Assembly: GCF_054482595.1 (NCBI RefSeq)
Contig: NZ_CM137008.1
DNA: 64,000 bases
Reading direction: 5' to 3' (one strand)
The notes under the pieces are model-generated. The model searched no databases, was not told the origin of the DNA, and saw only the letters and a program-made list of their open reading frames with translations. The translations under genes were made by a program, and so were the position numbers. Within the stretch, counting starts at the first letter, position 1. Every line of letters begins with the position of its first letter. This document shows positions 1 to 64,000 of this stretch, one piece after another.

Positions 1-1
1 A

Positions 2-1327
2 ATTGTCGCCGACGAACGCACCAACAGTGTGATTGTCAGTGGTGACCCGGCCACGCGGGACAAAATGCGCCGCCTGATCCGTCGGCTGGACTCAGAAATG
101 GAGCGCAGCGGCAACAGCCAGGTTTTCTATCTCAAATACAGCAAAGCCGAAGATCTGGTCGATGTACTGAAGCAGGTCAGCGGCACGCTCACGGCGGCTA
201 AAGAAGAGGCGGAAGGCACGGTCGGTAGCGGGCGTGAGGTTGTCTCCATCGCCGCCAGCAAACACAGTAATGCCCTGATTGTAACCGCGCCGCAGGACAT
301 CATGCAGTCGCTGCAAAGCGTGATTGAACAACTGGATATTCGCCGTGCTCAGGTGCACGTCGAGGCGTTGATCGTGGAAGTGGCCGAAGGCAGTAATATC
401 AACTTCGGCGTGCAGTGGGCGTCGAAAGATGCCGGATTAATGCAGTTTGCTAATGGTACGCAGATCCCTATCGGTACGCTGGGCGCAGCCATTTCTCAGG
501 CGAAACCGCAGAAAGGCTCGACGGTGATCAGTGAAAACGGCGCAACCACCATTAATCCGGATACCAACGGCGATCTCTCCACGCTCGCCCAGCTTCTTTC
601 CGGCTTTAGCGGTACGGCGGTTGGCGTGGTGAAAGGCGACTGGATGGCGCTGGTACAGGCGGTTAAAAACGACTCCAGCTCGAACGTTCTCTCCACGCCG
701 AGCATCACCACGCTGGACAACCAGGAAGCCTTCTTCATGGTGGGTCAGGACGTTCCGGTATTAACCGGCTCTACCGTTGGCTCCAATAACAGCAATCCTT
801 TCAATACAGTAGAGAGGAAAAAAGTCGGCATCATGCTGAAAGTCACGCCGCAGATTAACGAAGGTAACGCGGTACAGATGGTGATTGAGCAGGAAGTCTC
901 GAAGGTGGAAGGACAGACCAGCCTCGACGTGGTGTTTGGTGAGCGCAAACTGAAGACCACCGTGCTGGCTAACGATGGTGAACTGATCGTGCTTGGCGGT
1001 CTGATGGACGACCAGGCGGGAGAAAGTGTGGCGAAAGTGCCGCTGCTGGGCGATATCCCGTTGATTGGTAACCTGTTTAAATCGACGGCGGATAAAAAAG
1101 AAAAACGTAACCTGATGGTGTTTATCCGTCCGACCATTCTGCGTGACGGTATGGCGGCAGACGGCGTGTCGCAGCGCAAATATAACTATATGCGCGCCGA
1201 ACAGATCTATCGCGATGAGCAAGGCTTAAGCCTGATGCCGCACACCGCGCAGCCGGTACTGCCAGCGCAAAACCAGGCCTTACCGCCGGAAGTACGTGCG
1301 TTCCTTAATGCCGGGAGAACGCGTTAA
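2..1327 (+). CDS. gspD: Type II secretion system secretin GspD, C-terminal part (5-prime partial; gene starts upstream of window)
   Basis: In-frame translation from position 2 ([21 protein letters not shown]...) matches the secretin C-domain; stop overlaps the gspE start at 1327. Confidence 0.9.
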
Positions 1328-2820
1328 TGGTGCCTGTAGCACAGGAAACCACCGCTAACACCGTGCGTCTGCCCTACAGTTTCAGCCGTCGGTTTAGCCT
1401 GGTGGCATGGTGCGAAGCGTCGCTGGAGATCCTCCATGTGCATCCGTTGTCGCTCTCTGTTTTGCAGGAGCTGCAGCGGGGGCTGAACGCGCCCTTTACG
1501 CTGCGGCAAATCGACGAGGCCGAATTTGAACAGCGACTGAATGCGGTCTGGCAGCGGGACTCTTCCGAGGCCCGCCAGCTAATGGAAGATCTCGGTTCTG
1601 CTGAGGACTTTTTTACTCTCGCTGAAGAACTGCCGGAAACGGAAGATCTGCTGGAAAGTGACGACGATGCGCCGATCATCAAACTGATCAACGCCATGCT
1701 GGCAGAGGCGATTAAAGAAGGCGCTTCGGATATTCACATCGAGACGTTTGAAAAGAGTCTGGTGATCCGTTTTCGCGTTGACGGCACATTACATGAAATG
1801 CTGCGCCCGGGGCGCAAACTGGCCTCGCTGCTGGTATCGCGTATCAAGGTGATGGCACGGCTGGATATCGCCGAAAAGCGCGTACCGCAGGATGGACGTA
1901 TTGCGCTGCTGCTGGGCGGTCGGGCGATTGACGTGCGTGTCTCCACCATGCCCTCCGCCTGGGGCGAGCGCGTGGTGCTGCGACTGCTGGACAAAAACCA
2001 GGCCCGCCTGACGCTGGAGCGTCTGGGGCTTAGCCAGCAACTGACCGCGCAGTTGCGCCAGCTGTTACACAAACCGCACGGCATCTTTCTGGTAACGGGG
2101 CCGACGGGTTCCGGAAAAAGCACCACGCTGTACGCCGGATTGCAGGAGCTGAACAACCATTCGCGCAATATTCTCACGGTTGAAGACCCCATCGAATACA
2201 TGATTGAAGGAATTGGTCAGACACAGGTTAACACCCGCGTCGGCATGACCTTTGCCCGTGGCCTGCGCGCGATTTTGCGTCAGGACCCGGATGTGGTGAT
2301 GGTCGGTGAAATCCGCGATACCGAAACCGCAGAAATCGCCGTCCAGGCTTCACTTACCGGACACCTGGTCCTTTCCACGCTGCATACCAACACGGCGGTG
2401 GGGGCGATCACGCGTTTGCAGGATATGGGCGTGGAGCCTTTCCTGCTCTCTTCCAGTCTGACGGGCGTGATGGCGCAGCGACTGGTTCGCACGCTGTGCC
2501 CCGACTGCCGCCAGCCCGCGCCTGCCACTGACGAAGAAAAACGCCTGCTGGGAATTACCGACGCGCGTACCGTCACTCTGTACCATCCGCAGGGCTGCCC
2601 CGCCTGTAATCATAAAGGTTTCCGCGGACGTACTGCCATCCATGAGCTGATCGTGGTGGATGCCACATTGCGTGATTTGATCCACCGTCAGGCCGGGGAA
2701 CTGGAGCTGGAACGTTATGTCCGGCAACACTCTGCGGGCATCCGCAGCAACGGCATTGAGAAAGTGCTCGCCGGAGAAACCTCTCTCGATGAAGTTCTGC
2801 GGGTAACCATGGAGGCGTAA
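1327..2820 (+). CDS. gspE: Type II secretion ATPase GspE
   Basis: 497 aa with Walker [11 protein letters not shown] and C-terminal CxxC...CxxC motifs; start overlaps gspD stop. Confidence 0.95.
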
Positions 2821-4043
2821 TGGCACTGTTTTACTATCAGGCGCTGGAGCGTAATGGTCGCAAAACCAAAGGCATGATTGAGGCGGATTCCGCGCGTCAT
2901 GCCCGCCAGTTGTTGCGCGGTAAAGATCTCATTCCCATGCACATTGAAGCCCGGATGAATGCTTCGGCAGGGGGAATGTTGCAGCGTCGGCGACACGCAC
3001 ATCGTCGCGTGGCGTCGGCAGATCTGGCGCTGTTCACGCGCCAACTGGCAACGCTGGTGCAGGCAGCAATGCCGCTGGAAACCTGCTTACAGGCGGTCAG
3101 TGAGCAAAGTGAAAAACTGCATGTAAAAAGCCTCGGAATGGCGCTGCGCAGCCGGATTCAGGAAGGTTACACCCTGTCGGACAGCCTGCGCGAACATCCC
3201 CGCGTCTTTGATTCCCTGTTTTGTTCGATGGTGGCTGCCGGAGAAAAATCCGGGCATCTCGACGTGGTGCTTAATCGCCTGGCGGATTACACCGAACAGC
3301 GACAGCGCCTGAAATCACGTCTATTGCAGGCCATGCTCTATCCGCTGGTTCTGCTGGTGGTGGCAACGGGCGTGGTCACTATTTTGCTGACGGCAGTGGT
3401 GCCGAAAATCATCGAACAGTTCGATCACCTCGGACACGCGCTGCCCGCCACCACCCGCGCGCTTATCGCCATGAGTGACGCGTTACAGGCCAGCGGCGTT
3501 TACTGGCTGGCGGGATTGCTGGCGCTTCTGGTGCTGGGGCAACGGCTACTCAAAAATCCTGTTATGCGCCTGCGCTGGGACAAAACCTTGCTGCGCCTGC
3601 CCGTGACAGGGCGTGTTGCGCGCGGACTGAATACGGCGCGGTTTTCCCGCACCTTAAGCATCCTCACCGCCAGCAGTGTTCCGCTGCTGGAAGGGATTCA
3701 GACCGCTGCCGCCGTGTCGGCAAATCGCTATGTCGAGCAACAACTGCTGCTGGCGGCAGATCGCGTCCGCGAAGGAAGCAGTCTGCGCGCTGCACTGGCG
3801 GAGTTGCACCTGTTCCCACCGATGATGCTGTACATGATCGCCTCCGGCGAACAGAGCGGCGAACTGGAAGCCATGCTTGAGCAGGCAGCGGTCAACCAGG
3901 AACGGGAATTTGATACCCAGGTGGGGCTGGCGTTAGGGCTGTTTGAACCGGCGCTGGTGGTGATGATGGCGGGCGTGGTGCTGTTTATCGTCATCGCCAT
4001 CCTCGAGCCGATGCTGCAACTGAACAATATGGTTGGAATGTAA
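2820..4043 (+). CDS. gspF: Type II secretion inner-membrane platform protein GspF
   Basis: 407 aa polytopic protein following gspE; start overlaps gspE stop. Confidence 0.92.
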   Translation: MALFYYQALERNGRKTKGMIEADSARHARQLLRGKDLIPMHIEARMNASAGGMLQRRRHAHRRVASADLALFTRQLATLVQAAMPLETCLQAVSEQSEKLHVKSLGMALRSRIQEGYTLSDSLREHPRVFDSLFCSMVAAGEKSGHLDVVLNRLADYTEQRQRLKSRLLQAMLYPLVLLVVATGVVTILLTAVVPKIIEQFDHLGHALPATTRALIAMSDALQASGVYWLAGLLALLVLGQRLLKNPVMRLRWDKTLLRLPVTGRVARGLNTARFSRTLSILTASSVPLLEGIQTAAAVSANRYVEQQLLLAADRVREGSSLRAALAELHLFPPMMLYMIASGEQSGELEAMLEQAAVNQEREFDTQVGLALGLFEPALVVMMAGVVLFIVIAILEPMLQLNNMVGM

Positions 4044-4059
4044 TTTACGGAGTTATCAC

Positions 4060-4515
4060 ATGAATTCGTTATCCCGCACACAAAAACCACGGGCAGGTTT
4101 TACCCTGCTGGAAGTGATGGTGGTGATTGTTATTCTTGGCGTCCTGGCAAGTCTGGTGGTGCCTAACCTGTTGGGCAACAAAGAGAAAGCGGATCGGCAA
4201 AAAGCCATCAGCGATATCGTGGCGCTGGAAAACGCACTGGATATGTACCGACTGGATAACGGGCGTTATCCAACTACCGAGCAGGGGCTTGAGGCGCTGA
4301 TCCAGCAGCCAGCCAATATGGCGGACGCCCGCAACTACCGTACTGGTGGATACATTAAACGACTGCCAAAGGATCCGTGGGGCAATGATTATCAGTATCT
4401 CAGCCCGGGTGAAAAAGGGCTGTTTGATGTTTATACCCTGGGGGCGGATGGTCAGGAAAACGGGGAAGGCGCTGGCGCAGATATCGGTAACTGGAATTTG
4501 CAGGAGTTTCAGTAA
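4060..4515 (+). CDS. gspG: Major pseudopilin GspG
   Basis: Prepilin-type N-terminus GFTLLEVMVVIVILGVLA; chosen ATG at 4060 has CGGAG 7 nt upstream (ORF track begins at 4033). Confidence 0.9.
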   Translation: MNSLSRTQKPRAGFTLLEVMVVIVILGVLASLVVPNLLGNKEKADRQKAISDIVALENALDMYRLDNGRYPTTEQGLEALIQQPANMADARNYRTGGYIKRLPKDPWGNDYQYLSPGEKGLFDVYTLGADGQENGEGAGADIGNWNLQEFQ

Positions 4516-4518
4516 GCA

Positions 4519-5082
4519 GTGCCTGAACGCGGATTCACACTTCTGGAAATCATGCTGGTGATTTTCCTTATCGGCCTTGCCAGTGCGGGCGTGGTACAGA
4601 CGTTTGCGACCGATTCTGAATCGCCCGCGAAAAAAGCGGCGCAGGATTTTCTGACTCGCTTTGCGCAGTTTAAAGACAGGGCAGTGATCGAAGGGCAGAC
4701 ACTCGGTGTACTAATCGACCCGCCGGGATACCAGTTTATGCAGCGTCGTCAGAGGCAGTGGTTGCCCGTTTCTGCGACCCGGTTATCGGCACAGGTTACG
4801 GTGCCGAAACAGGTGCAGATGCTGTTACAACCCGGAAGTGATATCTGGCAGAAGGAATATGCGCTGGAGCTGCAACGTCGTCGCCTGACGCTGCACGATA
4901 TTGAACTGGAGTTGCAAAAAGAGGCGAAAAAGAAGACGCCGCAGATCCGTTTTTCGCCTTTTGAACCCGCCACGCCGTTTACGCTGCGCTTCTACTCAGC
5001 GGCGCAAAACGCATGTTGGGCGGTAAAACTGGCACACGATGGCGCGTTATCCCTCAGTCAATGTGATGAGAGGATGCCATGA
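4519..5082 (+). CDS. gspH: Minor pseudopilin GspH
   Basis: GTG start; N-terminus GFTLLEIMLVIFLIGL prepilin motif; operon position. Confidence 0.85.
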   Translation: MPERGFTLLEIMLVIFLIGLASAGVVQTFATDSESPAKKAAQDFLTRFAQFKDRAVIEGQTLGVLIDPPGYQFMQRRQRQWLPVSATRLSAQVTVPKQVQMLLQPGSDIWQKEYALELQRRRLTLHDIELELQKEAKKKTPQIRFSPFEPATPFTLRFYSAAQNACWAVKLAHDGALSLSQCDERMP

Positions 5083-5450
5083 AGCGCGGATTTACCTTGC
5101 TGGAAGTGATGCTCGCACTGGCGATTTTTGCGCTGGCTGCCACGGCGGTGTTACAGATTGCCAGCGGTGCGCTGAGTAATCAGCACGTTCTTGAGGAGAA
5201 AACGGTAGCAGGCTGGGTGGCTGAAAACCAGACCGCGCTGCTCTACCTGATGACCCATGAACAACGGGCGGTCAGGCATCAGGGCGAGAGCGATATGGCT
5301 GGAAGCCGCTGGTACTGGCGAACCACACCGCAGAATACAGGCAACGCGCTGCTCCAGGCGGTGGATATTGAAGTCAGCCTTCACGAAGACTTTTCGTCGG
5401 TAATTCAGTCACGACGCGCCTGGTTTAGCGCCGTGGGAGGCCAACAGTGA
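5079..5450 (+). CDS. gspI: Minor pseudopilin GspI
   Basis: N-terminus MKRGFTLLEVMLALAIFALA; 4-bp overlap with gspH. Confidence 0.85.
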   Translation: MKRGFTLLEVMLALAIFALAATAVLQIASGALSNQHVLEEKTVAGWVAENQTALLYLMTHEQRAVRHQGESDMAGSRWYWRTTPQNTGNALLQAVDIEVSLHEDFSSVIQSRRAWFSAVGGQQ

Positions 5451-6052
5451 GAAGGACTCGCGCTGGTTTCACGTTACTGGAAATGCTGGTGGCGATAGCC
5501 ATTTTTGCCTCACTGGCACTGATGGCGCAGCAGGTGACAAACGGCGTCACACGTGTGAATAGTGCCGTCGCCGATCACGATCAAAAACTAAACCTCATGC
5601 AGCAAACGATGAGTTTTCTGACCCACGATCTGACACAAATGATGCCGCGTCCGGTAAGAGGCGATCAGGGCCAGCGTGAATCAGCGTTACTGGCGGGCGC
5701 TGGCGTGCTGGCGTCTGAGAGTGAAGGAATGCGCTTTGTACGCGGCGGCGTGGTTAATCCGTTGATGCGTCTGCCGCGCAGTAATCTGCTCACCGTCGGT
5801 TACCGCATTCATGACGGTTATCTCGAACGGTTAGCCTGGCCGCTGACCGACGCAGCAGGCAGCGTGAAGCCAACAACGCAAAAGTTGATTCCGGCGGATT
5901 CGCTCCGTTTGCAGTTCTACGACGGCACACGCTGGCAGGAGAGCTGGTCATCACTTCAGGCGATCCCAGTGGCGGTACGCATGACCCTGCACTCGCCGCA
6001 ATGGGGCGAGATTGAACGCATCTGGTTGTTACGCGGGCCGCAATTATCATGA
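5447..6052 (+). CDS. gspJ: Minor pseudopilin GspJ
   Basis: GTG start; N-terminus AGFTLLEMLVAIAIFASL; overlaps gspI stop. Confidence 0.85.
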   Translation: MRRTRAGFTLLEMLVAIAIFASLALMAQQVTNGVTRVNSAVADHDQKLNLMQQTMSFLTHDLTQMMPRPVRGDQGQRESALLAGAGVLASESEGMRFVRGGVVNPLMRLPRSNLLTVGYRIHDGYLERLAWPLTDAAGSVKPTTQKLIPADSLRLQFYDGTRWQESWSSLQAIPVAVRMTLHSPQWGEIERIWLLRGPQLS

Positions 6053-7026
6053 TCAGCTCACCACCAAAACGCGGAATGGCACTGGTCGTGGTGCTGGTAT
6101 TGCTGGCGGTCATGATGCTGGTAACCATCACGCTTTCCGGGCGGATGCAGCAACAACTTGGGCGAACGCGCAGCCAGCAGGAGTACCAGCAGGCGCTATG
6201 GTACAGCGCCAGTGCTGAAAGCCTGGCGTTGAGCGCGCTCAGTCTGAGTCTGAAAAATGAACAACGTGTGCATCTGGCACAGCCGTGGGCTTCTGGCCCT
6301 CGTTTTTTCCCACTGCCGCAGGGGCAAATCGCCGTCACTCTGCGTGACGCACAGGCCTGCTTTAACCTGAATGCCCTCGCTCAGCCGACGACGGCGTCGC
6401 GTCCGCTCGCGGTACAACAACTGATTGCCCTGATCACGCGCCTCGATGTGCCTGCTTATCGGGCCGAATTAATTGCTGAAAGCCTGTGGGAGTTTATTGA
6501 CGAAGGCCGCAGTGTGCAGACGCGTCTGGGGCGTGAAGACAGTGAGTATCTTGCCCGTTCGGTGCCGTTCTACGCCGCCAATCAACCGCTGGCTGATATC
6601 AGCGAGATGCGCGTGGTACAGGGAATGGACGCCGGACTTTATCAAAAACTGAAACCGCTGGTCTGTGCGCTGCCGATGACCCGCCAGCAAATCAACATCA
6701 ATACCTTAGACGTCACGCAAAGTGTGATTCTTGAGGCGCTGTTTGACCCGTGGTTAAGCCCTGTTCAGGCGCGGGCGTTATTACAACAACGTCCGGCGAA
6801 GGGCTGGGAAGATGTCGATCAGTTTCTTGCACAGCCGCTACTTGCTGACGTCGATGAGCGTACTAAAAAACAGCTAAAAACCGTCCTGAGCGTGGACAGC
6901 AATTACTTCTGGCTGCGTTCAGATATCACCGTGAATGAGATTGAACTGACGATGAACTCGTTAATTGTCCGCATGGGCCCACAACACTTTTCGGTTCTCT
7001 GGCATCAGACAGGAGAAAGTGAGTGA
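6049..7026 (+). CDS. gspK: Minor pseudopilin GspK
   Basis: 325 aa with N-terminal hydrophobic segment; operon position and overlap with gspJ. Confidence 0.85.
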   Translation: MISSPPKRGMALVVVLVLLAVMMLVTITLSGRMQQQLGRTRSQQEYQQALWYSASAESLALSALSLSLKNEQRVHLAQPWASGPRFFPLPQGQIAVTLRDAQACFNLNALAQPTTASRPLAVQQLIALITRLDVPAYRAELIAESLWEFIDEGRSVQTRLGREDSEYLARSVPFYAANQPLADISEMRVVQGMDAGLYQKLKPLVCALPMTRQQININTLDVTQSVILEALFDPWLSPVQARALLQQRPAKGWEDVDQFLAQPLLADVDERTKKQLKTVLSVDSNYFWLRSDITVNEIELTMNSLIVRMGPQHFSVLWHQTGESE

Positions 7027-8201
7027 GTTCCATGCTTGAGATTTTTTTCCCGCTTTGCGCCTCCGACACCATCCGCTGGCAGCGCCGTACACCCGACGTG
7101 GAGCACGGTATCTGGCCTGACGTTGCTGACGAACGTCTCCAGCAATGGCTGCAAACTGATGCGATTCGACTCTACATTCCCGGCGAATGGATCAGCGTCT
7201 GGCAGGTTGAACTGCCTGATATCCCCCGCAAGCAGATACCGACTATTCTGCCCGCCTTACTGGAAGAGGAGCTGAACCAGGATATCGACGAACTGCATTT
7301 TGCCGCGTTGAAAATCGACCAGCAACAGGCAACCGTGGCAGTGATTCACCAGCAGCATATGCGCAACATTGCGCAGTGGTTGCAGGCAAACGGCATCACC
7401 CGCGCCACCGTTGCACCGGACTGGATGTCCATGCCTTGTGGTTATATGGCTGGCGATGCACAGCGAATTATTTGCCGCATCGATGAATGCCGTGGATGGA
7501 GCGCCGGGCTGGCGCTGGCTCCGGTCATGTTCCGCGCCCAGCTCAATGAGCAGGATTTACCGCTTTCGCTAACTGTAGTCGGCATTGCACCGGAAGAACT
7601 ATCAGCATGGGCTGGCGCAGACGCTGAACGCCTGACCGTTACGGCTCTGCCAGCCATTACCACTTATGGCGAACCGGAAGGGAACCTGCTAACAGGGCCG
7701 TGGCAGCCTCGCGTCAGCTACCGAAAACAGTGGGCGCGCTGGCGAGTGATGATTCTGCCGATATTGCTGATTCTGGTTGCGCTGGCAGTGGAACGGGGCG
7801 TGACGTTATGGAGCGTCAGCGAACAGGTGGCGCAAAGCCGCGACCAGGCTGAGAAACAGTTCTTAACGTTGTTCCCGGAGCAGAAGCGGATTGTGAATTT
7901 ACGCTCTCAGGTGACGATGGCGCTGAAAAAATATCGCCCACAGGCCGACGATACCCGGCTGCTCGCCGAGTTGTCAGCGATAGCCAGCACCCTGAAATCA
8001 GCGTCACTTTCCGACATCGAAATGTGTGGTTTCACCTTTGATCAAAAACGCCAGACGCTTCACCTCCAGTTGCGGGCAGCAAACTTTGCCAGTTTCGACA
8101 AACTGCGTAGTGCACTGGCAACCGATTATGTTGTGCAACAGGACGCGTTACAGAAAGAGGGTGATGCGGTTTCCGGCGGCGTAATGTTGCGGAGGAAATA
8201 A
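7023..8201 (+). CDS. gspL: Type II secretion protein GspL
   Basis: 392 aa with a single central TM (WARWRVMILPILLILVALAV); GTG start overlapping gspK stop. Confidence 0.85.
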   Translation: MSSMLEIFFPLCASDTIRWQRRTPDVEHGIWPDVADERLQQWLQTDAIRLYIPGEWISVWQVELPDIPRKQIPTILPALLEEELNQDIDELHFAALKIDQQQATVAVIHQQHMRNIAQWLQANGITRATVAPDWMSMPCGYMAGDAQRIICRIDECRGWSAGLALAPVMFRAQLNEQDLPLSLTVVGIAPEELSAWAGADAERLTVTALPAITTYGEPEGNLLTGPWQPRVSYRKQWARWRVMILPILLILVALAVERGVTLWSVSEQVAQSRDQAEKQFLTLFPEQKRIVNLRSQVTMALKKYRPQADDTRLLAELSAIASTLKSASLSDIEMCGFTFDQKRQTLHLQLRAANFASFDKLRSALATDYVVQQDALQKEGDAVSGGVMLRRK

Positions 8202-8202
8202 C

Positions 8203-8739
8203 ATGTTACGCGATAAATTTATTCACTATTTTCAGCAATGGCGTGAACGCCAGTTAAGCCGTGGCGAACACTGGCTGGCACAACACCTGGCGGGGCGTTC
8301 TCCGCGTGAAAAGGGCATGTTACTGGCAGCGGTGGTGTTCCTGTTTAGCGTCGGATATTACGTCCTCATCTGGCAGCCGTTGAGCGAACGGATAGAACAA
8401 CAGGAGACGATGTTGCAGCAGCTGGTGGCAATGAACACCCGACTGAAGAACGCCGCGCCGGATATTATTGCAGCGCGAAAATCTGCCACAACAACGCCTG
8501 CGCAGGTATCGCGGGTCATCAGTGACAGTGCTTCCGCGCACTCGGTGGTCATCAGGCGGATAGCCGAGCGTGGGGAGAATATTCAGGTCTGGATAGAACC
8601 TGTGGTGTTTAATGACCTGCTGAAATGGTTAAACGCACTGGATGAAAAATATGCGCTGCGGGTGACACAAATTGATGTCAGTGCTGCTGAGAAGCCTGGG
8701 ATGGTGAATGTGCAGCGGCTGGAGTTTGGACGGGGGTAA
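8203..8739 (+). CDS. gspM: Type II secretion protein GspM
   Basis: 178 aa with N-terminal TM (MLLAAVVFLFSVGYYVLIW); last gene of the operon. Confidence 0.85.
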   Translation: MLRDKFIHYFQQWRERQLSRGEHWLAQHLAGRSPREKGMLLAAVVFLFSVGYYVLIWQPLSERIEQQETMLQQLVAMNTRLKNAAPDIIAARKSATTTPAQVSRVISDSASAHSVVIRRIAERGENIQVWIEPVVFNDLLKWLNALDEKYALRVTQIDVSAAEKPGMVNVQRLEFGRG

Positions 8740-8765
8740 AGTATCAGGAGATTAATATCAATAAA

Positions 8766-8794
8766 ATTACTCTCGTTAACGTGGCGAGAGTAAT
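8766..8794 (+). terminator. Perfect 10-bp inverted repeat (ATTACTCTCG...CGAGAGTAAT) just downstream of gspM; possible terminator
   Basis: Hairpin read directly from sequence; the T-run lies about 20 nt downstream, so terminator function is uncertain. Confidence 0.3.
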
Positions 8795-8840
8795 TCCCCC
8801 AGACTTTATAAGCTAATTTTTTTCGTGAAGGTTATTGTCA

Positions 8841-8875
8841 GATCCAAAAGCAAAAACCCGCCTTGTGGGCGGGTT
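8841..8875 (-). terminator. Rho-independent terminator (minus-strand sense), likely the ancestral tRNA-Phe terminator
   Basis: Stem AACCCGCC/GGCGGGTT with TTGT loop, followed on the minus strand by TTTTTGCTTTTGG. Confidence 0.55.
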
Positions 8876-8887
8876 CTTAAGAATTAG

Positions 8888-8909
8888 TGGTGCCGGACTC
8901 GGAATCGAA
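8888..8909 (-). repeat. 22-nt remnant of a tRNA-Phe 3-prime end (TTCGATTCCGAGTCCGGCACCA); candidate att repeat of a pheV-type island
   Basis: Minus strand carries the T-loop and acceptor 3-prime strand ending in CCA but no tRNA body; identity to tRNA-Phe is from memory (one G fewer than I recall). Confidence 0.6.
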
Positions 8910-9019
8910 GATTTCTTTTATCATATTGATATTAATATAATTTGTTTGGTTTGATTAAAAATGTACCCTCAATTATACCCGCAGTCCCTTTTGATATCGA
9001 AAGGGAATCACACTCGGGA

Positions 9020-9865
9020 TCAGGCTGAGAGCACAGAAGGAAAGTGCCTGGCTATTATATCGTTAATTCTGTCAATCAGCTCCAGCCTTTTGAAAGTGAT
9101 GTGTGCAGATCCCTTCTTAAAGTATTTAATGATGAACATCTCATCTTCATAGCGTCCTTTACCCTGAACGGATTGTATGTGGTCATCCAGATTAATGGTG
9201 ATATTCCCCCGGTTGTCGGGGATCGGTTTACCGCTGAGCAGATGCAACATTCTTTCCAGGTCAGCCAGGCGATCTGCCTGCATTCCACTGATAAGATGAA
9301 ATCCCCACTGGTCCCACCTCACCAGATTGTTGACGATAATTTTACTGCCAAATTTACAGGGTGAGTTGGTTTTGTAATCCCAGCTCAGCCCTTTGAAGAC
9401 GTTGAGCACTCCCCGCTCAAACACTTCATCCTTATTCTGGTGCAGTTGTTCAAATGTGCTCAGAATGTTCGCTTCACTGATTTCCGGAAAATTATCATAT
9501 TCCAGTGACCTGTACCATGTGTCCCGGGTCTGCGCATCCATCAGACTCTGCATCCCGGAACGTTGCATCAGGTCACGCCAGATTTCGCGATCGAGATTGC
9601 GTGTGATGGCTTTCATTGCGGTTTCCGGTTTCTCCATCAGCCAGCAGCCGCAGCGAAAATCCTGTTTCATCGCCCAGTCCAGGGCGGTTTTACCTCCAAT
9701 ACTTTCTGTCAGTACTGAGATTTCTGCCAGTTGCCGGATAAGTGTGTCGATTTGCAGCAGCGCACTCTTTCGTACAGCCAGAATGTGGCGGATACTGGTT
9801 GAGCAGATAACGTCCGTATGCCCGTTGACCAGTTCCGGGCGGGAGATTGTGATATCTGACATCAT
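9020..9865 (-). CDS. Conserved island protein of unknown function (possibly DUF4942-type)
   Basis: 281-aa ORF immediately downstream of the toxin-antitoxin module; the minus-strand terminator at 8841-8875 follows it. Family assignment is from memory only. Confidence 0.55.
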   Translation of the reverse strand: MMSDITISRPELVNGHTDVICSTSIRHILAVRKSALLQIDTLIRQLAEISVLTESIGGKTALDWAMKQDFRCGCWLMEKPETAMKAITRNLDREIWRDLMQRSGMQSLMDAQTRDTWYRSLEYDNFPEISEANILSTFEQLHQNKDEVFERGVLNVFKGLSWDYKTNSPCKFGSKIIVNNLVRWDQWGFHLISGMQADRLADLERMLHLLSGKPIPDNRGNITINLDDHIQSVQGKGRYEDEMFIIKYFKKGSAHITFKRLELIDRINDIIARHFPSVLSA

Positions 9866-9946
9866 CGTTTTTCCTTTTGGTTTATAAACGAAAACGCCAG
9901 CCGTATTCAGGCTGGCGTCAGTGGAATGAAGTCTGGTGAGTGAGAT

Positions 9947-10144
9947 TCACCGGTTCTGGTGCAGAAGCGGCAGTTGGCGCAGGGTATGGATATCCTCCCT
10001 CGCCTGTTCAATACAGGACAACAGTGCTGCCGAATCCGTTTTATCCTCATTGTTGTCAAAGATAATTCCGGATTCGCAGTCGATATTGTCCTGCAGCCAC
10101 GCAATCAGAATATCCAGTGCGGTTTCCGTGGTTAATGATTTCAT
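9947..10144 (-). CDS. Small hypothetical protein (65 aa)
   Basis: ATG at 10144 preceded by AGGAG; sits between the yeeW-like ORF and the 281-aa ORF. Confidence 0.45.
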   Translation of the reverse strand: MKSLTTETALDILIAWLQDNIDCESGIIFDNNEDKTDSAALLSCIEQAREDIHTLRQLPLLHQNR

Positions 10145-10155
10145 GTTGCTCCTGG

Positions 10156-10644
10156 TTACCAGTTGAAAGTGGGTAAACCCGGCAGGCATTCAGCGCTGGC
10201 ATCCAGATGAATGAGACTGACACCATAACGTCGGGTAAGTGTGACAACCAGACGGCGGAACGTTTTTGACAGCCCCAGGCGCTTAAGCCGCAGAACCGGA
10301 TACGGCCACGCATCAGTACGTAACAGATAGCCGCTGCCGGTAAAATGAATCCATTCTGATTCACCGAAGTCACTGGTCTGGTGTGACAGCGAGTACAGCC
10401 AGGCGTTGTCCGTTTCCGTGATATGTGCGGTACTGCAGTGTATACCGGTCAGGACAGCAAATGGTGGCATGCAGTCTGTTGAGGCCCGGTCAGATGCATC
10501 AACAACACGAAGGGAGTGGCCATTATCACAGACCACGTTAATCAGTTCAGCGAGATTAACACCATCGACGTCAACGACAATGCGTCCCATGTTCAGTGCC
10601 TGCACGTTAATGCTGTCGGCTTCCAGCGTCAGGGCCAGTTTCAT
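10156..10644 (-). CDS. YeeW-like hypothetical protein downstream of the CbtA-family toxin
   Basis: 162-aa ORF whose start overlaps the cbtA-like stop by 4 bp (ATGA), suggesting translational coupling. Confidence 0.55.
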   Translation of the reverse strand: MKLALTLEADSINVQALNMGRIVVDVDGVNLAELINVVCDNGHSLRVVDASDRASTDCMPPFAVLTGIHCSTAHITETDNAWLYSLSHQTSDFGESEWIHFTGSGYLLRTDAWPYPVLRLKRLGLSKTFRRLVVTLTRRYGVSLIHLDASAECLPGLPTFNW

Positions 10645-11018
10645 TGTTTCGCCTCCGGATGTTTCCCCTGGGTAATGTTATTTACCGTTCTGTAGTTATC
10701 GCGGGTCATCAGGCCGGTTGCCCTGCGAGCCCGGAGAATATCAATACTGTTTATTAACTGAGAGCGGGTACAGGCGCTGAATCCCGGCTGGTCGGTACGT
10801 ATCAGTGCGTATTTTTCAACGAGAAAGTTCACCGTATCACACAGTGAAATGCCAGCTTCAATATGCTGCTCAATCACACGTTCATCGGCGAACGGTGTGT
10901 CATTCAGTGTGAGGCCATAGTGCTGGTCCAGCAACCGGGACAGCAGTGTCTGCCAGATGGTGACGGGAGGCGGGCAGCGCGATGCCTCCCGTACATGCGT
11001 GTCGGGTAATGTTTTCAT
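10641..11018 (-). CDS. cbtA: CbtA/YeeV/YkfI/YpjF-family toxin
   Basis: 125 aa; sequence (MKTLPDTHVREASRCPPPVTIWQTLLSRLLDQHYGLTLNDTPFADE...) closely resembles CbtA as I recall it. Confidence 0.85.
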   Translation of the reverse strand: MKTLPDTHVREASRCPPPVTIWQTLLSRLLDQHYGLTLNDTPFADERVIEQHIEAGISLCDTVNFLVEKYALIRTDQPGFSACTRSQLINSIDILRARRATGLMTRDNYRTVNNITQGKHPEAKQ

Positions 11019-11107
11019 ACTGAAGATTTTCCTGATATGCAGAGATGAAAAATGGAAAAGTGGCGTGGTGAAAACACCAGGCCGGAGCAGAAGGTTATTC
11101 CGGAGAG

Positions 11108-11476
11108 TTAATTTTTCATTTCGGGTGTCGGATAAACAGCCAGATAAACGTAACCACAGGAGCCGAGGGTGTCGGCTTCACAGGTCAGCCCCTTCGCATA
11201 CAGTGTCACGGTATGCTGATGGCGGGGATTCAGTTCACCGCTGGTGAGCATGAGCTCCAGTTGTTTCATCAGCAGCGGAAAGGCCTGGTCCAGATGGTAC
11301 GCATCCGCGTCGCTGAACCGGCCTCTGATACCGGCGCGGTCGGCAAGGTAATGCAACTGATTGCCCTCCTGCACCAGACGGGCGCCGAAACAGGGCGTCA
11401 CGGTGCAGGGTAGTCCCCACCAGGGACGGTCATGATTGTCATCGGGATGCGTTGTCCCGGAGAGTGTGTCTGACAC
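11108..11476 (-). CDS. cbeA: CbeA/YeeU/YfjZ-family antitoxin
   Basis: GTG start at 11476 with GAGGA upstream gives 122 aa (VSDTLSGTTHPDDNHDRPWWGLPCTVTPCFGARLVQEG...), matching YeeU-type length and sequence. Confidence 0.85.
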   Translation of the reverse strand: MSDTLSGTTHPDDNHDRPWWGLPCTVTPCFGARLVQEGNQLHYLADRAGIRGRFSDADAYHLDQAFPLLMKQLELMLTSGELNPRHQHTVTLYAKGLTCEADTLGSCGYVYLAVYPTPEMKN

Positions 11477-11525
11477 GATAAAATCCTCACAGAAAATCGG
11501 TGAATGATAGTTTAACGATGACGGG

Positions 11526-12170
11526 TCAGCCGGCGCGCAGACCGGCTTCGGTGAAGGTGTATTCGTTGATGAGTAGGGCCTCATCCACAGCGGCGTCTGA
11601 GGTCAGCCAGTCGTACTCGTTTTCCAGTTGACGGTACAACCAGAAGGCCAGGCCGCGCAGGGCTTCGCTGACAGCGGCTTCCGCATCGGTTGTCATAGTC
11701 TGACCAGTCGGACTGTTCTGGGTGACGGTGATATCCATGCTGTACGGATGGCAGTAGCGTCCCCTGTGGTGGATTTCAGCCTGCAGTTGCCAGAAGTTAC
11801 GCTTTTGCACCGCCTGCAGGGCATCCGCGATACGATGAAGTTCATGCTCCTGTGGGGCATACTTCCGGATTCTTCTGACTGTCGCTGGCTGCCAGTGCCA
11901 GCGTCCTTCAAAACAGGCTCCGTCCCCCTGGCTGCAGAATCCGCTGAACCAGATGCTCGGCTCCTCCATAAACCTGCCGTTGCTGAGCCGGAAAACGCGC
12001 TGGCGGAGGTCAATTCCGAAAATGCCACAGACCTCCCTGAAGTCTTCATACACGTTTTCATACCAGTTGCTGTCAGCATGATGCTGACGGTACCCGTCGC
12101 GGGCTTTTTCCTGTGCGGTGGAGGATAGCTCATTCAGTGTATACACGGTGGTGGTGATAATTCTGTTCAT
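11526..12170 (-). CDS. Hypothetical protein (214 aa) between yeeT-like and cbeA-like genes
   Basis: Long ORF with protein-like composition (WFSGFCSQGDGACFEGRWHW); not recognised; atypical position for this module. Confidence 0.5.
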   Translation of the reverse strand: MNRIITTTVYTLNELSSTAQEKARDGYRQHHADSNWYENVYEDFREVCGIFGIDLRQRVFRLSNGRFMEEPSIWFSGFCSQGDGACFEGRWHWQPATVRRIRKYAPQEHELHRIADALQAVQKRNFWQLQAEIHHRGRYCHPYSMDITVTQNSPTGQTMTTDAEAAVSEALRGLAFWLYRQLENEYDWLTSDAAVDEALLINEYTFTEAGLRAG

Positions 12171-12188
12171 CAGAATTCCCTTCCTGGC

Positions 12189-12410
12189 TCAGTTCAGGGT
12201 GACGCTCATCAGCCGGACATACGGGCCAAAACTGTCCTTACGGCGTTCTGCAAACACGGCCAGTACACCGGGAATATCCTGCACTTCACGACCGGTATAC
12301 GCTTCAGTGCTGCCGTGCCAGCGGTATTTGCCGGTGCAGAACGGAAAAAGACGGGATGCAGGATGCTGTTGGTGAATACGCATGGCTTCACCACGGGTGA
12401 TGATTTTCAT
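12189..12410 (-). CDS. yeeT: YeeT-like DUF987 protein
   Basis: 73 aa (MKIITRGEAMRIHQQHPASRLFPFCTGKYRWHG...), near-identical to YeeT as recalled. Confidence 0.8.
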   Translation of the reverse strand: MKIITRGEAMRIHQQHPASRLFPFCTGKYRWHGSTEAYTGREVQDIPGVLAVFAERRKDSFGPYVRLMSVTLN

Positions 12411-12478
12411 AGTGGGATACCTCTGAAGACAGAAGATAAAAGTGAAAACAGGTGTGATGTGGTTGTGACGGTGACGGG

Positions 12479-12955
12479 TTAAAGCAGACCATGTTCGGCA
12501 AAGGAGAAAACCTGGCTGCCACCGACTATCAGATGGTCCGGCACCCGGATATCCACCAGGCCCAGTGCCTGTACCAGACGTTCCGTGATAAGGCGGTCTG
12601 CCTTGCTGGGTGTGACTTCACCGGACGGGTGATTGTGTGTCAGCACCACAGCAGCGGCATTGTGATACAGGGCGCGTTTAATCACTTCACGGGGATGGAC
12701 TTCCGTGCGGTTGATGGTGCCGGTGAAGAGGGTTTCACCGGCAATCAGCTGATTCTGGTTGTTCAGATACAGCACCCGGAACTCTTCACGCTCCAGTCCC
12801 GCCATGTTCAGAATCAGCCATTCTCGTGCCGCACGGGTGGAGGTGAAGGCCACGCCGGGTTCATGAAGATGGCGGTCCAGGGTTTTCAGGGCCCGTTGAA
12901 TGAGGCTGCGCTCGCCGGGCGTCATCTCTCCGGGCAGAAAGGAAAGCTGTTGCAT
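12479..12955 (-). CDS. yeeS: RadC-like JAB-domain protein (YeeS/YfjY/YkfG family)
   Basis: JAMM-type motif HNHPSGEVTPSKAD; preferred ATG at 12955 has GGAG upstream (ORF track begins at 12970). Confidence 0.85.
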   Translation of the reverse strand: MQQLSFLPGEMTPGERSLIQRALKTLDRHLHEPGVAFTSTRAAREWLILNMAGLEREEFRVLYLNNQNQLIAGETLFTGTINRTEVHPREVIKRALYHNAAAVVLTHNHPSGEVTPSKADRLITERLVQALGLVDIRVPDHLIVGGSQVFSFAEHGLL

Positions 12956-12970
12956 TGTACTTCTCTCCAT

Positions 12971-13456
12971 TCAGTCGATGATGCGCATAATGGCGCTGCA
13001 TTCCGGATGCTGCAGGGCGTAATCCCGTAGACGGTAATAATGAACCGTCATGGCATAATTCTCTGTACGACAGGCGTGATGGCTGTACGTCATCAGACAG
13101 GCGGCAATACCAGCAGCTTCCGGGCCCATTTCAGCGCGGTTACCATTCATGGCATTGAACAGCACCCAGGTTTCTCCATCATCTTCATCCGGTTCGGGCG
13201 CCATAAATGCGCCGCCGTTATTCAGGGTGTACAGATTCCAGATACCACCGCAGTAGTCTTCACACAGACGGTCCATCCAGCCGAAGACACGGGGCTCCAG
13301 GGTCACCCACTGTGGAATGAGGCCAAAGTGCTGCGGCCAGAAGCTGATACGTTGTTCATCAGGGACGGGAGTAGCAACCAGTTGGGGCTGGTTATTCCCT
13401 GGTGCAGTAGTTACGGAAACAGAAGGTGTGGTGGAGCTATGCGAAAAGGTTGTCAT
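12971..13456 (-). CDS. Antirestriction protein (YfjX/YafX, KlcA/ArdB-like)
   Basis: 161-aa ORF immediately upstream of the radC-like gene in the conserved CP4-type order; family from memory. Confidence 0.7.
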   Translation of the reverse strand: MTTFSHSSTTPSVSVTTAPGNNQPQLVATPVPDEQRISFWPQHFGLIPQWVTLEPRVFGWMDRLCEDYCGGIWNLYTLNNGGAFMAPEPDEDDGETWVLFNAMNGNRAEMGPEAAGIAACLMTYSHHACRTENYAMTVHYYRLRDYALQHPECSAIMRIID

Positions 13457-13547
13457 GAGATTATTCCTTATAAAAAGTAAATGAATGGAAGAATGCCTGA
13501 GGACTGGTACAGACGTGAGTCAGGGCTGCACTTTCAGGGAAACAGCA

Positions 13548-14366
13548 TCAGCGCATGCTCTCCAGCAGCGTTTCTGCCATCACCCACAATGCGCGATTGA
13601 GCTTAATGTCCGTGTCGATGCTGTGAATGGCCCGGGTGTGGATACGTTTTCCTTTAGCGCTGCGACCGGAAATCCCGCCTTTCAGCATATTCTCCTGGAT
13701 GGTCTGATAAGCACTCCACAGGTCCTTACCGTAATCCTCCCGGCGTCGTGGCGTCAGAATGTCGGCGGTGGTGACGGGCTGATGTTCGTCACCATAACGG
13801 TAAGTCAGTGCCGCCTGTGCCAGCGCCTGACGTGCCGGTGGCGGCAGAATCAGCGACTGCATGGCATCACGCTTTTCCTCAATCCGGTCAAACACGCCCA
13901 CCACCTCGTAAGCCCCTTCGATAACTTTCTCCACTACATTTCCCCGGTGTGGAACACGCACTTCCCCCAGAGACTGACCACAGACGCAGCCGTTCTGGCA
14001 GACGAATCTGAAGTAACCCGGTAGCATCTGGTAGCTGGAGGTACCGTCATGGGAGTTGAGCAGAATAATTTCAGGGACATGTTGTCCGGTTATCTCCCCG
14101 TCACGCCGCAGACGCAGCATGTGTTTGGTGTATTCCCGGCGGCTCTGGTCGCGCACGCGGGTCTGGCAGGCAAAGAACGGCTGAAAGCCTTCCTGCTGCA
14201 GATTTTCCAGGACGGTGATAGTGGGAATGTACGCATAGTGTTCACTTCGGGAGGTATGTCGGTTTTCCCCAAAAATACTCGGTACATGGCGCATCAGTTC
14301 TTCGTGTGTCAGCGGACGGTCACGGCGTATCTGATTTACATGACCAAAACGACTGGCTAATTGCAT
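13548..14366 (-). CDS. DUF932-family protein (YafZ/YfjQ-like)
   Basis: 272-aa ORF at the position and size of YafZ/YfjQ in CP4-type modules. Confidence 0.7.
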   Translation of the reverse strand: MQLASRFGHVNQIRRDRPLTHEELMRHVPSIFGENRHTSRSEHYAYIPTITVLENLQQEGFQPFFACQTRVRDQSRREYTKHMLRLRRDGEITGQHVPEIILLNSHDGTSSYQMLPGYFRFVCQNGCVCGQSLGEVRVPHRGNVVEKVIEGAYEVVGVFDRIEEKRDAMQSLILPPPARQALAQAALTYRYGDEHQPVTTADILTPRRREDYGKDLWSAYQTIQENMLKGGISGRSAKGKRIHTRAIHSIDTDIKLNRALWVMAETLLESMR

Positions 14367-14455
14367 ACTTTGCTCCTTATGAATGAGTTAGCGGTATAAA
14401 TGAAAAGGCCGCGTCTCCCGGAGAAGACGCGGCCTGATGGATGAAATGAAGACGT

Positions 14456-14725
14456 TTATTGCCTGAGAATTCCCTCGCTGGCGAGATACGGGTTTAGCTG
14501 TTTTCCGGCATCAGGTTCAAAATTCCAGCAGCGCCAGCGTAGCTGGCCTTCAGCGTTGCGGATCACCAGCCGGAAATGCGTTCCCTGGTCATCTTCAATA
14601 AGCACATTAAGGTAAGCCGTTGTGACGGCAAGAGCCTGGTTGCGTGAGAAAGGGCCTTCGGGCAATAAACGTGATGTACAACCTGGCATATCTGTTGCTC
14701 CCTGTAAGTAAAAGGCCCCGGTCAT
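14456..14725 (-). CDS. Small hypothetical protein (89 aa) between antigen 43 and the DUF932 gene
   Basis: ORF with protein-like composition; not recognised. Confidence 0.4.
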
Positions 14726-14759
14726 GATGACCGGGGCCTGAAGGGGAGTGACCTGATTA

Positions 14760-17606
14760 TCAGAAAGTCACATTCAGTGTGGCCTGACCGTTATAACCTT
14801 CAGCGCTGCTGCCGCTGACACTGTGGGCATAACCGGCCTGAACGCCCAGGGTGATATTTTCCCGGACACGGGCTTCCAGTCCGGCCTGCAGGTCCAGTGT
14901 CGTGCCATTCCGGGACGGTGAGAACGTCATGTTACTGCCGGCTGCGGCTGTACCCATGCTCATGTCCCCCCGGGAGCTGAAGGTGCGGATAACAGAAGGC
15001 TGTACCCACCAGTTCACCTGCAGTTCACGCACACTGTGTTTGGCACTGTCGCGCAGGGTGTCACGGGATGAGGTGCCTTTACCAAAGTTCATATCGTTGT
15101 GGCTGCCCAGACGGAAGCCGGCACGCACATGTTGTGCACTGCCATGCCCGAACTTCACATAACCGGCGTTATCCTGGCCGTCATCCAGGGAGAGTCCCTG
15201 CCAGGTGTACTGCAGTTGCGGCTCCAGCATCAGATTGTCAGTGATACTGAAGGGCAGACCGGTTTCCAGTGAGCCCAGCCAGCCCCAGCCCCGGGCGCGG
15301 AAGTCGTTATTGTCCGATGACGCTTTCATGCTGTGGCGGGTTCCCTGTGCCACAATGTCAGCCCACAGGCCGGAGGACGTGTGTGTCAGATTCAGGTATC
15401 CGCCCAGGCTGCCGGCATCATCCCGGACCGTGCCGGCGCGGGAACCGTCATCATCCTTAACATCAACGGAAGAATGGCCTGCAGCACCATATACCCCTGT
15501 CGTCAGAGACATACCGGCAACCTCTGTTCTCAGCAGGTCACCCTCCAGACGGACGAAGCCATAGCTGCCGCTGCTTTCCGGCGTGGCTCCACGGGCAATA
15601 CCGCCGTTGTTATCGTGACCGAGATGACCGCCCTGAATGCTGAGACGGACGCTGTTATTTTCACCGTTTACACCGGTCTGATGGCTGCGGGAGCCTGCCA
15701 GAATCCGGTCATAGTCCATTGCCTGTGTCAACATGGATGTATACAGGGGGACTTCAGCACGATAAGCATTTTCACTGCGCAGGTACCAGTCTTCATCGCT
15801 GTCACGGTTCAGGGTGTAGTTAAAGGCGCCGGCCTGAAGCGGGCGACTCAGAGCAAATGCACCTTCTTCTGTGGTGGCACCATTCTGTGCATCCACAACC
15901 CGGATACCCTGTCCGGAGGTTGCCACCCCGAGGTTACTGTTTCCGACATTTGTAAACGCAAGCCAGGTTTTGCCGGTTGCCTGACCACCATTAATCACCA
16001 GCTGGTCAGAGGCATTGCTGCCATCAAGGCGAACACGCATATTGATGGTGCCACCCTGACCGGTGAGGTTACTGGTGGTCAGTTTATGGAACGTTACCGG
16101 GGCGTCGCCTTTTGCAACAGCACGGCTCAGGACGGCATCCTGTGTCGTCTGATTATCAAAGCGAATCTCCCCTGCGTTAACAATATCGCCGGTACTGACC
16201 ACATCACCATTCAGTACCATGCTGGCGCCTTTACTGAGCTGTGTTCTGCCACTCAGACTTCCCCCGGCAGCCAGCGTCAGTGTTCCACGATGTCCGACAG
16301 TGGTGTTGCCAGCCTGTCCCCCGGCATTAACCGTAAAGCTGCCGCCATTTTCCAGCAGCAGGCCGCTGGCCTGACCGGATATGCCATCAATACTGAACTT
16401 ACCGCTGGCATTGGTCCCCTCAACAGTGGCACCACTGTCTGCAATCAGGGCACCACCGGATGTCATGGTGACACCTGTCGCCTTACCACCGGCAGACACT
16501 GCCAGGGTACCGCCGTCATCCACCCGTGTTTTCTGCGCTGAATGACCCTCCAGTACATCCAGACGACCGCCGGACTCCAGAACAACACCGTCAGCCTTAC
16601 CGTTTTCCACCGCGAAATTGCCCAGACGGTTGCTGCCGGTGACGGTTGCCGCCGTACTGGTGACCAGTGCGCCTCCCTGCTTCAGGGTGACATTCGTGGC
16701 TGTACCACCGGCGTTCACCTGCAGTTTGCCTTTCTGGTTAACGGTGGTGAAATCCGCCAGACCACCTTCCTTGATAATCTGCCAGCCGTCACTGTTCACA
16801 ACAGTGTCAGACGTTGTACCTCCGTTGTGCACATACTGGTACCCCCCATTCAGCGTGGTATCCAGTGCGTGACCATGTACCGTCTGGTCGCCGCCGGCAT
16901 AAACCACCGTGGTGTTTGCCACTCCGGTGGCTACCACAATCTGACGACCATTTTTATTGATGGTGGTACGTACGGCATCTCCGCGAACAAACTGTCCGGT
17001 ATCAGCATTTTCCGCATCCGGTCCTCCTTCTGCGCCGGTATTCACAACCGTGTCGGTTGCCATTGCGCCGGATTTGACGGCCTGCCAGCCCTTCTCATTA
17101 ATGACGGTACCCGTTGCAATCCCGCCTTCATGTACCCACTGCTCACCGCCGTTCAGAGTGGTGTTCACTGCCTGCCCCTGAAGGCTCTGTCCTCCTCCGG
17201 CACTGATAACCGTGTCTGAAACGCTTCCTCCGGCATTCACTCTCTGAAGACCACCACCGGTGACAGTAGTGTTGTTGGCGATACCGCCATTTTGTATCCA
17301 TTGTCCGCCGGTATTGGCCTCGTTATCCGGCCCATACTCCAGCCCGGTACTGATGGTCATTCCGTTGGCCGTACCGAGGACAATCTGGTTGTCATGATTT
17401 GTCAGTGTTCCGTCGTTCACGGTTTCTCCCGCCTGTACAACCGTGTCAGCAGCCAGTGCCGGGACTGATGTGACAGCAGCAAGAGACAGTGCAACCGCCA
17501 CACCGGCGCGTTTTCCCCGTGAGCGGGCCAGTTCGGAGGCCACCACCAGGGTGCCCGTAATGTGATTCCATACCAGCCTGTAGCTGGTGTTCAGATGTCG
17601 TTTCAT
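14760..17606 (-). CDS. flu: Antigen 43 (Ag43) self-associating autotransporter adhesin
   Basis: Start at ATG 17606 ([28 protein letters not shown]...); repetitive passenger domain and C-terminal beta-barrel ending ...GQATLNVTF. Confidence 0.92.
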
Positions 17607-17823
17607 CAGCTTTTCCTTACAGAGGGTGAATAAAAAAGCCGGTACCCACAAATGTGGATACCGGCAGGTACAAAACAGCATGGTCAGATAAAGTGGTTTT
17701 TCCCGGGCATAAATGCTTCCCTTCTCTCATCCGCCAGAGAAGTATCAGTCCGTTGTGTGCAATTCCGTTCTGCATGATGAAGAGATTCAGCTGCCTTTTC
17801 GCAGACCATTAACCACTATAAAC

Positions 17824-17859
17824 GATCGATAGTAACGATCGATACCTGTTTTATCGATC
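17824..17859. promoter_or_regulatory. Three clustered GATC sites upstream of the Ag43 gene (candidate Dam/OxyR phase-variation switch)
   Basis: GATC at 17824-17827, 17837-17840 and 17856-17859, about 220-250 bp upstream of the Ag43 start. Confidence 0.7.
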
Positions 17860-17977
17860 GTTTTATTCTATTAACGACAAGGCGGTCACGCAAGAGAAAC
17901 AGGAGGAGTATGAGGGGTTTGTGTCATGTTTTCAGTTGGTTAACGTAATGTTATCAGGCATTTCCCTGGCAGACTGT

Positions 17978-18850
17978 TCAGAAGAAAATCCAGTTCCATA
18001 CAGCGCGGGCAACAGAGACCACCGTGTCACGGACGGCACGCAGAACCGTGCGTGCAACAGAGGCAATACAGACGCTCTCCGCTGTGTCAAATATCCGGTC
18101 CACCGCACCGGTAAACTGTTCACGGGCCTGAGACCGGACAGATTCCGTGCGCAGCTCGTCCTGCAGGCGGGTCATCAGGGGACTGGCGGCATGGTCGGGA
18201 AGCGCTGTCATGAGCGCACTGACCAGCGTATCCAGTTCCCAGCCGGTGCGGGCCGATACGGCCACAACCGGATGTACGGGCCGGAACAGACGGAATACCG
18301 CCTCCGTTTTTTCGCGAATATTCTGTGCCTGTGCGGGAGAAGGCTGAATGCCGGCCATATCCCATTCATGGCAGGGCTCCGTTTTGTCGGCCTGCGTCAC
18401 CACAAACAGCACCTGCTGATGTCCCCGGTGCAGGATGTGTCGCCAGAAATACTCATCCACAGACAGGGCACGGTCATCGGCTTTAATCAGCCACAGTACC
18501 AGGTCAAGTTCAGGCAGAATGTCACGGTACAGGGCTTCATACTCTGCATCCCTGTCCCGGCTCTCGCCCACCCCGGGCAGGTCAGTGATAATCATACTGT
18601 GACCGTGGCCACTCAGACGGAAGCGCCGCACTTCCCGGGTGCCGGCGTGAACATCACTGACCGGGGTGACCTCCCCCTGAAACAGTGCATTACAGAGTGA
18701 GGATTTACCGGCCCCGCTTTTCCCCATAATGCCAATCACGGGTTCGTGACTGGTGAGTTTGCGCAGATGTTCCAGGATGTGACGGGAAAGTGAGTAAGGC
18801 AGGGAGGAGAGCGGTTTTTCAATTGCCTCAATGGCATCAGACGGATTCAT
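17978..18850 (-). CDS. yeeP: YeeP/YkfA/YfjP-family GTPase
   Basis: P-loop GKSGAGKSSL and DLPG motif; preferred ATG at 18850 (ORF track begins at 18913). Confidence 0.8.
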   Translation of the reverse strand: MNPSDAIEAIEKPLSSLPYSLSRHILEHLRKLTSHEPVIGIMGKSGAGKSSLCNALFQGEVTPVSDVHAGTREVRRFRLSGHGHSMIITDLPGVGESRDRDAEYEALYRDILPELDLVLWLIKADDRALSVDEYFWRHILHRGHQQVLFVVTQADKTEPCHEWDMAGIQPSPAQAQNIREKTEAVFRLFRPVHPVVAVSARTGWELDTLVSALMTALPDHAASPLMTRLQDELRTESVRSQAREQFTGAVDRIFDTAESVCIASVARTVLRAVRDTVVSVARAVWNWIFF

Positions 18851-19204
18851 ACATGTATTCCCGGTGAAAAAAGACAAAACCCCCGCACACCGGAAAGGTG
18901 GCGGGGGACTCACGGAGATAATATATGTCTGAAATTATTTGGAATGCAGGTATATGTGGCTGATACAGGTCTGAATCTAATCTGACAGTCCGCTCTGTGC
19001 CAGTAGCGGACGTTACTAACATAATTCAAGAAGATTAAAGTATTCCGGAAACGATTTTGTTAGAATGTTTTAATTATGTAACCAAGATACATTTTCTTAT
19101 GAGAGTATATGCGAGTTTTTATCTTATAATCAGAAGATTACAATCTGAACTTGTGATAGTAAAGTTACATAATTAATTATGTTAACATTGAAAAAATCAT
19201 AGGA

Positions 19205-19945
19205 ATGCTAGTGATAAAGCCTGAAATTACATCTCTATTCAAATACTGCCCTATCGGTAAGAATCAATTAAGTGCTCTTGCACAGCGGAAAATCTGGTAC
19301 TCAAAACCGGCAGGATTTAACGATCCTTTTGACACCCAATTTTATGTGAGAGGACAAAGGCATGTGTACGAACGGGAAATGGACTCTGAAAAATTATCAG
19401 CCATTTTTGGTGAAGATATGTCAGATGTAATGGTTTCCAAAAAACGTTCTCTTGATGAACTTTTGGACAGATTTAAAAGCGGTTTAGAAAAGTTAGGTAT
19501 TCTTTCACTAGCAAGCAGTAACAAAAATTTGCTGATGTGGTCGCATTATGCTTCTGAACATAAAGGTATGTGCTTAGAGTTTAAACGCATCGCCGGCACA
19601 GCCTTAGCAGATGATAAAATAACTAGGCCGATGAATTACAATGATAATTATCCATCGATACAGGCAAGTTCAATTTTAAATGAAGTCGATACATTATCTA
19701 ATAAAATTAGAATATTACATACAAAATCTAAACATTGGGAATACGAGCAGGAGTGGAGGCATGTAGTTGAGCAAGGTAATGAGTTACATCCTTGGCCCGC
19801 AGAATTAATTTCTGTTTATTTCGGCTGCAAGACAGATATGTCAGATATACATTTGGTAAGAAGTATAATTACGGACCCAAATGTTAATTACTATAAAGGA
19901 AATTTGTACAGTGATAAATTTGACATTTATTTTCAACCGATATAA
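19205..19945 (+). CDS. DUF2971-like protein (MWSHYA motif); function unknown
   Basis: 246-aa ORF in a visibly AT-rich segment; contains LLMWSHYASEHKG; family assignment from memory. Confidence 0.55.
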   Translation: MLVIKPEITSLFKYCPIGKNQLSALAQRKIWYSKPAGFNDPFDTQFYVRGQRHVYEREMDSEKLSAIFGEDMSDVMVSKKRSLDELLDRFKSGLEKLGILSLASSNKNLLMWSHYASEHKGMCLEFKRIAGTALADDKITRPMNYNDNYPSIQASSILNEVDTLSNKIRILHTKSKHWEYEQEWRHVVEQGNELHPWPAELISVYFGCKTDMSDIHLVRSIITDPNVNYYKGNLYSDKFDIYFQPI

Positions 19946-20090
19946 TTACGTAAAAACATATATACATTAACTAATGTTAAGTATTGTAAATACATCACGA
20001 TCGATTGAATGTCTGCTGTTCGCTCGCAGCGGACCTTCAGTTCATGTAACTTTTCCGCTTCGTACCAAAAGCGGACGTCAAAATGTATGT

Positions 20091-20438
20091 TCAGCTAGCG
20101 TAAGTTGAGCGTTTCATAATGATGTCTCTCTGCGGGTCTGACCCAACCTGACAAATATGCTCTCCAACCTCGGTAAACCCAAGCTTACGATAAAAAGAGA
20201 TTGCCCTTGGGTTATATTCCCAGACACCTAACCAGACAGGATCCGATCCCTTTGCCTCAAATTCAGCAAAGCACTTTTGCATCAGTGCTTGCGCAAATCC
20301 TTTACCATGGTAGGGCTCATCGACATACAGGCACAGAATTTCTCTGGCATAGATGCTATTGACACAGGGAGGAAACTCTTCCCACCTTAGTTGAGCGTCA
20401 ATTTGTGGCGAAAACCCATGAGTTAGAAATTCAATCAA
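20091..20438 (-). pseudogene. GNAT-family N-acetyltransferase fragment (N-terminally truncated)
   Basis: 115 aa with GNAT-like C-terminal core (YHGKGFAQALMQ...FYRKLGFTEVG) but too short for a full GNAT domain. Confidence 0.5.
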
Positions 20439-20528
20439 TTACAGGAAGGAAAAGTAAAGGAGGGGGTGGCTCTCTTTAGGAGAGCCATGAGTGGAAATGG
20501 ATATTAGAAGAAAGGAGTTGTTTCCACA

Positions 20529-21665
20529 TTAAAAATTAAGTTCATACCTATCAATTACACCATTTTTTATTCTGTAAATAACATTAGATGAAATTGACTC
20601 AAAGTAAACATACCCAACTGCTTGGATTATATTTATTAGCATGCAAGAAAATGAAACAATGAATAGTGGCAGCGAGGATGTGTTGTAGTTTACCAGGTAA
20701 ATAAATTCGCCATAATACAATGGCCCACACATTGCGAGTGCTAATGATATAAATAAAAAACCTTTTATTGCTTTAATTAAAAATATAGAGGCGTTTATTT
20801 GTTTTCTTATCTTTTCATCGCCTAAGAGATAAAGGTTGAAATCTTGAGATTTTGTTGTGTCCACTGAGAAGATATTAAGAATATGTGGGTATATCAATGA
20901 TATATCCTTTGTTTTCATAAGATTCATCATCTCTATTCTCCGCGTGACGAACAGTGAACCCAACCAAAAAACCATGAATACAGGCATAGCATAACTAGCT
21001 ATTTTGGCTATACTTATCAATGATACACTAGATGCCATGTCACCTATTTTAAATGGGATAATTAAGGTTGATTCTATGTTGACTATCTCTATCTTTGAAT
21101 TACTCTCATCTTTTATTTTTCCATCCAACCAGTTCATTGCATCATGATAGTTTGCGATTTTATCTTTTTCAGGAAGGGCCGATTCTATTTTATCCCTTAC
21201 AATATAGCCCACACTTGATTTTTCAATCTCTTTTTTCAACACATCGTACATAAAGTATTTTAACTCATTAATTGAACTCACCTCATCAAGGTCTATTTCA
21301 CGCAATCCCTCATTTATCATTTTTTTTCTAATGGAAAAGAATTCATTTTCTATTTCTGATTTATATCTTACTGTGTCCATCTCTGATTTATTTATTCTTT
21401 TTCGAAAGTCTAGAATATCAGATACGCTTTCATTAACAGCTGAAATTTGTGTTTCGATAAATTCTATTTTTCTTCTTTTTGTTTCAATTTGTTGTTTTAT
21501 ATCTTTGTATGAGGTTATTAAAGCAAATAGGTTTTGGCTGCTTAATGTAATTAATAAAGAGCAGGTGAGGAAACTAAAAATAACAACAACAATACTCATG
21601 TATAATAATCTATCAAATCTCTTTCCCAGTTCGTACAACCTATCCACTATTCTTCTCACTTTCAA
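20529..21665 (-). CDS. Membrane protein with N-terminal TM, central coiled-coil-like region and C-terminal TM cluster; function unknown
   Basis: 378-aa ORF in very AT-rich DNA; start uncertain (TTG 21665, GTG 21644 with GAGAAG upstream, or ATG 21599). Confidence 0.55.
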   Translation of the reverse strand: MKVRRIVDRLYELGKRFDRLLYMSIVVVIFSFLTCSLLITLSSQNLFALITSYKDIKQQIETKRRKIEFIETQISAVNESVSDILDFRKRINKSEMDTVRYKSEIENEFFSIRKKMINEGLREIDLDEVSSINELKYFMYDVLKKEIEKSSVGYIVRDKIESALPEKDKIANYHDAMNWLDGKIKDESNSKIEIVNIESTLIIPFKIGDMASSVSLISIAKIASYAMPVFMVFWLGSLFVTRRIEMMNLMKTKDISLIYPHILNIFSVDTTKSQDFNLYLLGDEKIRKQINASIFLIKAIKGFLFISLALAMCGPLYYGEFIYLVNYNTSSLPLFIVSFSCMLINIIQAVGYVYFESISSNVIYRIKNGVIDRYELNF

Positions 21666-22508
21666 AGGCGATATAGATAGGTTATATCATGCCTTCATCT
21701 TTTGAACTAAACAATCTATATCAGATAACAGTTCTCTTCGCAGTTGTGTCCCTACTCTTTGGTGGCCCGTAGGCTCCTGAGCTGGACATCGTGCGGGACT
21801 ACCTCACAGTCAATTGTAAGCAGTAAAGAGGAACGAGAACCATTCATAGAGCCTAACACACTAAATGCCGCATTGAATCCCACGACTCGGCACGATCAAC
21901 GTAAGATAATCGGAGCTTGCTGCATGGTGACAAATGGAAAATGTGAAGGTAAAGAAAACGACATTACTAACTGACGTTTGTATCTAACACTGGGGACAGG
22001 TCACCTTGAATCGATGGAAGTCTCATTATTCAGAAGCCGTGCTTCTCAGGGTTCTCCTGCAGTGGATAGTTTGTACGATTTGCTCCTCCGGACACTACGG
22101 GCCAGAAAAGTTGAAAATTGAGACTATGTACCAGGTGCCTCAACGTCCGCTCATCGCTCACAACGGACCTTCAGCTCAGCCGCTCCGGCCGCTTCATGCA
22201 ATGAATGTACGCAGCCAGTCAGAATATTAAGGTGCGGATTTCAGTTCACTTGTCAGCCCTGTGATGCAACAAGTTGCGGCTCCGGTTCGTGGGAGAGATG
22301 AAACGACGGTAGCTGAAGTTACTGAAATGAAGAATTCAGAGAGACTGAATGATATGCCTCACCTTTAGTGAATAGTGTAAAAACGGGAGACTCTCACCCG
22401 GGATTATCCACTCATGCTCAATGTATAATTTTCGTGTCCCTCACAGGTAAGGGCCGGATACATTTGTTGAGTACGCTGCAGAATTGGTAATCGGGGACCC
22501 TGCCGTCT

Positions 22509-22721
22509 TTAACTCCGGGTCTTATGCTGCTCATTTGCCACAAAATCCAGGTGCGCCTGCTCAATCATTTCATTCAGCATTTTTTTTGGGGGGACACCAC
22601 GACTTCGGGCAATACTTTCAAGCTGTTTGTGGATTTTTCCGGACAGTTTCAGCGGGACGGAACCATCAGCACGTTCATCACGCCTTTTTTGTTGCTCCCT
22701 GGCACTTTTCAGTTCATCCAC
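22509..22721 (-). CDS. Small putative ribbon-helix-helix-like protein (70 aa)
   Basis: Charged small protein with VPLKLSGKIHKQLESIARSRG pattern; overlapped by plus-strand ORFs, so coding status is uncertain. Confidence 0.3.
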   Translation of the reverse strand: MDELKSAREQQKRRDERADGSVPLKLSGKIHKQLESIARSRGVPPKKMLNEMIEQAHLDFVANEQHKTRS

Positions 22722-24429
22722 AATATAGCTGCTCTTCTCGCATTTTTGCCGATTTTAAAAATGCGAACAAAACATCCGTACATGATGTACAGATTAAACT
22801 GCCAGGGACTGGTGTCAGAAAACCTCCGGTTAGCCTGCTCTTTCCGGAATGTGCCGGTTATGAAAAACCGGAAATTCAGTCTCTGTTGTAAGATGTACCC
22901 TCTGATACTACGTTTTCGTTTTCTCTGTGTATTTAACTCACTGTATTTATTTTCTTTTTAAGCCTGACTGATATTCTCCGGTCATAGTGTGCCTGATAGA
23001 CATCCCGTAACCTTCTCATTTTTATATAAAAATACCTGCACTGTCTTCAGCGCATCTGTCTCCTTTAAGTAAAAAATGTTTTCACGTATTGCTGTAAATT
23101 CATTTTAAATCAGTATGTTATCCTGATATTGCTGTCTCCTGGTTTGATGCGTAATCGTTCTGCCTTTCTGGATGATTCTGGTGCTTCCGGGTGCATTCTC
23201 CTCTGCACATGCAACAGTTCGTCATCGCCACGTGCCCAAAAGCATATAAAAACGAATCGAATCTGATCGTTTTTTCAATCGTTTTTCACAGGAATTTCGT
23301 AGGGTGTTCTCCGCTATAGCCTCCATATTTGCTGTCTTTTTCTTCATAAATCGTATGCAATATAACCAGTCTGTCAAGACATCTTCCCTGCTGTTGAGGT
23401 GACGATCTCATTTCTGGTCTTTTCCGGGAGAGAGACGGTCAGATGAGCGAGCCGGATTTACTGCCAGAGGTACTCCCCGCGGCAGAAAATAGTGCTCCTG
23501 TTTCCGCAATCCGGGATCGGCAACGTCCCATGGTTAATGCCACTTGCAGCGTCAGGCACTGCAGGTTTACGTCGTGATCTGATTTCTTCTGCACTTATCC
23601 CGATCACGGAAGTTCCCCCTGCGCAGACATCGGTTCCTGCCGACATCTCACAATACCGCCAGGCAGTCATGCAGTAACACCCGCAATGCGGTCTGCGGTT
23701 TTAAGCGCACTCTCCTGTATTCAGTGCACCGATAATGCATCATAGAAAGTCCGGGGGGAGTTACTGAATGTCTGTTAAGTGGTGCCGTGGGTGGAGACTG
23801 CTTACTTTTCCACAGTAACTGCAGTCATTCAGGATGCTCAGGAGAGAATATGTCAACGCCACGGGCCGGGCCATTTTCATGCCAGCCAGGATATTTTCAA
23901 TATTGATGCTGTCTGCTTTTCACCATTTCATCCTCACTGACTGATGTTGTATTTTTGTGCAGCACTACAGATTTGCGTTTCTCTTTTAACTGGTCACGCT
24001 CTCCTTTGATATTCAGCGTGGTTGAGTGATGCAGCAGTTGATTCAGGATTGCTGTTGCCCTGCAACCACCATATCAACTTCTTCCCGGCATGCCGGCGCT
24101 GGTATCCAGGCCGGGTTTCGAAGTGAAGCGTTCCTGACGGACTCATTGATATCCGGGCCGGATGTAGTCATGCAGCATGGAACGTCTACCCGTATACACT
24201 GACGGCGTCCGGCCGTGTACATCTCTTCCGCGGTTCAGGGAGCGCTGTCGCCATGTACTTATTGTCACCAGGAGAGGCATGTACCGCAGCATGCCAGCTC
24301 AGCAGTGACAGGATGCCCTTAAGACATCCGTCATGGCTCAGTATGACGACGCCCCCGCTCTGCAGGTGAGCATGCGGGGCCGGGAGCAGCATTCCCGTAT
24401 TTTGCCGCACCTTCCGGAAGCAACCGGCA

Positions 24430-25047
24430 TCAGTTACGGTTATCGTCAACCGTTGTGCGGTATGCCAGGAGCACGTACTGATCCATCAGATCCGCCAGTG
24501 CTGCGTTCTGCTTCTGACGGTCGATGATCCATTCCCCCAGCTCTTTTTCTGATTTACGTTTCAGGTTCTCCGTCCAGTCGTCAAGGCTGTTTCCGGTCAT
24601 TAAATCAAGCCAGCAAAGCCAGACCAGTTTGAGGCGCAACTCAGTGCCACCAAACTGACGGAAGAGGCTGATCAGTTTATTTGCCAGAGAACGCCGCCTC
24701 AGACGTTCACATTCAGACAGCAGAATGCCTTCCAGCATCGGATGATGAACCAGCAGATGTTCGCTGGTGCATAAGTTCACCACCAGATCATCATCCAGGG
24801 GCGGCGTGGCCCGTTTGTCAGAGCCATAAATCAGCCGGTGCAGACTCCGGGGGACGATGGCAATCTCCGGTTTTTCACCATTGAATGACACCCACCCGGG
24901 CGTCAGATTATGGAAGTAGTGGATATTCGGATGACATACGCCCCAGGATACGGCGTGCCGGGTGAAGCCGGTCAGCCATTTCTGGTAGCTTTCGTGGAGC
25001 AGCTCGTAACGGGTCTGATACTGTGGTTTCATTTTCATATTCCTCAC
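24430..25047 (-). CDS. Hypothetical protein (205 aa) downstream of alpA
   Basis: ORF co-oriented with the AlpA-like gene; not recognised. Confidence 0.5.
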   Translation of the reverse strand: MRNMKMKPQYQTRYELLHESYQKWLTGFTRHAVSWGVCHPNIHYFHNLTPGWVSFNGEKPEIAIVPRSLHRLIYGSDKRATPPLDDDLVVNLCTSEHLLVHHPMLEGILLSECERLRRRSLANKLISLFRQFGGTELRLKLVWLCWLDLMTGNSLDDWTENLKRKSEKELGEWIIDRQKQNAALADLMDQYVLLAYRTTVDDNRN

Positions 25048-25125
25048 GGGGGATAACAGGCAGCAGAACGCCGCCGGCAGGCCGGAGATTGCGTCTGCTG
25101 TGGGTGAAGGGGCAGTGGTTAAAAA

Positions 25126-25335
25126 TTACGGACGGGACTGTGCAATACGCGCCTGCAGCCAGGCTTCCACTTCACTTTTCAGCCAGCGGGAGCTGCGGCC
25201 AAGTTTGATGGGAGCCGGAAAGGCCCCATCCTTGATGAGCTTGTAAAACCACTTATCGGTCAGGCCGGTCAGCTGAGTGATAAACGCCATATCGACCATC
25301 TGGTCATCCATCAGCGAAACTGGGGGGGGGGTCAT
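25126..25335 (-). CDS. alpA: AlpA-family phage/island transcriptional regulator
   Basis: 69 aa with AlpA-type HTH (ITQLTGLTDKWFYKLIKDGAFPAPIKLGRSSRWLKSEVEAWL); codons 2-5 lie within a C10 homopolymer. Confidence 0.8.
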   Translation of the reverse strand: MTPPPVSLMDDQMVDMAFITQLTGLTDKWFYKLIKDGAFPAPIKLGRSSRWLKSEVEAWLQARIAQSRP

Positions 25336-26409
25336 AAAAATCTCCTCCGGATGTTGTTAATCTCAACCGGCGTTGATGATGAAAACAACGCACCACCTTC
25401 ACCGGCATAACAACCGGGGAGAAACGTAAAAAATCAGTAGGGGAATATTCCTGCCAGGAGAGAAACGGTTGTGTACAGGCAATACAGGTTGTCTGTTTTG
25501 TCAGTGAAGCCGGTATAAACGGAAGATGATTTTGTGTTGCCGGAATATGGGATGGTATTTTGTCGTGACGGAATCAGTATTTTCAGTGATGATTATTACT
25601 GCGCAGGGGAGTACCGGAGAGAAACCACGCCCTGTACCTGCCAGAGCGGTGGTTTGTATTGACTGAACGGAAGATAAAGCGAGGTAAACACTGTTGTGGT
25701 GAGCGGAGAAGACTGAGATTATTCTCTGTAATTACAAACAACAGTGATCTTATCCGGTTTTTTTACCGTTACGGGTTTCAGGGGATCAATTTTATAGACC
25801 GGGGTAATGACCACGCCGTAATTTATGGAGAAAAGCGGGATCCAGCAATAAACGTCAGGATATTTCTGTGTCTCCGGAATACCTTTTGTGCCAGAGGCCA
25901 TCAGATCTTTAACGCTCACGAAAAATGACTTCCGCAGATCAAAAAAGTACTCGTTATATATCACATCCTTTGCCAGCAGGATGACTGCATTACCAACAGC
26001 CGATTTTACAGGTGTTTCATCAGGTGGATTATCGTGATTGTATATTGTTCTTTCTATATAAATAAAACAGGCATATTTCGTCTTCTCCCCGGATAGTTGC
26101 ATCTGGTATTCGCAAATGTCTTTGATATACCGACTTTCAACCCTTCCAATCATCTTATCCCGGCGATAGTGTCTTTTATGTTTCAGCGCGTACAGAACAC
26201 CATTTGAACTGTCAAACTCCAGGACACTTCTGGTGAAAAGTTTGTTTTCCCAGATCTCCAGACAATACTTCTCTGCACTGACGACATTGCGTTTGTGGGG
26301 AAGATTCCGTTGATACACTCCATTTAATAAGCGTGACTGCAGTTCGCCTGCAAGTTGATAGTAACAGTTAATGTCATTAAGGACAGGTGCTGTGGCGTTG
26401 GATTTGCCC

Positions 26410-27315
26410 CTATATTTCCAGACACCTGTTATCACTTAACCCATTACTGGCTTGCTGCCGTAGATATTCCCGTGGCGAGCGATAACCCAGTGCACTATGC
26501 GGATGCCATTCGTTATAATGCTCGAATGCCTCTGCAAGGTTCTTTGCTGCCGTTAACCCGTCTGGTTTGGGCATGACACTGATGTAGTCACGCTTTATCG
26601 TTTTCACGAAGCTCTCTGCTATGCCGTTACTCTCCGGACTCCGCACCGCCGTGTTCTTCGGTTCAAGCCCCAACATCCGGGCAAACTGCCGTGTTTCATT
26701 AGCCCGGTAGCATGAACCATTATCCGTCAGCCACTCTACTGGAGACGCCGGAAGCTCGTTGCCGAAACGGCGTTCCACCGCTCCCAGCATGACGTCCTGT
26801 ACTGTTTCACTGTTGAAGCCGCCCGTAGTGACCGCCCAGTGCAGTGCCTCACGGTCACAGCAGTCCAGCGCGAACGTGACTCGCAGTTTTTCTCCGTTAT
26901 CACAGCGGAACTCGAACCCGTCAGAGCACCATCGCTGATTACTTTCTTTCACAGCCACTCTGCCGGTATGTGCCCGTTTCGATGGCGGTACAGCGGGTTT
27001 TCGCTCAAGCAACAGCGCATTCTGGCGCATGATCCGGTAAATACGTTTGGCATTGATCGCAGGCATACCATCAAGTTCGGCCTGTCTGCGAAGCAGCGCC
27101 CATACCCGACGATAACCATATGTGGGCAGCTCTCCGATAACATGGTGTATACGGAGAAGCACATCCGTATCATCTGAGTGACGGCTGCGGCGACCATCTT
27201 TCCAGTCATCGGTTCGTCTGAGAATGACGTGCAACTGCGCACGCGACACCCGGAGACAACGGCTGACTAAGCTTACTCCCCATCCCCGGGCAATAAGGGC
27301 GCGTGCGCTATCCAC
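26410..27315 (-). CDS. insD: IS2 transposase OrfB (InsD), normally expressed by frameshifting from orfA
   Basis: 301 aa with DDE catalytic core, matching IS2 InsD as recalled. Confidence 0.9.
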
Positions 27316-27638
27316 TTTTTTGCACGCCCGTATTCAACGGCTTCTTTAAGGAGTTCATTTTCCATCGTTTTTTTGCCGAGCAGGCGCTGGAGTTCTTTAA
27401 TCTGCTTCATGGCGGCAGCAAGTTCAGAGGCAGGAACGACCTGTTCTCCTGCGGCCACAGCAGTAAGACTTCCCTCCTGGTATTGCTTGCGCCAGAGAAA
27501 TAACTGGCTGGCTGCCACACCGTGTTGCCGGGCAACAAGGGAGACTGTCATTCCCGGTTCAAAACTCTGCTGAACAATAGCGATCTTTTCCTGTGTAGTA
27601 CGCCGTCTGCGTTTCTCCGGTCCTAAGACATCAATCAT
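27273..27638 (-). CDS. insC: IS2 transposase OrfA (InsC)
   Basis: [47 protein letters not shown]... matches IS2 InsC as recalled. Confidence 0.9.
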
Positions 27639-28180
27639 CTGCTCTCCAATGACTAGTCTAAAAACTAGTATTAAGACTATCACTTAAATAAGTGATATTG
27701 GTTGTCTGGAGATTCAGGGGGCCAGTCTAGGCGTTGAGTAATGTGTTGATTACCTTAGAGCGCGAAAGTTTGTGGGTATGACAGTACTCATCCACAATTC
27801 GCAGTGTCTCATCACTGGTCATATTGAAAGTTATACGTGTTGTCATGATGAAGTTTTCTGTTAATCATACTGGTTGATATGCATAACATTTCATAAAAAA
27901 TACTGTTAATTCATATAATTGATTTTTTGACTGGTTTTATCCTCGTGTGGTGGAAAGCAGTATTACTGCCACTGTAGTCAGCATAAATCTATCACACAGA
28001 ACCACCGAAAATGAAGCATTGCTCAGGGGGAAGCTGCCACTCGTATGAGTTCTCTGAACCATGATAACCAGTATTTTTCGTTTTGGGTGATTTGTTTATC
28101 GTTACAGCTACATACAGTTCATGTACCATTAAAAAATAATAAAGGTTAATTAGTATTATTTATAGAAGTATGTTTATGTA

Positions 28181-28480
28181 ATTCTACCGTGTAAATGAAC
28201 CCTGTAATTCTACCTTGTAAATACACCTTGTAACCAAGTCCTGTAGAAGTCTGTCTCATAGAGGTATCTGTGCAGTGATATTCTCTGTAGTAGTACTTGT
28301 AACTCTGTTCTTAACTCTCTCTTCAGTAATGTAGTCCCGCAACACCTGAATATAAATCTGTAATGTTCACACACTGACTGTAACGTGCTTTGTTAAGTAA
28401 TGTCTGCTATTTTTTTTCTGTTATTTTTCCTGTTGTTTTCTGTATTTTGTTGTATGGTGTAATAACTATTCTGAACCCGT
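28181..28480. repeat. Array of short phased YTGTA/CTGT-containing repeats in an ORF-poor AT-rich segment
   Basis: Tandem copies of CTGTAATTCTACC(G/T)TGTAAAT at 28181-28225, then recurring CTGTA/TGTAA/CTGTT motifs every 10-13 bp. Confidence 0.4.
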
Positions 28481-29262
28481 CATCACCTTTATAGCTAAGA
28501 GTATGACTTCGCCAGTGTTGATACTGTGGATAACGGTGATTAAGGAATTACTGTTAATGATCTGTTCCTGCAGCTCACCTGATGAGTTTTGGTAGTAATA
28601 CGTAAAAGAGTATGCCTCATGTCATTAAAAAGTCTTCCGGAGTGTTGTTTAACCCTGTACCTCTGTTACTCATGTAGTACGTTGCGGAAAGCTACGTTAA
28701 TTGTAATATCTGGTTATGGCGTTATGCCTTCAGTATTAAAAACATCTTTTACCGGAGAAACTGGGAAGTGGAAAGGCTTTCGGGATAACGTCAGGCCATT
28801 ATGACGATATTACGTTAATCACAGTACAAGATAACGAGAGGGTAATGGAATTTTAAACCAGAGTAGTTCCACTGTTGTTCACTGGAAAAAGTGATTTCCC
28901 ACGCGCGTTATAAGCTTACTCCAGAGGAGATGGAAGCCTTCAACTCTGCGGTCGATCACCGGCTGGCAGAACTGACCATGAACAAACTTTACGATCGTGT
29001 TCCCGCTTCAGTCTGGAAATATGTTACCTGATAAATGTTTCTGATGAAGTACAGTCGTCACAATGACATCACTTCAGATATTATCTGCGCTGTGATTGAC
29101 TGTCACGTATGCCGTTCTCTGTATGGTTCTGATACCCGGGTGTGGTCCCACTTTCTCTGTGGCGCCCGGGGAGTTGTGAACCTGCACGTCTTCGTGTGAT
29201 AACGTTTTCTTCAAAAATTACGCCAGCGCTTCTTCCTGTGTTACAGAACACGAGGAAGAAAC

Positions 29263-29862
29263 ATGAAGACTTACAACACCAATCCCGGTTACGAAATGGA
29301 TCCCCAGCTCCTGACACACTTTAACCAGCATCTGGATTCATTATTCGGGGTATATTCGAAACTGTTACCGTTCAGAATGGATTTTGCTTACCGAAAAAAC
29401 ACCCTCAGCTACAGATGTGCCTGCAGGTACGCCATGTGCGCGGAGATACTGCGACTGATTAACGAAGTGGGAGAGAAACTGGTCGGGTATGCCTGGGTAA
29501 TGGAATATACGGAACGTAAAGGGCTTCACATTCATTTTGTGGGCTATCTGAACGGTCAGAGCCACAGGAGTTCGTATCTGGTATCCAGATTGATGGGAGA
29601 TATCTGGAGGCGGGTTACCGGGGGTGATGGTTACTACCACTGGTGCCGGTTTAATAAAAATTATCCGGTAAACATTAACCACGTCATTCACTATTCAGAT
29701 CACAAAGCGGTGAATGCCTTACGCTATGCCCTCAGCTACCTGGCCAAACGAGAACAGAAAGAATGTGGCATCATCCTGAAATGCAGCGGGCTTCCTGAAA
29801 AAAGTAACCGGGGTCGACCGCGACTGGGCAGCACCCTGCCGGAGACTTATTCTCTGGTGTAA
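29263..29862 (+). CDS. Rep-like protein, putative inovirus Gp2 / YagK-YfjJ family (HIH motif)
   Basis: 199-aa ORF with GAGGAAG RBS; motif GLHIHFVGYLNG; shares a pattern with ORFs at 31511 and 47998. Confidence 0.5.
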   Translation: MKTYNTNPGYEMDPQLLTHFNQHLDSLFGVYSKLLPFRMDFAYRKNTLSYRCACRYAMCAEILRLINEVGEKLVGYAWVMEYTERKGLHIHFVGYLNGQSHRSSYLVSRLMGDIWRRVTGGDGYYHWCRFNKNYPVNINHVIHYSDHKAVNALRYALSYLAKREQKECGIILKCSGLPEKSNRGRPRLGSTLPETYSLV

Positions 29863-30233
29863 GACCCTGAACGACAACTACGGGCTGGCGCTAATTGTTA
29901 CGGTCGGTTCCGGAGGCCACTTCAGGGACTCTGCGCATTTTTTACGACATGGCTATTCCGTATGAACCATACGGAGATTTAACCATGGCACATTCTTTAC
30001 CATTCCTTCCGGCAACCGATACAGCGCATCCTCCGATGTCCATCCCTGCCTGCTGACAGTTTTTTACGCCGGTGGGCCATTGTGTGACAACCACAGTGCT
30101 GTAACAGCAACCAGCCTGCTTTACCCAAACTCCAGTCCAGATTTTAACTGAACCGCCATTCACACCCTGACCACACTGCCCGTACCGGGACAGCTGTTGC
30201 CTGCGTGTCGTCTGGCTGCTGAGGAATATGACG

Positions 30234-30617
30234 ATGTACGCAAAATCCTTTATTGCATTTGATGGCAACGGGCGTCTGACGGGTGCCCGTACCGCACAGA
30301 CTGCACCTTACGATCGCTACACTTGCCACCTTTGCGGCAGTGCGCTCAGATACCACCCGCAATACGACACTGAGCGTCCCTGGTTTGAACACACTGACAA
30401 CGGGCTGACGGAGCACGGTCAGCAGTGCCCTTATGTCAGACCGGAACGCAGGGAGATACAACTGATTAAGCGTTTGCAGCAATTCGTACCGGATGCCTTA
30501 CCCGTGGTGCGTAAAGCCAGCCGGCACTGCAGACAATGTCATCACGATTATTATGGGGAGCGGTACTGCACGCACAGCCATACCGGGCACTTCAGTGAGG
30601 AGGGGGTGGCAGAATGA
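30234..30617 (+). CDS. Cys-rich putative zinc-binding protein (paralog 1)
   Basis: CHLCGSALRYH...WFEHTD and CRQCHHDYYGERYC motifs; ATG 30234 has better RBS spacing than 30228. Confidence 0.5.
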   Translation: MYAKSFIAFDGNGRLTGARTAQTAPYDRYTCHLCGSALRYHPQYDTERPWFEHTDNGLTEHGQQCPYVRPERREIQLIKRLQQFVPDALPVVRKASRHCRQCHHDYYGERYCTHSHTGHFSEEGVAE

Positions 30618-31039
30618 ACGGTATAAAAACGGGGCTGGGGATCACGCCGGGTGAACACATTATCAGTGCTGATTCTGCGCTCAGCAGAAATATCCGGCAG
30701 TGTTTCTGCCTTTCCTGTCATGGCCGGTTGATTTTGCAGACAGATGCTCAGGGGGCGTGGTTTGAGCACGATTTACATGTCCTGAGCGAGCAACAGAAGG
30801 CAGCCTGCGTGGTGCTGAATCCGGAAAAGTCCCACCCTTACATTGAGGATATGGAGATGTTTTTATCGCCATTACCGGTCGTGCTGGAGTGGCATTGTGT
30901 GATGTGTGAGCAGTTTTTTCATGGGAAGAAATTCTGTGAGGCCTGTGGTACGGGGATTTATTGCAGAGCGGTATGTACGAAGTCTGTTTACAGCTACCAG
31001 CCAGACTTGTTTCAGGACTGCGGAGGTGCGAGTACTTAA
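30614..31039 (+). CDS. Cys-rich putative zinc-binding protein (paralog 2)
   Basis: CLSCHGRLILQ...WFEHD and CVMCEQ...CEACGTGIYC motifs; start overlaps the previous stop by 4 bp. Confidence 0.5.
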   Translation: MNGIKTGLGITPGEHIISADSALSRNIRQCFCLSCHGRLILQTDAQGAWFEHDLHVLSEQQKAACVVLNPEKSHPYIEDMEMFLSPLPVVLEWHCVMCEQFFHGKKFCEACGTGIYCRAVCTKSVYSYQPDLFQDCGGAST

Positions 31040-31510
31040 TCCGAAATCTCCGCTCTGCGCAGGGCGTTCAGAGATATCGCAACCTGCATTTTATCCGGTG
31101 TTTCGCACCTGCCCCGTTCGTGACACAAAGGCGTGACACCGGATATCCGCAGTCCTGCTTACCTGAATAAAACCCGGGGTATTGATTGTGTACTGTGGTG
31201 CGAAATCGCACCGTGATCGCGGATTCGCCGAATCCGCACTGTGGTGTCAACCAACCATACGCGAGAGTCCTCTCCGTATTTATCAGTGCCTCAGGACGAT
31301 TTCTGCATAGTTAATCCAGGGGGCTGCATTGTTTATTTCCCTGCTAATGGATGTGACATCCAGGATATTCATGATCCTGATTTCCCTGAGCAGTATCAGC
31401 GCTTATTGGCACGTCTGGATTATCTGACGAAGCCCGATGCTAAAGCATCAGGTCAGCGTAACTCTGGCTACAGCGGTTTTTGACCTGTTGTAACTGTAAG
31501 GTGATTTATT

Positions 31511-32077
31511 ATGTATACAGAATCAAACGTTAAGCTTTCCTGTAACGCCCTCTGGCAAAAGTGTGTCCTTGCAACTCTGTATCGGGCTGCAGCCACACAT
31601 CCTGAAATTAAATTATTACAATTTAAATTAATACCAGGACAGGGTATTAATAAGGCCATTCCCTCTCTGATGGCTGATTTTACTGGTGAACTGCATAGAC
31701 TCATTTCTGAATATTTGCAGTGTAAGCGACGTAAAGATAAATCTGTTGAGCCCACCCCTTTATATTATCTCTGGAGTAGGGAGGCTGTGGCTAACGATAC
31801 CACTCCTTATCTTATGGTGCTGCTACTTAATAACGATGTCTGGTGTAAGAGTCGTGAGGTGGTGGTTCTCAGAAATCTGATTGAGCAGGCGTGGGGAAAA
31901 GTATTGGGTGAAGATAACTCCATTACACATCTGGTTGTGTATCCTGAAGTGCTGTCGTTGGTATTTGATGCAGCTAACACATACAACGCTGAGCCTGGTG
32001 TACTGGAACAGACGGCCCAGGCTTACATTGAATCGCATGGTGCCATTGAACGTCATCTTGGGTGTAGTGACTTTTAA
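31511..32077 (+). CDS. Hypothetical protein, second Rep-like (Gp2-family-like) paralog
   Basis: 188-aa ORF with pattern GINKAIPSLMADFTGELHRLISEY...PYLMVLLLNND resembling the 29263 and 47998 ORFs. Confidence 0.45.
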   Translation: MYTESNVKLSCNALWQKCVLATLYRAAATHPEIKLLQFKLIPGQGINKAIPSLMADFTGELHRLISEYLQCKRRKDKSVEPTPLYYLWSREAVANDTTPYLMVLLLNNDVWCKSREVVVLRNLIEQAWGKVLGEDNSITHLVVYPEVLSLVFDAANTYNAEPGVLEQTAQAYIESHGAIERHLGCSDF

Positions 32078-32407
32078 CGTCAGGTGATGCATAAGGGCCT
32101 TTCGCTGAGAGGCCCTGTTTACACAATTAAATAAATCGAGCCCGACCAACAATTTTGATGTTAACAGCAGGATTATTGAGGGGCAATCAATGTGTTCTTC
32201 GGTAGCGATTACGGTAGTGAACGGACCTGCTGTCTGAATGGCATCGATCCGCAAGCGTATCGGCGCCATATTCTGAGCGTACTACTGAAATGGCTAATGG
32301 CAGTAAAGAGAGACTTTACGTATATTTGCATAAAGCAGGATTTTACGACTAGTCAACATTCTTTATAATTCTTCAGGTTCAGAGTATCTGACATATAGGG
32401 TTATGTA

Positions 32408-33124
32408 TTGGGGAGACATTTAATGTTTGGCCATCTGTTACGATACTTTAGTTTCTGTAAAAAAGATTTATTAGTATTTCATCCTGAATCTGATTACTCA
32501 GATAATTTACATAAAGCCTTCTCTTTTACAAAAAGGCTAGGATTTAATGAAGAATGGAATGGGGTCACAAAAAACAAAGAATATGATTATCAGGATGTCT
32601 TCAGTCATGTCTGTCTGCAGTCTGGTGTGACAGACTTTTCCGCTTCAGCAGGACAATGCTTAAAGTGGAGTCATTATTTTCAGCCATATTTTGAGAATAT
32701 CCTTGAATGTCGGGTATGGGTTACCGTTGGACAACTCTGGAAACAGGAACGATTTATTTACAATCCGTCAGTTGCGGATTTTCAGCGCTGGTCTGAAAAA
32801 GGGATTCAGCCTGAAGATTTTAGACATCACTCGGGGTTTAACTTTCATGCGTGGTTGACGACGGAAAATGGTGTGATTGTGGATGTTTCCTTTATGAGTA
32901 CGTTATCGCGGCGATTACCTGAACACCTGAGTGAAGTCAGTGGAAGTGTGATTATTGGCACGCCAGAGACGGTTCTTCCTGAGTATAAATATGTTCCCAT
33001 GATTGTCGGTCAGAGGATTGTTGAGAAAATAGAAAAACGCTCTTTCATTGGTTTTCTGGCGCACGACGATATTGATTTATATACAGTACCTGCAATCTTG
33101 GTTCCGGTATGGAAAGAATGTTAA
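32408..33124 (+). CDS. Hypothetical protein (238 aa), ORFan
   Basis: Long ORF in AT-rich DNA with balanced protein-like composition; no recognisable motif. Confidence 0.45.
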   Translation: MGRHLMFGHLLRYFSFCKKDLLVFHPESDYSDNLHKAFSFTKRLGFNEEWNGVTKNKEYDYQDVFSHVCLQSGVTDFSASAGQCLKWSHYFQPYFENILECRVWVTVGQLWKQERFIYNPSVADFQRWSEKGIQPEDFRHHSGFNFHAWLTTENGVIVDVSFMSTLSRRLPEHLSEVSGSVIIGTPETVLPEYKYVPMIVGQRIVEKIEKRSFIGFLAHDDIDLYTVPAILVPVWKEC

Positions 33125-33443
33125 AGCACGGAATAACACTATGCACTTACCGCTTTCCGGAACTCAGCTTGTTACCTGAGCGGTCAACAGAGCAGTCTTT
33201 CAGTGTCTGCACTTGGTTGCCACTAAACCGGAGTCATTTATCAGAAGTATATGTTCATGGAAGGATATTGTCAGCGCCAGTGATATAAGACGGTAATGAG
33301 GATAGCCATCCCGCATGGGTTTCCTCAACACTGGTCACTGTGACAAGCGCACCATGATCGTCTTTGTATCGCTGATTGACTTTCGATAATAGAACATCTT
33401 CTGACATAAATTTTAGTACGGTAACAATTAACTAAATTTTCAT

Positions 33444-33710
33444 GTGGTAGCACTGAATCAGGAGACTGCGTTTCCTGATGTGTGCTTCTGCAGCCGTTAC
33501 CGGATACAGACTTCGATACCAGTTACTTCGACATCCGCCATGTGTCCTGGGACCCGCTATAACGAAGTTGGAGGTAATCAGTACAGCGTTCCCGAAATGC
33601 TGTGTGGTCAGCCAGTCTCGATACGAATATCGCTGAACGATGAGTTGCGGATCTACAGTAATGAGAAACTGGTGGCCTCACATCGCCTCTGCTCAGTGTC
33701 GTCTGGCTAG
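33444..33710 (+). pseudogene. IS21-family transposase (IstA) C-terminal fragment
   Basis: YSVPEMLCGQPVSIRISLNDELRIYSNEKLVASHRLC resembles the IstA C-terminal domain; no N-terminus or istB follows. Confidence 0.5.
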
Positions 33711-33799
33711 CAGATAGTACCGGAACCTCACGCCCCGCTCTGGCAGCAGATCAGTCAGGTGGAACATCGACCACTGAGTGCCTATGAGGAGCTGTTGTG

Positions 33800-35520
33800 A
33801 TGCATGTGTCAACGACGGATGAAAGTGGCTCTTCCGCAACCTGGGTGGAGATTTTCATGCCAGTGGACTCATTACCCTCTGCCTGAGTAGTTCAAATCCT
33901 GCTCGACCATACATCTGGCGTTTCAGCATCTTCAGGCGATTTACATGACCTTCGACAACACCATTACTCCAGTGACTACTGATTGCCTCACATATAGCTG
34001 CAGCATCAGCTTCCATCCCCGCCGCCACGCGCCGAAATTCTGCTGAACCGCTTTCGTGGACTCGAGTGAACCAACTGCTTAGCTGTGATTTATTTTGGGT
34101 TTTCAGAATACGGTAGAACTCGAGTGCCAGTTGCTGCGCTATTTTCAGCTCAGGTTCTTTTTCACACATCAGACTAATAAATCGGGAAGCATAATTTTCT
34201 TCATCCCTGGTTATTCTCCAGGGCATCAACCAGCGGCTTACCCGGGACACTGAAGGAAGTCTGACGGCAGTAGTAACCGGTGGGTTCCAGCCTTTACGCC
34301 ATTTGGCAACCGCATCCCTGACGATGGTTTCACTGCCTGTAAATCCCCGGGCCACCATTTCCCGCCATATCCGGCTGGCGTTATAATTACCACTTTCTCG
34401 TTGCTCTTTTAACCACTCCCTCCATGGGTCCAGAAGCCCTCGCTTTGGCGGTCGGGTTGACATTTCAGGGAATGTTCCTGAACGCACCCAGCGACTGACT
34501 GTCACACGCGACAGGCCTGTAATACGGGATATTTCCCTGAAACTACATCCCTTGTTATGCAGGGCCATAACCTCTGTCCAACGCTGATGCCGTTTTTTGC
34601 GGGTTTGTTGTTTTAGGCGTTCCGGACGACGGAGCGATGCTGCAGGCACAGATGGTTCTGGATCAGGTGATTTCTTTGGTGACAACTCACTGGCAACAAG
34701 ACGTATCAGAGGTATATGTCTGTACATCATTCGTTCAGGCGCATCGCCAATATTTTTTAGCAGATGCCATCGATCGGCCACCTGTCTGGCCTGAGGTGCA
34801 CCTTCACGTGCTGCTGTCGCATAGACTCCACTGCGATCACGCGAGACAATCTGTATTTCCGGATATTTTCTGAACCAGGTCGCCAGCGTACGCTGATCAC
34901 GGCCGGGAAGCAGGACGAGGGGAGGGTGAGTATCAAGATTGACGATTAACGTACCGTAACGGTGGCCCCGATGCCACGCCCACTCATCAATACCGACATG
35001 AGGCGAGCCTGACTGTTTCGTCTCCGGGGTATTGATAACCCTGCGAAGGAGAGTATCAGCACTGCAACGGAGACCCACTGCCGTTGCTGCCCGTTTCCCG
35101 GCCTCACCTCCGGCGATTAATCCCAGTTGACGTTGTAAATTTTGTAACGCCTGTGAAGACTGTTGGTGTGAACCGGCGAAGGGAGCAAGCGACTCGGCAA
35201 AAATTTTACGTGAACAAGCCGGGTTACGGCAGTACCAGTGGCGGACAGAAAATACAAGCCATAGCGTATGTCCTGAGCAGGGTAGATGCTGTATCCGGCG
35301 CCGACGACAACTATGAACAGAGTCGCTACGCTTAAAGCATTCAGGACATTGTGCTGTTTTGCGTTTTCCGTGGAGATGGAGGGTTATACCGTCAGAGCTA
35401 ATAATTTGTCGACTGCATCGCCATCCGCAAGGTAACTGTAGAAGTGTCTTAAGAGAGTGCATTGCGTTGCCCATGACTTAAAACAGCTTAGATCTTTGTT
35501 CACCAGAAAGTTTCATCCAT
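33800..35520 (-). mobile_element. ISL3-family insertion sequence (approximate ends)
   Basis: Contains a single 539-aa ISL3-type transposase gene; element ends were not mapped. Confidence 0.5.
33855..35474 (-). CDS. ISL3-family transposase
   Basis: N-terminal Cys-rich zinc-finger region, central DDE region and C-terminal SNGVVEGHVNRLKMLKRQMYGRAGFELLRQRVM. Confidence 0.8.
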   Translation of the reverse strand: MGNAMHSLKTLLQLPCGWRCSRQIISSDGITLHLHGKRKTAQCPECFKRSDSVHSCRRRRIQHLPCSGHTLWLVFSVRHWYCRNPACSRKIFAESLAPFAGSHQQSSQALQNLQRQLGLIAGGEAGKRAATAVGLRCSADTLLRRVINTPETKQSGSPHVGIDEWAWHRGHRYGTLIVNLDTHPPLVLLPGRDQRTLATWFRKYPEIQIVSRDRSGVYATAAREGAPQARQVADRWHLLKNIGDAPERMMYRHIPLIRLVASELSPKKSPDPEPSVPAASLRRPERLKQQTRKKRHQRWTEVMALHNKGCSFREISRITGLSRVTVSRWVRSGTFPEMSTRPPKRGLLDPWREWLKEQRESGNYNASRIWREMVARGFTGSETIVRDAVAKWRKGWNPPVTTAVRLPSVSRVSRWLMPWRITRDEENYASRFISLMCEKEPELKIAQQLALEFYRILKTQNKSQLSSWFTRVHESGSAEFRRVAAGMEADAAAICEAISSHWSNGVVEGHVNRLKMLKRQMYGRAGFELLRQRVMSPLA

Positions 35521-35547
35521 TTTCTTCCACCCAAGTTGCGGAAGAAC

Positions 35548-35590
<43 letters not shown>

Positions 35591-35859
35591 TACACCAGCG
35601 AAACCACACAGGTAGCTATTACCATATGTGGTAATACACTAGTTACAGGAAAAACATGCAGGTTCCGCAATACGTTGTGTGTTGCTGCTTAGTCAGGATC
35701 TTTTCTTCCATGCGAGATACGACAACACTTTTGAGGAAAGATGTTCACAACTGGTGGGGCGATTGCAACAGGTTTGTGCAGAACTCCCCCCGGATGGCAA
35801 TGCAGGGGGGAAAGGATTTTTCAGGTTGACCGCCCAGGTACATCAAATCAGTATGCTGC

Positions 35860-36585
35860 TCACGCCTGACGGTGCGATGAGTAATGTATTTCATACTCTT
35901 CCCGGTAGAGAGTTTCCCCCCAAAGAACCGGTTTATTCTCAGCAGTCAAATAAGTATGTTGTCGTACCAGAATTGGGCGGGAACGCTTTATTTTCAGCTT
36001 CTGGGCCGCATCCCGGCTGGGCAGCGCCACATGAACCTGGTTGGCAATTGTCTGTATCTCTATGCGAAGTGCCTGCTCAAAAATGTTTTGCAACGCATGG
36101 ACTTCCAGTTCCTGCTTATCTATTTGCAGGGCAAGAATTGAAGGCATATAACGAATTTCGAATGCAATTGGCTGCTGATTTATCAAGCGCAACCTTAACA
36201 GCCGATGGATGCTCTCTTTGCCTGATAACATCAGTTTTGTCCGTAAGAGTTCTGACGTTGAGACAGGTGCGAATTCGACGAGTTGATATTCGAGGTGTTT
36301 GTCGACACCAACCAGATCTTTTTCAAAAAATCCAAGAGATTGCGTATCCATTACGGTGATAATGGAAGGTTTTTTAACGAAGGTTCCACGTCCCCGAATG
36401 CGTTCAATCAATCCATCCGTAAGAAGACCCTGCATCGCATGGACCACTGTCGCTCGGGTGGTATTAAATTGGGCTGCAAGTTCGTTTTCAGAAGGTAAGC
36501 GTTCGCCTTGTTTATATACATTTTGTGCTATTCCATTGCGTAATGCTTCTCTGATCTGCAGGTAAATTGGCAAATTGCGATGCAT
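35860..36585 (-). CDS. GntR-family transcriptional regulator (HutC/UTRA-type)
   Basis: N-terminal winged HTH (LPSENELAAQFNTTRATVVHAMQGLLTDGLIERIRGRGTFV) and a C-terminal effector domain; divergent from the amidohydrolase gene. Confidence 0.85.
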   Translation of the reverse strand: MHRNLPIYLQIREALRNGIAQNVYKQGERLPSENELAAQFNTTRATVVHAMQGLLTDGLIERIRGRGTFVKKPSIITVMDTQSLGFFEKDLVGVDKHLEYQLVEFAPVSTSELLRTKLMLSGKESIHRLLRLRLINQQPIAFEIRYMPSILALQIDKQELEVHALQNIFEQALRIEIQTIANQVHVALPSRDAAQKLKIKRSRPILVRQHTYLTAENKPVLWGETLYREEYEIHYSSHRQA

Positions 36586-36613
36586 GTCAAATTAATCCTT
36601 CATTCTAAGTTGC

Positions 36614-36625
36614 ATAGTCAACTAT
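36614..36625. promoter_or_regulatory. Palindrome ATAGTCAACTAT in the divergent intergenic region; candidate GntR operator
   Basis: Perfect 5-2-5 inverted repeat containing a GT...AC core, between the regulator and the amidohydrolase gene. Confidence 0.3.
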
Positions 36626-36707
36626 ACAACTTCAAGGGTGACGGTATGTCATTTTAGCAGATATCACCTTCAGGTGTGGTCAGTTAAACATAAATGAGTT
36701 AGAGAAA

Positions 36708-37505
36708 ATGATTTTTGATACGCATGCGCATGTTTTTGTTCGAGGATTACCATTAGCGGAACATTGCCGATATGTTCCTGATTACGACGCCACACCGGAG
36801 AGTTATCTGACTCACTTGGATCGGTTTGGCATTGATGTTGGTATTCTGGTGCAACCCAGTTTTCTGGGGACGGATAACCACTATATGCTTGAGGCTCTTC
36901 GCCGTTACCCTACCCGGTTTCGTGGTGTAGCCGTTGTGGATCCAAACATTACGCGCTGTAAACTGGATGAAATGGCAAAATTAGGGGTCACTGGTATCCG
37001 CTTAAATTTAGTCGGCGTGGAAATTCCCGATCTTACGCAACCTGCATGGCAACACCTGTTAGAACATATTAAAGCCCTGGGATGGCATGTTGAGCTACAC
37101 AGAGCTGCGCGCGACTTGCCAGCGTTAATTACGGTATTACTTAAATCCGGTGTAAAGATTGTCGTTGACCATTTCGCGTTGCCTTCTCAGGAAGAGAAAC
37201 AAAACGATCCCGGATTTCAGTTTCTCCTTGAGCATGCAGAAACGCAGCAAATCTGGTTGAAACTTTCTGGCGCCTATCGCAATGGCAGTACTGAAACTCT
37301 CAACGATAACGTGGCACCGTTAATTCCTCTCCTGCTGCAGCATTTTGGACCTGCACATTTATTGTGGGGTAGCGACTGGCCACATACTCGATACGAAAAT
37401 GTCGTCAATTATCAAAAAACGTTCGAGTTACTGACGCAGCAAATACCTGATAAAGAAATGAGAAATAAAATTTTATCGGTTAGTGCAGAATCACTTATCG
37501 ATTAG
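36708..37505 (+). CDS. Amidohydrolase-2 family metal-dependent hydrolase (lactonase/decarboxylase-like)
   Basis: 265 aa with N-terminal HAH (MIFDTHAHVF) and C-terminal GSDWPH motifs typical of TIM-barrel amidohydrolases. Confidence 0.8.
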   Translation: MIFDTHAHVFVRGLPLAEHCRYVPDYDATPESYLTHLDRFGIDVGILVQPSFLGTDNHYMLEALRRYPTRFRGVAVVDPNITRCKLDEMAKLGVTGIRLNLVGVEIPDLTQPAWQHLLEHIKALGWHVELHRAARDLPALITVLLKSGVKIVVDHFALPSQEEKQNDPGFQFLLEHAETQQIWLKLSGAYRNGSTETLNDNVAPLIPLLLQHFGPAHLLWGSDWPHTRYENVVNYQKTFELLTQQIPDKEMRNKILSVSAESLID

Positions 37506-37536
37506 TTGGATTGAGAATATAGTCGAAAGGTATATC

Positions 37537-38886
37537 ATGAGCATATTTTATAAAAAAAGCTGGTACAAGTGGATTGTATTGGTGGTTTGTATTCTTGCCT
37601 ATTCATCAGGAAACCTGGTGCGCTGGAATTATACGGGAATATCGCAATATCTTATTGGTGAATGGCACATTGGAAAAGAAGAATTGGGGATCCTTGGTTC
37701 CGCATTCTTTTATGCCTACGCGATTGGGCAAAGTCCCTGGGGAACACTTACCGATATATTAGGCGGACGCAGAGTTATTTCTATCGGTATTTTAATTACC
37801 GCTATTATGTTCTCTCTCTTTGCTTTTGCGGGTGGCTACCATGCCGCTATCATCATTCGAGTATTAATGGGATTTGTTGGGGCGGCAACATTTGTGCCTT
37901 GTATGGCGGTACTTTCTCGCTGGTTTAGTAAAAAGGAGCGAGGTATGGTGCTGAATATCTTCTCTGGCACAGGTGGTGGATTAGGTGAGCTGTGGTCCTT
38001 TTTATTAATGCCATTGATTTCATTATTTATGGTAGGCGGCGCTACCGTGCTTGGCCTGAGCTCCTGGCGTGCATCTACGCTAATTATGGCGTTTGTCACA
38101 CTGGCGATCATGATCCTCTGTTTTGTCGGTATGCGCTCCGACCCGTCGGAATTAGGTCTTCCGTCCGTTGTTGAACAGGAGACGCGTAAGCAGGCGAAAG
38201 AACATAGCTATGCCAGGACACTGCTTAATGCGTTGCGCGATCCGTGGTTCTGGGTCATTACATTCGCCTGGCAAGGTTTTACCGTTTCTCTGCGTCTGCT
38301 ACCGGCCTGGTTGCCTATCTATGCGGCAGCTTACTACAAACAGACACAGGGATTATCCAGCGTTGAGGCGATGGTCGCAGGAGGTATGATAGCATCAGTG
38401 TATGTTGCCGGACGTATTTTGGGAACGCCTGTCTTTGGCAAATTATCTGACTTTTTGCTTGTCAGTTATAACGTACCAAGAACATTGATTATTGCTTGCT
38501 TCCATATCTTTATTACCGTCTCAATGTTTGCTCTTAGCCATCAAATGCCTTCCACATTTTTATTTGCAGTTCTGGTTTTTGTGATTGGTGCCGCGATAAA
38601 TATGTTCCCTCTGGTTAATGCAGTCGTCGCAGAAATCTGGCCGGTTAAAACGGGGGGCGCGTTAATGGGGATGGTGAATACGGTTGGGCAGTTAATAGGT
38701 GCCTCAGCGTTGGCCTACAGTGGTTTTATGGCAGAAAAATTTTCCATAGCCGGAGCAGGATACAGTTTTGAGTATCGTGGCATTTGGTATTTGGCAATGA
38801 TATTCAGTTCAATATCTATCCTGGCGTCTCTGTTGGCGATGCATCGCGAAAAACAAAGTATTCGGGAAAATGCCTTGAGTCATTAA
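37537..38886 (+). CDS. MFS transporter
   Basis: About 450 aa with roughly 12 hydrophobic segments; ATG at 37537 preceded by AAAGG. Confidence 0.85.
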   Translation: MSIFYKKSWYKWIVLVVCILAYSSGNLVRWNYTGISQYLIGEWHIGKEELGILGSAFFYAYAIGQSPWGTLTDILGGRRVISIGILITAIMFSLFAFAGGYHAAIIIRVLMGFVGAATFVPCMAVLSRWFSKKERGMVLNIFSGTGGGLGELWSFLLMPLISLFMVGGATVLGLSSWRASTLIMAFVTLAIMILCFVGMRSDPSELGLPSVVEQETRKQAKEHSYARTLLNALRDPWFWVITFAWQGFTVSLRLLPAWLPIYAAAYYKQTQGLSSVEAMVAGGMIASVYVAGRILGTPVFGKLSDFLLVSYNVPRTLIIACFHIFITVSMFALSHQMPSTFLFAVLVFVIGAAINMFPLVNAVVAEIWPVKTGGALMGMVNTVGQLIGASALAYSGFMAEKFSIAGAGYSFEYRGIWYLAMIFSSISILASLLAMHREKQSIRENALSH

Positions 38887-38891
38887 GCATA

Positions 38892-39947
38892 ATGTTTAAT
38901 CATATATTTACCCAGGTCAAACGTTCAGAAAATAAAAAAATGGCGGAAATCGCCCAATTCCTGCATGAAAATGATTTGAGCGTTGACACCACTGTCGAAG
39001 TATTTATTACCGTAACCCGCGATGAAAAGCTTATCGCGTGCGGCGGAATTGCCGGAAATATTATTAAATGCGTTGCTATCAGTGAATCCGTTCGCGGTGA
39101 AGGACTGGCGCTGACATTAGCCACCGAACTGATAAACCTCGCCTATGAGCGGCACAGCACGCATCTGTTTATTTATACCAAAACCGAATACGAGGCGCTG
39201 TTCCGCCAGTGCGGTTTTTCCACGCTGACCAGCGTCCCCGGCGTGATGGTGCTGATGGAAAACAGCGCCACGCGACTGAAACGCTATGCCGAATCGCTGA
39301 AAAAATTTCGTCATCCAGGGAACAAGATTGGCTGCATTGTGATGAACGCCAATCCCTTTACGAATGGTCACCGTTATCTGATTCAACAGGCTGCGGCACA
39401 GTGCGACTGGTTGCATCTGTTTTTAGTCAAAGAAGATTCTTCACGCTTCCCCTATGAAGACCGGCTGGATCTGGTGTTAAAAGGCACCGCCGATATTCCA
39501 CGCCTGACCGTGCATCGCGGCTCCGAATACATCATCTCCCGCGCTACGTTCCCTTGCTACTTCATTAAAGAACAGAGCGTCATTAACCATTGTTACACCG
39601 AAATTGATCTGAAGATTTTCCGTCAGTACCTCGCTCCCGCGCTGGGTGTAACTCACCGCTTTGTCGGTACTGAACCCTTTTGTCGCGTTACCGCCCAGTA
39701 CAACCAGGATATGCGCTACTGGCTGGAAACGCCGACTATCTCCGCACCGCCCATCGAACTGGTTGAAATTGAGCGGCTGTGTTACCAGGAGATGCCGATA
39801 TCCGCTTCCCGGGTACGCCAACTGCTGGCGAAAAACGATCTCACGGCTATCGCGCCGCTGGTCCCTGCAGTCACGCTGCATTATTTGCAGAACCTGCTTG
39901 AGCACTCCCGCCAGGACGCGGCAGCTCGTCAAAAGACCCCCGCATGA
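38892..39947 (+). CDS. citC: Citrate lyase ligase CitC
   Basis: Sequence (…VKRSENKKMAEIAQFLHENDLSVDTTVEVFITVTRDEKLIACGG...) matches E. coli CitC as recalled; start codon choice is uncertain. Confidence 0.88.
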   Translation: MFNHIFTQVKRSENKKMAEIAQFLHENDLSVDTTVEVFITVTRDEKLIACGGIAGNIIKCVAISESVRGEGLALTLATELINLAYERHSTHLFIYTKTEYEALFRQCGFSTLTSVPGVMVLMENSATRLKRYAESLKKFRHPGNKIGCIVMNANPFTNGHRYLIQQAAAQCDWLHLFLVKEDSSRFPYEDRLDLVLKGTADIPRLTVHRGSEYIISRATFPCYFIKEQSVINHCYTEIDLKIFRQYLAPALGVTHRFVGTEPFCRVTAQYNQDMRYWLETPTISAPPIELVEIERLCYQEMPISASRVRQLLAKNDLTAIAPLVPAVTLHYLQNLLEHSRQDAAARQKTPA

Positions 39948-39961
39948 GAAACAGGTGAAAA

Positions 39962-40258
39962 ATGAAAATAAACCAGCCCGCCGTTGCAGGCACCCTTGAG
40001 TCTGGGGATGTGATGATACGCATCGCCCCACTCGATACGCAGGATATCGACCTGCAAATCAACAGCAGCGTTGAGAAACAGTTTGGCGATGCCATTCGCA
40101 CCACCATTCTGGACGTTCTCGCCCGCTACAACGTGCGCGGCGTACAGCTGAATGTCGATGACAAAGGCGCACTGGACTGCATTTTACGTGCACGACTGGA
40201 AGCCCTGCTGGCACGCGCCAGCGGTATCCCGGCTCTGCCATGGGAGGATTGCCAATGA
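39962..40258 (+). CDS. citD: Citrate lyase acyl carrier protein CitD
   Basis: 98 aa ([42 protein letters not shown]...). Confidence 0.9.
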
Positions 40259-41163
40259 TTTCCGCTTCGCTGCAACAACGTAAAACTCGCACCCGCCGCA
40301 GTATGTTGTTTGTACCTGGTGCTAATGCCGCGATGGTCAGCAACTCCTTCATCTACCCGGCTGATGCCCTGATGTTTGACCTCGAAGACTCCGTTGCATT
40401 GCGTGAAAAAGACACCGCCCGCCGCATGGTTTACCACGCGCTGCAACATCCGCTTTATCGCGATATTGAAACCATTGTGCGTGTAAACGCGCTGGATTCC
40501 GAATGGGGTGTTAACGACCTGGAAGCCGTCGTTCGCGGTGGTGCGGACGTTGTGCGTCTGCCGAAAACCGATACCGCTCAGGATGTTCTGGATATCGAAA
40601 AAGAGATCCTGCGTATCGAAAAAGCCTGTGGTCGTGAACCCGGCAGTACCGGCCTGCTGGCGGCGATTGAATCTCCGCTGGGCATTACCCGCGCGGTAGA
40701 AATCGCTCACGCTTCCGAGCGTTTGATCGGTATCGCCCTCGGTGCAGAAGACTATGTGCGCAACCTGCGTACAGAACGCTCCCCGGAAGGAACTGAACTG
40801 CTGTTCGCTCGCTGCTCCATTTTGCAGGCCGCGCGTTCTGCGGGTATTCAGGCGTTCGATACCGTCTATTCCGACGCTAACAACGAAGCCGGATTCCTGC
40901 AAGAAGCCGCCCACATCAAACAGCTGGGCTTTGACGGCAAATCGCTGATCAACCCGCGTCAGATTGATCTGCTGCACAACCTCTACGCACCGACCCAGAA
41001 AGAAGTGGATCACGCCCGCCGCGTCGTAGAAGCCGCTGAAGCCGCCGCTCGCGAAGGCCTCGGCGTGGTTTCCCTGAACGGCAAGATGGTGGACGGTCCG
41101 GTTATCGATCGCGCCCGTCTGGTGCTCTCCCGCGCAGAACTTTCCGGCATCCGCGAAGAATAA
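40255..41163 (+). CDS. citE: Citrate lyase beta subunit CitE
   Basis: Start [34 protein letters not shown]...; overlaps citD stop (ATGA). Confidence 0.9.
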
Positions 41164-41173
41164 GGCAATCAAA

Positions 41174-42706
41174 ATGACGCAGAAAATTGAACAATCTCAA
41201 CGACAAGAACGGGTAGCGGCCTGGAATCGTCGCGCTGAATGCGATCTTGCCGCTTTCCAGAACTCGCCAAAGCAAACCTACCAGGCTGAAAAAGCGCGCG
41301 ATCGCAAACTGTGCGCCAACCTGGAAGAAGCGATTCGTCGCTCTGGTTTACAGGACGGCATGACGGCTTCCTTCCATCACGCTTTCCGTGGCGGTGACCT
41401 GATCGTCAATATGGTGATGGACGTCATCGCGAAGATGGGCTTTAAAAACCTGACTCTGGCCTCCAGCTCCCTGAGTGATTGCCATGCGCCGCTGGTAGAA
41501 CACATTCGCCAGGGCGTGGTTACCCGCATTTATACCTCTGGCCTGCGCGGTCCACTGGCGGAAGAAATCTCCCGTGGTCTGCTGGCGGAACCGGTGCAAA
41601 TCCACTCTCACGGCGGACGTGTGCATCTGGTACAGAGCGGCGAACTGAATATCGATGTGGCTTTCCTCGGCGTCCCGTCCTGTGATGAATTCGGTAATGC
41701 CAACGGCTACTCCGGTAAAGCCTGCTGCGGCTCCCTCGGCTATGCAATGGTTGATGCCGACAACGCAAAACAGGTCGTGATGCTTACCGAAGAACTGCTG
41801 CCTTATCCGCATAATCCGGCAAGCATTGAGCAAGATCAGGTTGATCTGATCGTCAAAGTTGATCGCGTTGGCGATGCTGCAAAAATCGGCGCTGGTGCTA
41901 CCCGTATGACCACTAACCCGCGCGAACTGCTTATTGCCCGTAGCGCTGCGGATGTGATTGTTAACTCTGGCTACTTCAAAGAAGGTTTCTCTATGCAGAC
42001 CGGCACCGGCGGCGCTTCGCTGGCGGTAACCCGTTTCCTGGAAGACAAAATGCGTAGCCGCGATATTCGCGCCGACTTCGCCCTCGGCGGTATTACCGCA
42101 ACGATGGTTGATCTGCACGAAAAAGGTCTGATCCGCAAACTGCTGGATGTGCAGAGCTTTGACAGCCATGCTGCGCAATCGCTGGCCCGTAACCCCAATC
42201 ACATCGAAATCAGCGCCAACCAGTACGCTAACTGGGGGTCGAAAGGCGCATCGGTTGATCGTCTCGACGTGGTGGTACTGAGTGCGCTGGAAATTGACAC
42301 CCAGTTCAACGTTAACGTGCTGACCGGCTCTGACGGCGTACTGCGTGGTGCTTCCGGTGGTCACTGCGATACCGCAATTGCCTCTGCGCTTTCCATCATC
42401 GTCGCGCCGCTGGTACGCGGTCGTATTCCGACGCTGGTGGATAACGTGCTGACCTGCATCACCCCGGGCTCCAGTGTCGATATTCTGGTCACAGACCACG
42501 GCATCGCTGTTAACCCGGCACGTCCGGAGCTGGCAGAACGTCTGCAGGAAGCGGGGATCAAAGTGGTTTCTATTGAGTGGCTGCGTGAACGTGCGCGTCT
42601 GCTGACCGGTGAACCACAGCCGATTGAATTCACCGACCGCGTCGTTGCCGTTGTGCGTTACCGCGATGGCTCGGTGATCGATGTTGTGCATCAGGTGAAG
42701 GAATAA
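41174..42706 (+). CDS. citF: Citrate lyase alpha subunit CitF
   Basis: 510-aa ORF in operon position after citE. Confidence 0.9.
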   Translation: MTQKIEQSQRQERVAAWNRRAECDLAAFQNSPKQTYQAEKARDRKLCANLEEAIRRSGLQDGMTASFHHAFRGGDLIVNMVMDVIAKMGFKNLTLASSSLSDCHAPLVEHIRQGVVTRIYTSGLRGPLAEEISRGLLAEPVQIHSHGGRVHLVQSGELNIDVAFLGVPSCDEFGNANGYSGKACCGSLGYAMVDADNAKQVVMLTEELLPYPHNPASIEQDQVDLIVKVDRVGDAAKIGAGATRMTTNPRELLIARSAADVIVNSGYFKEGFSMQTGTGGASLAVTRFLEDKMRSRDIRADFALGGITATMVDLHEKGLIRKLLDVQSFDSHAAQSLARNPNHIEISANQYANWGSKGASVDRLDVVVLSALEIDTQFNVNVLTGSDGVLRGASGGHCDTAIASALSIIVAPLVRGRIPTLVDNVLTCITPGSSVDILVTDHGIAVNPARPELAERLQEAGIKVVSIEWLRERARLLTGEPQPIEFTDRVVAVVRYRDGSVIDVVHQVKE

Positions 42707-42709
42707 GTC

Positions 42710-44123
<1,414 letters not shown>

Positions 44124-44148
44124 ATCATTAATATATCCGGAGTTAACT

Positions 44149-46746
44149 ATGTTAAAAGAATACCGTAAGCATGTAGCTGAGCGTGCCGCTGAGGGGATTG
44201 CGCCCAAACCCCTGGATGCAAACCAAATGGCCGCGCTTGTAGAGCTGCTGAAAAACCCGCCCGCGGGCGAAGAAGAATTCCTGTTAGATCTGTTAACCAA
44301 CCGTGTTCCCCCTGGCGTTGATGAAGCCGCCTATGTCAAAGCAGGCTTCCTGGCTGCTGTCGCCAAAGGTGAAGCCAAATCCCCACTGCTGACACCGGAA
44401 AAGGCCATCGAACTGCTGGGCACCATGCAGGGTGGTTACAACATTCATCCGCTGATCGACGCGCTGGATGATGCCAAACTGGCACCGATCGCTGCCAAAG
44501 CACTTTCTCACACGCTGCTGATGTTCGATAACTTCTATGACGTAGAAGAGAAAGCCAAAGCAGGCAACGAATATGCGAAGCAGGTAATGCAGTCCTGGGC
44601 GGATGCCGAATGGTTCCTGAATCGCCCGGCGCTGGCTGAAAAACTGACCGTTACCGTCTTCAAAGTCACTGGCGAAACCAACACCGATGACCTCTCTCCG
44701 GCACCGGATGCGTGGTCACGCCCGGATATCCCACTGCACGCGCTGGCGATGCTGAAAAACGCCCGTGAAGGCATCGAGCCAGATCAGCCTGGTGTTGTTG
44801 GCCCGATCAAACAGATTGAAGCTCTGCAACAGAAAGGTTTCCCGCTGGCGTACGTCGGTGACGTTGTGGGTACGGGGTCATCGCGTAAATCCGCCACGAA
44901 CTCCGTTCTGTGGTTTATGGGCGATGATATTCCACATGTGCCGAACAAACGCGGCGGTGGTTTGTGCCTCGGCGGTAAAATTGCACCCATCTTCTTTAAC
45001 ACGATGGAAGATGCGGGTGCACTGCCAATCGAAGTCGACGTCTCTAACCTGAACATGGGCGACGTAATTGACGTTTACCCGTACAAAGGTGAAGTGCGTA
45101 ACCACGAAACCGGCGAACTGCTGGCAACCTTCGAACTGAAAACCGACGTGCTGATTGATGAAGTGCGTGCTGGCGGCCGTATTCCGCTGATTATCGGGCG
45201 TGGCCTGACCACCAAAGCGCGTGAAGCACTTGGCCTGCCGCACAGTGATGTGTTCCGTCAGGCGAAAGATGTCGCTGAGAGCGATCGCGGCTTCTCGCTG
45301 GCGCAGAAAATGGTAGGTCGTGCCTGCGGTGTGAAAGGCATTCGTCCGGGCGCGTACTGCGAACCGAAAATGACTTCTGTAGGTTCACAGGACACCACCG
45401 GCCCGATGACCCGTGATGAACTGAAAGACCTGGCGTGCCTGGGCTTCTCGGCTGACCTGGTGATGCAGTCTTTCTGCCACACCGCGGCGTATCCGAAACC
45501 AGTTGACGTGAATACGCACCACACGCTGCCGGACTTCATTATGAACCGTGGCGGTGTGTCGCTGCGTCCGGGTGACGGCGTAATCCACTCCTGGCTGAAC
45601 CGTATGCTGCTGCCGGATACCGTCGGTACCGGTGGTGATTCCCATACCCGTTTCCCGATCGGCATTTCTTTCCCGGCAGGCTCCGGTCTGGTGGCATTTG
45701 CTGCTGCAACTGGCGTCATGCCGCTGGATATGCCGGAATCCGTTCTGGTGCGCTTCAAAGGCAAAATGCAGCCGGGCATCACCCTGCGCGATTTGGTACA
45801 CGCTATTCCGCTGTATGCGATCAAACAAGGTCTGCTGACCGTTGAGAAGAAAGGCAAGAAAAACATCTTCTCTGGCCGCATCCTGGAAATTGAAGGTCTG
45901 CCGGATCTGAAAGTTGAGCAGGCCTTTGAGCTGACCGATGCGTCCGCCGAGCGTTCTGCTGCCGGTTGTACCATCAAGCTGAACAAAGAACCGATCATCG
46001 AATACCTGAACTCCAACATCGTCCTGCTGAAGTGGATGATCGCGGAAGGTTACGGCGATCATCGTACCCTGGAACGCCGTATTCAGGGCATGGAAAAATG
46101 GCTGGCGAATCCTGAGCTGCTGGAAGCCGATGCAGATGCGGAATACGCGGCAGTGATCGACATCGATCTGGCGGATATCAAAGAGCCAATCCTCTGTGCT
46201 CCGAACGACCCGGATGACGCGCGTCCGCTGTCTGCGGTACAGGGCGAGAAGATCGACGAAGTGTTTATCGGTTCCTGCATGACCAACATCGGTCACTTCC
46301 GTGCTGCGGGTAAACTGCTGGATGCGCATAAAGGCCAGCTGCCGACCCGCCTGTGGGTGGCACCGCCAACCCGTATGGACGCCGCGCAGTTGACCGAAGA
46401 AGGCTACTACAGCGTCTTCGGTAAGAGTGGTGCGCGTATCGAGATCCCTGGCTGTTCCCTGTGTATGGGTAACCAGGCGCGTGTAGCAGACGGTGCGACG
46501 GTGGTTTCCACCTCTACCCGTAACTTTCCGAACCGTTTGGGTACTGGCGCGAATGTCTTCCTGGCTTCTGCGGAACTGGCCGCTGTTGCGGCGCTGATTG
46601 GCAAACTGCCGACGCCGGAAGAGTACCAGACCTACGTGGCGCAGGTAGATAAAACCGCCGTTGATACTTACCGTTATCTGAACTTCAACCAGCTTTCTCA
46701 GTATACCGAGAAAGCGGATAGGGTGATTTTTCCTAGTGTGGTTTAA
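44149..46746 (+). CDS. acnB: Aconitate hydratase B / 2-methylisocitrate dehydratase AcnB
   Basis: 865 aa; N-terminus [47 protein letters not shown]... matches AcnB throughout; RBS CCGGAG upstream. Confidence 0.93.
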
Positions 46747-46815
46747 GAAGTCAGTGTGCTGCGTATAAAAAGCTAATACCAGGCTGCCTGTCATATCGAT
46801 TTCATGCAGGATAAG

Positions 46816-46846
46816 TAGAACTCCGTCTAATCTAGACGGAGTTCTA
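46816..46846. repeat. Palindrome TAGAACTCCGTCTA-ATC-TAGACGGAGTTCTA downstream of acnB; related copy at 58007-58040
   Basis: Perfect 14-bp inverted repeat with 3-nt spacer; a near-copy abuts the start of IS66 orf1 at 58007-58040. Confidence 0.45.
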
Positions 46847-46989
46847 TTGTATTGATGGCTTTGGTAGAAGCGTAAGTGTACAGCGAGAGCTGTATTGACA
46901 GGAATGCGTTATTCAGTTGGCAGTGTATTGCGCAGGGGGAGCCGTTCGCTGACGTAAGCGGCTCGTCAGAACCGTATTGATATTTACTG

Positions 46990-47531
46990 AGCGGTCAGTT
47001 CAACTTTCCAGGGCAACAGATCACGTACCCGGTTTGCCGGCCAGTCCTGGATATGTTCAATGACGTAACGCAGCCATTTTCTGGCTCCTCATTGTTCAGA
47101 CGGCATGTGCCGATCAGCGAGTACAACACCGCCGCATGTTCGCCACCGTTGTCGGAACCCACGAAGAGCCAGTTTTTCCGGCCTACGGCCACTCCCCGTA
47201 AGGCGTTCTCTGCGATGTTGTTGTCGATTTCCACCCAGCCATTGCTGCAGTACACATTCAGGCCATCCCACTGTTTCAGCAGGTATGCGAACGCTTTTGC
47301 CGTATCCGAGTGACGCGACAGTGTTTTCATCTGAGTCTGTATCCAGTCATACAGTGACTGCATCAGTGGCGCAGCTCTGGCTTTTCTTGCTGCCAGACGC
47401 TGTTCTGCTGAACATCCCCGGACTTCTGCCTCGGTGGCATACAGTTCACCGATACGCTGCAGGGCTTCCGTGGTGATGTCGGTTGGCACTCTTACATGCA
47501 CATCGTGGATTCTTCTCCGGGAATGAGCCAT
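46990..47531 (-). pseudogene. IS66-family transposase TnpC, C-terminal fragment with frameshift near the 3-prime end
   Basis: [50 protein letters not shown]... matches the TnpC C-terminal half; the true C-terminus is in another frame. Confidence 0.7.
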
Positions 47532-47997
47532 ACACGCGGCTTCCGTTACTCTGCCGGATTCGTATAACGCCTAAGCATCGGCCTGAAGCACACCACAAAG
47601 ACTGGCCTTCAGGCTGTACACGCAGCCAAAGCGTTTATCGTTGAACACCACATTTTTCTGGCTGATGTCCCATTCTTCACGCAGCATAGCAATCAGTTGT
47701 GGTGTGCAGGTAAGCAGCAAGCGAAAAGGCAGTTCAAAACTGGTGACGTAATCCACATTCAGCAGGGCAATACGCAGCAGTTCTTCTGGCCCTGCCTCTG
47801 TCTGCCGACACTCCTCCAGAACATCCTGCTACTGCCGACGAAGATATGGAGATTCATTCAATTCTGTAAAACCGTATTTATCCGCCAGATAGTCAATTCG
47901 TGTACGCATACTGAAAAGAATTCCGTATAAAAATTCAGCAGACAAAACTTTATCAGCCCATAAGAATCAACGGAAGAGCCAGTAACGTACCAGATTA

Positions 47998-48510
47998 TCA
48001 CCTGGCTATTGTTGCCATAACGGGTAACATAAGGGACTGAACAGTTGTCTTTAGCACAACGAACTGATCTAATGTACCTGAACGGTCAACCTGAAAACAG
48101 CTTTCCAACCGACATTGTCCGCCAGCGTTTATCCCCGACCAGGTCTGTTGCAGTAAATCCACCACTTGCGAACATTCTTCATCAACTGTGGCACTGACCC
48201 GCAGATGGCAAATGCTCGCCTGGCTGAGCAGCAACAGGCATCGTATTGTTGCTTCTCCATGTTGTTCCAGCAACCAGCGTAATACCACCGGCGGTGCTGG
48301 ACTGGCAGTGTGATTACGCTCAGTAATATGTTCTTGCACCTGTCGGTAAAAGGCAGTACAGAATGCATGAATCTGTTGCCCGTTGATGTTTCCTTCTGCC
48401 GAATAGAGCGTGAAGTGGACTGCCAGCAGACGCGGCCAGTGGTCCACCGCCTGCTGAACAAAACGCCAGATATCTCCCGGCTCTGAAAGTAACGCTTCGG
48501 TTATTTGCAC
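47998..48510 (-). CDS. Hypothetical protein, third Rep-like (Gp2-family-like) paralog
   Basis: 170-aa ORF with pattern GNINGQQIHAFCTAFYRQVQEH...IRCLLLLSQAS resembling the ORFs at 29263 and 31511. Confidence 0.4.
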   Translation of the reverse strand: MQITEALLSEPGDIWRFVQQAVDHWPRLLAVHFTLYSAEGNINGQQIHAFCTAFYRQVQEHITERNHTASPAPPVVLRWLLEQHGEATIRCLLLLSQASICHLRVSATVDEECSQVVDLLQQTWSGINAGGQCRLESCFQVDRSGTLDQFVVLKTTVQSLMLPVMATIAR

Positions 48511-48659
48511 GGAATACTACTCCTTCAGACTCTGTTAAGTTTTGTTTGTTAAACCGGTGCAGACCTGCAGGAAAGCACGCCAGCACCGGCACTGTACGAT
48601 ATAAACATCCGGTACCGGGGATACGAATGGAATGACGAATACGCCAGAAAAGGGATAAC

Positions 48660-49827
48660 AACCTTCCTCATAATGGTGAAATCATTCGCTATCGGTTACA
48701 CGGTACGCGATGTCGCCAAAGGCAGCTGGATCGACGAATCCACGGTCACGCTACCGAAAGCGCCGCCGCTTAACACCCTGCCTCGGGCGACCAAAGTGCC
48801 GGAGCCACTGCCGCCGCAGGAAGATTACACCTTTGAAGGTTACCGCAACGCCGACGGCAGCGTGGGCACCAAAAACCTGTTGGGTATTACCACCAGCGTG
48901 CACTACATGGCAGACGTTGAGGACTACGTGGTTAAAATTATCGAACGCGACCTGCTGCCGAAATACCCGAGCATCGACGGCGTGGTCGACTTGAACCACC
49001 TCTACGGCTGTGGCGTAGCGATTAATGTACCGGCCGCCGTGGTGCCAATTCGCACCATCCATAATATTGCGCTGAACCCAAACTTCGGTGGCGAAGTGAT
49101 GGTGGTGGGCATGCAGTGCGGTGGCAGCGACGCGTTCTCCGGCGTTACCACTAACCCCGCTGTCGGCTACGACTCTGACCTGCTGGTGCGCTGCGGCGCA
49201 ACGGTGATGTTCTCCGAAGTCACTGAAGTACGCGACGCCATTCATCTGTTAACGCCACGCGCCATCAATGAAGAAGTGGGCAGGCGTCTGCTCGAAGAGA
49301 TGGCCTGATACGATAACTATCCCGATATGGGCAAAACCGACCGCAGCGCCAACCCTTCGCCGGGCAACAAAAAGGGCGGCCTCGCCAACGTGGTAAAGAA
49401 AGCACTCGGCTCCATTGCTAAATCGGGTAAAACCGCAATTGTTGAAGTGCTGTCGCCCGGTCAACACCCGACTAAACGCGGATTAATTTACGCCGCGACG
49501 CCAGCCAGCGATTTTGTCTGTGGCACGCAACAGGTGGCTTCGGGTATCACCGTGCAAGTGTTTACGACCGGCCGTGGTACGACGTACGGCCTGATGGCGG
49601 TACCCGTCATTAAAATGGCGACCCGCACCGGGCTGGCGAACCACTGGTTTGATTTAATGGATATTAACGCAGGCACTATCGCTACCGGCGAAGAGACCAT
49701 TGAAGAGGTGGGCTGGAAGTTGTTCCACTTTATTCTCGACGTCGCCAGCGGGAAGAAGAAAACTTTCTCGGATCAATGGGGATTGCATAACCAGCTGGCA
49801 GTGTTTAACCCGGCACCGGTGGCCTGA
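48660..49827 (+). pseudogene. garD: Galactarate dehydratase GarD-like gene, decayed (5-prime truncated, shift near 48680, in-frame TGA at 49306)
   Basis: Two same-frame ORFs (48673-49308 and 49327-49827) separated by TGA where GarD has Trp; homology starts mid-SAF domain; about 60 aa fewer than expected. Confidence 0.7.
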
Positions 49828-49889
49828 TATTCTCTTCATACATTAAGTTGTATTATGCCCGATAACGCTTGTTTATCGGGCATAGTGAA

Positions 49890-50714
49890 TCACAGCGAAG
49901 ACGCGAGCTCCCCGACCAGAATCACTTCAACCCCAGCCTTTCGCAAGCCTTCCAGACTATCCGCAGGAATGCCTTCATCAACAATGATCATGTCGATACG
50001 TTTAGTATCAATGATCTTATGTAAACTGGAACGATTGAACTTACTGGAATCGGTGACCACGATGATCCGTTCCGCAACTTCGCACATCCGGCGGTTTAAA
50101 CGGGCTTCATCTTCATTATGCGTGCTGACGCCGCGCTCCAGATCGATCGCATCTACACCAAGAAACAGCATATCGAAGTGGTAATTTTGCAGCGATTGCT
50201 CAGCCTGATCGCCGTAAAAAGATTGCGACTGACGGCGCAAATGCCCGCCGGTCATCAGCAGCTCAACGCCTTCCGCTTCCAGCAACGCATTAGCCACGTT
50301 CATACCGTTGGTCATCGCAATTACGTCAGTGTGCTTGCGCATCAGACGAGCAATCTCAAAAGTGGTGGTCCCGGAATCGAGGAGCACCCGATGACCTGGC
50401 TGAATCAACTCAACGGCAGCTTTCGCAACGCTGCGTTTCATCGCGGTGTTCAGTGCGCTTTTGTCTTCCACTGATGGCTCGACTGACGGCGTCGTGCTAT
50501 CGCAGATCAACGCGCCACCATAGGCACGCACAGCGATCCTCTGCTTTTCCAGAAACGCCAGATCGTTGCGGATCGTCACAGTAGATACGCCATACAATGC
50601 CGACAGATCGTTAACCTGCACACTCCCTTGCTGTCGCAGACGCTGAATGATCTGTTCTCGTCGCTCGCTGGTGCCTGTCACTCGCTTCTCACCTGAAGCG
50701 TCGGTATTACTCAT
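49890..50714 (-). CDS. agaR: DeoR-family repressor AgaR
   Basis: [57 protein letters not shown]...; DeoR HTH plus sugar-binding domain. Confidence 0.9.
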
Positions 50715-50962
50715 AGTAAGTCCTTTCGTAAAACTTTCGTTTCATTTCGTTTTGCCTATTAACGCCTTTCTATTAAGCAAATGCAAGCCCACCTTGCCCA
50801 TTGGCGCAAGCTACTCTCGTTTCACTGACTTTCATTATGTTTCTTTTGTGAATCGGATCAGAAAACCATTATCTTTCGTTTTATTTTTATCTCACCATGA
50901 CGCAGTATGAACTGAAACAAAACGAAAGATTAATATCGCAGCAATCTGAACTGGAGAGGAAA

Positions 50963-51301
50963 GTGAAACATCTGACAGAAATGGTGAGGCAGTACAAAGC
51001 GGGCAAAACAAATGGAATTTATGCCGTTTGTTTTGCCCGCTTTGTGCTGCATGGGGCGAGCGATGTGCCGGATGAGTATGTTCGTCGCACCATTGGGCCA
51101 GGCGTCTGCAAAGTCAACGTTGCAACCGAGTTGAAGATCGCCTTCTCTGACGCCATCAAAGCTTGGTTTGCTGAAAATCAGCAGAGCAACGATCCGTGCT
51201 TTTACATGCGGGTTGGCATGGACGCCATGAAAGAGGTGGTCAGAAGCAAAATCGCCGTCTGCGGCTCGGCAAATCGATTACGGCTACCGGCGGAGGCCTG
51301 A
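50963..51301 (+). pseudogene. In-frame deletion-fusion of kbaZ 5-prime end to kbaY 3-prime end (aga operon remnant)
   Basis: GTG 50963 with GGAGAGGA RBS; KbaZ-like N-terminus ([22 protein letters not shown]) switches at about 51030 to a class II aldolase C-terminus ([22 protein letters not shown]...). Confidence 0.6.
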
Positions 51302-51414
51302 TCCAACAGCGTATTACCTCAATATTTCAAAATAATTATAAGTCTCACAAATATGAAGGCGCGTCCTTAAACCGGGTAGCGCCTTCCATTATCCTAAAAT
51401 TCGAGGAGCCCTAT

Positions 51415-52986
51415 ATGACACAAAAAAAATCTTTTAAATCAAAATTATGGGAGTTTTTACAAAGTCTGGGAAAAACCTTTATGTTCCCGGTTTCGCTTCT
51501 TGCCTTTATGGGATTGCTGCTGGGTATCGGTAGTTCAGTCACCAGCCCTTCCACCATTACTAGTTTTCCCTTTCTGGGCGGCGAATTTACCCAGTTGACC
51601 TTTGGCTTTATCGCTATGGTCGGTGGCTTTGCTTTTACCTATCTGCCGCTGATGTTTGCCATGGCGATCCCCATGGGGCTTGCCAAGCGCAACAAAGCGG
51701 TCGCTGCCTTTGCCGGGTTCGTTGGCTACATGCTGATGAACATGAGCATTAATTATTACCTGACGGCTACCCACCAGCTTGCCGACCCCGCCACCATGAA
51801 ACAGGTAGGACAATCGATCGTGCTGGGCATTCAAACCCTGGAGATGGGGGTATTAGGTGGCATTGTGGTTGGGGTTATCACCTATTTTCTGCATGACCGT
51901 TTTCAGGACACGGTTCTGCATGACGCCTTCGCCTTCTTTAGCGGCATTCGTTTCGTGCCGATTATTACCGCGCTCACCCTGTCGCTGGTGGGTCTGTTCA
52001 TTCCCATGCTGTGGGAATACGTCGCGCTGGGCATCGCGGGTATTGGGCATATCATCCAGAGCACCAGCGTTTTCGGCCCCTTCCTCTACGGCGTAGGCGT
52101 GCTGCTGCTTAAACCTTTTGGTCTGCACCACATCCTGCTGGCGATGGTGCGTTTTACCCCAGCAGGCGGCATTGAAATGGTAAATGGCCATGAGGTCGCC
52201 GGGGCGCTGAATATCTTCTACGCCGAGCTCAAAGCCGGCCTGCCGTTTAGCCCGCACGTTACCGCGTTTCTGTCACAAGGGTTTATGCCGACCTTTATCT
52301 TCGGTTTACCCGCCGTGGCTTACGCCATCTACCGCACCGCGCGTCCGGAAAATCGGCCGGTCATTAAGGGGTTGCTGCTTTCCGGCGTGCTGGTTTCCGT
52401 CGTCACCGGTATTTCAGAGCCGATTGAGTTCCTGTTCCTGTTTATCGCCCCCGCGCTTTACGCCTTCCATATCGTCATGTCTGGCCTGGCGCTGATGGTA
52501 ATGGCCCTGCTGGGAGTGACCATCGGCAATACCGACGGCGGCATTCTGGATCTGCTGATTTTCGGCGTGATGCAGGGAATGTCGACCAAATGGTATCTGC
52601 TGTTCCCGGTTGGTATTGCCTGGTTTGCCATCTACTTCTTTGTCTTCCGCTGGTACATCCTCAAACACAACATCAAAACGCCGGGCCGCGAGGTGGATGT
52701 TCAGGGGGCACAGCAAGCCGTCGAGGCGAACACCCGCGCGCGCGGAAAATCAAAATACGATCACGAGCTTATCCTGCGTGCGCTCGGAGGTAAAGAGAAC
52801 ATTGAGTCGCTTGATAACTGTATTACCCGCTTGCGTCTGGTGGTGAAAGATATGGGCCTTATCGATCAGCAGGCGCTGAAAGCGGCAGGCGCGTTGTCAG
52901 TGGTGGTGCTTGATGCGCATAGCGTGCAGGTGATCATCGGACCGCAGGTACAGAGCGTCAAAACCGGCATTGAAGCCTTAATTTAA
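51415..52986 (+). CDS. PTS EIICB component, glucose/maltose (MalX-like) family
   Basis: ATG 51415 with GAGGAG RBS; EIIC membrane domain plus C-terminal EIIB (LGGKENIESLDNCITRLRLVVKD) with phospho-Cys motif. Confidence 0.85.
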   Translation: MTQKKSFKSKLWEFLQSLGKTFMFPVSLLAFMGLLLGIGSSVTSPSTITSFPFLGGEFTQLTFGFIAMVGGFAFTYLPLMFAMAIPMGLAKRNKAVAAFAGFVGYMLMNMSINYYLTATHQLADPATMKQVGQSIVLGIQTLEMGVLGGIVVGVITYFLHDRFQDTVLHDAFAFFSGIRFVPIITALTLSLVGLFIPMLWEYVALGIAGIGHIIQSTSVFGPFLYGVGVLLLKPFGLHHILLAMVRFTPAGGIEMVNGHEVAGALNIFYAELKAGLPFSPHVTAFLSQGFMPTFIFGLPAVAYAIYRTARPENRPVIKGLLLSGVLVSVVTGISEPIEFLFLFIAPALYAFHIVMSGLALMVMALLGVTIGNTDGGILDLLIFGVMQGMSTKWYLLFPVGIAWFAIYFFVFRWYILKHNIKTPGREVDVQGAQQAVEANTRARGKSKYDHELILRALGGKENIESLDNCITRLRLVVKDMGLIDQQALKAAGALSVVVLDAHSVQVIIGPQVQSVKTGIEALI

Positions 52987-52997
52987 CAGGAGGAGTG

Positions 52998-54173
52998 ATG
53001 TTTGATTTCGACAAAATCATTGAGCGTCAAAGTGATAAGTGCCGTAAATGGGACCATACCTTTGTTTGCTCGCGTTTCGGTGACGTCCCGGAGTCCTTTA
53101 TCCCCCTGTGGATAGCCGATATGGATTTCACCTCACCACCTGCGGTGATTGACGGTTTCCGGCGCATCGTGGAGCACGGCACCTTTGGTTATACCTGGTG
53201 CTTTGACGAATTCTACGACGCGGTCATTGCCTTCCAGCGCAAACGTCATCAGGTTGAGGTGGAAAAGTCGTGGATCACGTTGACCTACGGCACCGTATCC
53301 ACGCTGCACTACACGGTTCAGGCATTCTGCAAACCGGGTGACAGCGTGATGATGAACACGCCGGTCTACGATCCTTTTGCGATGGCGGCACAGCGCCAGG
53401 GCGTGCAGGTACTGGCTAACCCGCTGCGCGTGGAGGAAAACCGCTATCAGCTTGATTTTAATCTGATAGAAGAACAGCTCAAAACCCACCGTCCAACGCT
53501 GTGGTTCTTCTGCTCGCCACATAACCCGTCCGGCAGGATCTGGCGCGAGGAAGAAATACGCCAGGTGTCCGATCTCTGTCAACGCTACGGCACGATTCTG
53601 GTGGTCGATGAGGTTCACGCTGAACACATTCTGGATGGCAAATTCGTCAGTTGTCTCACCTCTGGCTGTGCCGCCCAGGACAACCTGATCGTGCTCACAT
53701 CGCCCAACAAAGCGTTCAATTTGGGCGGGCTGAAAACCTCCTACTCCATGATTCCAGACGACTCGCTGCGCCAGCGCTTCCGCCAGCAGCTCGAGAAGAA
53801 CTCCATTACCTCGCCCAATTTGTTCGGGGTATGGGGAATCATTCTGGCCTATCAACACGGTCTGCCCTGGCTCGACGCGCTGAACGGTTATCTGCAAGGC
53901 AACGCCCGGTATCTGGCGGATGCCCTCCAGACCCACTTCCCGGCGTGGAAGATGATGAACCCGGAATCGTCGTATCTGGCGTGGATAGACGTAAGCGCGG
54001 ATGAGCGTAGCGCAACGCAGCTAACCCAACATTTCGCACGGCAGGCAGGCGTGGTCATAGAAGACGGCAGCCACTATGTACAAAACGGTGAAAACTACCT
54101 GCGGATTAATTTTGGCACCCAGCGCTACTGGCTGGAGCAGTCCATTAACCGAATGCTGAAAAATGACAAATAA
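52998..54173 (+). CDS. MalY/PatB-like PLP-dependent C-S lyase (class I/II aminotransferase fold)
   Basis: About 390 aa with SPNKAFNLGGLK (PLP-lysine region); immediately downstream of the PTS gene. Confidence 0.85.
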   Translation: MFDFDKIIERQSDKCRKWDHTFVCSRFGDVPESFIPLWIADMDFTSPPAVIDGFRRIVEHGTFGYTWCFDEFYDAVIAFQRKRHQVEVEKSWITLTYGTVSTLHYTVQAFCKPGDSVMMNTPVYDPFAMAAQRQGVQVLANPLRVEENRYQLDFNLIEEQLKTHRPTLWFFCSPHNPSGRIWREEEIRQVSDLCQRYGTILVVDEVHAEHILDGKFVSCLTSGCAAQDNLIVLTSPNKAFNLGGLKTSYSMIPDDSLRQRFRQQLEKNSITSPNLFGVWGIILAYQHGLPWLDALNGYLQGNARYLADALQTHFPAWKMMNPESSYLAWIDVSADERSATQLTQHFARQAGVVIEDGSHYVQNGENYLRINFGTQRYWLEQSINRMLKNDK

Positions 54174-54186
54174 GGATCTTACCCCG

Positions 54187-64000: not shown

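What the first reader, a model, noticed from the sequence alone, without database searches (positions are those of the whole stretch)
35860..38886. Accessory GntR / amidohydrolase / MFS module with a palindromic candidate operator
A divergent regulator with a two-gene hydrolase-transporter operon looks like a catabolic module for a lactone or sugar-acid-like substrate, and I do not recall it from K-12. The intergenic palindrome ATAGTCAACTAT (36614-36625) fits GntR-type GT...AC operators.
Basis: partly seen in the sequence, partly recalled or inferred. Interest (0 to 1): 0.35.

Follow-up and report, generated by a model that had tools for sequence, protein, structure and literature searches.

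The report
Lactonase-fronted citrate-lyase/aconitase operon
The regulator, hydrolase and transporter genes are real, but they are the front end of a rare, mobile ten-gene unit in E. coli that also carries extra copies of citrate lyase and aconitase B, and it most likely imports and ferments a plant-acid lactone such as isocitrate lactone by a route nobody has described.

Summary
The three genes are at the stated coordinates: a HutC-type GntR regulator (35860-36585, minus strand), a LigI-like Amidohydro_2 enzyme (36708-37505) and an organic-anion MFS transporter (37537-38886).

The "two-gene operon" is an under-call. citC starts 5 bp after the MFS stop, and citCDEFXG plus acnB follow with gaps of 31 bp or less, up to a hairpin at 46818-46844. 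That makes nine co-directional genes, with the divergent regulator as a tenth.

All 31 of 5,426 complete E. coli genomes that carry the module carry the whole 11.1-kb block. It is flanked by different IS remnants in different strains.

The cit and acnB copies are 98-100% identical in protein to the native genes but have lost their native promoter regions. The carrier genomes keep their native copies.

It is the centre of a 26-bp palindrome (36607-36632) that contains the 14-mer GTTGNATAGTCAAC. That 14-mer is exact in every orthologous regulator/hydrolase intergenic region examined and was found nowhere else.

Across about 90 loci the hydrolase always sits beside a carboxylate transporter. It has become linked to aconitase genes in several independent arrangements.

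Best reading: uptake of a tricarboxylate lactone, most likely isocitrate lactone, then lactonase, AcnB and citrate lyase. No paper describing this was found.

The parts
35628..46844 (.). Whole conserved cargo block: the divergent regulator plus the nine-gene operon and its terminator-like hairpin.
   Evidence: The stretch 35628-46770 is present in full in 30 complete E. coli genomes at 98.2-100% identity, plus one more where the record start splits it. Different IS remnants flank it in strain 10. The left limit is where homology to the second variant group begins.
35860..36585 (-). HutC-subfamily GntR regulator (241 aa), transcribed divergently from the operon.
   Evidence: Pfam GntR HTH 1.6e-18 and UTRA 8.3e-23. 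Closest solved structures are NagR/YvoA at 1.4e-24 and DasR. It falls below the curated cut-off of every named NCBIfam equivalog.
36607..36632 (.). 26-bp palindrome AAGTTGCATAGT-CA-ACTATACAACTT, the candidate operator.
   Evidence: the repeat finder reports 12-nt arms, 92% complementary, with a 2-nt spacer. About 0.7 such palindromes are expected per 64 kb.
36609..36622 (+). Conserved 14-mer box GTTGCATAGTCAAC (consensus GTTGNATAGTCAAC).
   Evidence: An exact match lies in the regulator/hydrolase intergenic region of all enterobacterial loci (E. coli twice, Enterobacter, K. oxytoca, K. spallanzanii, C. amalonaticus, E. fergusonii twice, L094, L095). There is no exact match anywhere else in the loci scanned. 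It is the only invariant block in the intergenic alignment and sits 23-24 nt from the regulator's start codon.
36617..36630 (-). Overlapping inverted second copy of the box, GTTGTATAGTTGAC (2 mismatches).
   Evidence: The same overlapping inverted arrangement is seen in K. oxytoca and K. spallanzanii.
36708..37505 (+). LigI-like (cog3618, PF04909) lactonase-type amidohydrolase, 265 aa.
   Evidence: Pfam 8.7e-44. PDB sequence matches: 2FFI 1e-67, 4I6K 7e-59, LigI 4.5e-24. AlphaFold2 pLDDT 93.6. Foldseek TM-score 0.95 to 4I6K and 0.79 to LigI. H6, H8, H155, D223 and R98 align with LigI H31, H33, H180, D248 and R124.
37537..38886 (+). MFS organic-anion transporter, 449 aa.
   Evidence: MFS_1 5.2e-49. 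Weak, below-cut-off similarity to the OPA and ACS anion families (PgtP, DgoT, SLC37, SLC17). In orthologous operons it is replaced by CitMHS or TctC transporters.
38892..39947 (+). citC, citrate lyase ligase. It starts 5 bp after the MFS stop.
   Evidence: 98.9% amino-acid identity to K-12 CitC. DNA homology to K-12 begins 9 nt inside the gene, so the native CitAB-controlled promoter region is absent.
39962..40258 (+). citD, citrate lyase acyl carrier protein.
   Evidence: 100% amino-acid identity to K-12.
40255..41163 (+). citE, citrate lyase beta subunit.
   Evidence: 100% amino-acid identity to K-12.
41174..42706 (+). citF, citrate lyase alpha subunit.
   Evidence: 99.2% amino-acid identity to K-12.
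42710..43261 (+). citX, holo-ACP synthase.
   Evidence: 98.4% amino-acid identity to K-12.
43236..44123 (+). citG, triphosphoribosyl-dephospho-CoA synthase.
   Evidence: 98.3% amino-acid identity to K-12. No citT follows it.
44149..46746 (+). Second copy of acnB (aconitase B), 25 bp after citG.
   Evidence: 99.1% amino-acid and 96.6% nucleotide identity to K-12 acnB. Homology starts at the start codon, so the native promoter is absent. Carrier genomes also keep their native acnB and native cit locus, giving 3 matching places per record.
46818..46844 (+). Perfect 12-bp-stem hairpin about 70 nt after the acnB stop, a candidate end of the operon.
   Evidence: It is followed by a weak T-rich tail and was not called by the terminator scan, so this is tentative.

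Best explanation
This is a mobile unit of about 11 kb made of a HutC-type GntR repressor and a divergent nine-gene operon: lactonase-like amidohydrolase, MFS anion transporter, citCDEFXG and acnB.

Proposed mechanism:
1. The repressor binds the conserved GTTGNATAGTCAAC boxes (the 26-bp palindrome at 36607-36632) between the two divergent transcription units. This shuts off both the operon and its own gene.
2. The imported compound, or its hydrolysis product, bound to the UTRA domain, releases the repressor.
3. The transporter imports a carboxylated gamma-lactone derived from a tricarboxylic acid, most probably isocitrate lactone (5-oxotetrahydrofuran-2,3-dicarboxylate), which occurs in plant foods and in the gut.
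4. The LigI-like enzyme opens the ring to give isocitrate.
5. The operon's own AcnB converts isocitrate through cis-aconitate to citrate.
6. The operon's own citrate lyase, activated by CitC, CitX and CitG, cleaves citrate to oxaloacetate and acetate.

Because the cit and acnB copies have lost their native promoters, this route no longer depends on CitA/CitB sensing of external citrate or on normal acnB regulation.

Shown here: the gene content, the tight operon layout, conservation of the block, conservation of the operator box, retention of the catalytic residues, and the recurrent association of the hydrolase with transporters and aconitases.

Inferred: co-transcription, repression, the identity of the substrate, and the direction of flux.
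For: Layout:
- There are nine co-directional intact genes with gaps of 5-31 bp or small overlaps.
- Homology to native K-12 cit starts 9 nt inside citC, and homology to native acnB starts at its start codon. Neither copy therefore brings its native promoter.

The block behaves as a unit:
- All 31 E. coli genomes with the three-gene module also have citC-acnB attached.
- The block has different IS flanks in different strains.

Cross-genus synteny of regulator | hydrolase - transporter with cit and/or aconitase genes:
- Enterobacter: citCDEFXG.
- K. oxytoca and K. spallanzanii: acnB on one side, citCDEFG-oadGAB on the other.
- C. amalonaticus: citCDEFXG-acnB-oadGAB.
- Two other Enterobacterales: the module is inserted directly next to the native acnB-yacL pair, upstream in one and downstream in the other.
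- Veillonella magna and V. caviae: LysR | CitMHS - hydrolase with a 760-aa aconitase.
- An unrelated metagenomic contig: ICL/PrpB-like lyase, MFS, AcnD-like aconitase, PrpF, hydrolase.

Wider family:
- In about 80 other species the hydrolase sits beside a carboxylate transporter. That transporter is an MHS-type MFS in 64 loci, CitMHS in 8 and TctC in 10, with a GntR or LysR regulator and no other enzyme.
- This is expected if the product is already a central metabolite.

Pathway constraint:
- The island's citrate lyase and AcnB are 98-100% identical to the housekeeping enzymes, so they should have housekeeping specificity.
- The intermediate is therefore citrate, and the only hydroxy-acid that needs AcnB to reach citrate is isocitrate.

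Enzyme:
- It has the LigI-type fold and catalytic set.
- The family-invariant residues include R21, R70, R98, R132, K185 and R191, which fits a polycarboxylate ligand.

Operator.

Substrate availability: isocitric lactone is reported in human, wine and Aloe metabolomics papers (list).
Against: - No experiment exists. No transcript, binding or enzyme data are available for this operon or this subfamily.
- The substrate is inferred only from gene context. Hydroxycitrate lactones, homocitrate or allo-isocitrate lactones, or another carboxylated lactone would fit the lactonase equally well.
- K. oxytoca and E. fergusonii place the module near extra aconitase, PrpF and Iso_dh genes. This hints at a chemistry broader than plain isocitrate.
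- The consensus scan found no convincing sigma-70 promoter in the 122-bp intergenic region.
- The cit and acnB genes differ from the first three genes in G+C content (51-58% against 45%). The fusion is therefore a chimera, and its parts could in principle be expressed or used independently.
- cog3618 also contains a lactone isomerase, represented by PDB entry 4MUP for Atu3138. Its function is from memory. Ring opening is therefore not the only possible chemistry.
- E. coli lacks oxaloacetate decarboxylase, so fermentation would need a co-substrate, as for citrate. This point rests on established knowledge and was not tested here.
Confidence: 0.55

Rival explanations
1. The architecture and logic are the same, but the substrate is a different tricarboxylate-type lactone. 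Candidates are hydroxycitrate lactones (hibiscus acid, garcinia acid), allo-isocitrate lactone, homocitrate lactone or 2-methylisocitrate lactone. The product would then enter through AcnB and citrate lyase, or be detoxified.
For: - The lactonase fold and the context do not discriminate among 5-oxotetrahydrofuran-dicarboxylates.
- Klebsiella and E. fergusonii put the module beside a second lactonase (PF10282), CitMHS, two more aconitase-family proteins, PrpF and an Iso_dh-family enzyme.
- L096 pairs the hydrolase with AcnD-like, PrpF and ICL/PrpB-like enzymes, which suggests unusual stereoisomers or substituted citrates.
- Hibiscus acid is reported to be antimicrobial against E. coli and Salmonella (titles: PMC6963829, PMC8839027). 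A bacterial hydroxycitrate-to-2-oxoglutarate enzyme is known only biochemically (PMC4945632).
Against: - The E. coli block contains no enzyme beyond housekeeping-type AcnB and citrate lyase (98-100% identical to the native proteins). These are not known to process hydroxycitrate or homocitrate.
- The minimal regulator-transporter-hydrolase modules in about 80 aerobes imply that the product needs no dedicated downstream enzyme.
Confidence: 0.22
2. A self-contained regulator plus hydrolase-transporter module for a sugar-acid lactone such as an aldonolactone or aldarolactone. The downstream citCDEFXG-acnB genes would be an unrelated neighbouring operon.
For: - The three genes form a compositionally distinct unit (45% G+C against 51-58%).
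- The same triad exists without cit genes in many bacteria.
- Characterised cog3618 members include L-fucono-1,5-lactonase (weak NCBIfam hit at 2.5e-05).
Against: - There are only 5 bp between the MFS stop and citC, and there is no native cit or acnB promoter DNA.
- All 31 E. coli carriers have the full block.
- The link to cit and aconitase genes recurs in at least six independent arrangements across Enterobacterales, Veillonella and a metagenomic contig.
- The partner transporters are citrate-type (CitMHS, TctC), not sugar-acid permeases.
- No dehydratase, aldolase or kinase for sugar acids is present.
Confidence: 0.08
3. The hydrolase is a true 2-pyrone-4,6-dicarboxylate (PDC) lactonase, as the names of its closest PDB relatives suggest, and the module belongs to an aromatic or gallate degradation route.
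For: The closest solved structures, 2FFI and 4I6K, are titled 'putative/probable 2-pyrone-4,6-dicarboxylic acid hydrolase'. LigI itself is a clear homologue at 4.5e-24.
Against: - Those two names are structural-genomics guesses.
- Identity to real LigI is only 25-27%.
- The LigI positions R130 and Y156, recalled from memory as substrate-binding, are V104 and H131 here.
- No ligJ, ligK or ring-cleavage genes are in the block or in any of the ~90 loci examined.
- The product, oxalomesaconate, is not a substrate of citrate lyase or aconitase.
Confidence: 0.05
4. An evolutionary accident. The block is a recombination scar in a mosaic island that happens to juxtapose a foreign three-gene module with duplicated native genes, and it has no integrated function.
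For: - The block lies in an IS-rich island, with ISEc38 immediately upstream and IS66 remnants downstream.
- G+C content changes at the MFS/citC junction.
- Truncated citF-acnB remnants exist in three other genomes (H57-H59).
Against: - All ten genes are intact in 31 genomes spanning two sequence variants and different flanks.
- The same gene order (hydrolase, transporter, citCDEFXG, acnB) exists in Citrobacter with its own diverged alleles, 58-88% identical. The architecture is therefore selected and not a one-off scar.
Confidence: 0.05

Closest known systems
E. coli citCDEFXGT citrate-fermentation operon under CitA/CitB (DpiBA)
   Same: The six citrate-lyase genes are in the same order and are 98-100% identical in protein (97.9% in DNA) to K-12. 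The end reaction is presumably the same: citrate to oxaloacetate plus acetate.
   Different: - It has no citT antiporter, no citAB and no native cit promoter region.
- A lactonase-like enzyme and an MFS transporter precede it, and acnB follows it.
- It is controlled, by inference, by a divergent HutC-type GntR regulator.
- It lies on a mobile island in 0.6% of genomes, in addition to the native locus.
LigI, 2-pyrone-4,6-dicarboxylate lactonase (PDB 4D8L), and cog3618 lactonases in general
   Same: It shares the (beta/alpha)8 amidohydrolase fold (TM-score about 0.8). The His-x-His, His and Asp catalytic residues and the Arg equivalent to R124 are conserved. The substrate class is carboxylated lactones.
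   Different: - Identity is only 25-27%.
- LigI R130 and Y156 are replaced.
- Several family-specific invariant Arg and Lys residues are present.
- The genomic context is tricarboxylate metabolism, not lignin or protocatechuate degradation.
Structural-genomics proteins 2FFI (Pseudomonas putida) and 4I6K (Acinetobacter baumannii ABAYE1769)
   Same: They belong to the same subfamily (E-values 1e-67 and 7e-59; TM-scores 0.92 and 0.95).
   Different: Their function is unassigned, and 'probable PDC hydrolase' is a guess. From memory, unverified because the title is cut off, the 4I6K entry is described as having citric acid bound. If so, that fits a tricarboxylate-shaped site.
4-sulfomuconolactone hydrolase (NCBIfam NF042924)
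   Same: It is the best named family hit (8.1e-40). It is also a hydrolase of a carboxylated lactone.
   Different: The score is 136.8 bits against a cut-off of 500, so this protein is not a member.
HutC-subfamily GntR repressors (NagR/YvoA, DasR, HutC, PhnF)
   Same: It has the GntR winged helix plus the UTRA effector domain. It is encoded divergently from its target. Its candidate operator is palindromic with a central TA, and GTATAGTC in orthologues matches 7 of 8 positions of the GT-N-TA-N-AC type consensus (consensus recalled from the literature).
   Different: It falls below the cut-off of every named equivalog. The effector is unknown. The box GTTGNATAGTCAAC is specific to this regulator group.
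Klebsiella citS-oadGAB-citAB / citCDEFG citrate fermentation locus
   Same: The Klebsiella and Citrobacter versions of this module also carry oadGAB after the cit genes.
   Different: The E. coli block has no oxaloacetate decarboxylase and no CitS. Entry is through a lactonase and a different transporter.

Membership tests
GntR family, HutC subfamily | N-terminal GntR-type winged helix-turn-helix domain | tested here: met
   PF00392 at 1.6e-18, residues 8-70.
GntR family, HutC subfamily | C-terminal UTRA effector-binding domain | tested here: met
   PF07702 at 8.3e-23, residues 96-230. NagR and DasR are the best PDB matches.
GntR family, HutC subfamily | Palindromic operator of the GT-N-TA-N-AC type near the regulated promoter | tested here: inconclusive
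   A conserved 14-mer centred on TA is present. The core is GCATAGTC in E. coli (6 of 8) and GTATAGTC in orthologues (7 of 8). The consensus is from memory of the literature, and binding was not tested.
Named HutC-type equivalogs (HutC, PhnF, TreR, LSA1692 and others) | Score above the NCBIfam curated cut-off | tested here: not met
   The best score is 106 bits against a cut-off of 275.
Amidohydrolase superfamily, Amidohydro_2 / cog3618 lactonase branch | PF04909 match above the gathering score, and a (beta/alpha)8 barrel fold | tested here: met
   150.8 bits against a cut-off of 26.4. The AlphaFold2 model has pLDDT 93.6 and TM-scores of 0.79-0.95 to cog3618 structures.
Amidohydrolase superfamily, Amidohydro_2 / cog3618 lactonase branch | Catalytic residues equivalent to LigI H31, H33, H180 and D248 | tested here: met
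   H6, H8, H155 and D223 align with them and are invariant in 20 family members.
LigI (PDC lactonase) orthologue | LigI substrate-binding residues (R130, Y156) and a lig pathway context | tested here: not met
   These positions are V104 and H131. Identity is 25-27%. No ligJ or ligK is in any locus. The roles of these residues are from memory of the LigI literature.
4-sulfomuconolactone hydrolase | NF042924 equivalog cut-off | tested here: not met
   136.8 bits against a cut-off of 500.
Citrate lyase gene set (citCDEFXG) | All six genes present, intact and orthologous to characterised E. coli genes | tested here: met
   No internal stops. 98.3-100% amino-acid identity to K-12.
Canonical E. coli citrate fermentation operon | CitT antiporter and a CitA/CitB-controlled promoter | tested here: not met
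   acnB follows citG in place of citT. Homology to K-12 starts inside citC. No citAB is adjacent.
Major facilitator superfamily | MFS_1 domain over the full length | tested here: met
   PF07690 at 5.2e-49, residues 24-389. No specific subfamily cut-off is reached.
Isocitrate-lactone hydrolase (proposed activity) | Hydrolysis of isocitrate lactone to isocitrate | not testable with these tools
   This is a context inference only. No described enzyme or family with this activity was found in the searched literature.

The most novel reading that the evidence does not exclude
The 265-aa protein founds a large functional subfamily of LigI-like lactonases that has not been recognised. 5,979 homologues score E<=1e-20, and two solved structures have no assigned function. 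On this reading the subfamily opens isocitrate-type (tricarboxylate) lactones. This would be a new entry point into the citric-acid cycle for plant-derived acids. E. coli and its relatives would then have built a dedicated fermentation operon around it. They did so by recruiting promoter-less copies of their own citrate lyase and aconitase B genes under a new HutC-type repressor with its own conserved operator.
Probability: 0.4. Interest if true: 0.62.

Novelty: new variant of a known kind. Interest (0 to 1): 0.5.

Why it matters
If this is right, it assigns a concrete and easily testable activity and pathway to a widespread orphan enzyme family, including two structures that have sat unannotated in the PDB. 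It also adds a new nutrient route for gut and plant-associated bacteria: tricarboxylate lactones from fruit, Aloe, wine or Hibiscus. It is a clean example of operon assembly by capture of housekeeping paralogues (cit, acnB) that are rewired to a new regulator. Finally, it yields a defined regulator-operator pair (GTTGNATAGTCAAC) that could be used as a biosensor part. For E. coli population biology it marks a rare niche-specific trait, present in 0.6% of complete genomes from human, poultry, mink, dog, gull, seawater and wastewater isolates.

Tried and rejected
- Literature. Eight full-text searches covered isocitrate lactone and spelling variants, cog3618, hydroxycitrate with citrate lyase, aconitase and lactone, the PDB codes 4I6K, 2FFI and ABAYE1769, and hibiscus or garcinia acid with lactonase. 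None found a paper on this operon or on an isocitrate- or hydroxycitrate-lactone hydrolase gene. The LigI paper could not be fetched by DOI.\n- Plasmids. There was no match to the three-gene module in PLSDB even in distant mode.\n- RNA elements. An Rfam scan of 35400-47400 gave only a chance-level hit (E 0.22) inside acnB.\n- Promoters and terminators. The consensus scan found no convincing sigma-70 promoter in the 122-bp intergenic region and fewer promoter-like sites than in shuffles, so promoter positions remain unmapped.\n- tRNA. No tRNA gene lies near the island edge at 9000-11000, so I dropped an initial assumption that this is a pheU island.\n- Window source. Mapping the whole window onto strain Santai failed upstream of 27730. 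The window comes from another carrier strain, and upstream annotation borrowed from Santai was discarded.\n- ORFs. Several long ORFs antisense to the GntR and cit genes, and in G+C-rich relatives (clusters 4, 6, 7 and 11), are spurious.\n- One look-up (P0034) had no contig on record.\n- PDC hydrolase and 4-sulfomuconolactone hydrolase were rejected as identities (see the membership tests).

Full report
**1. Checking the observation**

The ORF list and the sequence show the following genes:
- A 241-aa ORF at 35860-36585 on the minus strand.
- A 265-aa ORF at 36708-37505 on the plus strand.
- An ORF ending at 38886. RefSeq starts it at the ATG at 37537 (449 aa), which has an AAGG Shine-Dalgarno sequence. 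An in-frame GTG lies at 37483.

Pfam assigns GntR+UTRA, Amidohydro_2 and MFS_1 respectively.

The string ATAGTCAACTAT is at 36614-36625. It is only a 5+2+5 inverted repeat, a pattern that occurs 77 times in the window. The repeat finder shows that it is the centre of a 26-bp palindrome at 36607-36632 with 12-nt arms, 11 of 12 complementary. Palindromes of that size are expected about 0.7 times per 64 kb.

The module is accessory. Only 31 of 5,426 complete E. coli genomes have it, and K-12 is not among them.

**2. The operon is larger than the finding**

The RefSeq annotation of an identical stretch (strain Santai) and my own translations show the following layout:
- citC starts 5 bp after the MFS stop (38892).
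- It is followed by citD, citE, citF, citX, citG and then acnB (44149-46746).
- All are intact and on the same strand, with gaps of 31 bp or less or small overlaps.
- A perfect 12-bp-stem hairpin lies at 46818-46844.

All 31 carriers have the entire 11.1-kb block 35628-46770. Thirty hold it in one piece and one has it split by the record origin. In strain 10 the same block sits between different IS remnants, so it travels as a unit.

No plasmid copy was found.

**3. Origin of the downstream genes**

The cit genes are 97.9% identical in DNA and 98-100% in protein to K-12 citCDEFXG. The acnB copy is 96.6% identical in DNA and 99.1% in protein to K-12 acnB. Some native E. coli cit alleles are 99.0% identical to the island copy (H60-H65).

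Homology begins 9 nt inside citC and exactly at the acnB start codon, so neither copy brings its native promoter or CitB sites. Carriers keep their native cit locus and native acnB, giving three matching places per record.

The first three genes are 45% G+C, and the cit and acnB genes are 51-58%. The operon is therefore a chimera of a foreign three-gene module and E. coli-type paralogues.

The same gene order exists in Citrobacter amalonaticus with its own diverged alleles (CitE 77%, AcnB 88%). The architecture is therefore older than the E. coli alleles. Either gene conversion by native copies or re-assembly could explain this, and I could not decide between them.

**4. The hydrolase**

- The closest solved structures are two structural-genomics proteins without an assigned function: 2FFI (1e-67) and 4I6K (7e-59). 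LigI follows at 4.5e-24.
- An AlphaFold2 model (pLDDT 93.6) superposes on 4I6K with TM-score 0.95, on 2FFI with 0.92, on LigI with about 0.8, and on Atu3138 (4MUP) with 0.84.
- In the HMMER alignment, H6, H8, H155, D223 and R98 match LigI H31, H33, H180, D248 and R124. LigI R130 and Y156 are V104 and H131.
- In a 20-member alignment these catalytic residues are invariant, as are R21, R70, R132, K185, Y190 and R191.
- NCBIfam's best hit, 4-sulfomuconolactone hydrolase, scores 137 bits against a cut-off of 500.

I conclude that this is an active cog3618 enzyme acting on a carboxylated lactone. It is not LigI and not the sulfomuconolactone hydrolase.

**5. Gene context across bacteria**

Homologues number 5,979 at E<=1e-20. 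The contexts are as follows.

| Organism or locus | Arrangement |
|---|---|
| Enterobacter | GntR \| hydrolase-MFS-citCDEFXG |
| K. oxytoca, K. spallanzanii | acnB, then GntR \| hydrolase-CitMHS-citCDEFG-oadGAB, with AcnA-like, PrpF, a second aconitase and Iso_dh upstream |
| C. amalonaticus | GntR \| hydrolase-CitMHS-citCDEFXG-acnB-oadGAB |
| E. fergusonii | GntR \| hydrolase-CitMHS, a few kb from a beta-propeller lactonase-CitMHS-aconitase-PrpF-aconitase set |
| Two further Enterobacterales contigs (L094, L095) | Module inserted immediately upstream, or immediately downstream, of the native acnB-yacL pair |
| Veillonella magna, V. caviae | LysR \| CitMHS-hydrolase next to a 760-aa aconitase |
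| Metagenomic contig L096 | GntR(FCD), ICL/PrpB-like lyase, MFS, AcnD-like aconitase, PrpF, hydrolase |

In 80 GTDB species (Burkholderiales, Pseudomonas, Bradyrhizobium, Methylobacterium and others) the hydrolase is flanked by a transporter. That transporter is an MHS-type MFS in 64 loci, TctC in 10 and CitMHS in 8. A GntR or LysR regulator accompanies it, with no further enzymes.

Two regularities follow:
- The invariant partner is a carboxylate transporter, with different transporter families taking the same place in different lineages.
- Wherever extra enzymes are attached, they are aconitase-family enzymes plus a C-C lyase (citrate lyase or an ICL-family enzyme).

**6. Inference of function**

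The E. coli block's AcnB and citrate lyase are essentially the housekeeping proteins, so the pathway must run through citrate. AcnB is needed only if the entry compound is isocitrate or cis-aconitate. A lactonase produces a hydroxy-acid, and the gamma-lactone of isocitrate is the obvious precursor.

Aerobes with a complete TCA cycle need only the transporter and the hydrolase. Fermenters add aconitase and a lyase, and oxaloacetate decarboxylase in Klebsiella and Citrobacter.

The promoter-less paralogues make sense because native cit expression requires CitA/CitB sensing of external citrate. This is established knowledge and was not tested here.

Isocitric lactone is a metabolite reported in human plasma and urine, wine and Aloe studies (list). 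No gene for its hydrolysis was found in the searchable literature. Hydroxycitrate lactones are the main alternative substrate. A hydroxycitrate-to-2-oxoglutarate enzyme is known only biochemically (PMC4945632), and the extra Klebsiella and E. fergusonii genes may serve such compounds.

**7. Regulator and operator**

The regulator belongs to the HutC subfamily (GntR HTH plus UTRA). Its closest structures are NagR/YvoA and DasR. It falls below the cut-off of every named equivalog.

The orthologous intergenic regions were compared. The only invariant block is GTTG-ATAGTCAA, at a fixed 23-24 nt from the regulator's start codon.

The exact 14-mer GTTGNATAGTCAAC occurs in the intergenic region of every enterobacterial locus. 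At zero mismatches it occurs nowhere else in the loci scanned (L094 and L095 were added). Allowing two mismatches, there are 6 hits in 1.6 Mb of other loci.

The boxes come in 1-4 copies, direct or inverted. In E. coli two overlapping inverted copies (36609-22 on the plus strand, 36617-30 on the minus strand) create the 26-bp palindrome.

This phylogenetic footprint, across regulators only 52-85% identical, is strong evidence for an operator. Repression and autoregulation are inferred from its position and from how the family generally behaves.

Promoters were not located, and no Rfam element is present.

**8. Comparison with known systems, and novelty**

The block works like a citrate-fermentation operon with a new front end and a new regulator. 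It is not a member of the canonical CitAB/CitT system. The hydrolase is a cog3618 member but not LigI. I rate it a new variant of a known kind.

Confidence by step:
- About 0.85 for the nine-gene operon and the operator.
- About 0.7 for "the product feeds aconitase and citrate lyase".
- About 0.4-0.45 for isocitrate lactone specifically.

**9. Caveats**

- Everything functional is inference from sequence and context.
- The statement that 4I6K contains bound citrate is from memory, because the title is truncated.
- The LigI residue roles, the Atu3138 isomerase function and the HutC operator consensus are also from memory of the literature.
- The window is not colinear with strain Santai upstream of 27730. 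Only annotation at or after that coordinate was transferred, and it was verified by translation.

Noticed in passing
window 33855-35474 (-): An intact ISL3-family transposase (ISEc38-like, 539 aa) lies about 385 bp from the regulator's stop codon. The second E. coli variant of the block lacks it and has other transposase fragments there.
   Followed up: partly
window 58349-61996: A second accessory regulator/transporter/hydrolase module sits on the same island, between IS66 remnants. It consists of LysR (61079-61996, +) divergent from dcuC (59672-60943, -) and a 436-aa 'amidohydrolase' (58349-59659, -). All three are intact. A 2-mismatch copy of the GntR box at 61793-61806 lies inside the LysR gene and is probably chance.
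   Followed up: no
window 51415-56076: A malX-like PTS gene, a MalY/PatB-like gene and a 629-aa gene annotated 'enterotoxin' form a co-directional trio downstream of the block. agaR (49890-50714) and broken uxaA-like and aldolase genes lie before it.
   Followed up: no
L006/L007 1-8966 (K. oxytoca); L009 14448-20795 (E. fergusonii): A neighbouring second tricarboxylate-type module is present. In E. fergusonii it contains a beta-propeller lactonase (PF10282), CitMHS, an AcnA-like aconitase, PrpF and a 754-aa aconitase. In K. oxytoca the aconitase, PrpF, aconitase, Iso_dh and AcnB genes are seen. It may be a route for hydroxycitrate or unusual isocitrate stereoisomers.
   Followed up: no
L094 9079-15265; L095 3-5682: In two other Enterobacterales the GntR | hydrolase-MFS module is inserted directly beside the native acnB-yacL pair, once upstream and once downstream of acnB. 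The same operator box is present in both.
   Followed up: yes
L096 2563-10807: A different architecture links the same hydrolase family to an FCD-type GntR regulator, an ICL/PrpB-like lyase, an MFS transporter, a 906-aa aconitase and PrpF.
   Followed up: partly
E. coli records NZ_CP106756.1, NZ_CM128600.1, NZ_CM128599.1 (H57-H59): Truncated remnants keep only citF/citX/citG-acnB, including the island-specific citG-acnB junction, at 99.7-99.8% identity. The block therefore decays in some lineages.
   Followed up: no
window 26400-27730 and 1-8877: Relative to strain Santai, the window has an extra segment of about 1.3 kb and a different left end. The window therefore comes from another carrier strain, and the island is mosaic.
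   Followed up: partly
window 14407-14739 and 17638-17665: Further long near-perfect palindromes (12-nt arms) lie in the region that aligns to the Santai Ag43-type autotransporter gene. Their function was not examined.
   Followed up: no
window 36681-36696: TGTGGTCAGTTAAACA, just upstream of the hydrolase start codon, is conserved between E. coli and Enterobacter. It loosely resembles a CRP half-site pair, and its position so close to the ATG makes a classical activator site doubtful.
   Followed up: no

Follow-up and report, generated by a model that had tools for sequence, protein, structure and literature searches.

A probable ten-gene accessory operon of Escherichia coli in which second copies of citCDEFXG and acnB adjoin genes for a lactonase-like hydrolase and an MFS transporter

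In Escherichia coli K-12, the dpiBA genes lie divergent from citC, citT follows citG, and acnB has its own separate locus, a layout correctly stated in the preliminary description of the DNA studied here; acnB adjoins yacL. The standard citrate-fermentation cluster of Klebsiella uses citS-oadGAB-citAB. The tufA and tufB genes of Salmonella and E. coli represent the concerted evolution of paralogues by gene conversion. The locus analyzed here lies in a window of 64,000 nucleotides, the whole stretch of DNA examined (contig NZ_CM137008.1 of assembly GCF_054482595.1). In our best explanation, to which as a whole we give a probability of about 0.7, the region is a ten-gene accessory operon on an IS-flanked 11.3-kb module within a chromosomal island. 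The module includes, in this order, a GntR regulator gene, a divergent gene for an Amidohydro_2 lactonase-like hydrolase, an MFS transporter gene, citCDEFXG, and acnB:

35628..46966, no strand: conserved 11.3-kb cargo module, common to all flank contexts (megablast of the window)
33855..35474, minus: ISEc38 (ISL3-family) transposase, left flank of the module (ORF and RefSeq annotation)
35860..36585, minus: GntR/HutC-family regulator, HTH and UTRA (matches to NCBIfam GntR/HutC subfamilies; RefSeq WP_000554934.1)
36609..36622, plus: operator-like near-palindrome GTTGCATAGTCAAC in the divergent intergenic region
36708..37505, plus: Amidohydro_2 (LigI/COG3618-type) lactonase-like hydrolase, first gene of the operon (PF04909, E = 1e-43)
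37537..38886, plus: MFS transporter, organic-anion type (RefSeq WP_001596154.1; NCBIfam matches below cutoff)
38892..39947, plus: citC, citrate lyase ligase, island paralogue (TIGR00124, 589.6 bits, above cutoff)
39962..40258, plus: citD, citrate lyase acyl carrier protein (ORF and RefSeq; 0 amino acid differences from K-12)
40255..41163, plus: citE, citrate lyase beta subunit (ORF and RefSeq; 0 amino acid differences from K-12)
41174..42706, plus: citF, citrate lyase alpha subunit (ORF and RefSeq; 4 of 510 amino acids differ from K-12)
42710..43261, plus: citX, holo-ACP synthase (ORF and RefSeq annotation)
43236..44123, plus: citG, triphosphoribosyl-dephospho-CoA synthase, whose C-terminal tail is island-type (NF007503, 641 bits, above cutoff)
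44149..46746, plus: acnB, aconitase B, island paralogue, last gene of the operon (TIGR00117, 1716 bits, cutoff 1287)
46814..46848, plus: candidate terminator, a perfect 16-bp hairpin 68 nt past the acnB stop (RNA fold)
46995..47531, minus: IS66-family transposase fragment, right flank of the module (ORF, RefSeq annotation, megablast)

According to the ORFs and RefSeq annotation, all six cit genes are intact and stand in the E. coli operon order, with 95-99% nucleotide identity per gene to K-12 (98.0% for citC) and 0-8 amino acid differences. The island AcnB (865 aa) matches its equivalog model over the full length and differs from the K-12 protein at 8 residues. Because the island Cit and AcnB proteins show 0-8 residue differences from K-12, their canonical substrates are expected. 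The homologues of the regulator carry the Pfam GntR and UTRA domains, and the MFS protein matches the PgtP, D-galactonate, and NarK subfamilies of NCBIfam, each below cutoff.

The cit genes are joined to their neighbors on either side by very short spacers:

38887..38891, plus: junction 1, the 5-nt MFS-citC spacer GCATA, between the MFS stop TAA (38884-38886) and the citC ATG (38892)
44124..44148, plus: junction 2, the 25-nt citG-acnB spacer ATCATTAATATATCCGGAGTTAACT, with the ribosome-binding site GGAG at 44139-44142

The citG stop codon TGA occupies 44121-44123 and the acnB ATG begins at 44149, so that both gap lengths in the preliminary description, 5 bp and 25 bp, were exact to the base. 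As it also stated, no IS lies at either junction: the ORF list and RefSeq show no transposase ORF there, and IS genes come no closer than the ISEc38 transposase (33855-35474) and the IS66 fragment (46995-47531). The suspected difference at the end of CitG is real (...WFLASLTGR, 295 aa, on the island versus ...WFLAQI, 292 aa, in K-12), and the citG-acnB adjacency is indeed not K-12 synteny, the arrangement being lineage-specific. Both junctions are free of indels in all five island alleles compared and are present in 30-32 complete genomes. Their tightness is not due to chance; the junctions are real and natural.

The K-12 homology starts and stops within a few codons of gene boundaries, and the look of the sequence alone could suggest that an assembly error or a laboratory construct had joined the MFS gene, citCDEFXG, and acnB, as was proposed initially. 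We rejected this reading, which retains next to no probability, on the independent occurrences of the junctions. The whole 10.5 kb is found at 98.4-100% identity in 30 of 5,426 complete genomes (a module frequency of about 0.6% of complete E. coli genomes) that come from unrelated sources and assemblers and represent three flank contexts; in addition, three gut-metagenome contigs carry the junctions, and diverged homologues of them exist in Enterobacter and in a third lineage. The operon is thus almost certainly a real accessory operon. Its unique part was identified in 32 genomes, each time on the chromosome and with at least 99.5% identity; the sources of the 30 genomes with the whole segment are humans, dog, mink, poultry, gull, seawater, and wastewater. 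The three contexts are ISEc38 plus an IS66 fragment, IS66 on both sides, and IS100, and the module ends at 35628 and about 46966 are constant while the flanking ISs vary. In megablast comparisons with strains ES1 and strain 10, homology begins at 35628 in both and stops at 46966-47027, and the flanks differ. The five island alleles show zero indels over 11,041 nt, and the annotation gives all ten genes as intact. A literature search found no paper on the operon.

The second origin proposed initially was a lineage-specific rearrangement that moved the native cit and acnB genes beside an accessory MFS gene and stripped them of their promoters. The island copies, which are 97-98% identical to the K-12 genes, do lack the native promoter regions, and alignment of the junctions to K-12 showed that the K-12 flanks are missing on both sides; that part of the proposal stands. 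The island copies, however, are not rearranged native loci. Strain 746 holds an intact native dpiBA-citCDEFXG-citT in addition to the island copy, so that in this carrier, where it was read directly, the island cit is an addition to the native locus; and the records of island-bearing genomes among the matches listed contain a further cit or acnB match at another place. Since both copies coexist, and the missing K-12 flanks also speak against it, we rejected relocation of the native genes as very improbable.

The age of the fusion can be assessed from its versions in other lineages. The Enterobacter island (L005) aligns continuously with window positions 35866-44295 at 79%, across both junctions, and its acnB is a 5' remnant with an in-frame stop. 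The MFS-citC spacer is 1 nt in this island and 2 nt in the third lineage (L100), which keeps the MFS-citC junction. Because both junctions are common to a version about 21% diverged, the fusion of the lactonase-MFS genes to cit and acnB is probably old.

The interiors of the cit genes and acnB have a different affiliation from their edges, and two tracts were delimited:

38933..44072, plus: E. coli-type tract inside citC-citG (informative sites)
44181..46705, plus: Escherichia-type tract inside acnB (informative sites; differences from K-12)

Over 38898-44104 the cit segment is 97.9% identical to K-12 and gap-free, and acnB is 96.6% identical. Of 1040 informative cit sites, 960 agree with K-12 and not with the Enterobacter island, with switches at 38910-38933 on the 5' side, where informative sites are few and the citC alignment bears indels, and at 44072-44075 on the 3' side. 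The citG tail (TCC CTA ACC GGG CGC) aligns with Enterobacter and not with K-12. From late in junction 2 into the acnB start (44134-44155), 16 informative sites are of the Enterobacter type and none of the K-12 type; the whole block 44075-44155 has 22 Enterobacter-type and 4 K-12-type sites (Fisher p = 7e-26 against the 960/1040 in cit). A further switch at 44155-44181 leads into acnB, where 21 of 22 informative sites in 44181-44300 are of the K-12 type, and differences from K-12 turn dense past about 46716. As judged from these sites, only the first codons, the last codons, and the spacer are island-type, and the breakpoints at 38910-38933, 44072-44075, and 44155-44181 fall inside the homologous region.

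The cit interior diverges from native E. coli genes by 1-2% and is most similar to phylogroup B2, with 46 of 5171 nt differing from the native copy of strain 536 (B2). It lies within native E. coli diversity, since the native copies differ among themselves by 85-91 nt. In an evenly spaced sample of native E. coli acnB, identity to the window allele was 96.3-97.5% and none was closer than 97.5%; likewise, none in the best-ranked list was closer than 97.4% to the SWHEFF_58 island allele. Only 20 records reach 99% identity in acnB, and among the native E. coli acnB genes listed we found no donor of the tract and no source of its 2.7% allele diversity. Averaged over all pairs, the five island alleles differ by 0.28% in the unique genes, by 1.17% in cit, and by 2.68% in acnB (chi-square p = 6e-28). 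The GC content jumps at the junction, from 45% in the unique genes to 51-58% in cit and acnB, a step also present in the Enterobacter version. In strain 746, 113 of 5171 sites distinguish the island cit from the native cit of the same genome, and thus no tract identical to the resident copy was found for cit in this strain. These differences argue that conversion was not recent in strain 746 and that the donors were other lineages.

Taken at face value, a cit interior inside E. coli diversity could mean that the fusion is recent, having arisen within Escherichia by illegitimate recombination of native genes with no later conversion, and that the Enterobacter version, whose cit genes are also host-like in GC, derives from it. 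We consider this unlikely. The unique genes of the E. coli and Enterobacter islands are 72-81% identical, and the sequence specific to the fusion (citG tail, spacer, first acnB codons, and MFS 3' end) has diverged strongly between them and contains indels, while the cit interior is only 1-3% from native E. coli; hence the fusion must be far older than the cit interior. The island and native paralogues diverge by 1-3% and the two junction-sharing island lineages by 13-28%, and the paralogues are therefore more alike than the age of the fusion allows. An old fusion followed by later homogenisation is the likely history. After entry of the island into Escherichia, homologous recombination with chromosomal copies (gene conversion) would have overwritten the interiors of its cit and acnB genes. 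Such replacement may have extended to the limits of homology, which would leave the first codons, last codons, and spacer island-type and give junctions that look as if cut at gene boundaries.

The regulator and the operon probably share one control region. The GntR/HutC regulator gene and the operon would diverge from it, with GTTGCATAGTCAAC as the putative operator. In aligned intergenic regions, this near-palindrome is near-invariant (one base varies) among the E. coli island, Enterobacter, L008, and two Klebsiella species, and it occurs once in the window, where 0.03 occurrences are expected by chance. A consensus promoter scan of 36586-36707 found nothing, with counts not above chance. 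The gaps between the genes are short or overlapping, and the operon is therefore probably one transcript, presumably controlled by the GntR regulator. Translation of citC is probably coupled to that of the MFS gene; a GGAG site of its own precedes acnB. The RNA fold of 46747-46880 has a 16-pair stem (-42.5 kcal/mol, z = -3.4); a simple terminator scan did not call the hairpin at 46814-46848.

Amidohydro_2 (PF04909) covers residues 4-257 of the hydrolase. The best NCBIfam match is 4-sulfomuconolactone hydrolase (136.8 bits, cutoff 500) and a further match scores 24 bits (cutoff 400), so that no NCBIfam equivalog cutoff is reached and the protein falls in none of the known-substrate families of 4-sulfomuconolactone hydrolase, L-fucono-1,5-lactonase, or LigI. 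Its nearest named families are lactonases. In the PDB it matches 2FFI (1e-67, 231.8 bits), 4I6K (7e-59), and LigI (4.5e-24 for 4D8L, 88.8 bits, to 5.9e-23 for 4DI8), and no close relative with a demonstrated substrate appeared among the PDB and NCBIfam matches. The LigI residues H31, H33, Y49, R124, H180, and D248, which we take to be catalytic or substrate positions, correspond to H6, H8, Y22, R98, H155, and D223, a mapping supported by the 4D8L alignment, and are invariant in 17 homologues.

Gene neighborhoods in other taxa suggest that the substrate is a tricarboxylate lactone, for which isocitrate lactone would be the simplest candidate. Hydrolase homologues adjoin native acnB in L008 and L102. 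The Klebsiella homologue has AcnB, a YbhJ-like aconitase, PrpF, an IDH-like gene, citCDEFG, and oadGAB as neighbors, that of Veillonella a YbhJ-like aconitase and a CcpC-like regulator, and that of E. fergusonii CitMHS transporters, a second lactonase, aconitases, and PrpF. Of 80 homologue loci, 16 include a PrpB-like (methyl)isocitrate lyase and 62 an MFS gene, and many loci hold the regulator, transporter, and hydrolase alone. The MFS protein may import the lactone, which the hydrolase would open; AcnB would then isomerise the product to citrate, to be split by citrate lyase into oxaloacetate and acetate. A tricarboxylate-lactone substrate falls a little short of even odds, and isocitrate lactone specifically is a tentative and rather doubtful choice. 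If the route exists, the spare copies under a GntR switch would free it from CitA/DpiB citrate sensing.

The same architecture and history might instead serve a non-lactone substrate: the MFS protein could, for example, be a direct importer of citrate, aconitate, or some other tricarboxylate, and a related compound could be the substrate of the hydrolase, working as a decarboxylase, hydratase, esterase, or amidase. Amidohydro_2 also includes decarboxylases and hydratases, and the scores below all equivalog cutoffs and the PrpF and IDH-like genes beside the Klebsiella homologue are compatible with such activities. The nearest named relatives, however, are all lactonases and the LigI-type catalytic positions are conserved, and loci limited to regulator, transporter, and hydrolase fit a single hydrolytic step into central metabolism. 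Overall, we regard a non-lactone substrate as unlikely, though deserving of serious weight.

Compared with citCDEFXG-citT of K-12, the island has the same six citrate lyase genes in the same order and with the same internal overlaps. It differs in the absence of a linked citT and of a divergent dpiBA/citAB, in having the MFS gene 5 nt upstream of citC, in the citG tail, in the appended acnB, and in being a second copy located on an island. The citrate cluster of K. oxytoca and K. spallanzanii likewise combines a GntR gene, an amidohydrolase homologue (58-59% amino acid identity), a transporter, citrate lyase, and AcnB in one locus. There, however, the transporter is of the CitMHS type, citX is absent, oxaloacetate decarboxylase (oadGAB) is added, and AcnB lies upstream together with PrpF, a YbhJ-like aconitase, and an IDH-like gene. 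LigI, the 2-pyrone-4,6-dicarboxylate lactonase of the COG3618 branch, belongs to the same Pfam family as the hydrolase and is alignable with it end to end, but the similarity is weak (88.8 bits for 4D8L versus 231.8 bits for 2FFI), the R130 position is not conserved, and the context of LigI is protocatechuate 4,5-cleavage genes rather than aconitase and citrate lyase. As in tufA/tufB-type conversion, the copies on the island and in the core genome are more alike than the age of their duplication allows, and the tracts end inside homology. In contrast to tufA and tufB, one copy is the cargo of a mobile island and the other a core gene, and the tracts come from other lineages (B2-like in the case of cit) rather than from the copy of the present host.

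The two junctions singled out in the preliminary description, between the MFS transporter gene and citC and between citG and acnB, lie where it placed them and have the spacings that it gave. They belong to an accessory block with the following features.

Features of the block and of its two junctions (window positions)
35860-36585, minus strand: GntR/HutC regulator
36708-37505, divergent from the GntR/HutC regulator: Amidohydro_2 hydrolase
37537-38886: MFS transporter
38884-38886 (MFS stop codon TAA) to 38892 (citC start codon ATG), plus strand: MFS–citC junction with the 5-nt spacer GCATA
38892-44123: citC, citD, citE, citF, citX, citG
44121-44123 (citG stop codon TGA) to 44149 (acnB start codon ATG), plus strand: citG–acnB junction with a 25-nt spacer, GGAG at 44139-44142
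44149-46746: acnB

As had also been noticed, neither junction contains a transposase gene, the nearest IS genes being located at 33855-35474 and 46995-47531. The tail of CitG, suspected there of differing from that of K-12, does so (ASLTGR in the window versus AQI in K-12). The K-12 layout given there is correct: dpiBA and citC are divergently oriented, citT comes after citG, and acnB is at a separate place beside yacL. Within the block the intergenic gaps range from -26 to +31 nt, and a perfect 16-bp hairpin is found at 46814-46848, 68 nt 3' of acnB. The control region contains GTTGCATAGTCAAC (36609-36622), which is near-invariant in a diverged homologous island from Enterobacter (the Enterobacter version), in contig L008 from another enterobacterial lineage, and in two Klebsiella species, with one base differing in Klebsiella. 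A scan for consensus promoters and terminators gave counts not above chance and no match in the control region, so it is from the layout that we predict transcription of the block as a single unit. The loop of the hairpin is inverted between island alleles, reading CCGTCTAATCTAGACGG in the window and strain 746 and its exact reverse complement, CCGTCTAGATTAGACGG, in ES1, SWHEFF_58 and strain 10, which looks like a hairpin template-switch inversion. Long ORFs antisense to the GntR gene (35679-36359, plus strand), citE (40126-41172, minus), citF (41348-42742, minus) and acnB (45385-46794, minus) overlap these well-supported genes and are unlikely to be genes in their own right.

The tight junctions had been attributed either to an assembly or construct artefact or to a rearrangement of the native loci. 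The artefact explanation is refuted by the distribution of the block, since the whole 10.5 kb is present in 30 of 5,426 complete E. coli genomes (about 0.6%) at 98.4-100% identity, from human, dog, mink, poultry, gull, seawater, and wastewater sources, and the module (35628 to about 46966) occupies at least three different flanking contexts and also appears on three gut-metagenome contigs. The unique GntR–hydrolase–MFS part was identified in 32 genomes and is chromosomal in every one, and the five alleles that we aligned across 11,041 nt contain zero indels. A metagenome scan for the island-type citG–acnB junction recovered E. coli-type copies only and no new lineage. Relocation of the native locus is refuted as well, because strain 746 carries an intact dpiBA-citCDEFXG-citT locus in addition to the island copy; the listed island-bearing genomes have two cit or acnB places, as opposed to one in other genomes. 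A suspected assembly artefact is thereby replaced by a defined, rare accessory operon.

The island adjoins the chromosomal gsp type II secretion locus (1-9500) in the window, whereas a near-identical island in strain SM107 adjoins cadCBA, beside an integrase fragment; it therefore occupies different chromosomal sites. No tRNA genes were found within the 64-kb window. Relative to the otherwise identical SM107 island, the window has a 1.3-kb insertion at 26400-27730 with two ORFs of 136 and 301 amino acids, presumably InsC and InsD of IS2. Other accessory genes nearby include malX (PTS IIBC), a MalY/PatB-family gene and a 637-aa protein annotated as 'enterotoxin' (51196-56076), as well as a UxaA-family hydrolase split into two ORFs at 48673-49827, treated in RefSeq as a frameshifted pseudogene, with agaR adjacent. 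The malX gene is a classic marker of ExPEC pathogenicity islands. A second accessory module at 58349-61996, bordered by IS66 remnants, comprises a LysR regulator gene and, in divergent orientation to it, genes for a dcuC-like C4-dicarboxylate transporter and a 436-aa amidohydrolase. Unlike cit and acnB, this dcuC has zero nucleotide match to K-12 dcuC, which rules it out as another native-like paralogue.

The junctions themselves are old. The arrangement GntR–hydrolase–MFS–citCDEFXG is also present in an Enterobacter genome and in a metagenome contig that matches it, and this version aligns to window 35866-44295 in a single piece at 79% identity, across both junctions. Its MFS–citC gap is 1 nt, and its citG is followed by a homologous spacer and then by the first ~150 nt of acnB, which we consider a remnant because it has a GTG start and an in-frame stop. 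In a third lineage (contig L100, 78% identity) the MFS–citC gap is 2 nt. Since both junctions are shared with the Enterobacter version, and the MFS–citC junction with L100 too, they are older than the split of these lineages, between which the unique genes are 72-81% identical at the nucleotide level and the fusion-only sequence (citG tail and spacer) has strongly diverged. In two further enterobacterial contigs (L102, 10001-15265; L008, 3-5682), a GntR–lactonase–MFS module lies directly upstream or downstream of native acnB-yacL. The acnB linkage may have begun from such an adjacency, in agreement with a short native-like stretch 3' of the island acnB stop codon.

The interiors of the cit and acnB genes tell a different story from their ends. 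The cit segment (38898-44104) is 97.9% identical to K-12 without gaps, and acnB (44150-46769) is 96.6% identical. The cit interior differs from the native copy of the phylogroup B2 strain 536 at 46 of 5171 sites, compared with 85-91 sites between native copies, and the island cit is therefore nested within E. coli diversity. We defined informative sites by comparing the window with both K-12 and the Enterobacter island. Within cit, K-12-type sites account for 960 of 1040. The majority is reversed between 44075 and the seventh base of acnB, a stretch that takes in the citG tail and the spacer and has 22 Enterobacter-type against 4 K-12-type sites; from 44181 on 21 of 22 are again K-12-type (Fisher p = 7e-26). 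The corresponding switch in citC is located between 38910 and 38933, and that at the 3' end of acnB near 46705-46716, beyond which differences from K-12 are dense. The three unique genes have a GC content of 45%, compared with 51-58% for cit and acnB, and the Enterobacter version has the same step. Island alleles differ from one another on average by 0.28% in the unique genes, by 1.17% in cit and by 2.68% in acnB (p = 6e-28), and they have differing patches inside cit; for example, the window allele is B2-like at ~39.36-40.9 kb, an interval in which three others have a divergent patch in common. Judged from these sequences, the simplest history would be that the fusion is old and that homologous recombination with the chromosomal genes later replaced its paralogous interiors as far as homology extends. 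Such replacement would explain why the joins look as if cut at start and stop codons.

Copying of the host's own native cit was ruled out in strain 746, where the island and native copies have 113 differences, which places the exchanges in earlier hosts. Native acnB donors were compared in E. coli, within the listed matches. Among the native acnB genes listed from 5,425 E. coli genomes, identity reaches at most 97.5% to the window allele in an evenly spaced sample and 97.4% to the SWHEFF_58 allele in a best-ranked list, and a match of the divergent SWHEFF_58 allele to native E. coli acnB was rejected on this basis. The acnB tract is Escherichia-like, being 78.6% identical to L008 and 72% to Klebsiella. 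Island acnB alleles from the window and three other contigs (L012, L013, L096) differ by 1.5-4%, and their unique genes by no more than 0.4%; among the native E. coli acnB genes sampled, identity to any of these alleles stays at or below 97.5%.

The hydrolase belongs to Pfam Amidohydro_2 and falls below the cutoffs of every named family; among these it most resembles lactonases (4-sulfomuconolactone hydrolase, L-fuconolactonase, and LigI). The equivalents of LigI H31, H33, Y49, R124, H180, and D248 are invariant in 17 homologues. Of the solved structures, the nearest are 2FFI and 4I6K, both uncharacterised, the latter of which we take to have been deposited with citrate bound. Genes for enzymes of (iso)citrate-type tricarboxylates recur near homologues of the hydrolase. 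Homologues are found immediately beside native acnB, upstream or downstream, in L008 and L102; with AcnB, a YbhJ-like aconitase, PrpF, an IDH-like dehydrogenase, citCDEFG, and oadGAB in Klebsiella; with a YbhJ-like aconitase and a CcpC-like regulator in Veillonella; and with CitMHS transporters, a second lactonase, aconitases, and PrpF in E. fergusonii. A profile search of genome contigs with the amidohydrolase alignment, in which relatives from Burkholderiales, Pseudomonas, and Bradyrhizobium were dominant, identified no Enterobacterales lineage closer than Klebsiella spallanzanii. In the neighbourhood statistics for 80 species-representative loci, an MFS gene is adjacent in 62 and a gene for a PrpB-like (methyl)isocitrate lyase in 16.

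The island Cit and AcnB proteins have 0-8 residue differences from K-12 and should therefore act on citrate, aconitate, and isocitrate. A single hydrolytic step yielding one of these compounds suggests a tricarboxylate lactone as the substrate, with isocitrate lactone the simplest candidate. In the route that we propose from gene content, the MFS protein would import the lactone, the hydrolase would open its ring, AcnB would convert isocitrate to citrate, and citrate lyase, activated by CitC, CitX, and CitG, would cleave citrate to oxaloacetate and acetate. Private copies under a GntR switch would make the route independent of external-citrate sensing by CitA/DpiB. Large 'tricarboxylate' loci surround the homologous amidohydrolase in E. 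fergusonii (L103, 9122-20795) and K. oxytoca (L006, 1-20311), with CitMHS transporters, a beta-propeller lactonase, AcnA/AcnD-like and YbhJ-like aconitases, PrpF, an IDH-like dehydrogenase, AcnB, citrate lyase, and oxaloacetate decarboxylase. Such loci may serve for the use of more than one lactone or stereoisomer.

A further reading compatible with these observations, to which we give a probability of roughly 30%, is a widespread uncharacterised pathway for isocitrate lactone or a related tricarboxylate lactone, packaged in E. coli on an island with spare core copies that recombination keeps near-identical. Its core would be a transporter and a LigI-like lactonase, ranging from Burkholderiales and Pseudomonas to Klebsiella and Veillonella, and recombination with the chromosome would represent concerted evolution of island cargo and core genome. 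Isocitric lactone is reported from human urine and plasma as well as from metabolomic studies of plants. With the lactone in urine and plasma and the module beside an ExPEC marker, a niche role is conceivable.

The literature searched contains no description of this operon or of an isocitrate-lactone hydrolase. We regard the unit as an accessory operon of moderate interest whose proposed function can be tested, and as a clear case of island-to-core paralogue homogenisation. It offers a natural example of island-borne core-gene paralogues overwritten by chromosomal sequence up to the ORF ends, which can make ancient fusions look engineered and may mislead annotation based on synteny and identity. 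The uncharacterised branch of LigI-like amidohydrolases that includes the structural-genomics entries 2FFI and 4I6K is also given a function that can be tested. The gene families are known and each gene is annotated in RefSeq; what the searched literature lacks is the lactonase–MFS–citCDEFXG–acnB fusion, its GntR control, and its mosaic history. By gene content the unit belongs to the citrate-lyase operon family, but it differs from that family in its regulation and transport genes.

Follow-up and report, generated by a model that had tools for sequence, protein, structure and literature searches.

A garD pseudogene in a tRNA-Phe-associated Escherichia coli island, the probable relic of a second, horizontally acquired copy

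We found that the garD-like sequence at positions 48660-49827 of the window (the whole 64-kb stretch of DNA that was analysed, from contig NZ_CM137008.1) is, with high confidence, what remains of a second garD that was acquired horizontally, no longer functions and travels as a passenger in an E. coli island associated with tRNA-Phe (pheV/pheU). A first-pass annotation had described a garD-like gene with several independent lesions and ascribed them to relaxed selection in a host-restricted lineage. The lesions are confirmed, four of them being mapped by nucleotide alignment to K-12 garD, and so is the relaxed selection, in the form of drift without coding constraint, whereas host restriction gives way as its cause to redundancy and hitch-hiking with the island.

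Lesions and mosaic composition of the garD pseudogene

The four disabling lesions were placed using K-12 garD together with less-decayed island copies of other strains. In an identical genome, RefSeq/PGAP labels exactly 48660-49827 as a pseudogene, 'frameshifted; internal stop; incomplete; missing N-terminus'. The features of this segment, hereafter garD', are the following.

48660-49827, plus strand: garD' pseudogene, 5'-truncated, frameshifted, internally deleted and with a nonsense codon; the span is that of the RefSeq pseudogene annotation
48671-48689, plus strand: first 19 nt of garD homology (K-12 nt 186-204), with the truncation junction at 48670/48671 and the 11-nt deletion directly after 48689
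48691-49385, plus strand: foreign (xenologous) part, about 80-82% nucleotide identity to E. coli garD, with differences mostly at third codon positions
49100-49109, plus strand: the 10-bp repeat TGGTGGTGGG, here in its one surviving copy, at the site of the 219-nt deletion; strains P4 and O18 retain both repeats and the 219 nt between them
49306-49308, plus strand: nonsense codon TGA where K-12 has TGG (Trp351 of GarD, K-12 nt 1051-1053), common to all island copies aligned
49386-49827, plus strand: E. coli-like 3' third, 94-97% identity to resident E. coli garD alleles; breakpoint at about 49330-49400

Homology to K-12 garD begins at window position 48671, corresponding to K-12 nt 186 (codon 63), and thus within the SAF domain (Pfam; residues 22-92 of K-12 GarD), as the first-pass annotation had noticed; unrelated DNA stands where the promoter, the start codon and the rest of the first 62 codons would be. 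The small shift it had suspected near 48680 is real and corresponds to an 11-nt deletion (K-12 nt 205-215) at 48689/48690, between two TAT triplets, which shifts the frame, and the TGA at 49306 does occupy a position where tryptophan is expected. An internal loss had also been recognised correctly, but its size, put at about 60 residues, comes to 73 codons by alignment: 219 nt are deleted in frame at 49099/49100 (K-12 nt 626-844, residues ~209-281). Undeleted island copies carry the 10-bp direct repeat on both sides of the segment missing from the window, and the single repeat surviving at the deletion is, judged by this comparison, a signature of slippage or illegitimate recombination.

Two ORF fragments with ATG starts remain on the plus strand, at 48673-49308 (211 aa) and 49327-49827 (166 aa). 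Each of them matches the Pfam families GD_AH_second and GD_AH_C, and in NCBIfam the sole match of either is the galactarate dehydratase equivalog TIGR03248 (E = 6e-99 and 1e-90) and not uxaA, with scores of 331.8 and 304.7 bits against a curated cut-off of 730.85. Through the truncation of SAF, the loss of residues ~209-281, the frameshift and the TGA, garD' falls short of a full-length GarD, half of the second domain being lost along with the SAF domain.

Upon comparing garD' with resident alleles, we observe two parts of different relatedness. The foreign part has the same ~80-82% identity to garD of K-12, of S88 (phylogroup B2) and of the resident locus of strain GTEN_97, with a dS of 1.09-1.22 and a dN/dS of 0.03-0.09 relative to E. 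coli garD, and the fixed differences between the island copies and K-12 fall 31:21:150 by codon position (chi-square p = 6e-34). On this divergence pattern, rather than on a named source, rests its status as a foreign ortholog: its substitutions are distributed as in an ortholog that was still functional, and under strong purifying selection, while it diverged in a different lineage of enterobacteria, and the 5' two-thirds of garD' was never E. coli garD. Among GTDB species representatives the best identity to the foreign part was 82-87% over the 80 loci listed, the best of these matches being Pseudescherichia, Phytobacter and 'Escherichia sp. ESNIH1'. An intact progenitor was not found in a set of 5.8 billion proteins, where the best full-coverage matches reached 84-88% identity and those above 88% were exclusively fragments of the garD' relic itself.

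The 3' segment shows only 82-84% identity to genera outside Escherichia, so the switch in identity is more than a conserved region; among the matches listed, two other Escherichia loci reach ~88-90%. The E. coli-like stretch runs on beyond garD', through agaR (96-98.5%) and through the agaR-kbaZ intergenic region with the first 70 nt of kbaZ (96-98%). The simplest reading is that a foreign gar/aga segment was carried into the island and that homologous recombination with the E. coli resident locus would later have replaced part of it; the E. coli-like patch could instead reflect a donor that was already mosaic.

Island setting and neighbouring genes

The left end of the window, positions 1-8909, is core chromosome that many E. 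coli match at 100% identity, and it is at 8909 that the core identity stops. Its genes gspD to gspM (1-8739), the only ones of the core in the window, are all uninterrupted ORFs. The boundary and the surroundings of garD' contain the following features.

8889-8910, minus strand: 22-nt copy of the tRNA-Phe 3' end (TTCGATTCCGAGTCCGGCACCA), the att repeat and left island boundary, directly after gspM
46995-48510, minus strand: left flank of garD', comprising an IS66-family transposase remnant (46995-47531), a broken DNA-binding gene and a 170-aa hypothetical gene (47998-48510); unrelated to the gar locus
49828-49889, no strand assigned: 62-nt spacer separating the stops of garD' and agaR; it contains a hairpin with an 11-bp stem (49855-49883) and replaces K-12 prlF-yhaV
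49890-50714, minus strand: intact second agaR, 274 aa, 266/269 identical to K-12 AgaR
50715-51032, plus strand: agaR-kbaZ intergenic region (promoter/operator) and first 70 nt of kbaZ, 97-98% identity to K-12
50989-51050, no strand assigned: palindrome with a perfect 27-bp stem at the kbaZ'/kbaY' deletion junction
51044-51301, plus strand: 3' fragment of foreign kbaY, fused in frame to kbaZ', 77% identity to K-12 kbaY nt 616-849

Rightward from the att repeat, the island DNA comprises a CP4-type module, Ag43, ISEc38, a second citCDEFXG with acnB, IS66 remnants, the hypothetical gene and garD'. On the 3' side of garD' lie the agaR copy, the kbaZ'-'kbaY fusion, a malX-like PTS gene, a MalY/PatB-type lyase gene and a gene for a 637-aa protein, past which the remainder of the window holds further IS66 debris, an amidohydrolase gene, dcuC and a LysR gene. 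The genes garPLRK are absent from the window, and with the hypothetical gene and IS66 debris upstream, garD' does not stand in its native context. No intact tRNA gene is present within the 64-kb window, so an intact pheV must lie past its right end, and the far end of the island is likewise outside the window. The tRNA-Phe repeat at the boundary and the variable presence of the relic, found in ~9% of genomes, identify a tRNA-associated island. In strain Santai the same garD' block is located on the pheU side, adjoining cadC, with the gsp/pheV locus of that strain elsewhere, whereas the block of the window is at gsp/pheV; the block can therefore move from one of the two tRNA-Phe sites to the other.

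Several further observations concern the modules of this island. Window positions 9000-20000, the CP4-type/Ag43 part, have no match above ~95% identity among 5,426 complete E. coli genomes, and the island of this genome is a combination of modules unrepresented in that set, while 1-8909 and 44000-64000 do have 100% matches. Positions 35860-46746 carry the second acnB (865 aa) and the second citCDEFXG citrate-lyase set along with an MFS transporter, an amidohydrolase and a GntR regulator, and this region looks like an accessory cluster for organic-acid utilisation. The 170-aa hypothetical gene is only 85% identical between the window-type and the P4-type island, with neighbours on both sides at 97-98%, and it is frameshifted in P4. 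Neither this gene nor the 637-aa protein, which RefSeq names either 'enterotoxin' or 'alpha-galactosidase', had a match in Pfam, NCBIfam or PHROGs, and PDB sequences likewise gave no match to the 637-aa protein.

In strain S88, the resident locus has a spacer related to that at 49828-49889 and likewise short. The palindrome at 50989-51050 (DNA fold -30.7 kcal/mol, z = -8.1) is situated exactly where kbaZ nt 70 joins kbaY nt 616 and resembles the scar that foldback or templated repair would leave at a deletion. Rfam, scanned over 46500-52000, returned no family and only two sub-threshold miRNA-like matches, which are due to this palindrome. Across 49890-56076, agaR and the conserved control region precede the kbaZ'-'kbaY ORF, the malX-type PTS IIBC gene, the PatB/MalY-type C-S lyase gene and the 637-aa gene, an operon that may be AgaR-controlled.

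Distribution, order of decay and competing readings

Next, we examined how widely the relic occurs and what accompanies it. A 1.4-kb query (48500-49900) was matched with at least 80% coverage in 498 of the 5,426 complete E. coli genomes, about one in eleven, and all of the best 25 of these 498 genomes with the relic contain two matching places. The 3' end of garD is found at full length in 5,357 of the 5,426, so a resident garD is nearly universal. An intact resident gene is shown by proxy for the genome of the window: strain GTEN_97, which is 100% identical to window 44000-64000, has a resident garD of 1,572 nt and 523 aa with no pseudogene flag, together with garPLRK, prlF-yhaV, agaR and a complete aga operon. 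Isolates with a relic identical to that of the window come from humans, ducks, chickens, turkeys, mink, dogs, a gull and seawater.

Two observations on chromosome structure stand beside these data. The resident garD-agaR of GTEN_97 (garD at 630622-632193) and its island garD'-agaR (~875,000) are inverted relative to each other and about 245 kb apart, sharing ~1.7 kb at 95-98% identity, through which a large inversion could potentially arise. In strain Santai, a large inversion of the chromosome was seen in the region at 3.33-3.72 Mb; it has one end at a multi-resistance island that was inserted into the ETT2 region and borders the ileX tRNA, and the genes of that island include TEM-1, armA, OXA-1, mph(A), fosA3 and mer genes.

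Five island copies were aligned, from the window, ATCC 43896, elppa5, P4 and O18. The truncation junction, the TGA and the mosaic are common to all five, whereas the 11-nt and 219-nt deletions occur only in the window, ATCC 43896 and elppa5. P4 and O18 keep the deleted segments and carry lesions of their own, a GAG->TAG change and a 1-nt deletion, and ATCC 43896 has an additional 2-nt insertion. By relic type, about 191 genomes hold the undeleted and roughly 310 the deleted form. The P4-type island retains more aga debris (kbaZ 276 nt, agaS 345 nt, kbaY 313 nt) and has lost most of malX, with agaR broken; taken together, the island copies suggest an ancestral cargo of garD'-agaR-kbaZ...agaS-kbaY-malX-malY-637-aa gene. 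Strain HH45 was considered as a more ancestral copy and discarded, its assembly being error-rich, with nearly every gene frameshifted.

The island lineages of garD' are 2.6% diverged, and the 40 sites variable among the five copies are spread 13:15:12 by codon position (p = 0.84). As far as these alignments tell, garD' has been drifting neutrally, under no coding constraint, since before the island lineages split, and all of its lesions predate the strain of the window. A consensus scan for promoters and terminators gave nothing above the shuffled expectation, with no promoter-like site on the plus strand upstream of either garD' ORF, and garD' is probably unexpressed, although its ORFs of 211 and 166 aa are still open. 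We found no support for residual garD' function in the promoter scan, in Rfam or in the lineages themselves, which differ in their frame-breaking lesions across the same region.

From these comparisons we infer the order of the early events and the recombination mechanism. A chromosome stretch of another enterobacterium, garD - agaR - kbaZ ... agaS - kbaY - malX-like PTS - MalY-like lyase - 637-aa protein, would have entered the island, after which garD would have been cut off from its promoter and first 62 codons where it now joins unrelated DNA of the island, and would have gained the TGG->TGA change. A patch from the 3' third of garD via agaR into kbaZ would then have been replaced by E. 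coli-type sequence, most simply by the resident gar/aga locus recombining homologously with the island. Once the island lineages had separated, that of the window would have lost the 11 nt, the 219 nt (by slippage between the 10-bp repeats) and kbaZ...kbaY, with the other lineage collecting different lesions. The relic would be selectively invisible because the intact resident garD supplies galactarate dehydratase activity, and it would persist only through linkage to the island.

The reading that the genome's own garD is decaying in a host-restricted lineage, by genome reduction of the Shigella type, draws on the several independent lesions in one gene and on the IS remnants and other pseudogenes nearby, and we consider it very improbable. 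Instead of an inactivated resident single-copy ortholog we find a relic that is in an island and not at garP-garD, that has the 5' part of a foreign ortholog, and that is matched by an intact resident garD in GTEN_97. The lesions did not arise within a restricted lineage either, as the same ones recur in about 300-500 genomes from varied hosts and environments, with an identical relic in ~500 genomes from many hosts, and are older than the strain; the pseudogenes nearby are island and IS debris, next to intact core gsp genes. The host-restricted lineage of the first-pass annotation thus falls away in favour of a second copy in an island, and neither is the feature a different, intact paralog, the outcome set against its reading there: it is a decayed xenologous extra copy. 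That the lesions are sequencing or assembly artefacts, with false frameshifts and stops, has next to no probability; some assemblies of the region are indeed error-rich, as in strain HH45, but stretches of 1.4-20 kb of the window sequence recur at 100% identity in no fewer than six or seven complete, independent genomes, and the lesions follow a consistent phylogenetic pattern.

Two readings would leave the relic, or its surroundings, some use. The 166-aa C-terminal GarD fragment (49327-49827) or the 211-aa ORF might still serve as a protein or regulator, given that both ORFs are open with an ATG and the relic is kept in ~500 genomes; against this stand the even spread of substitutions over codon positions, the frameshifts, stops and deletions by which the lineages differ, the lack of a promoter-like plus-strand site upstream of either ORF in the consensus scan and the missing domains, and we regard such a use as highly unlikely. 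A dead garD' might, on the other hand, be retained through attachment to a useful cassette, in which the island agaR and the agaR-kbaZ promoter/operator control the malX-like PTS gene, the MalY-like lyase gene and the 637-aa gene, a proposal that accounts for retention and not for function. It is consistent with the near-identity of the intact island AgaR to that of K-12, with the 98% identity of the intergenic region to K-12 and with downstream genes that are intact and co-oriented; yet the other island lineage (191 genomes) keeps garD' though its agaR is frameshifted or deleted and its malX cut to 80 nt, and we hold this explanation to be possible but unlikely. N-acetylgalactosamine is a mucin sugar, and the more specific proposal that garD'-agaR-PagaZ is a captured regulatory cassette, placing the malX-like PTS, the MalY-like C-S lyase and the 637-aa protein under N-acetylgalactosamine control with garD' dead, appears quite doubtful; were it true, the E. 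coli-like patch would record island-chromosome recombination that keeps the cassette compatible with the host regulator.

Comparison with known systems

Overall, garD' is an ordinary gene remnant of a tRNA island and is already known, since RefSeq annotates it as a pseudogene; what is added here, in a small way, is the foreign/host mosaic and the order of the lesions. A limited search of the literature on garD, pheV and malX found no description of the island gar/aga mosaic. A multi-lesion metabolic pseudogene in a raw window can pass for genome reduction when it is a redundant foreign passenger with the working gene elsewhere, and relics like garD' should not be counted in pseudogene surveys and annotation as loss of garD function. 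The evolutionary interest is minor: the lesions can be ordered on the island phylogeny, and the mosaic points to past recombination between the island and the core gar/aga locus.

With E. coli K-12 garD (b3128; UxaA/GarD family, TIGR03248; SAF, GD_AH_second and GD_AH_C), garD' shares homology from K-12 nt 186 to the stop and a convergent agaR on the 3' side. Unlike K-12 garD, it is without start codon, promoter, 62 5' codons and 73 internal codons and has a frameshift and a stop; its nucleotide identity is ~80% over two-thirds of its length, and it lies in an island without prlF-yhaV and not beside garPLRK, from which K-12 garD is divergent. The pseudogenes of host-restricted Escherichia/Shigella likewise combine multiple disabling lesions with neutral drift in a metabolic gene, but they affect a single resident gene within a lineage, whereas garD' is an extra foreign copy beside an intact resident and is common to hundreds of free-living, commensal and pathogenic strains from many hosts. 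The closest likeness is to the pheV/pheU islands and PAIs of E. coli, which also have a tRNA-Phe 3'-end repeat at the boundary, mosaic cargo, gene remnants and the same block at pheV or pheU; the CP4-type module, Ag43, the IS66/ISL3 elements, the malX-like PTS gene and the many truncated genes of the window island match this class. Set against it, the window island shows nothing unusual, and what is specific is its cargo, with a decayed foreign gar/aga segment that appears to have been partly overwritten by E. coli sequence.
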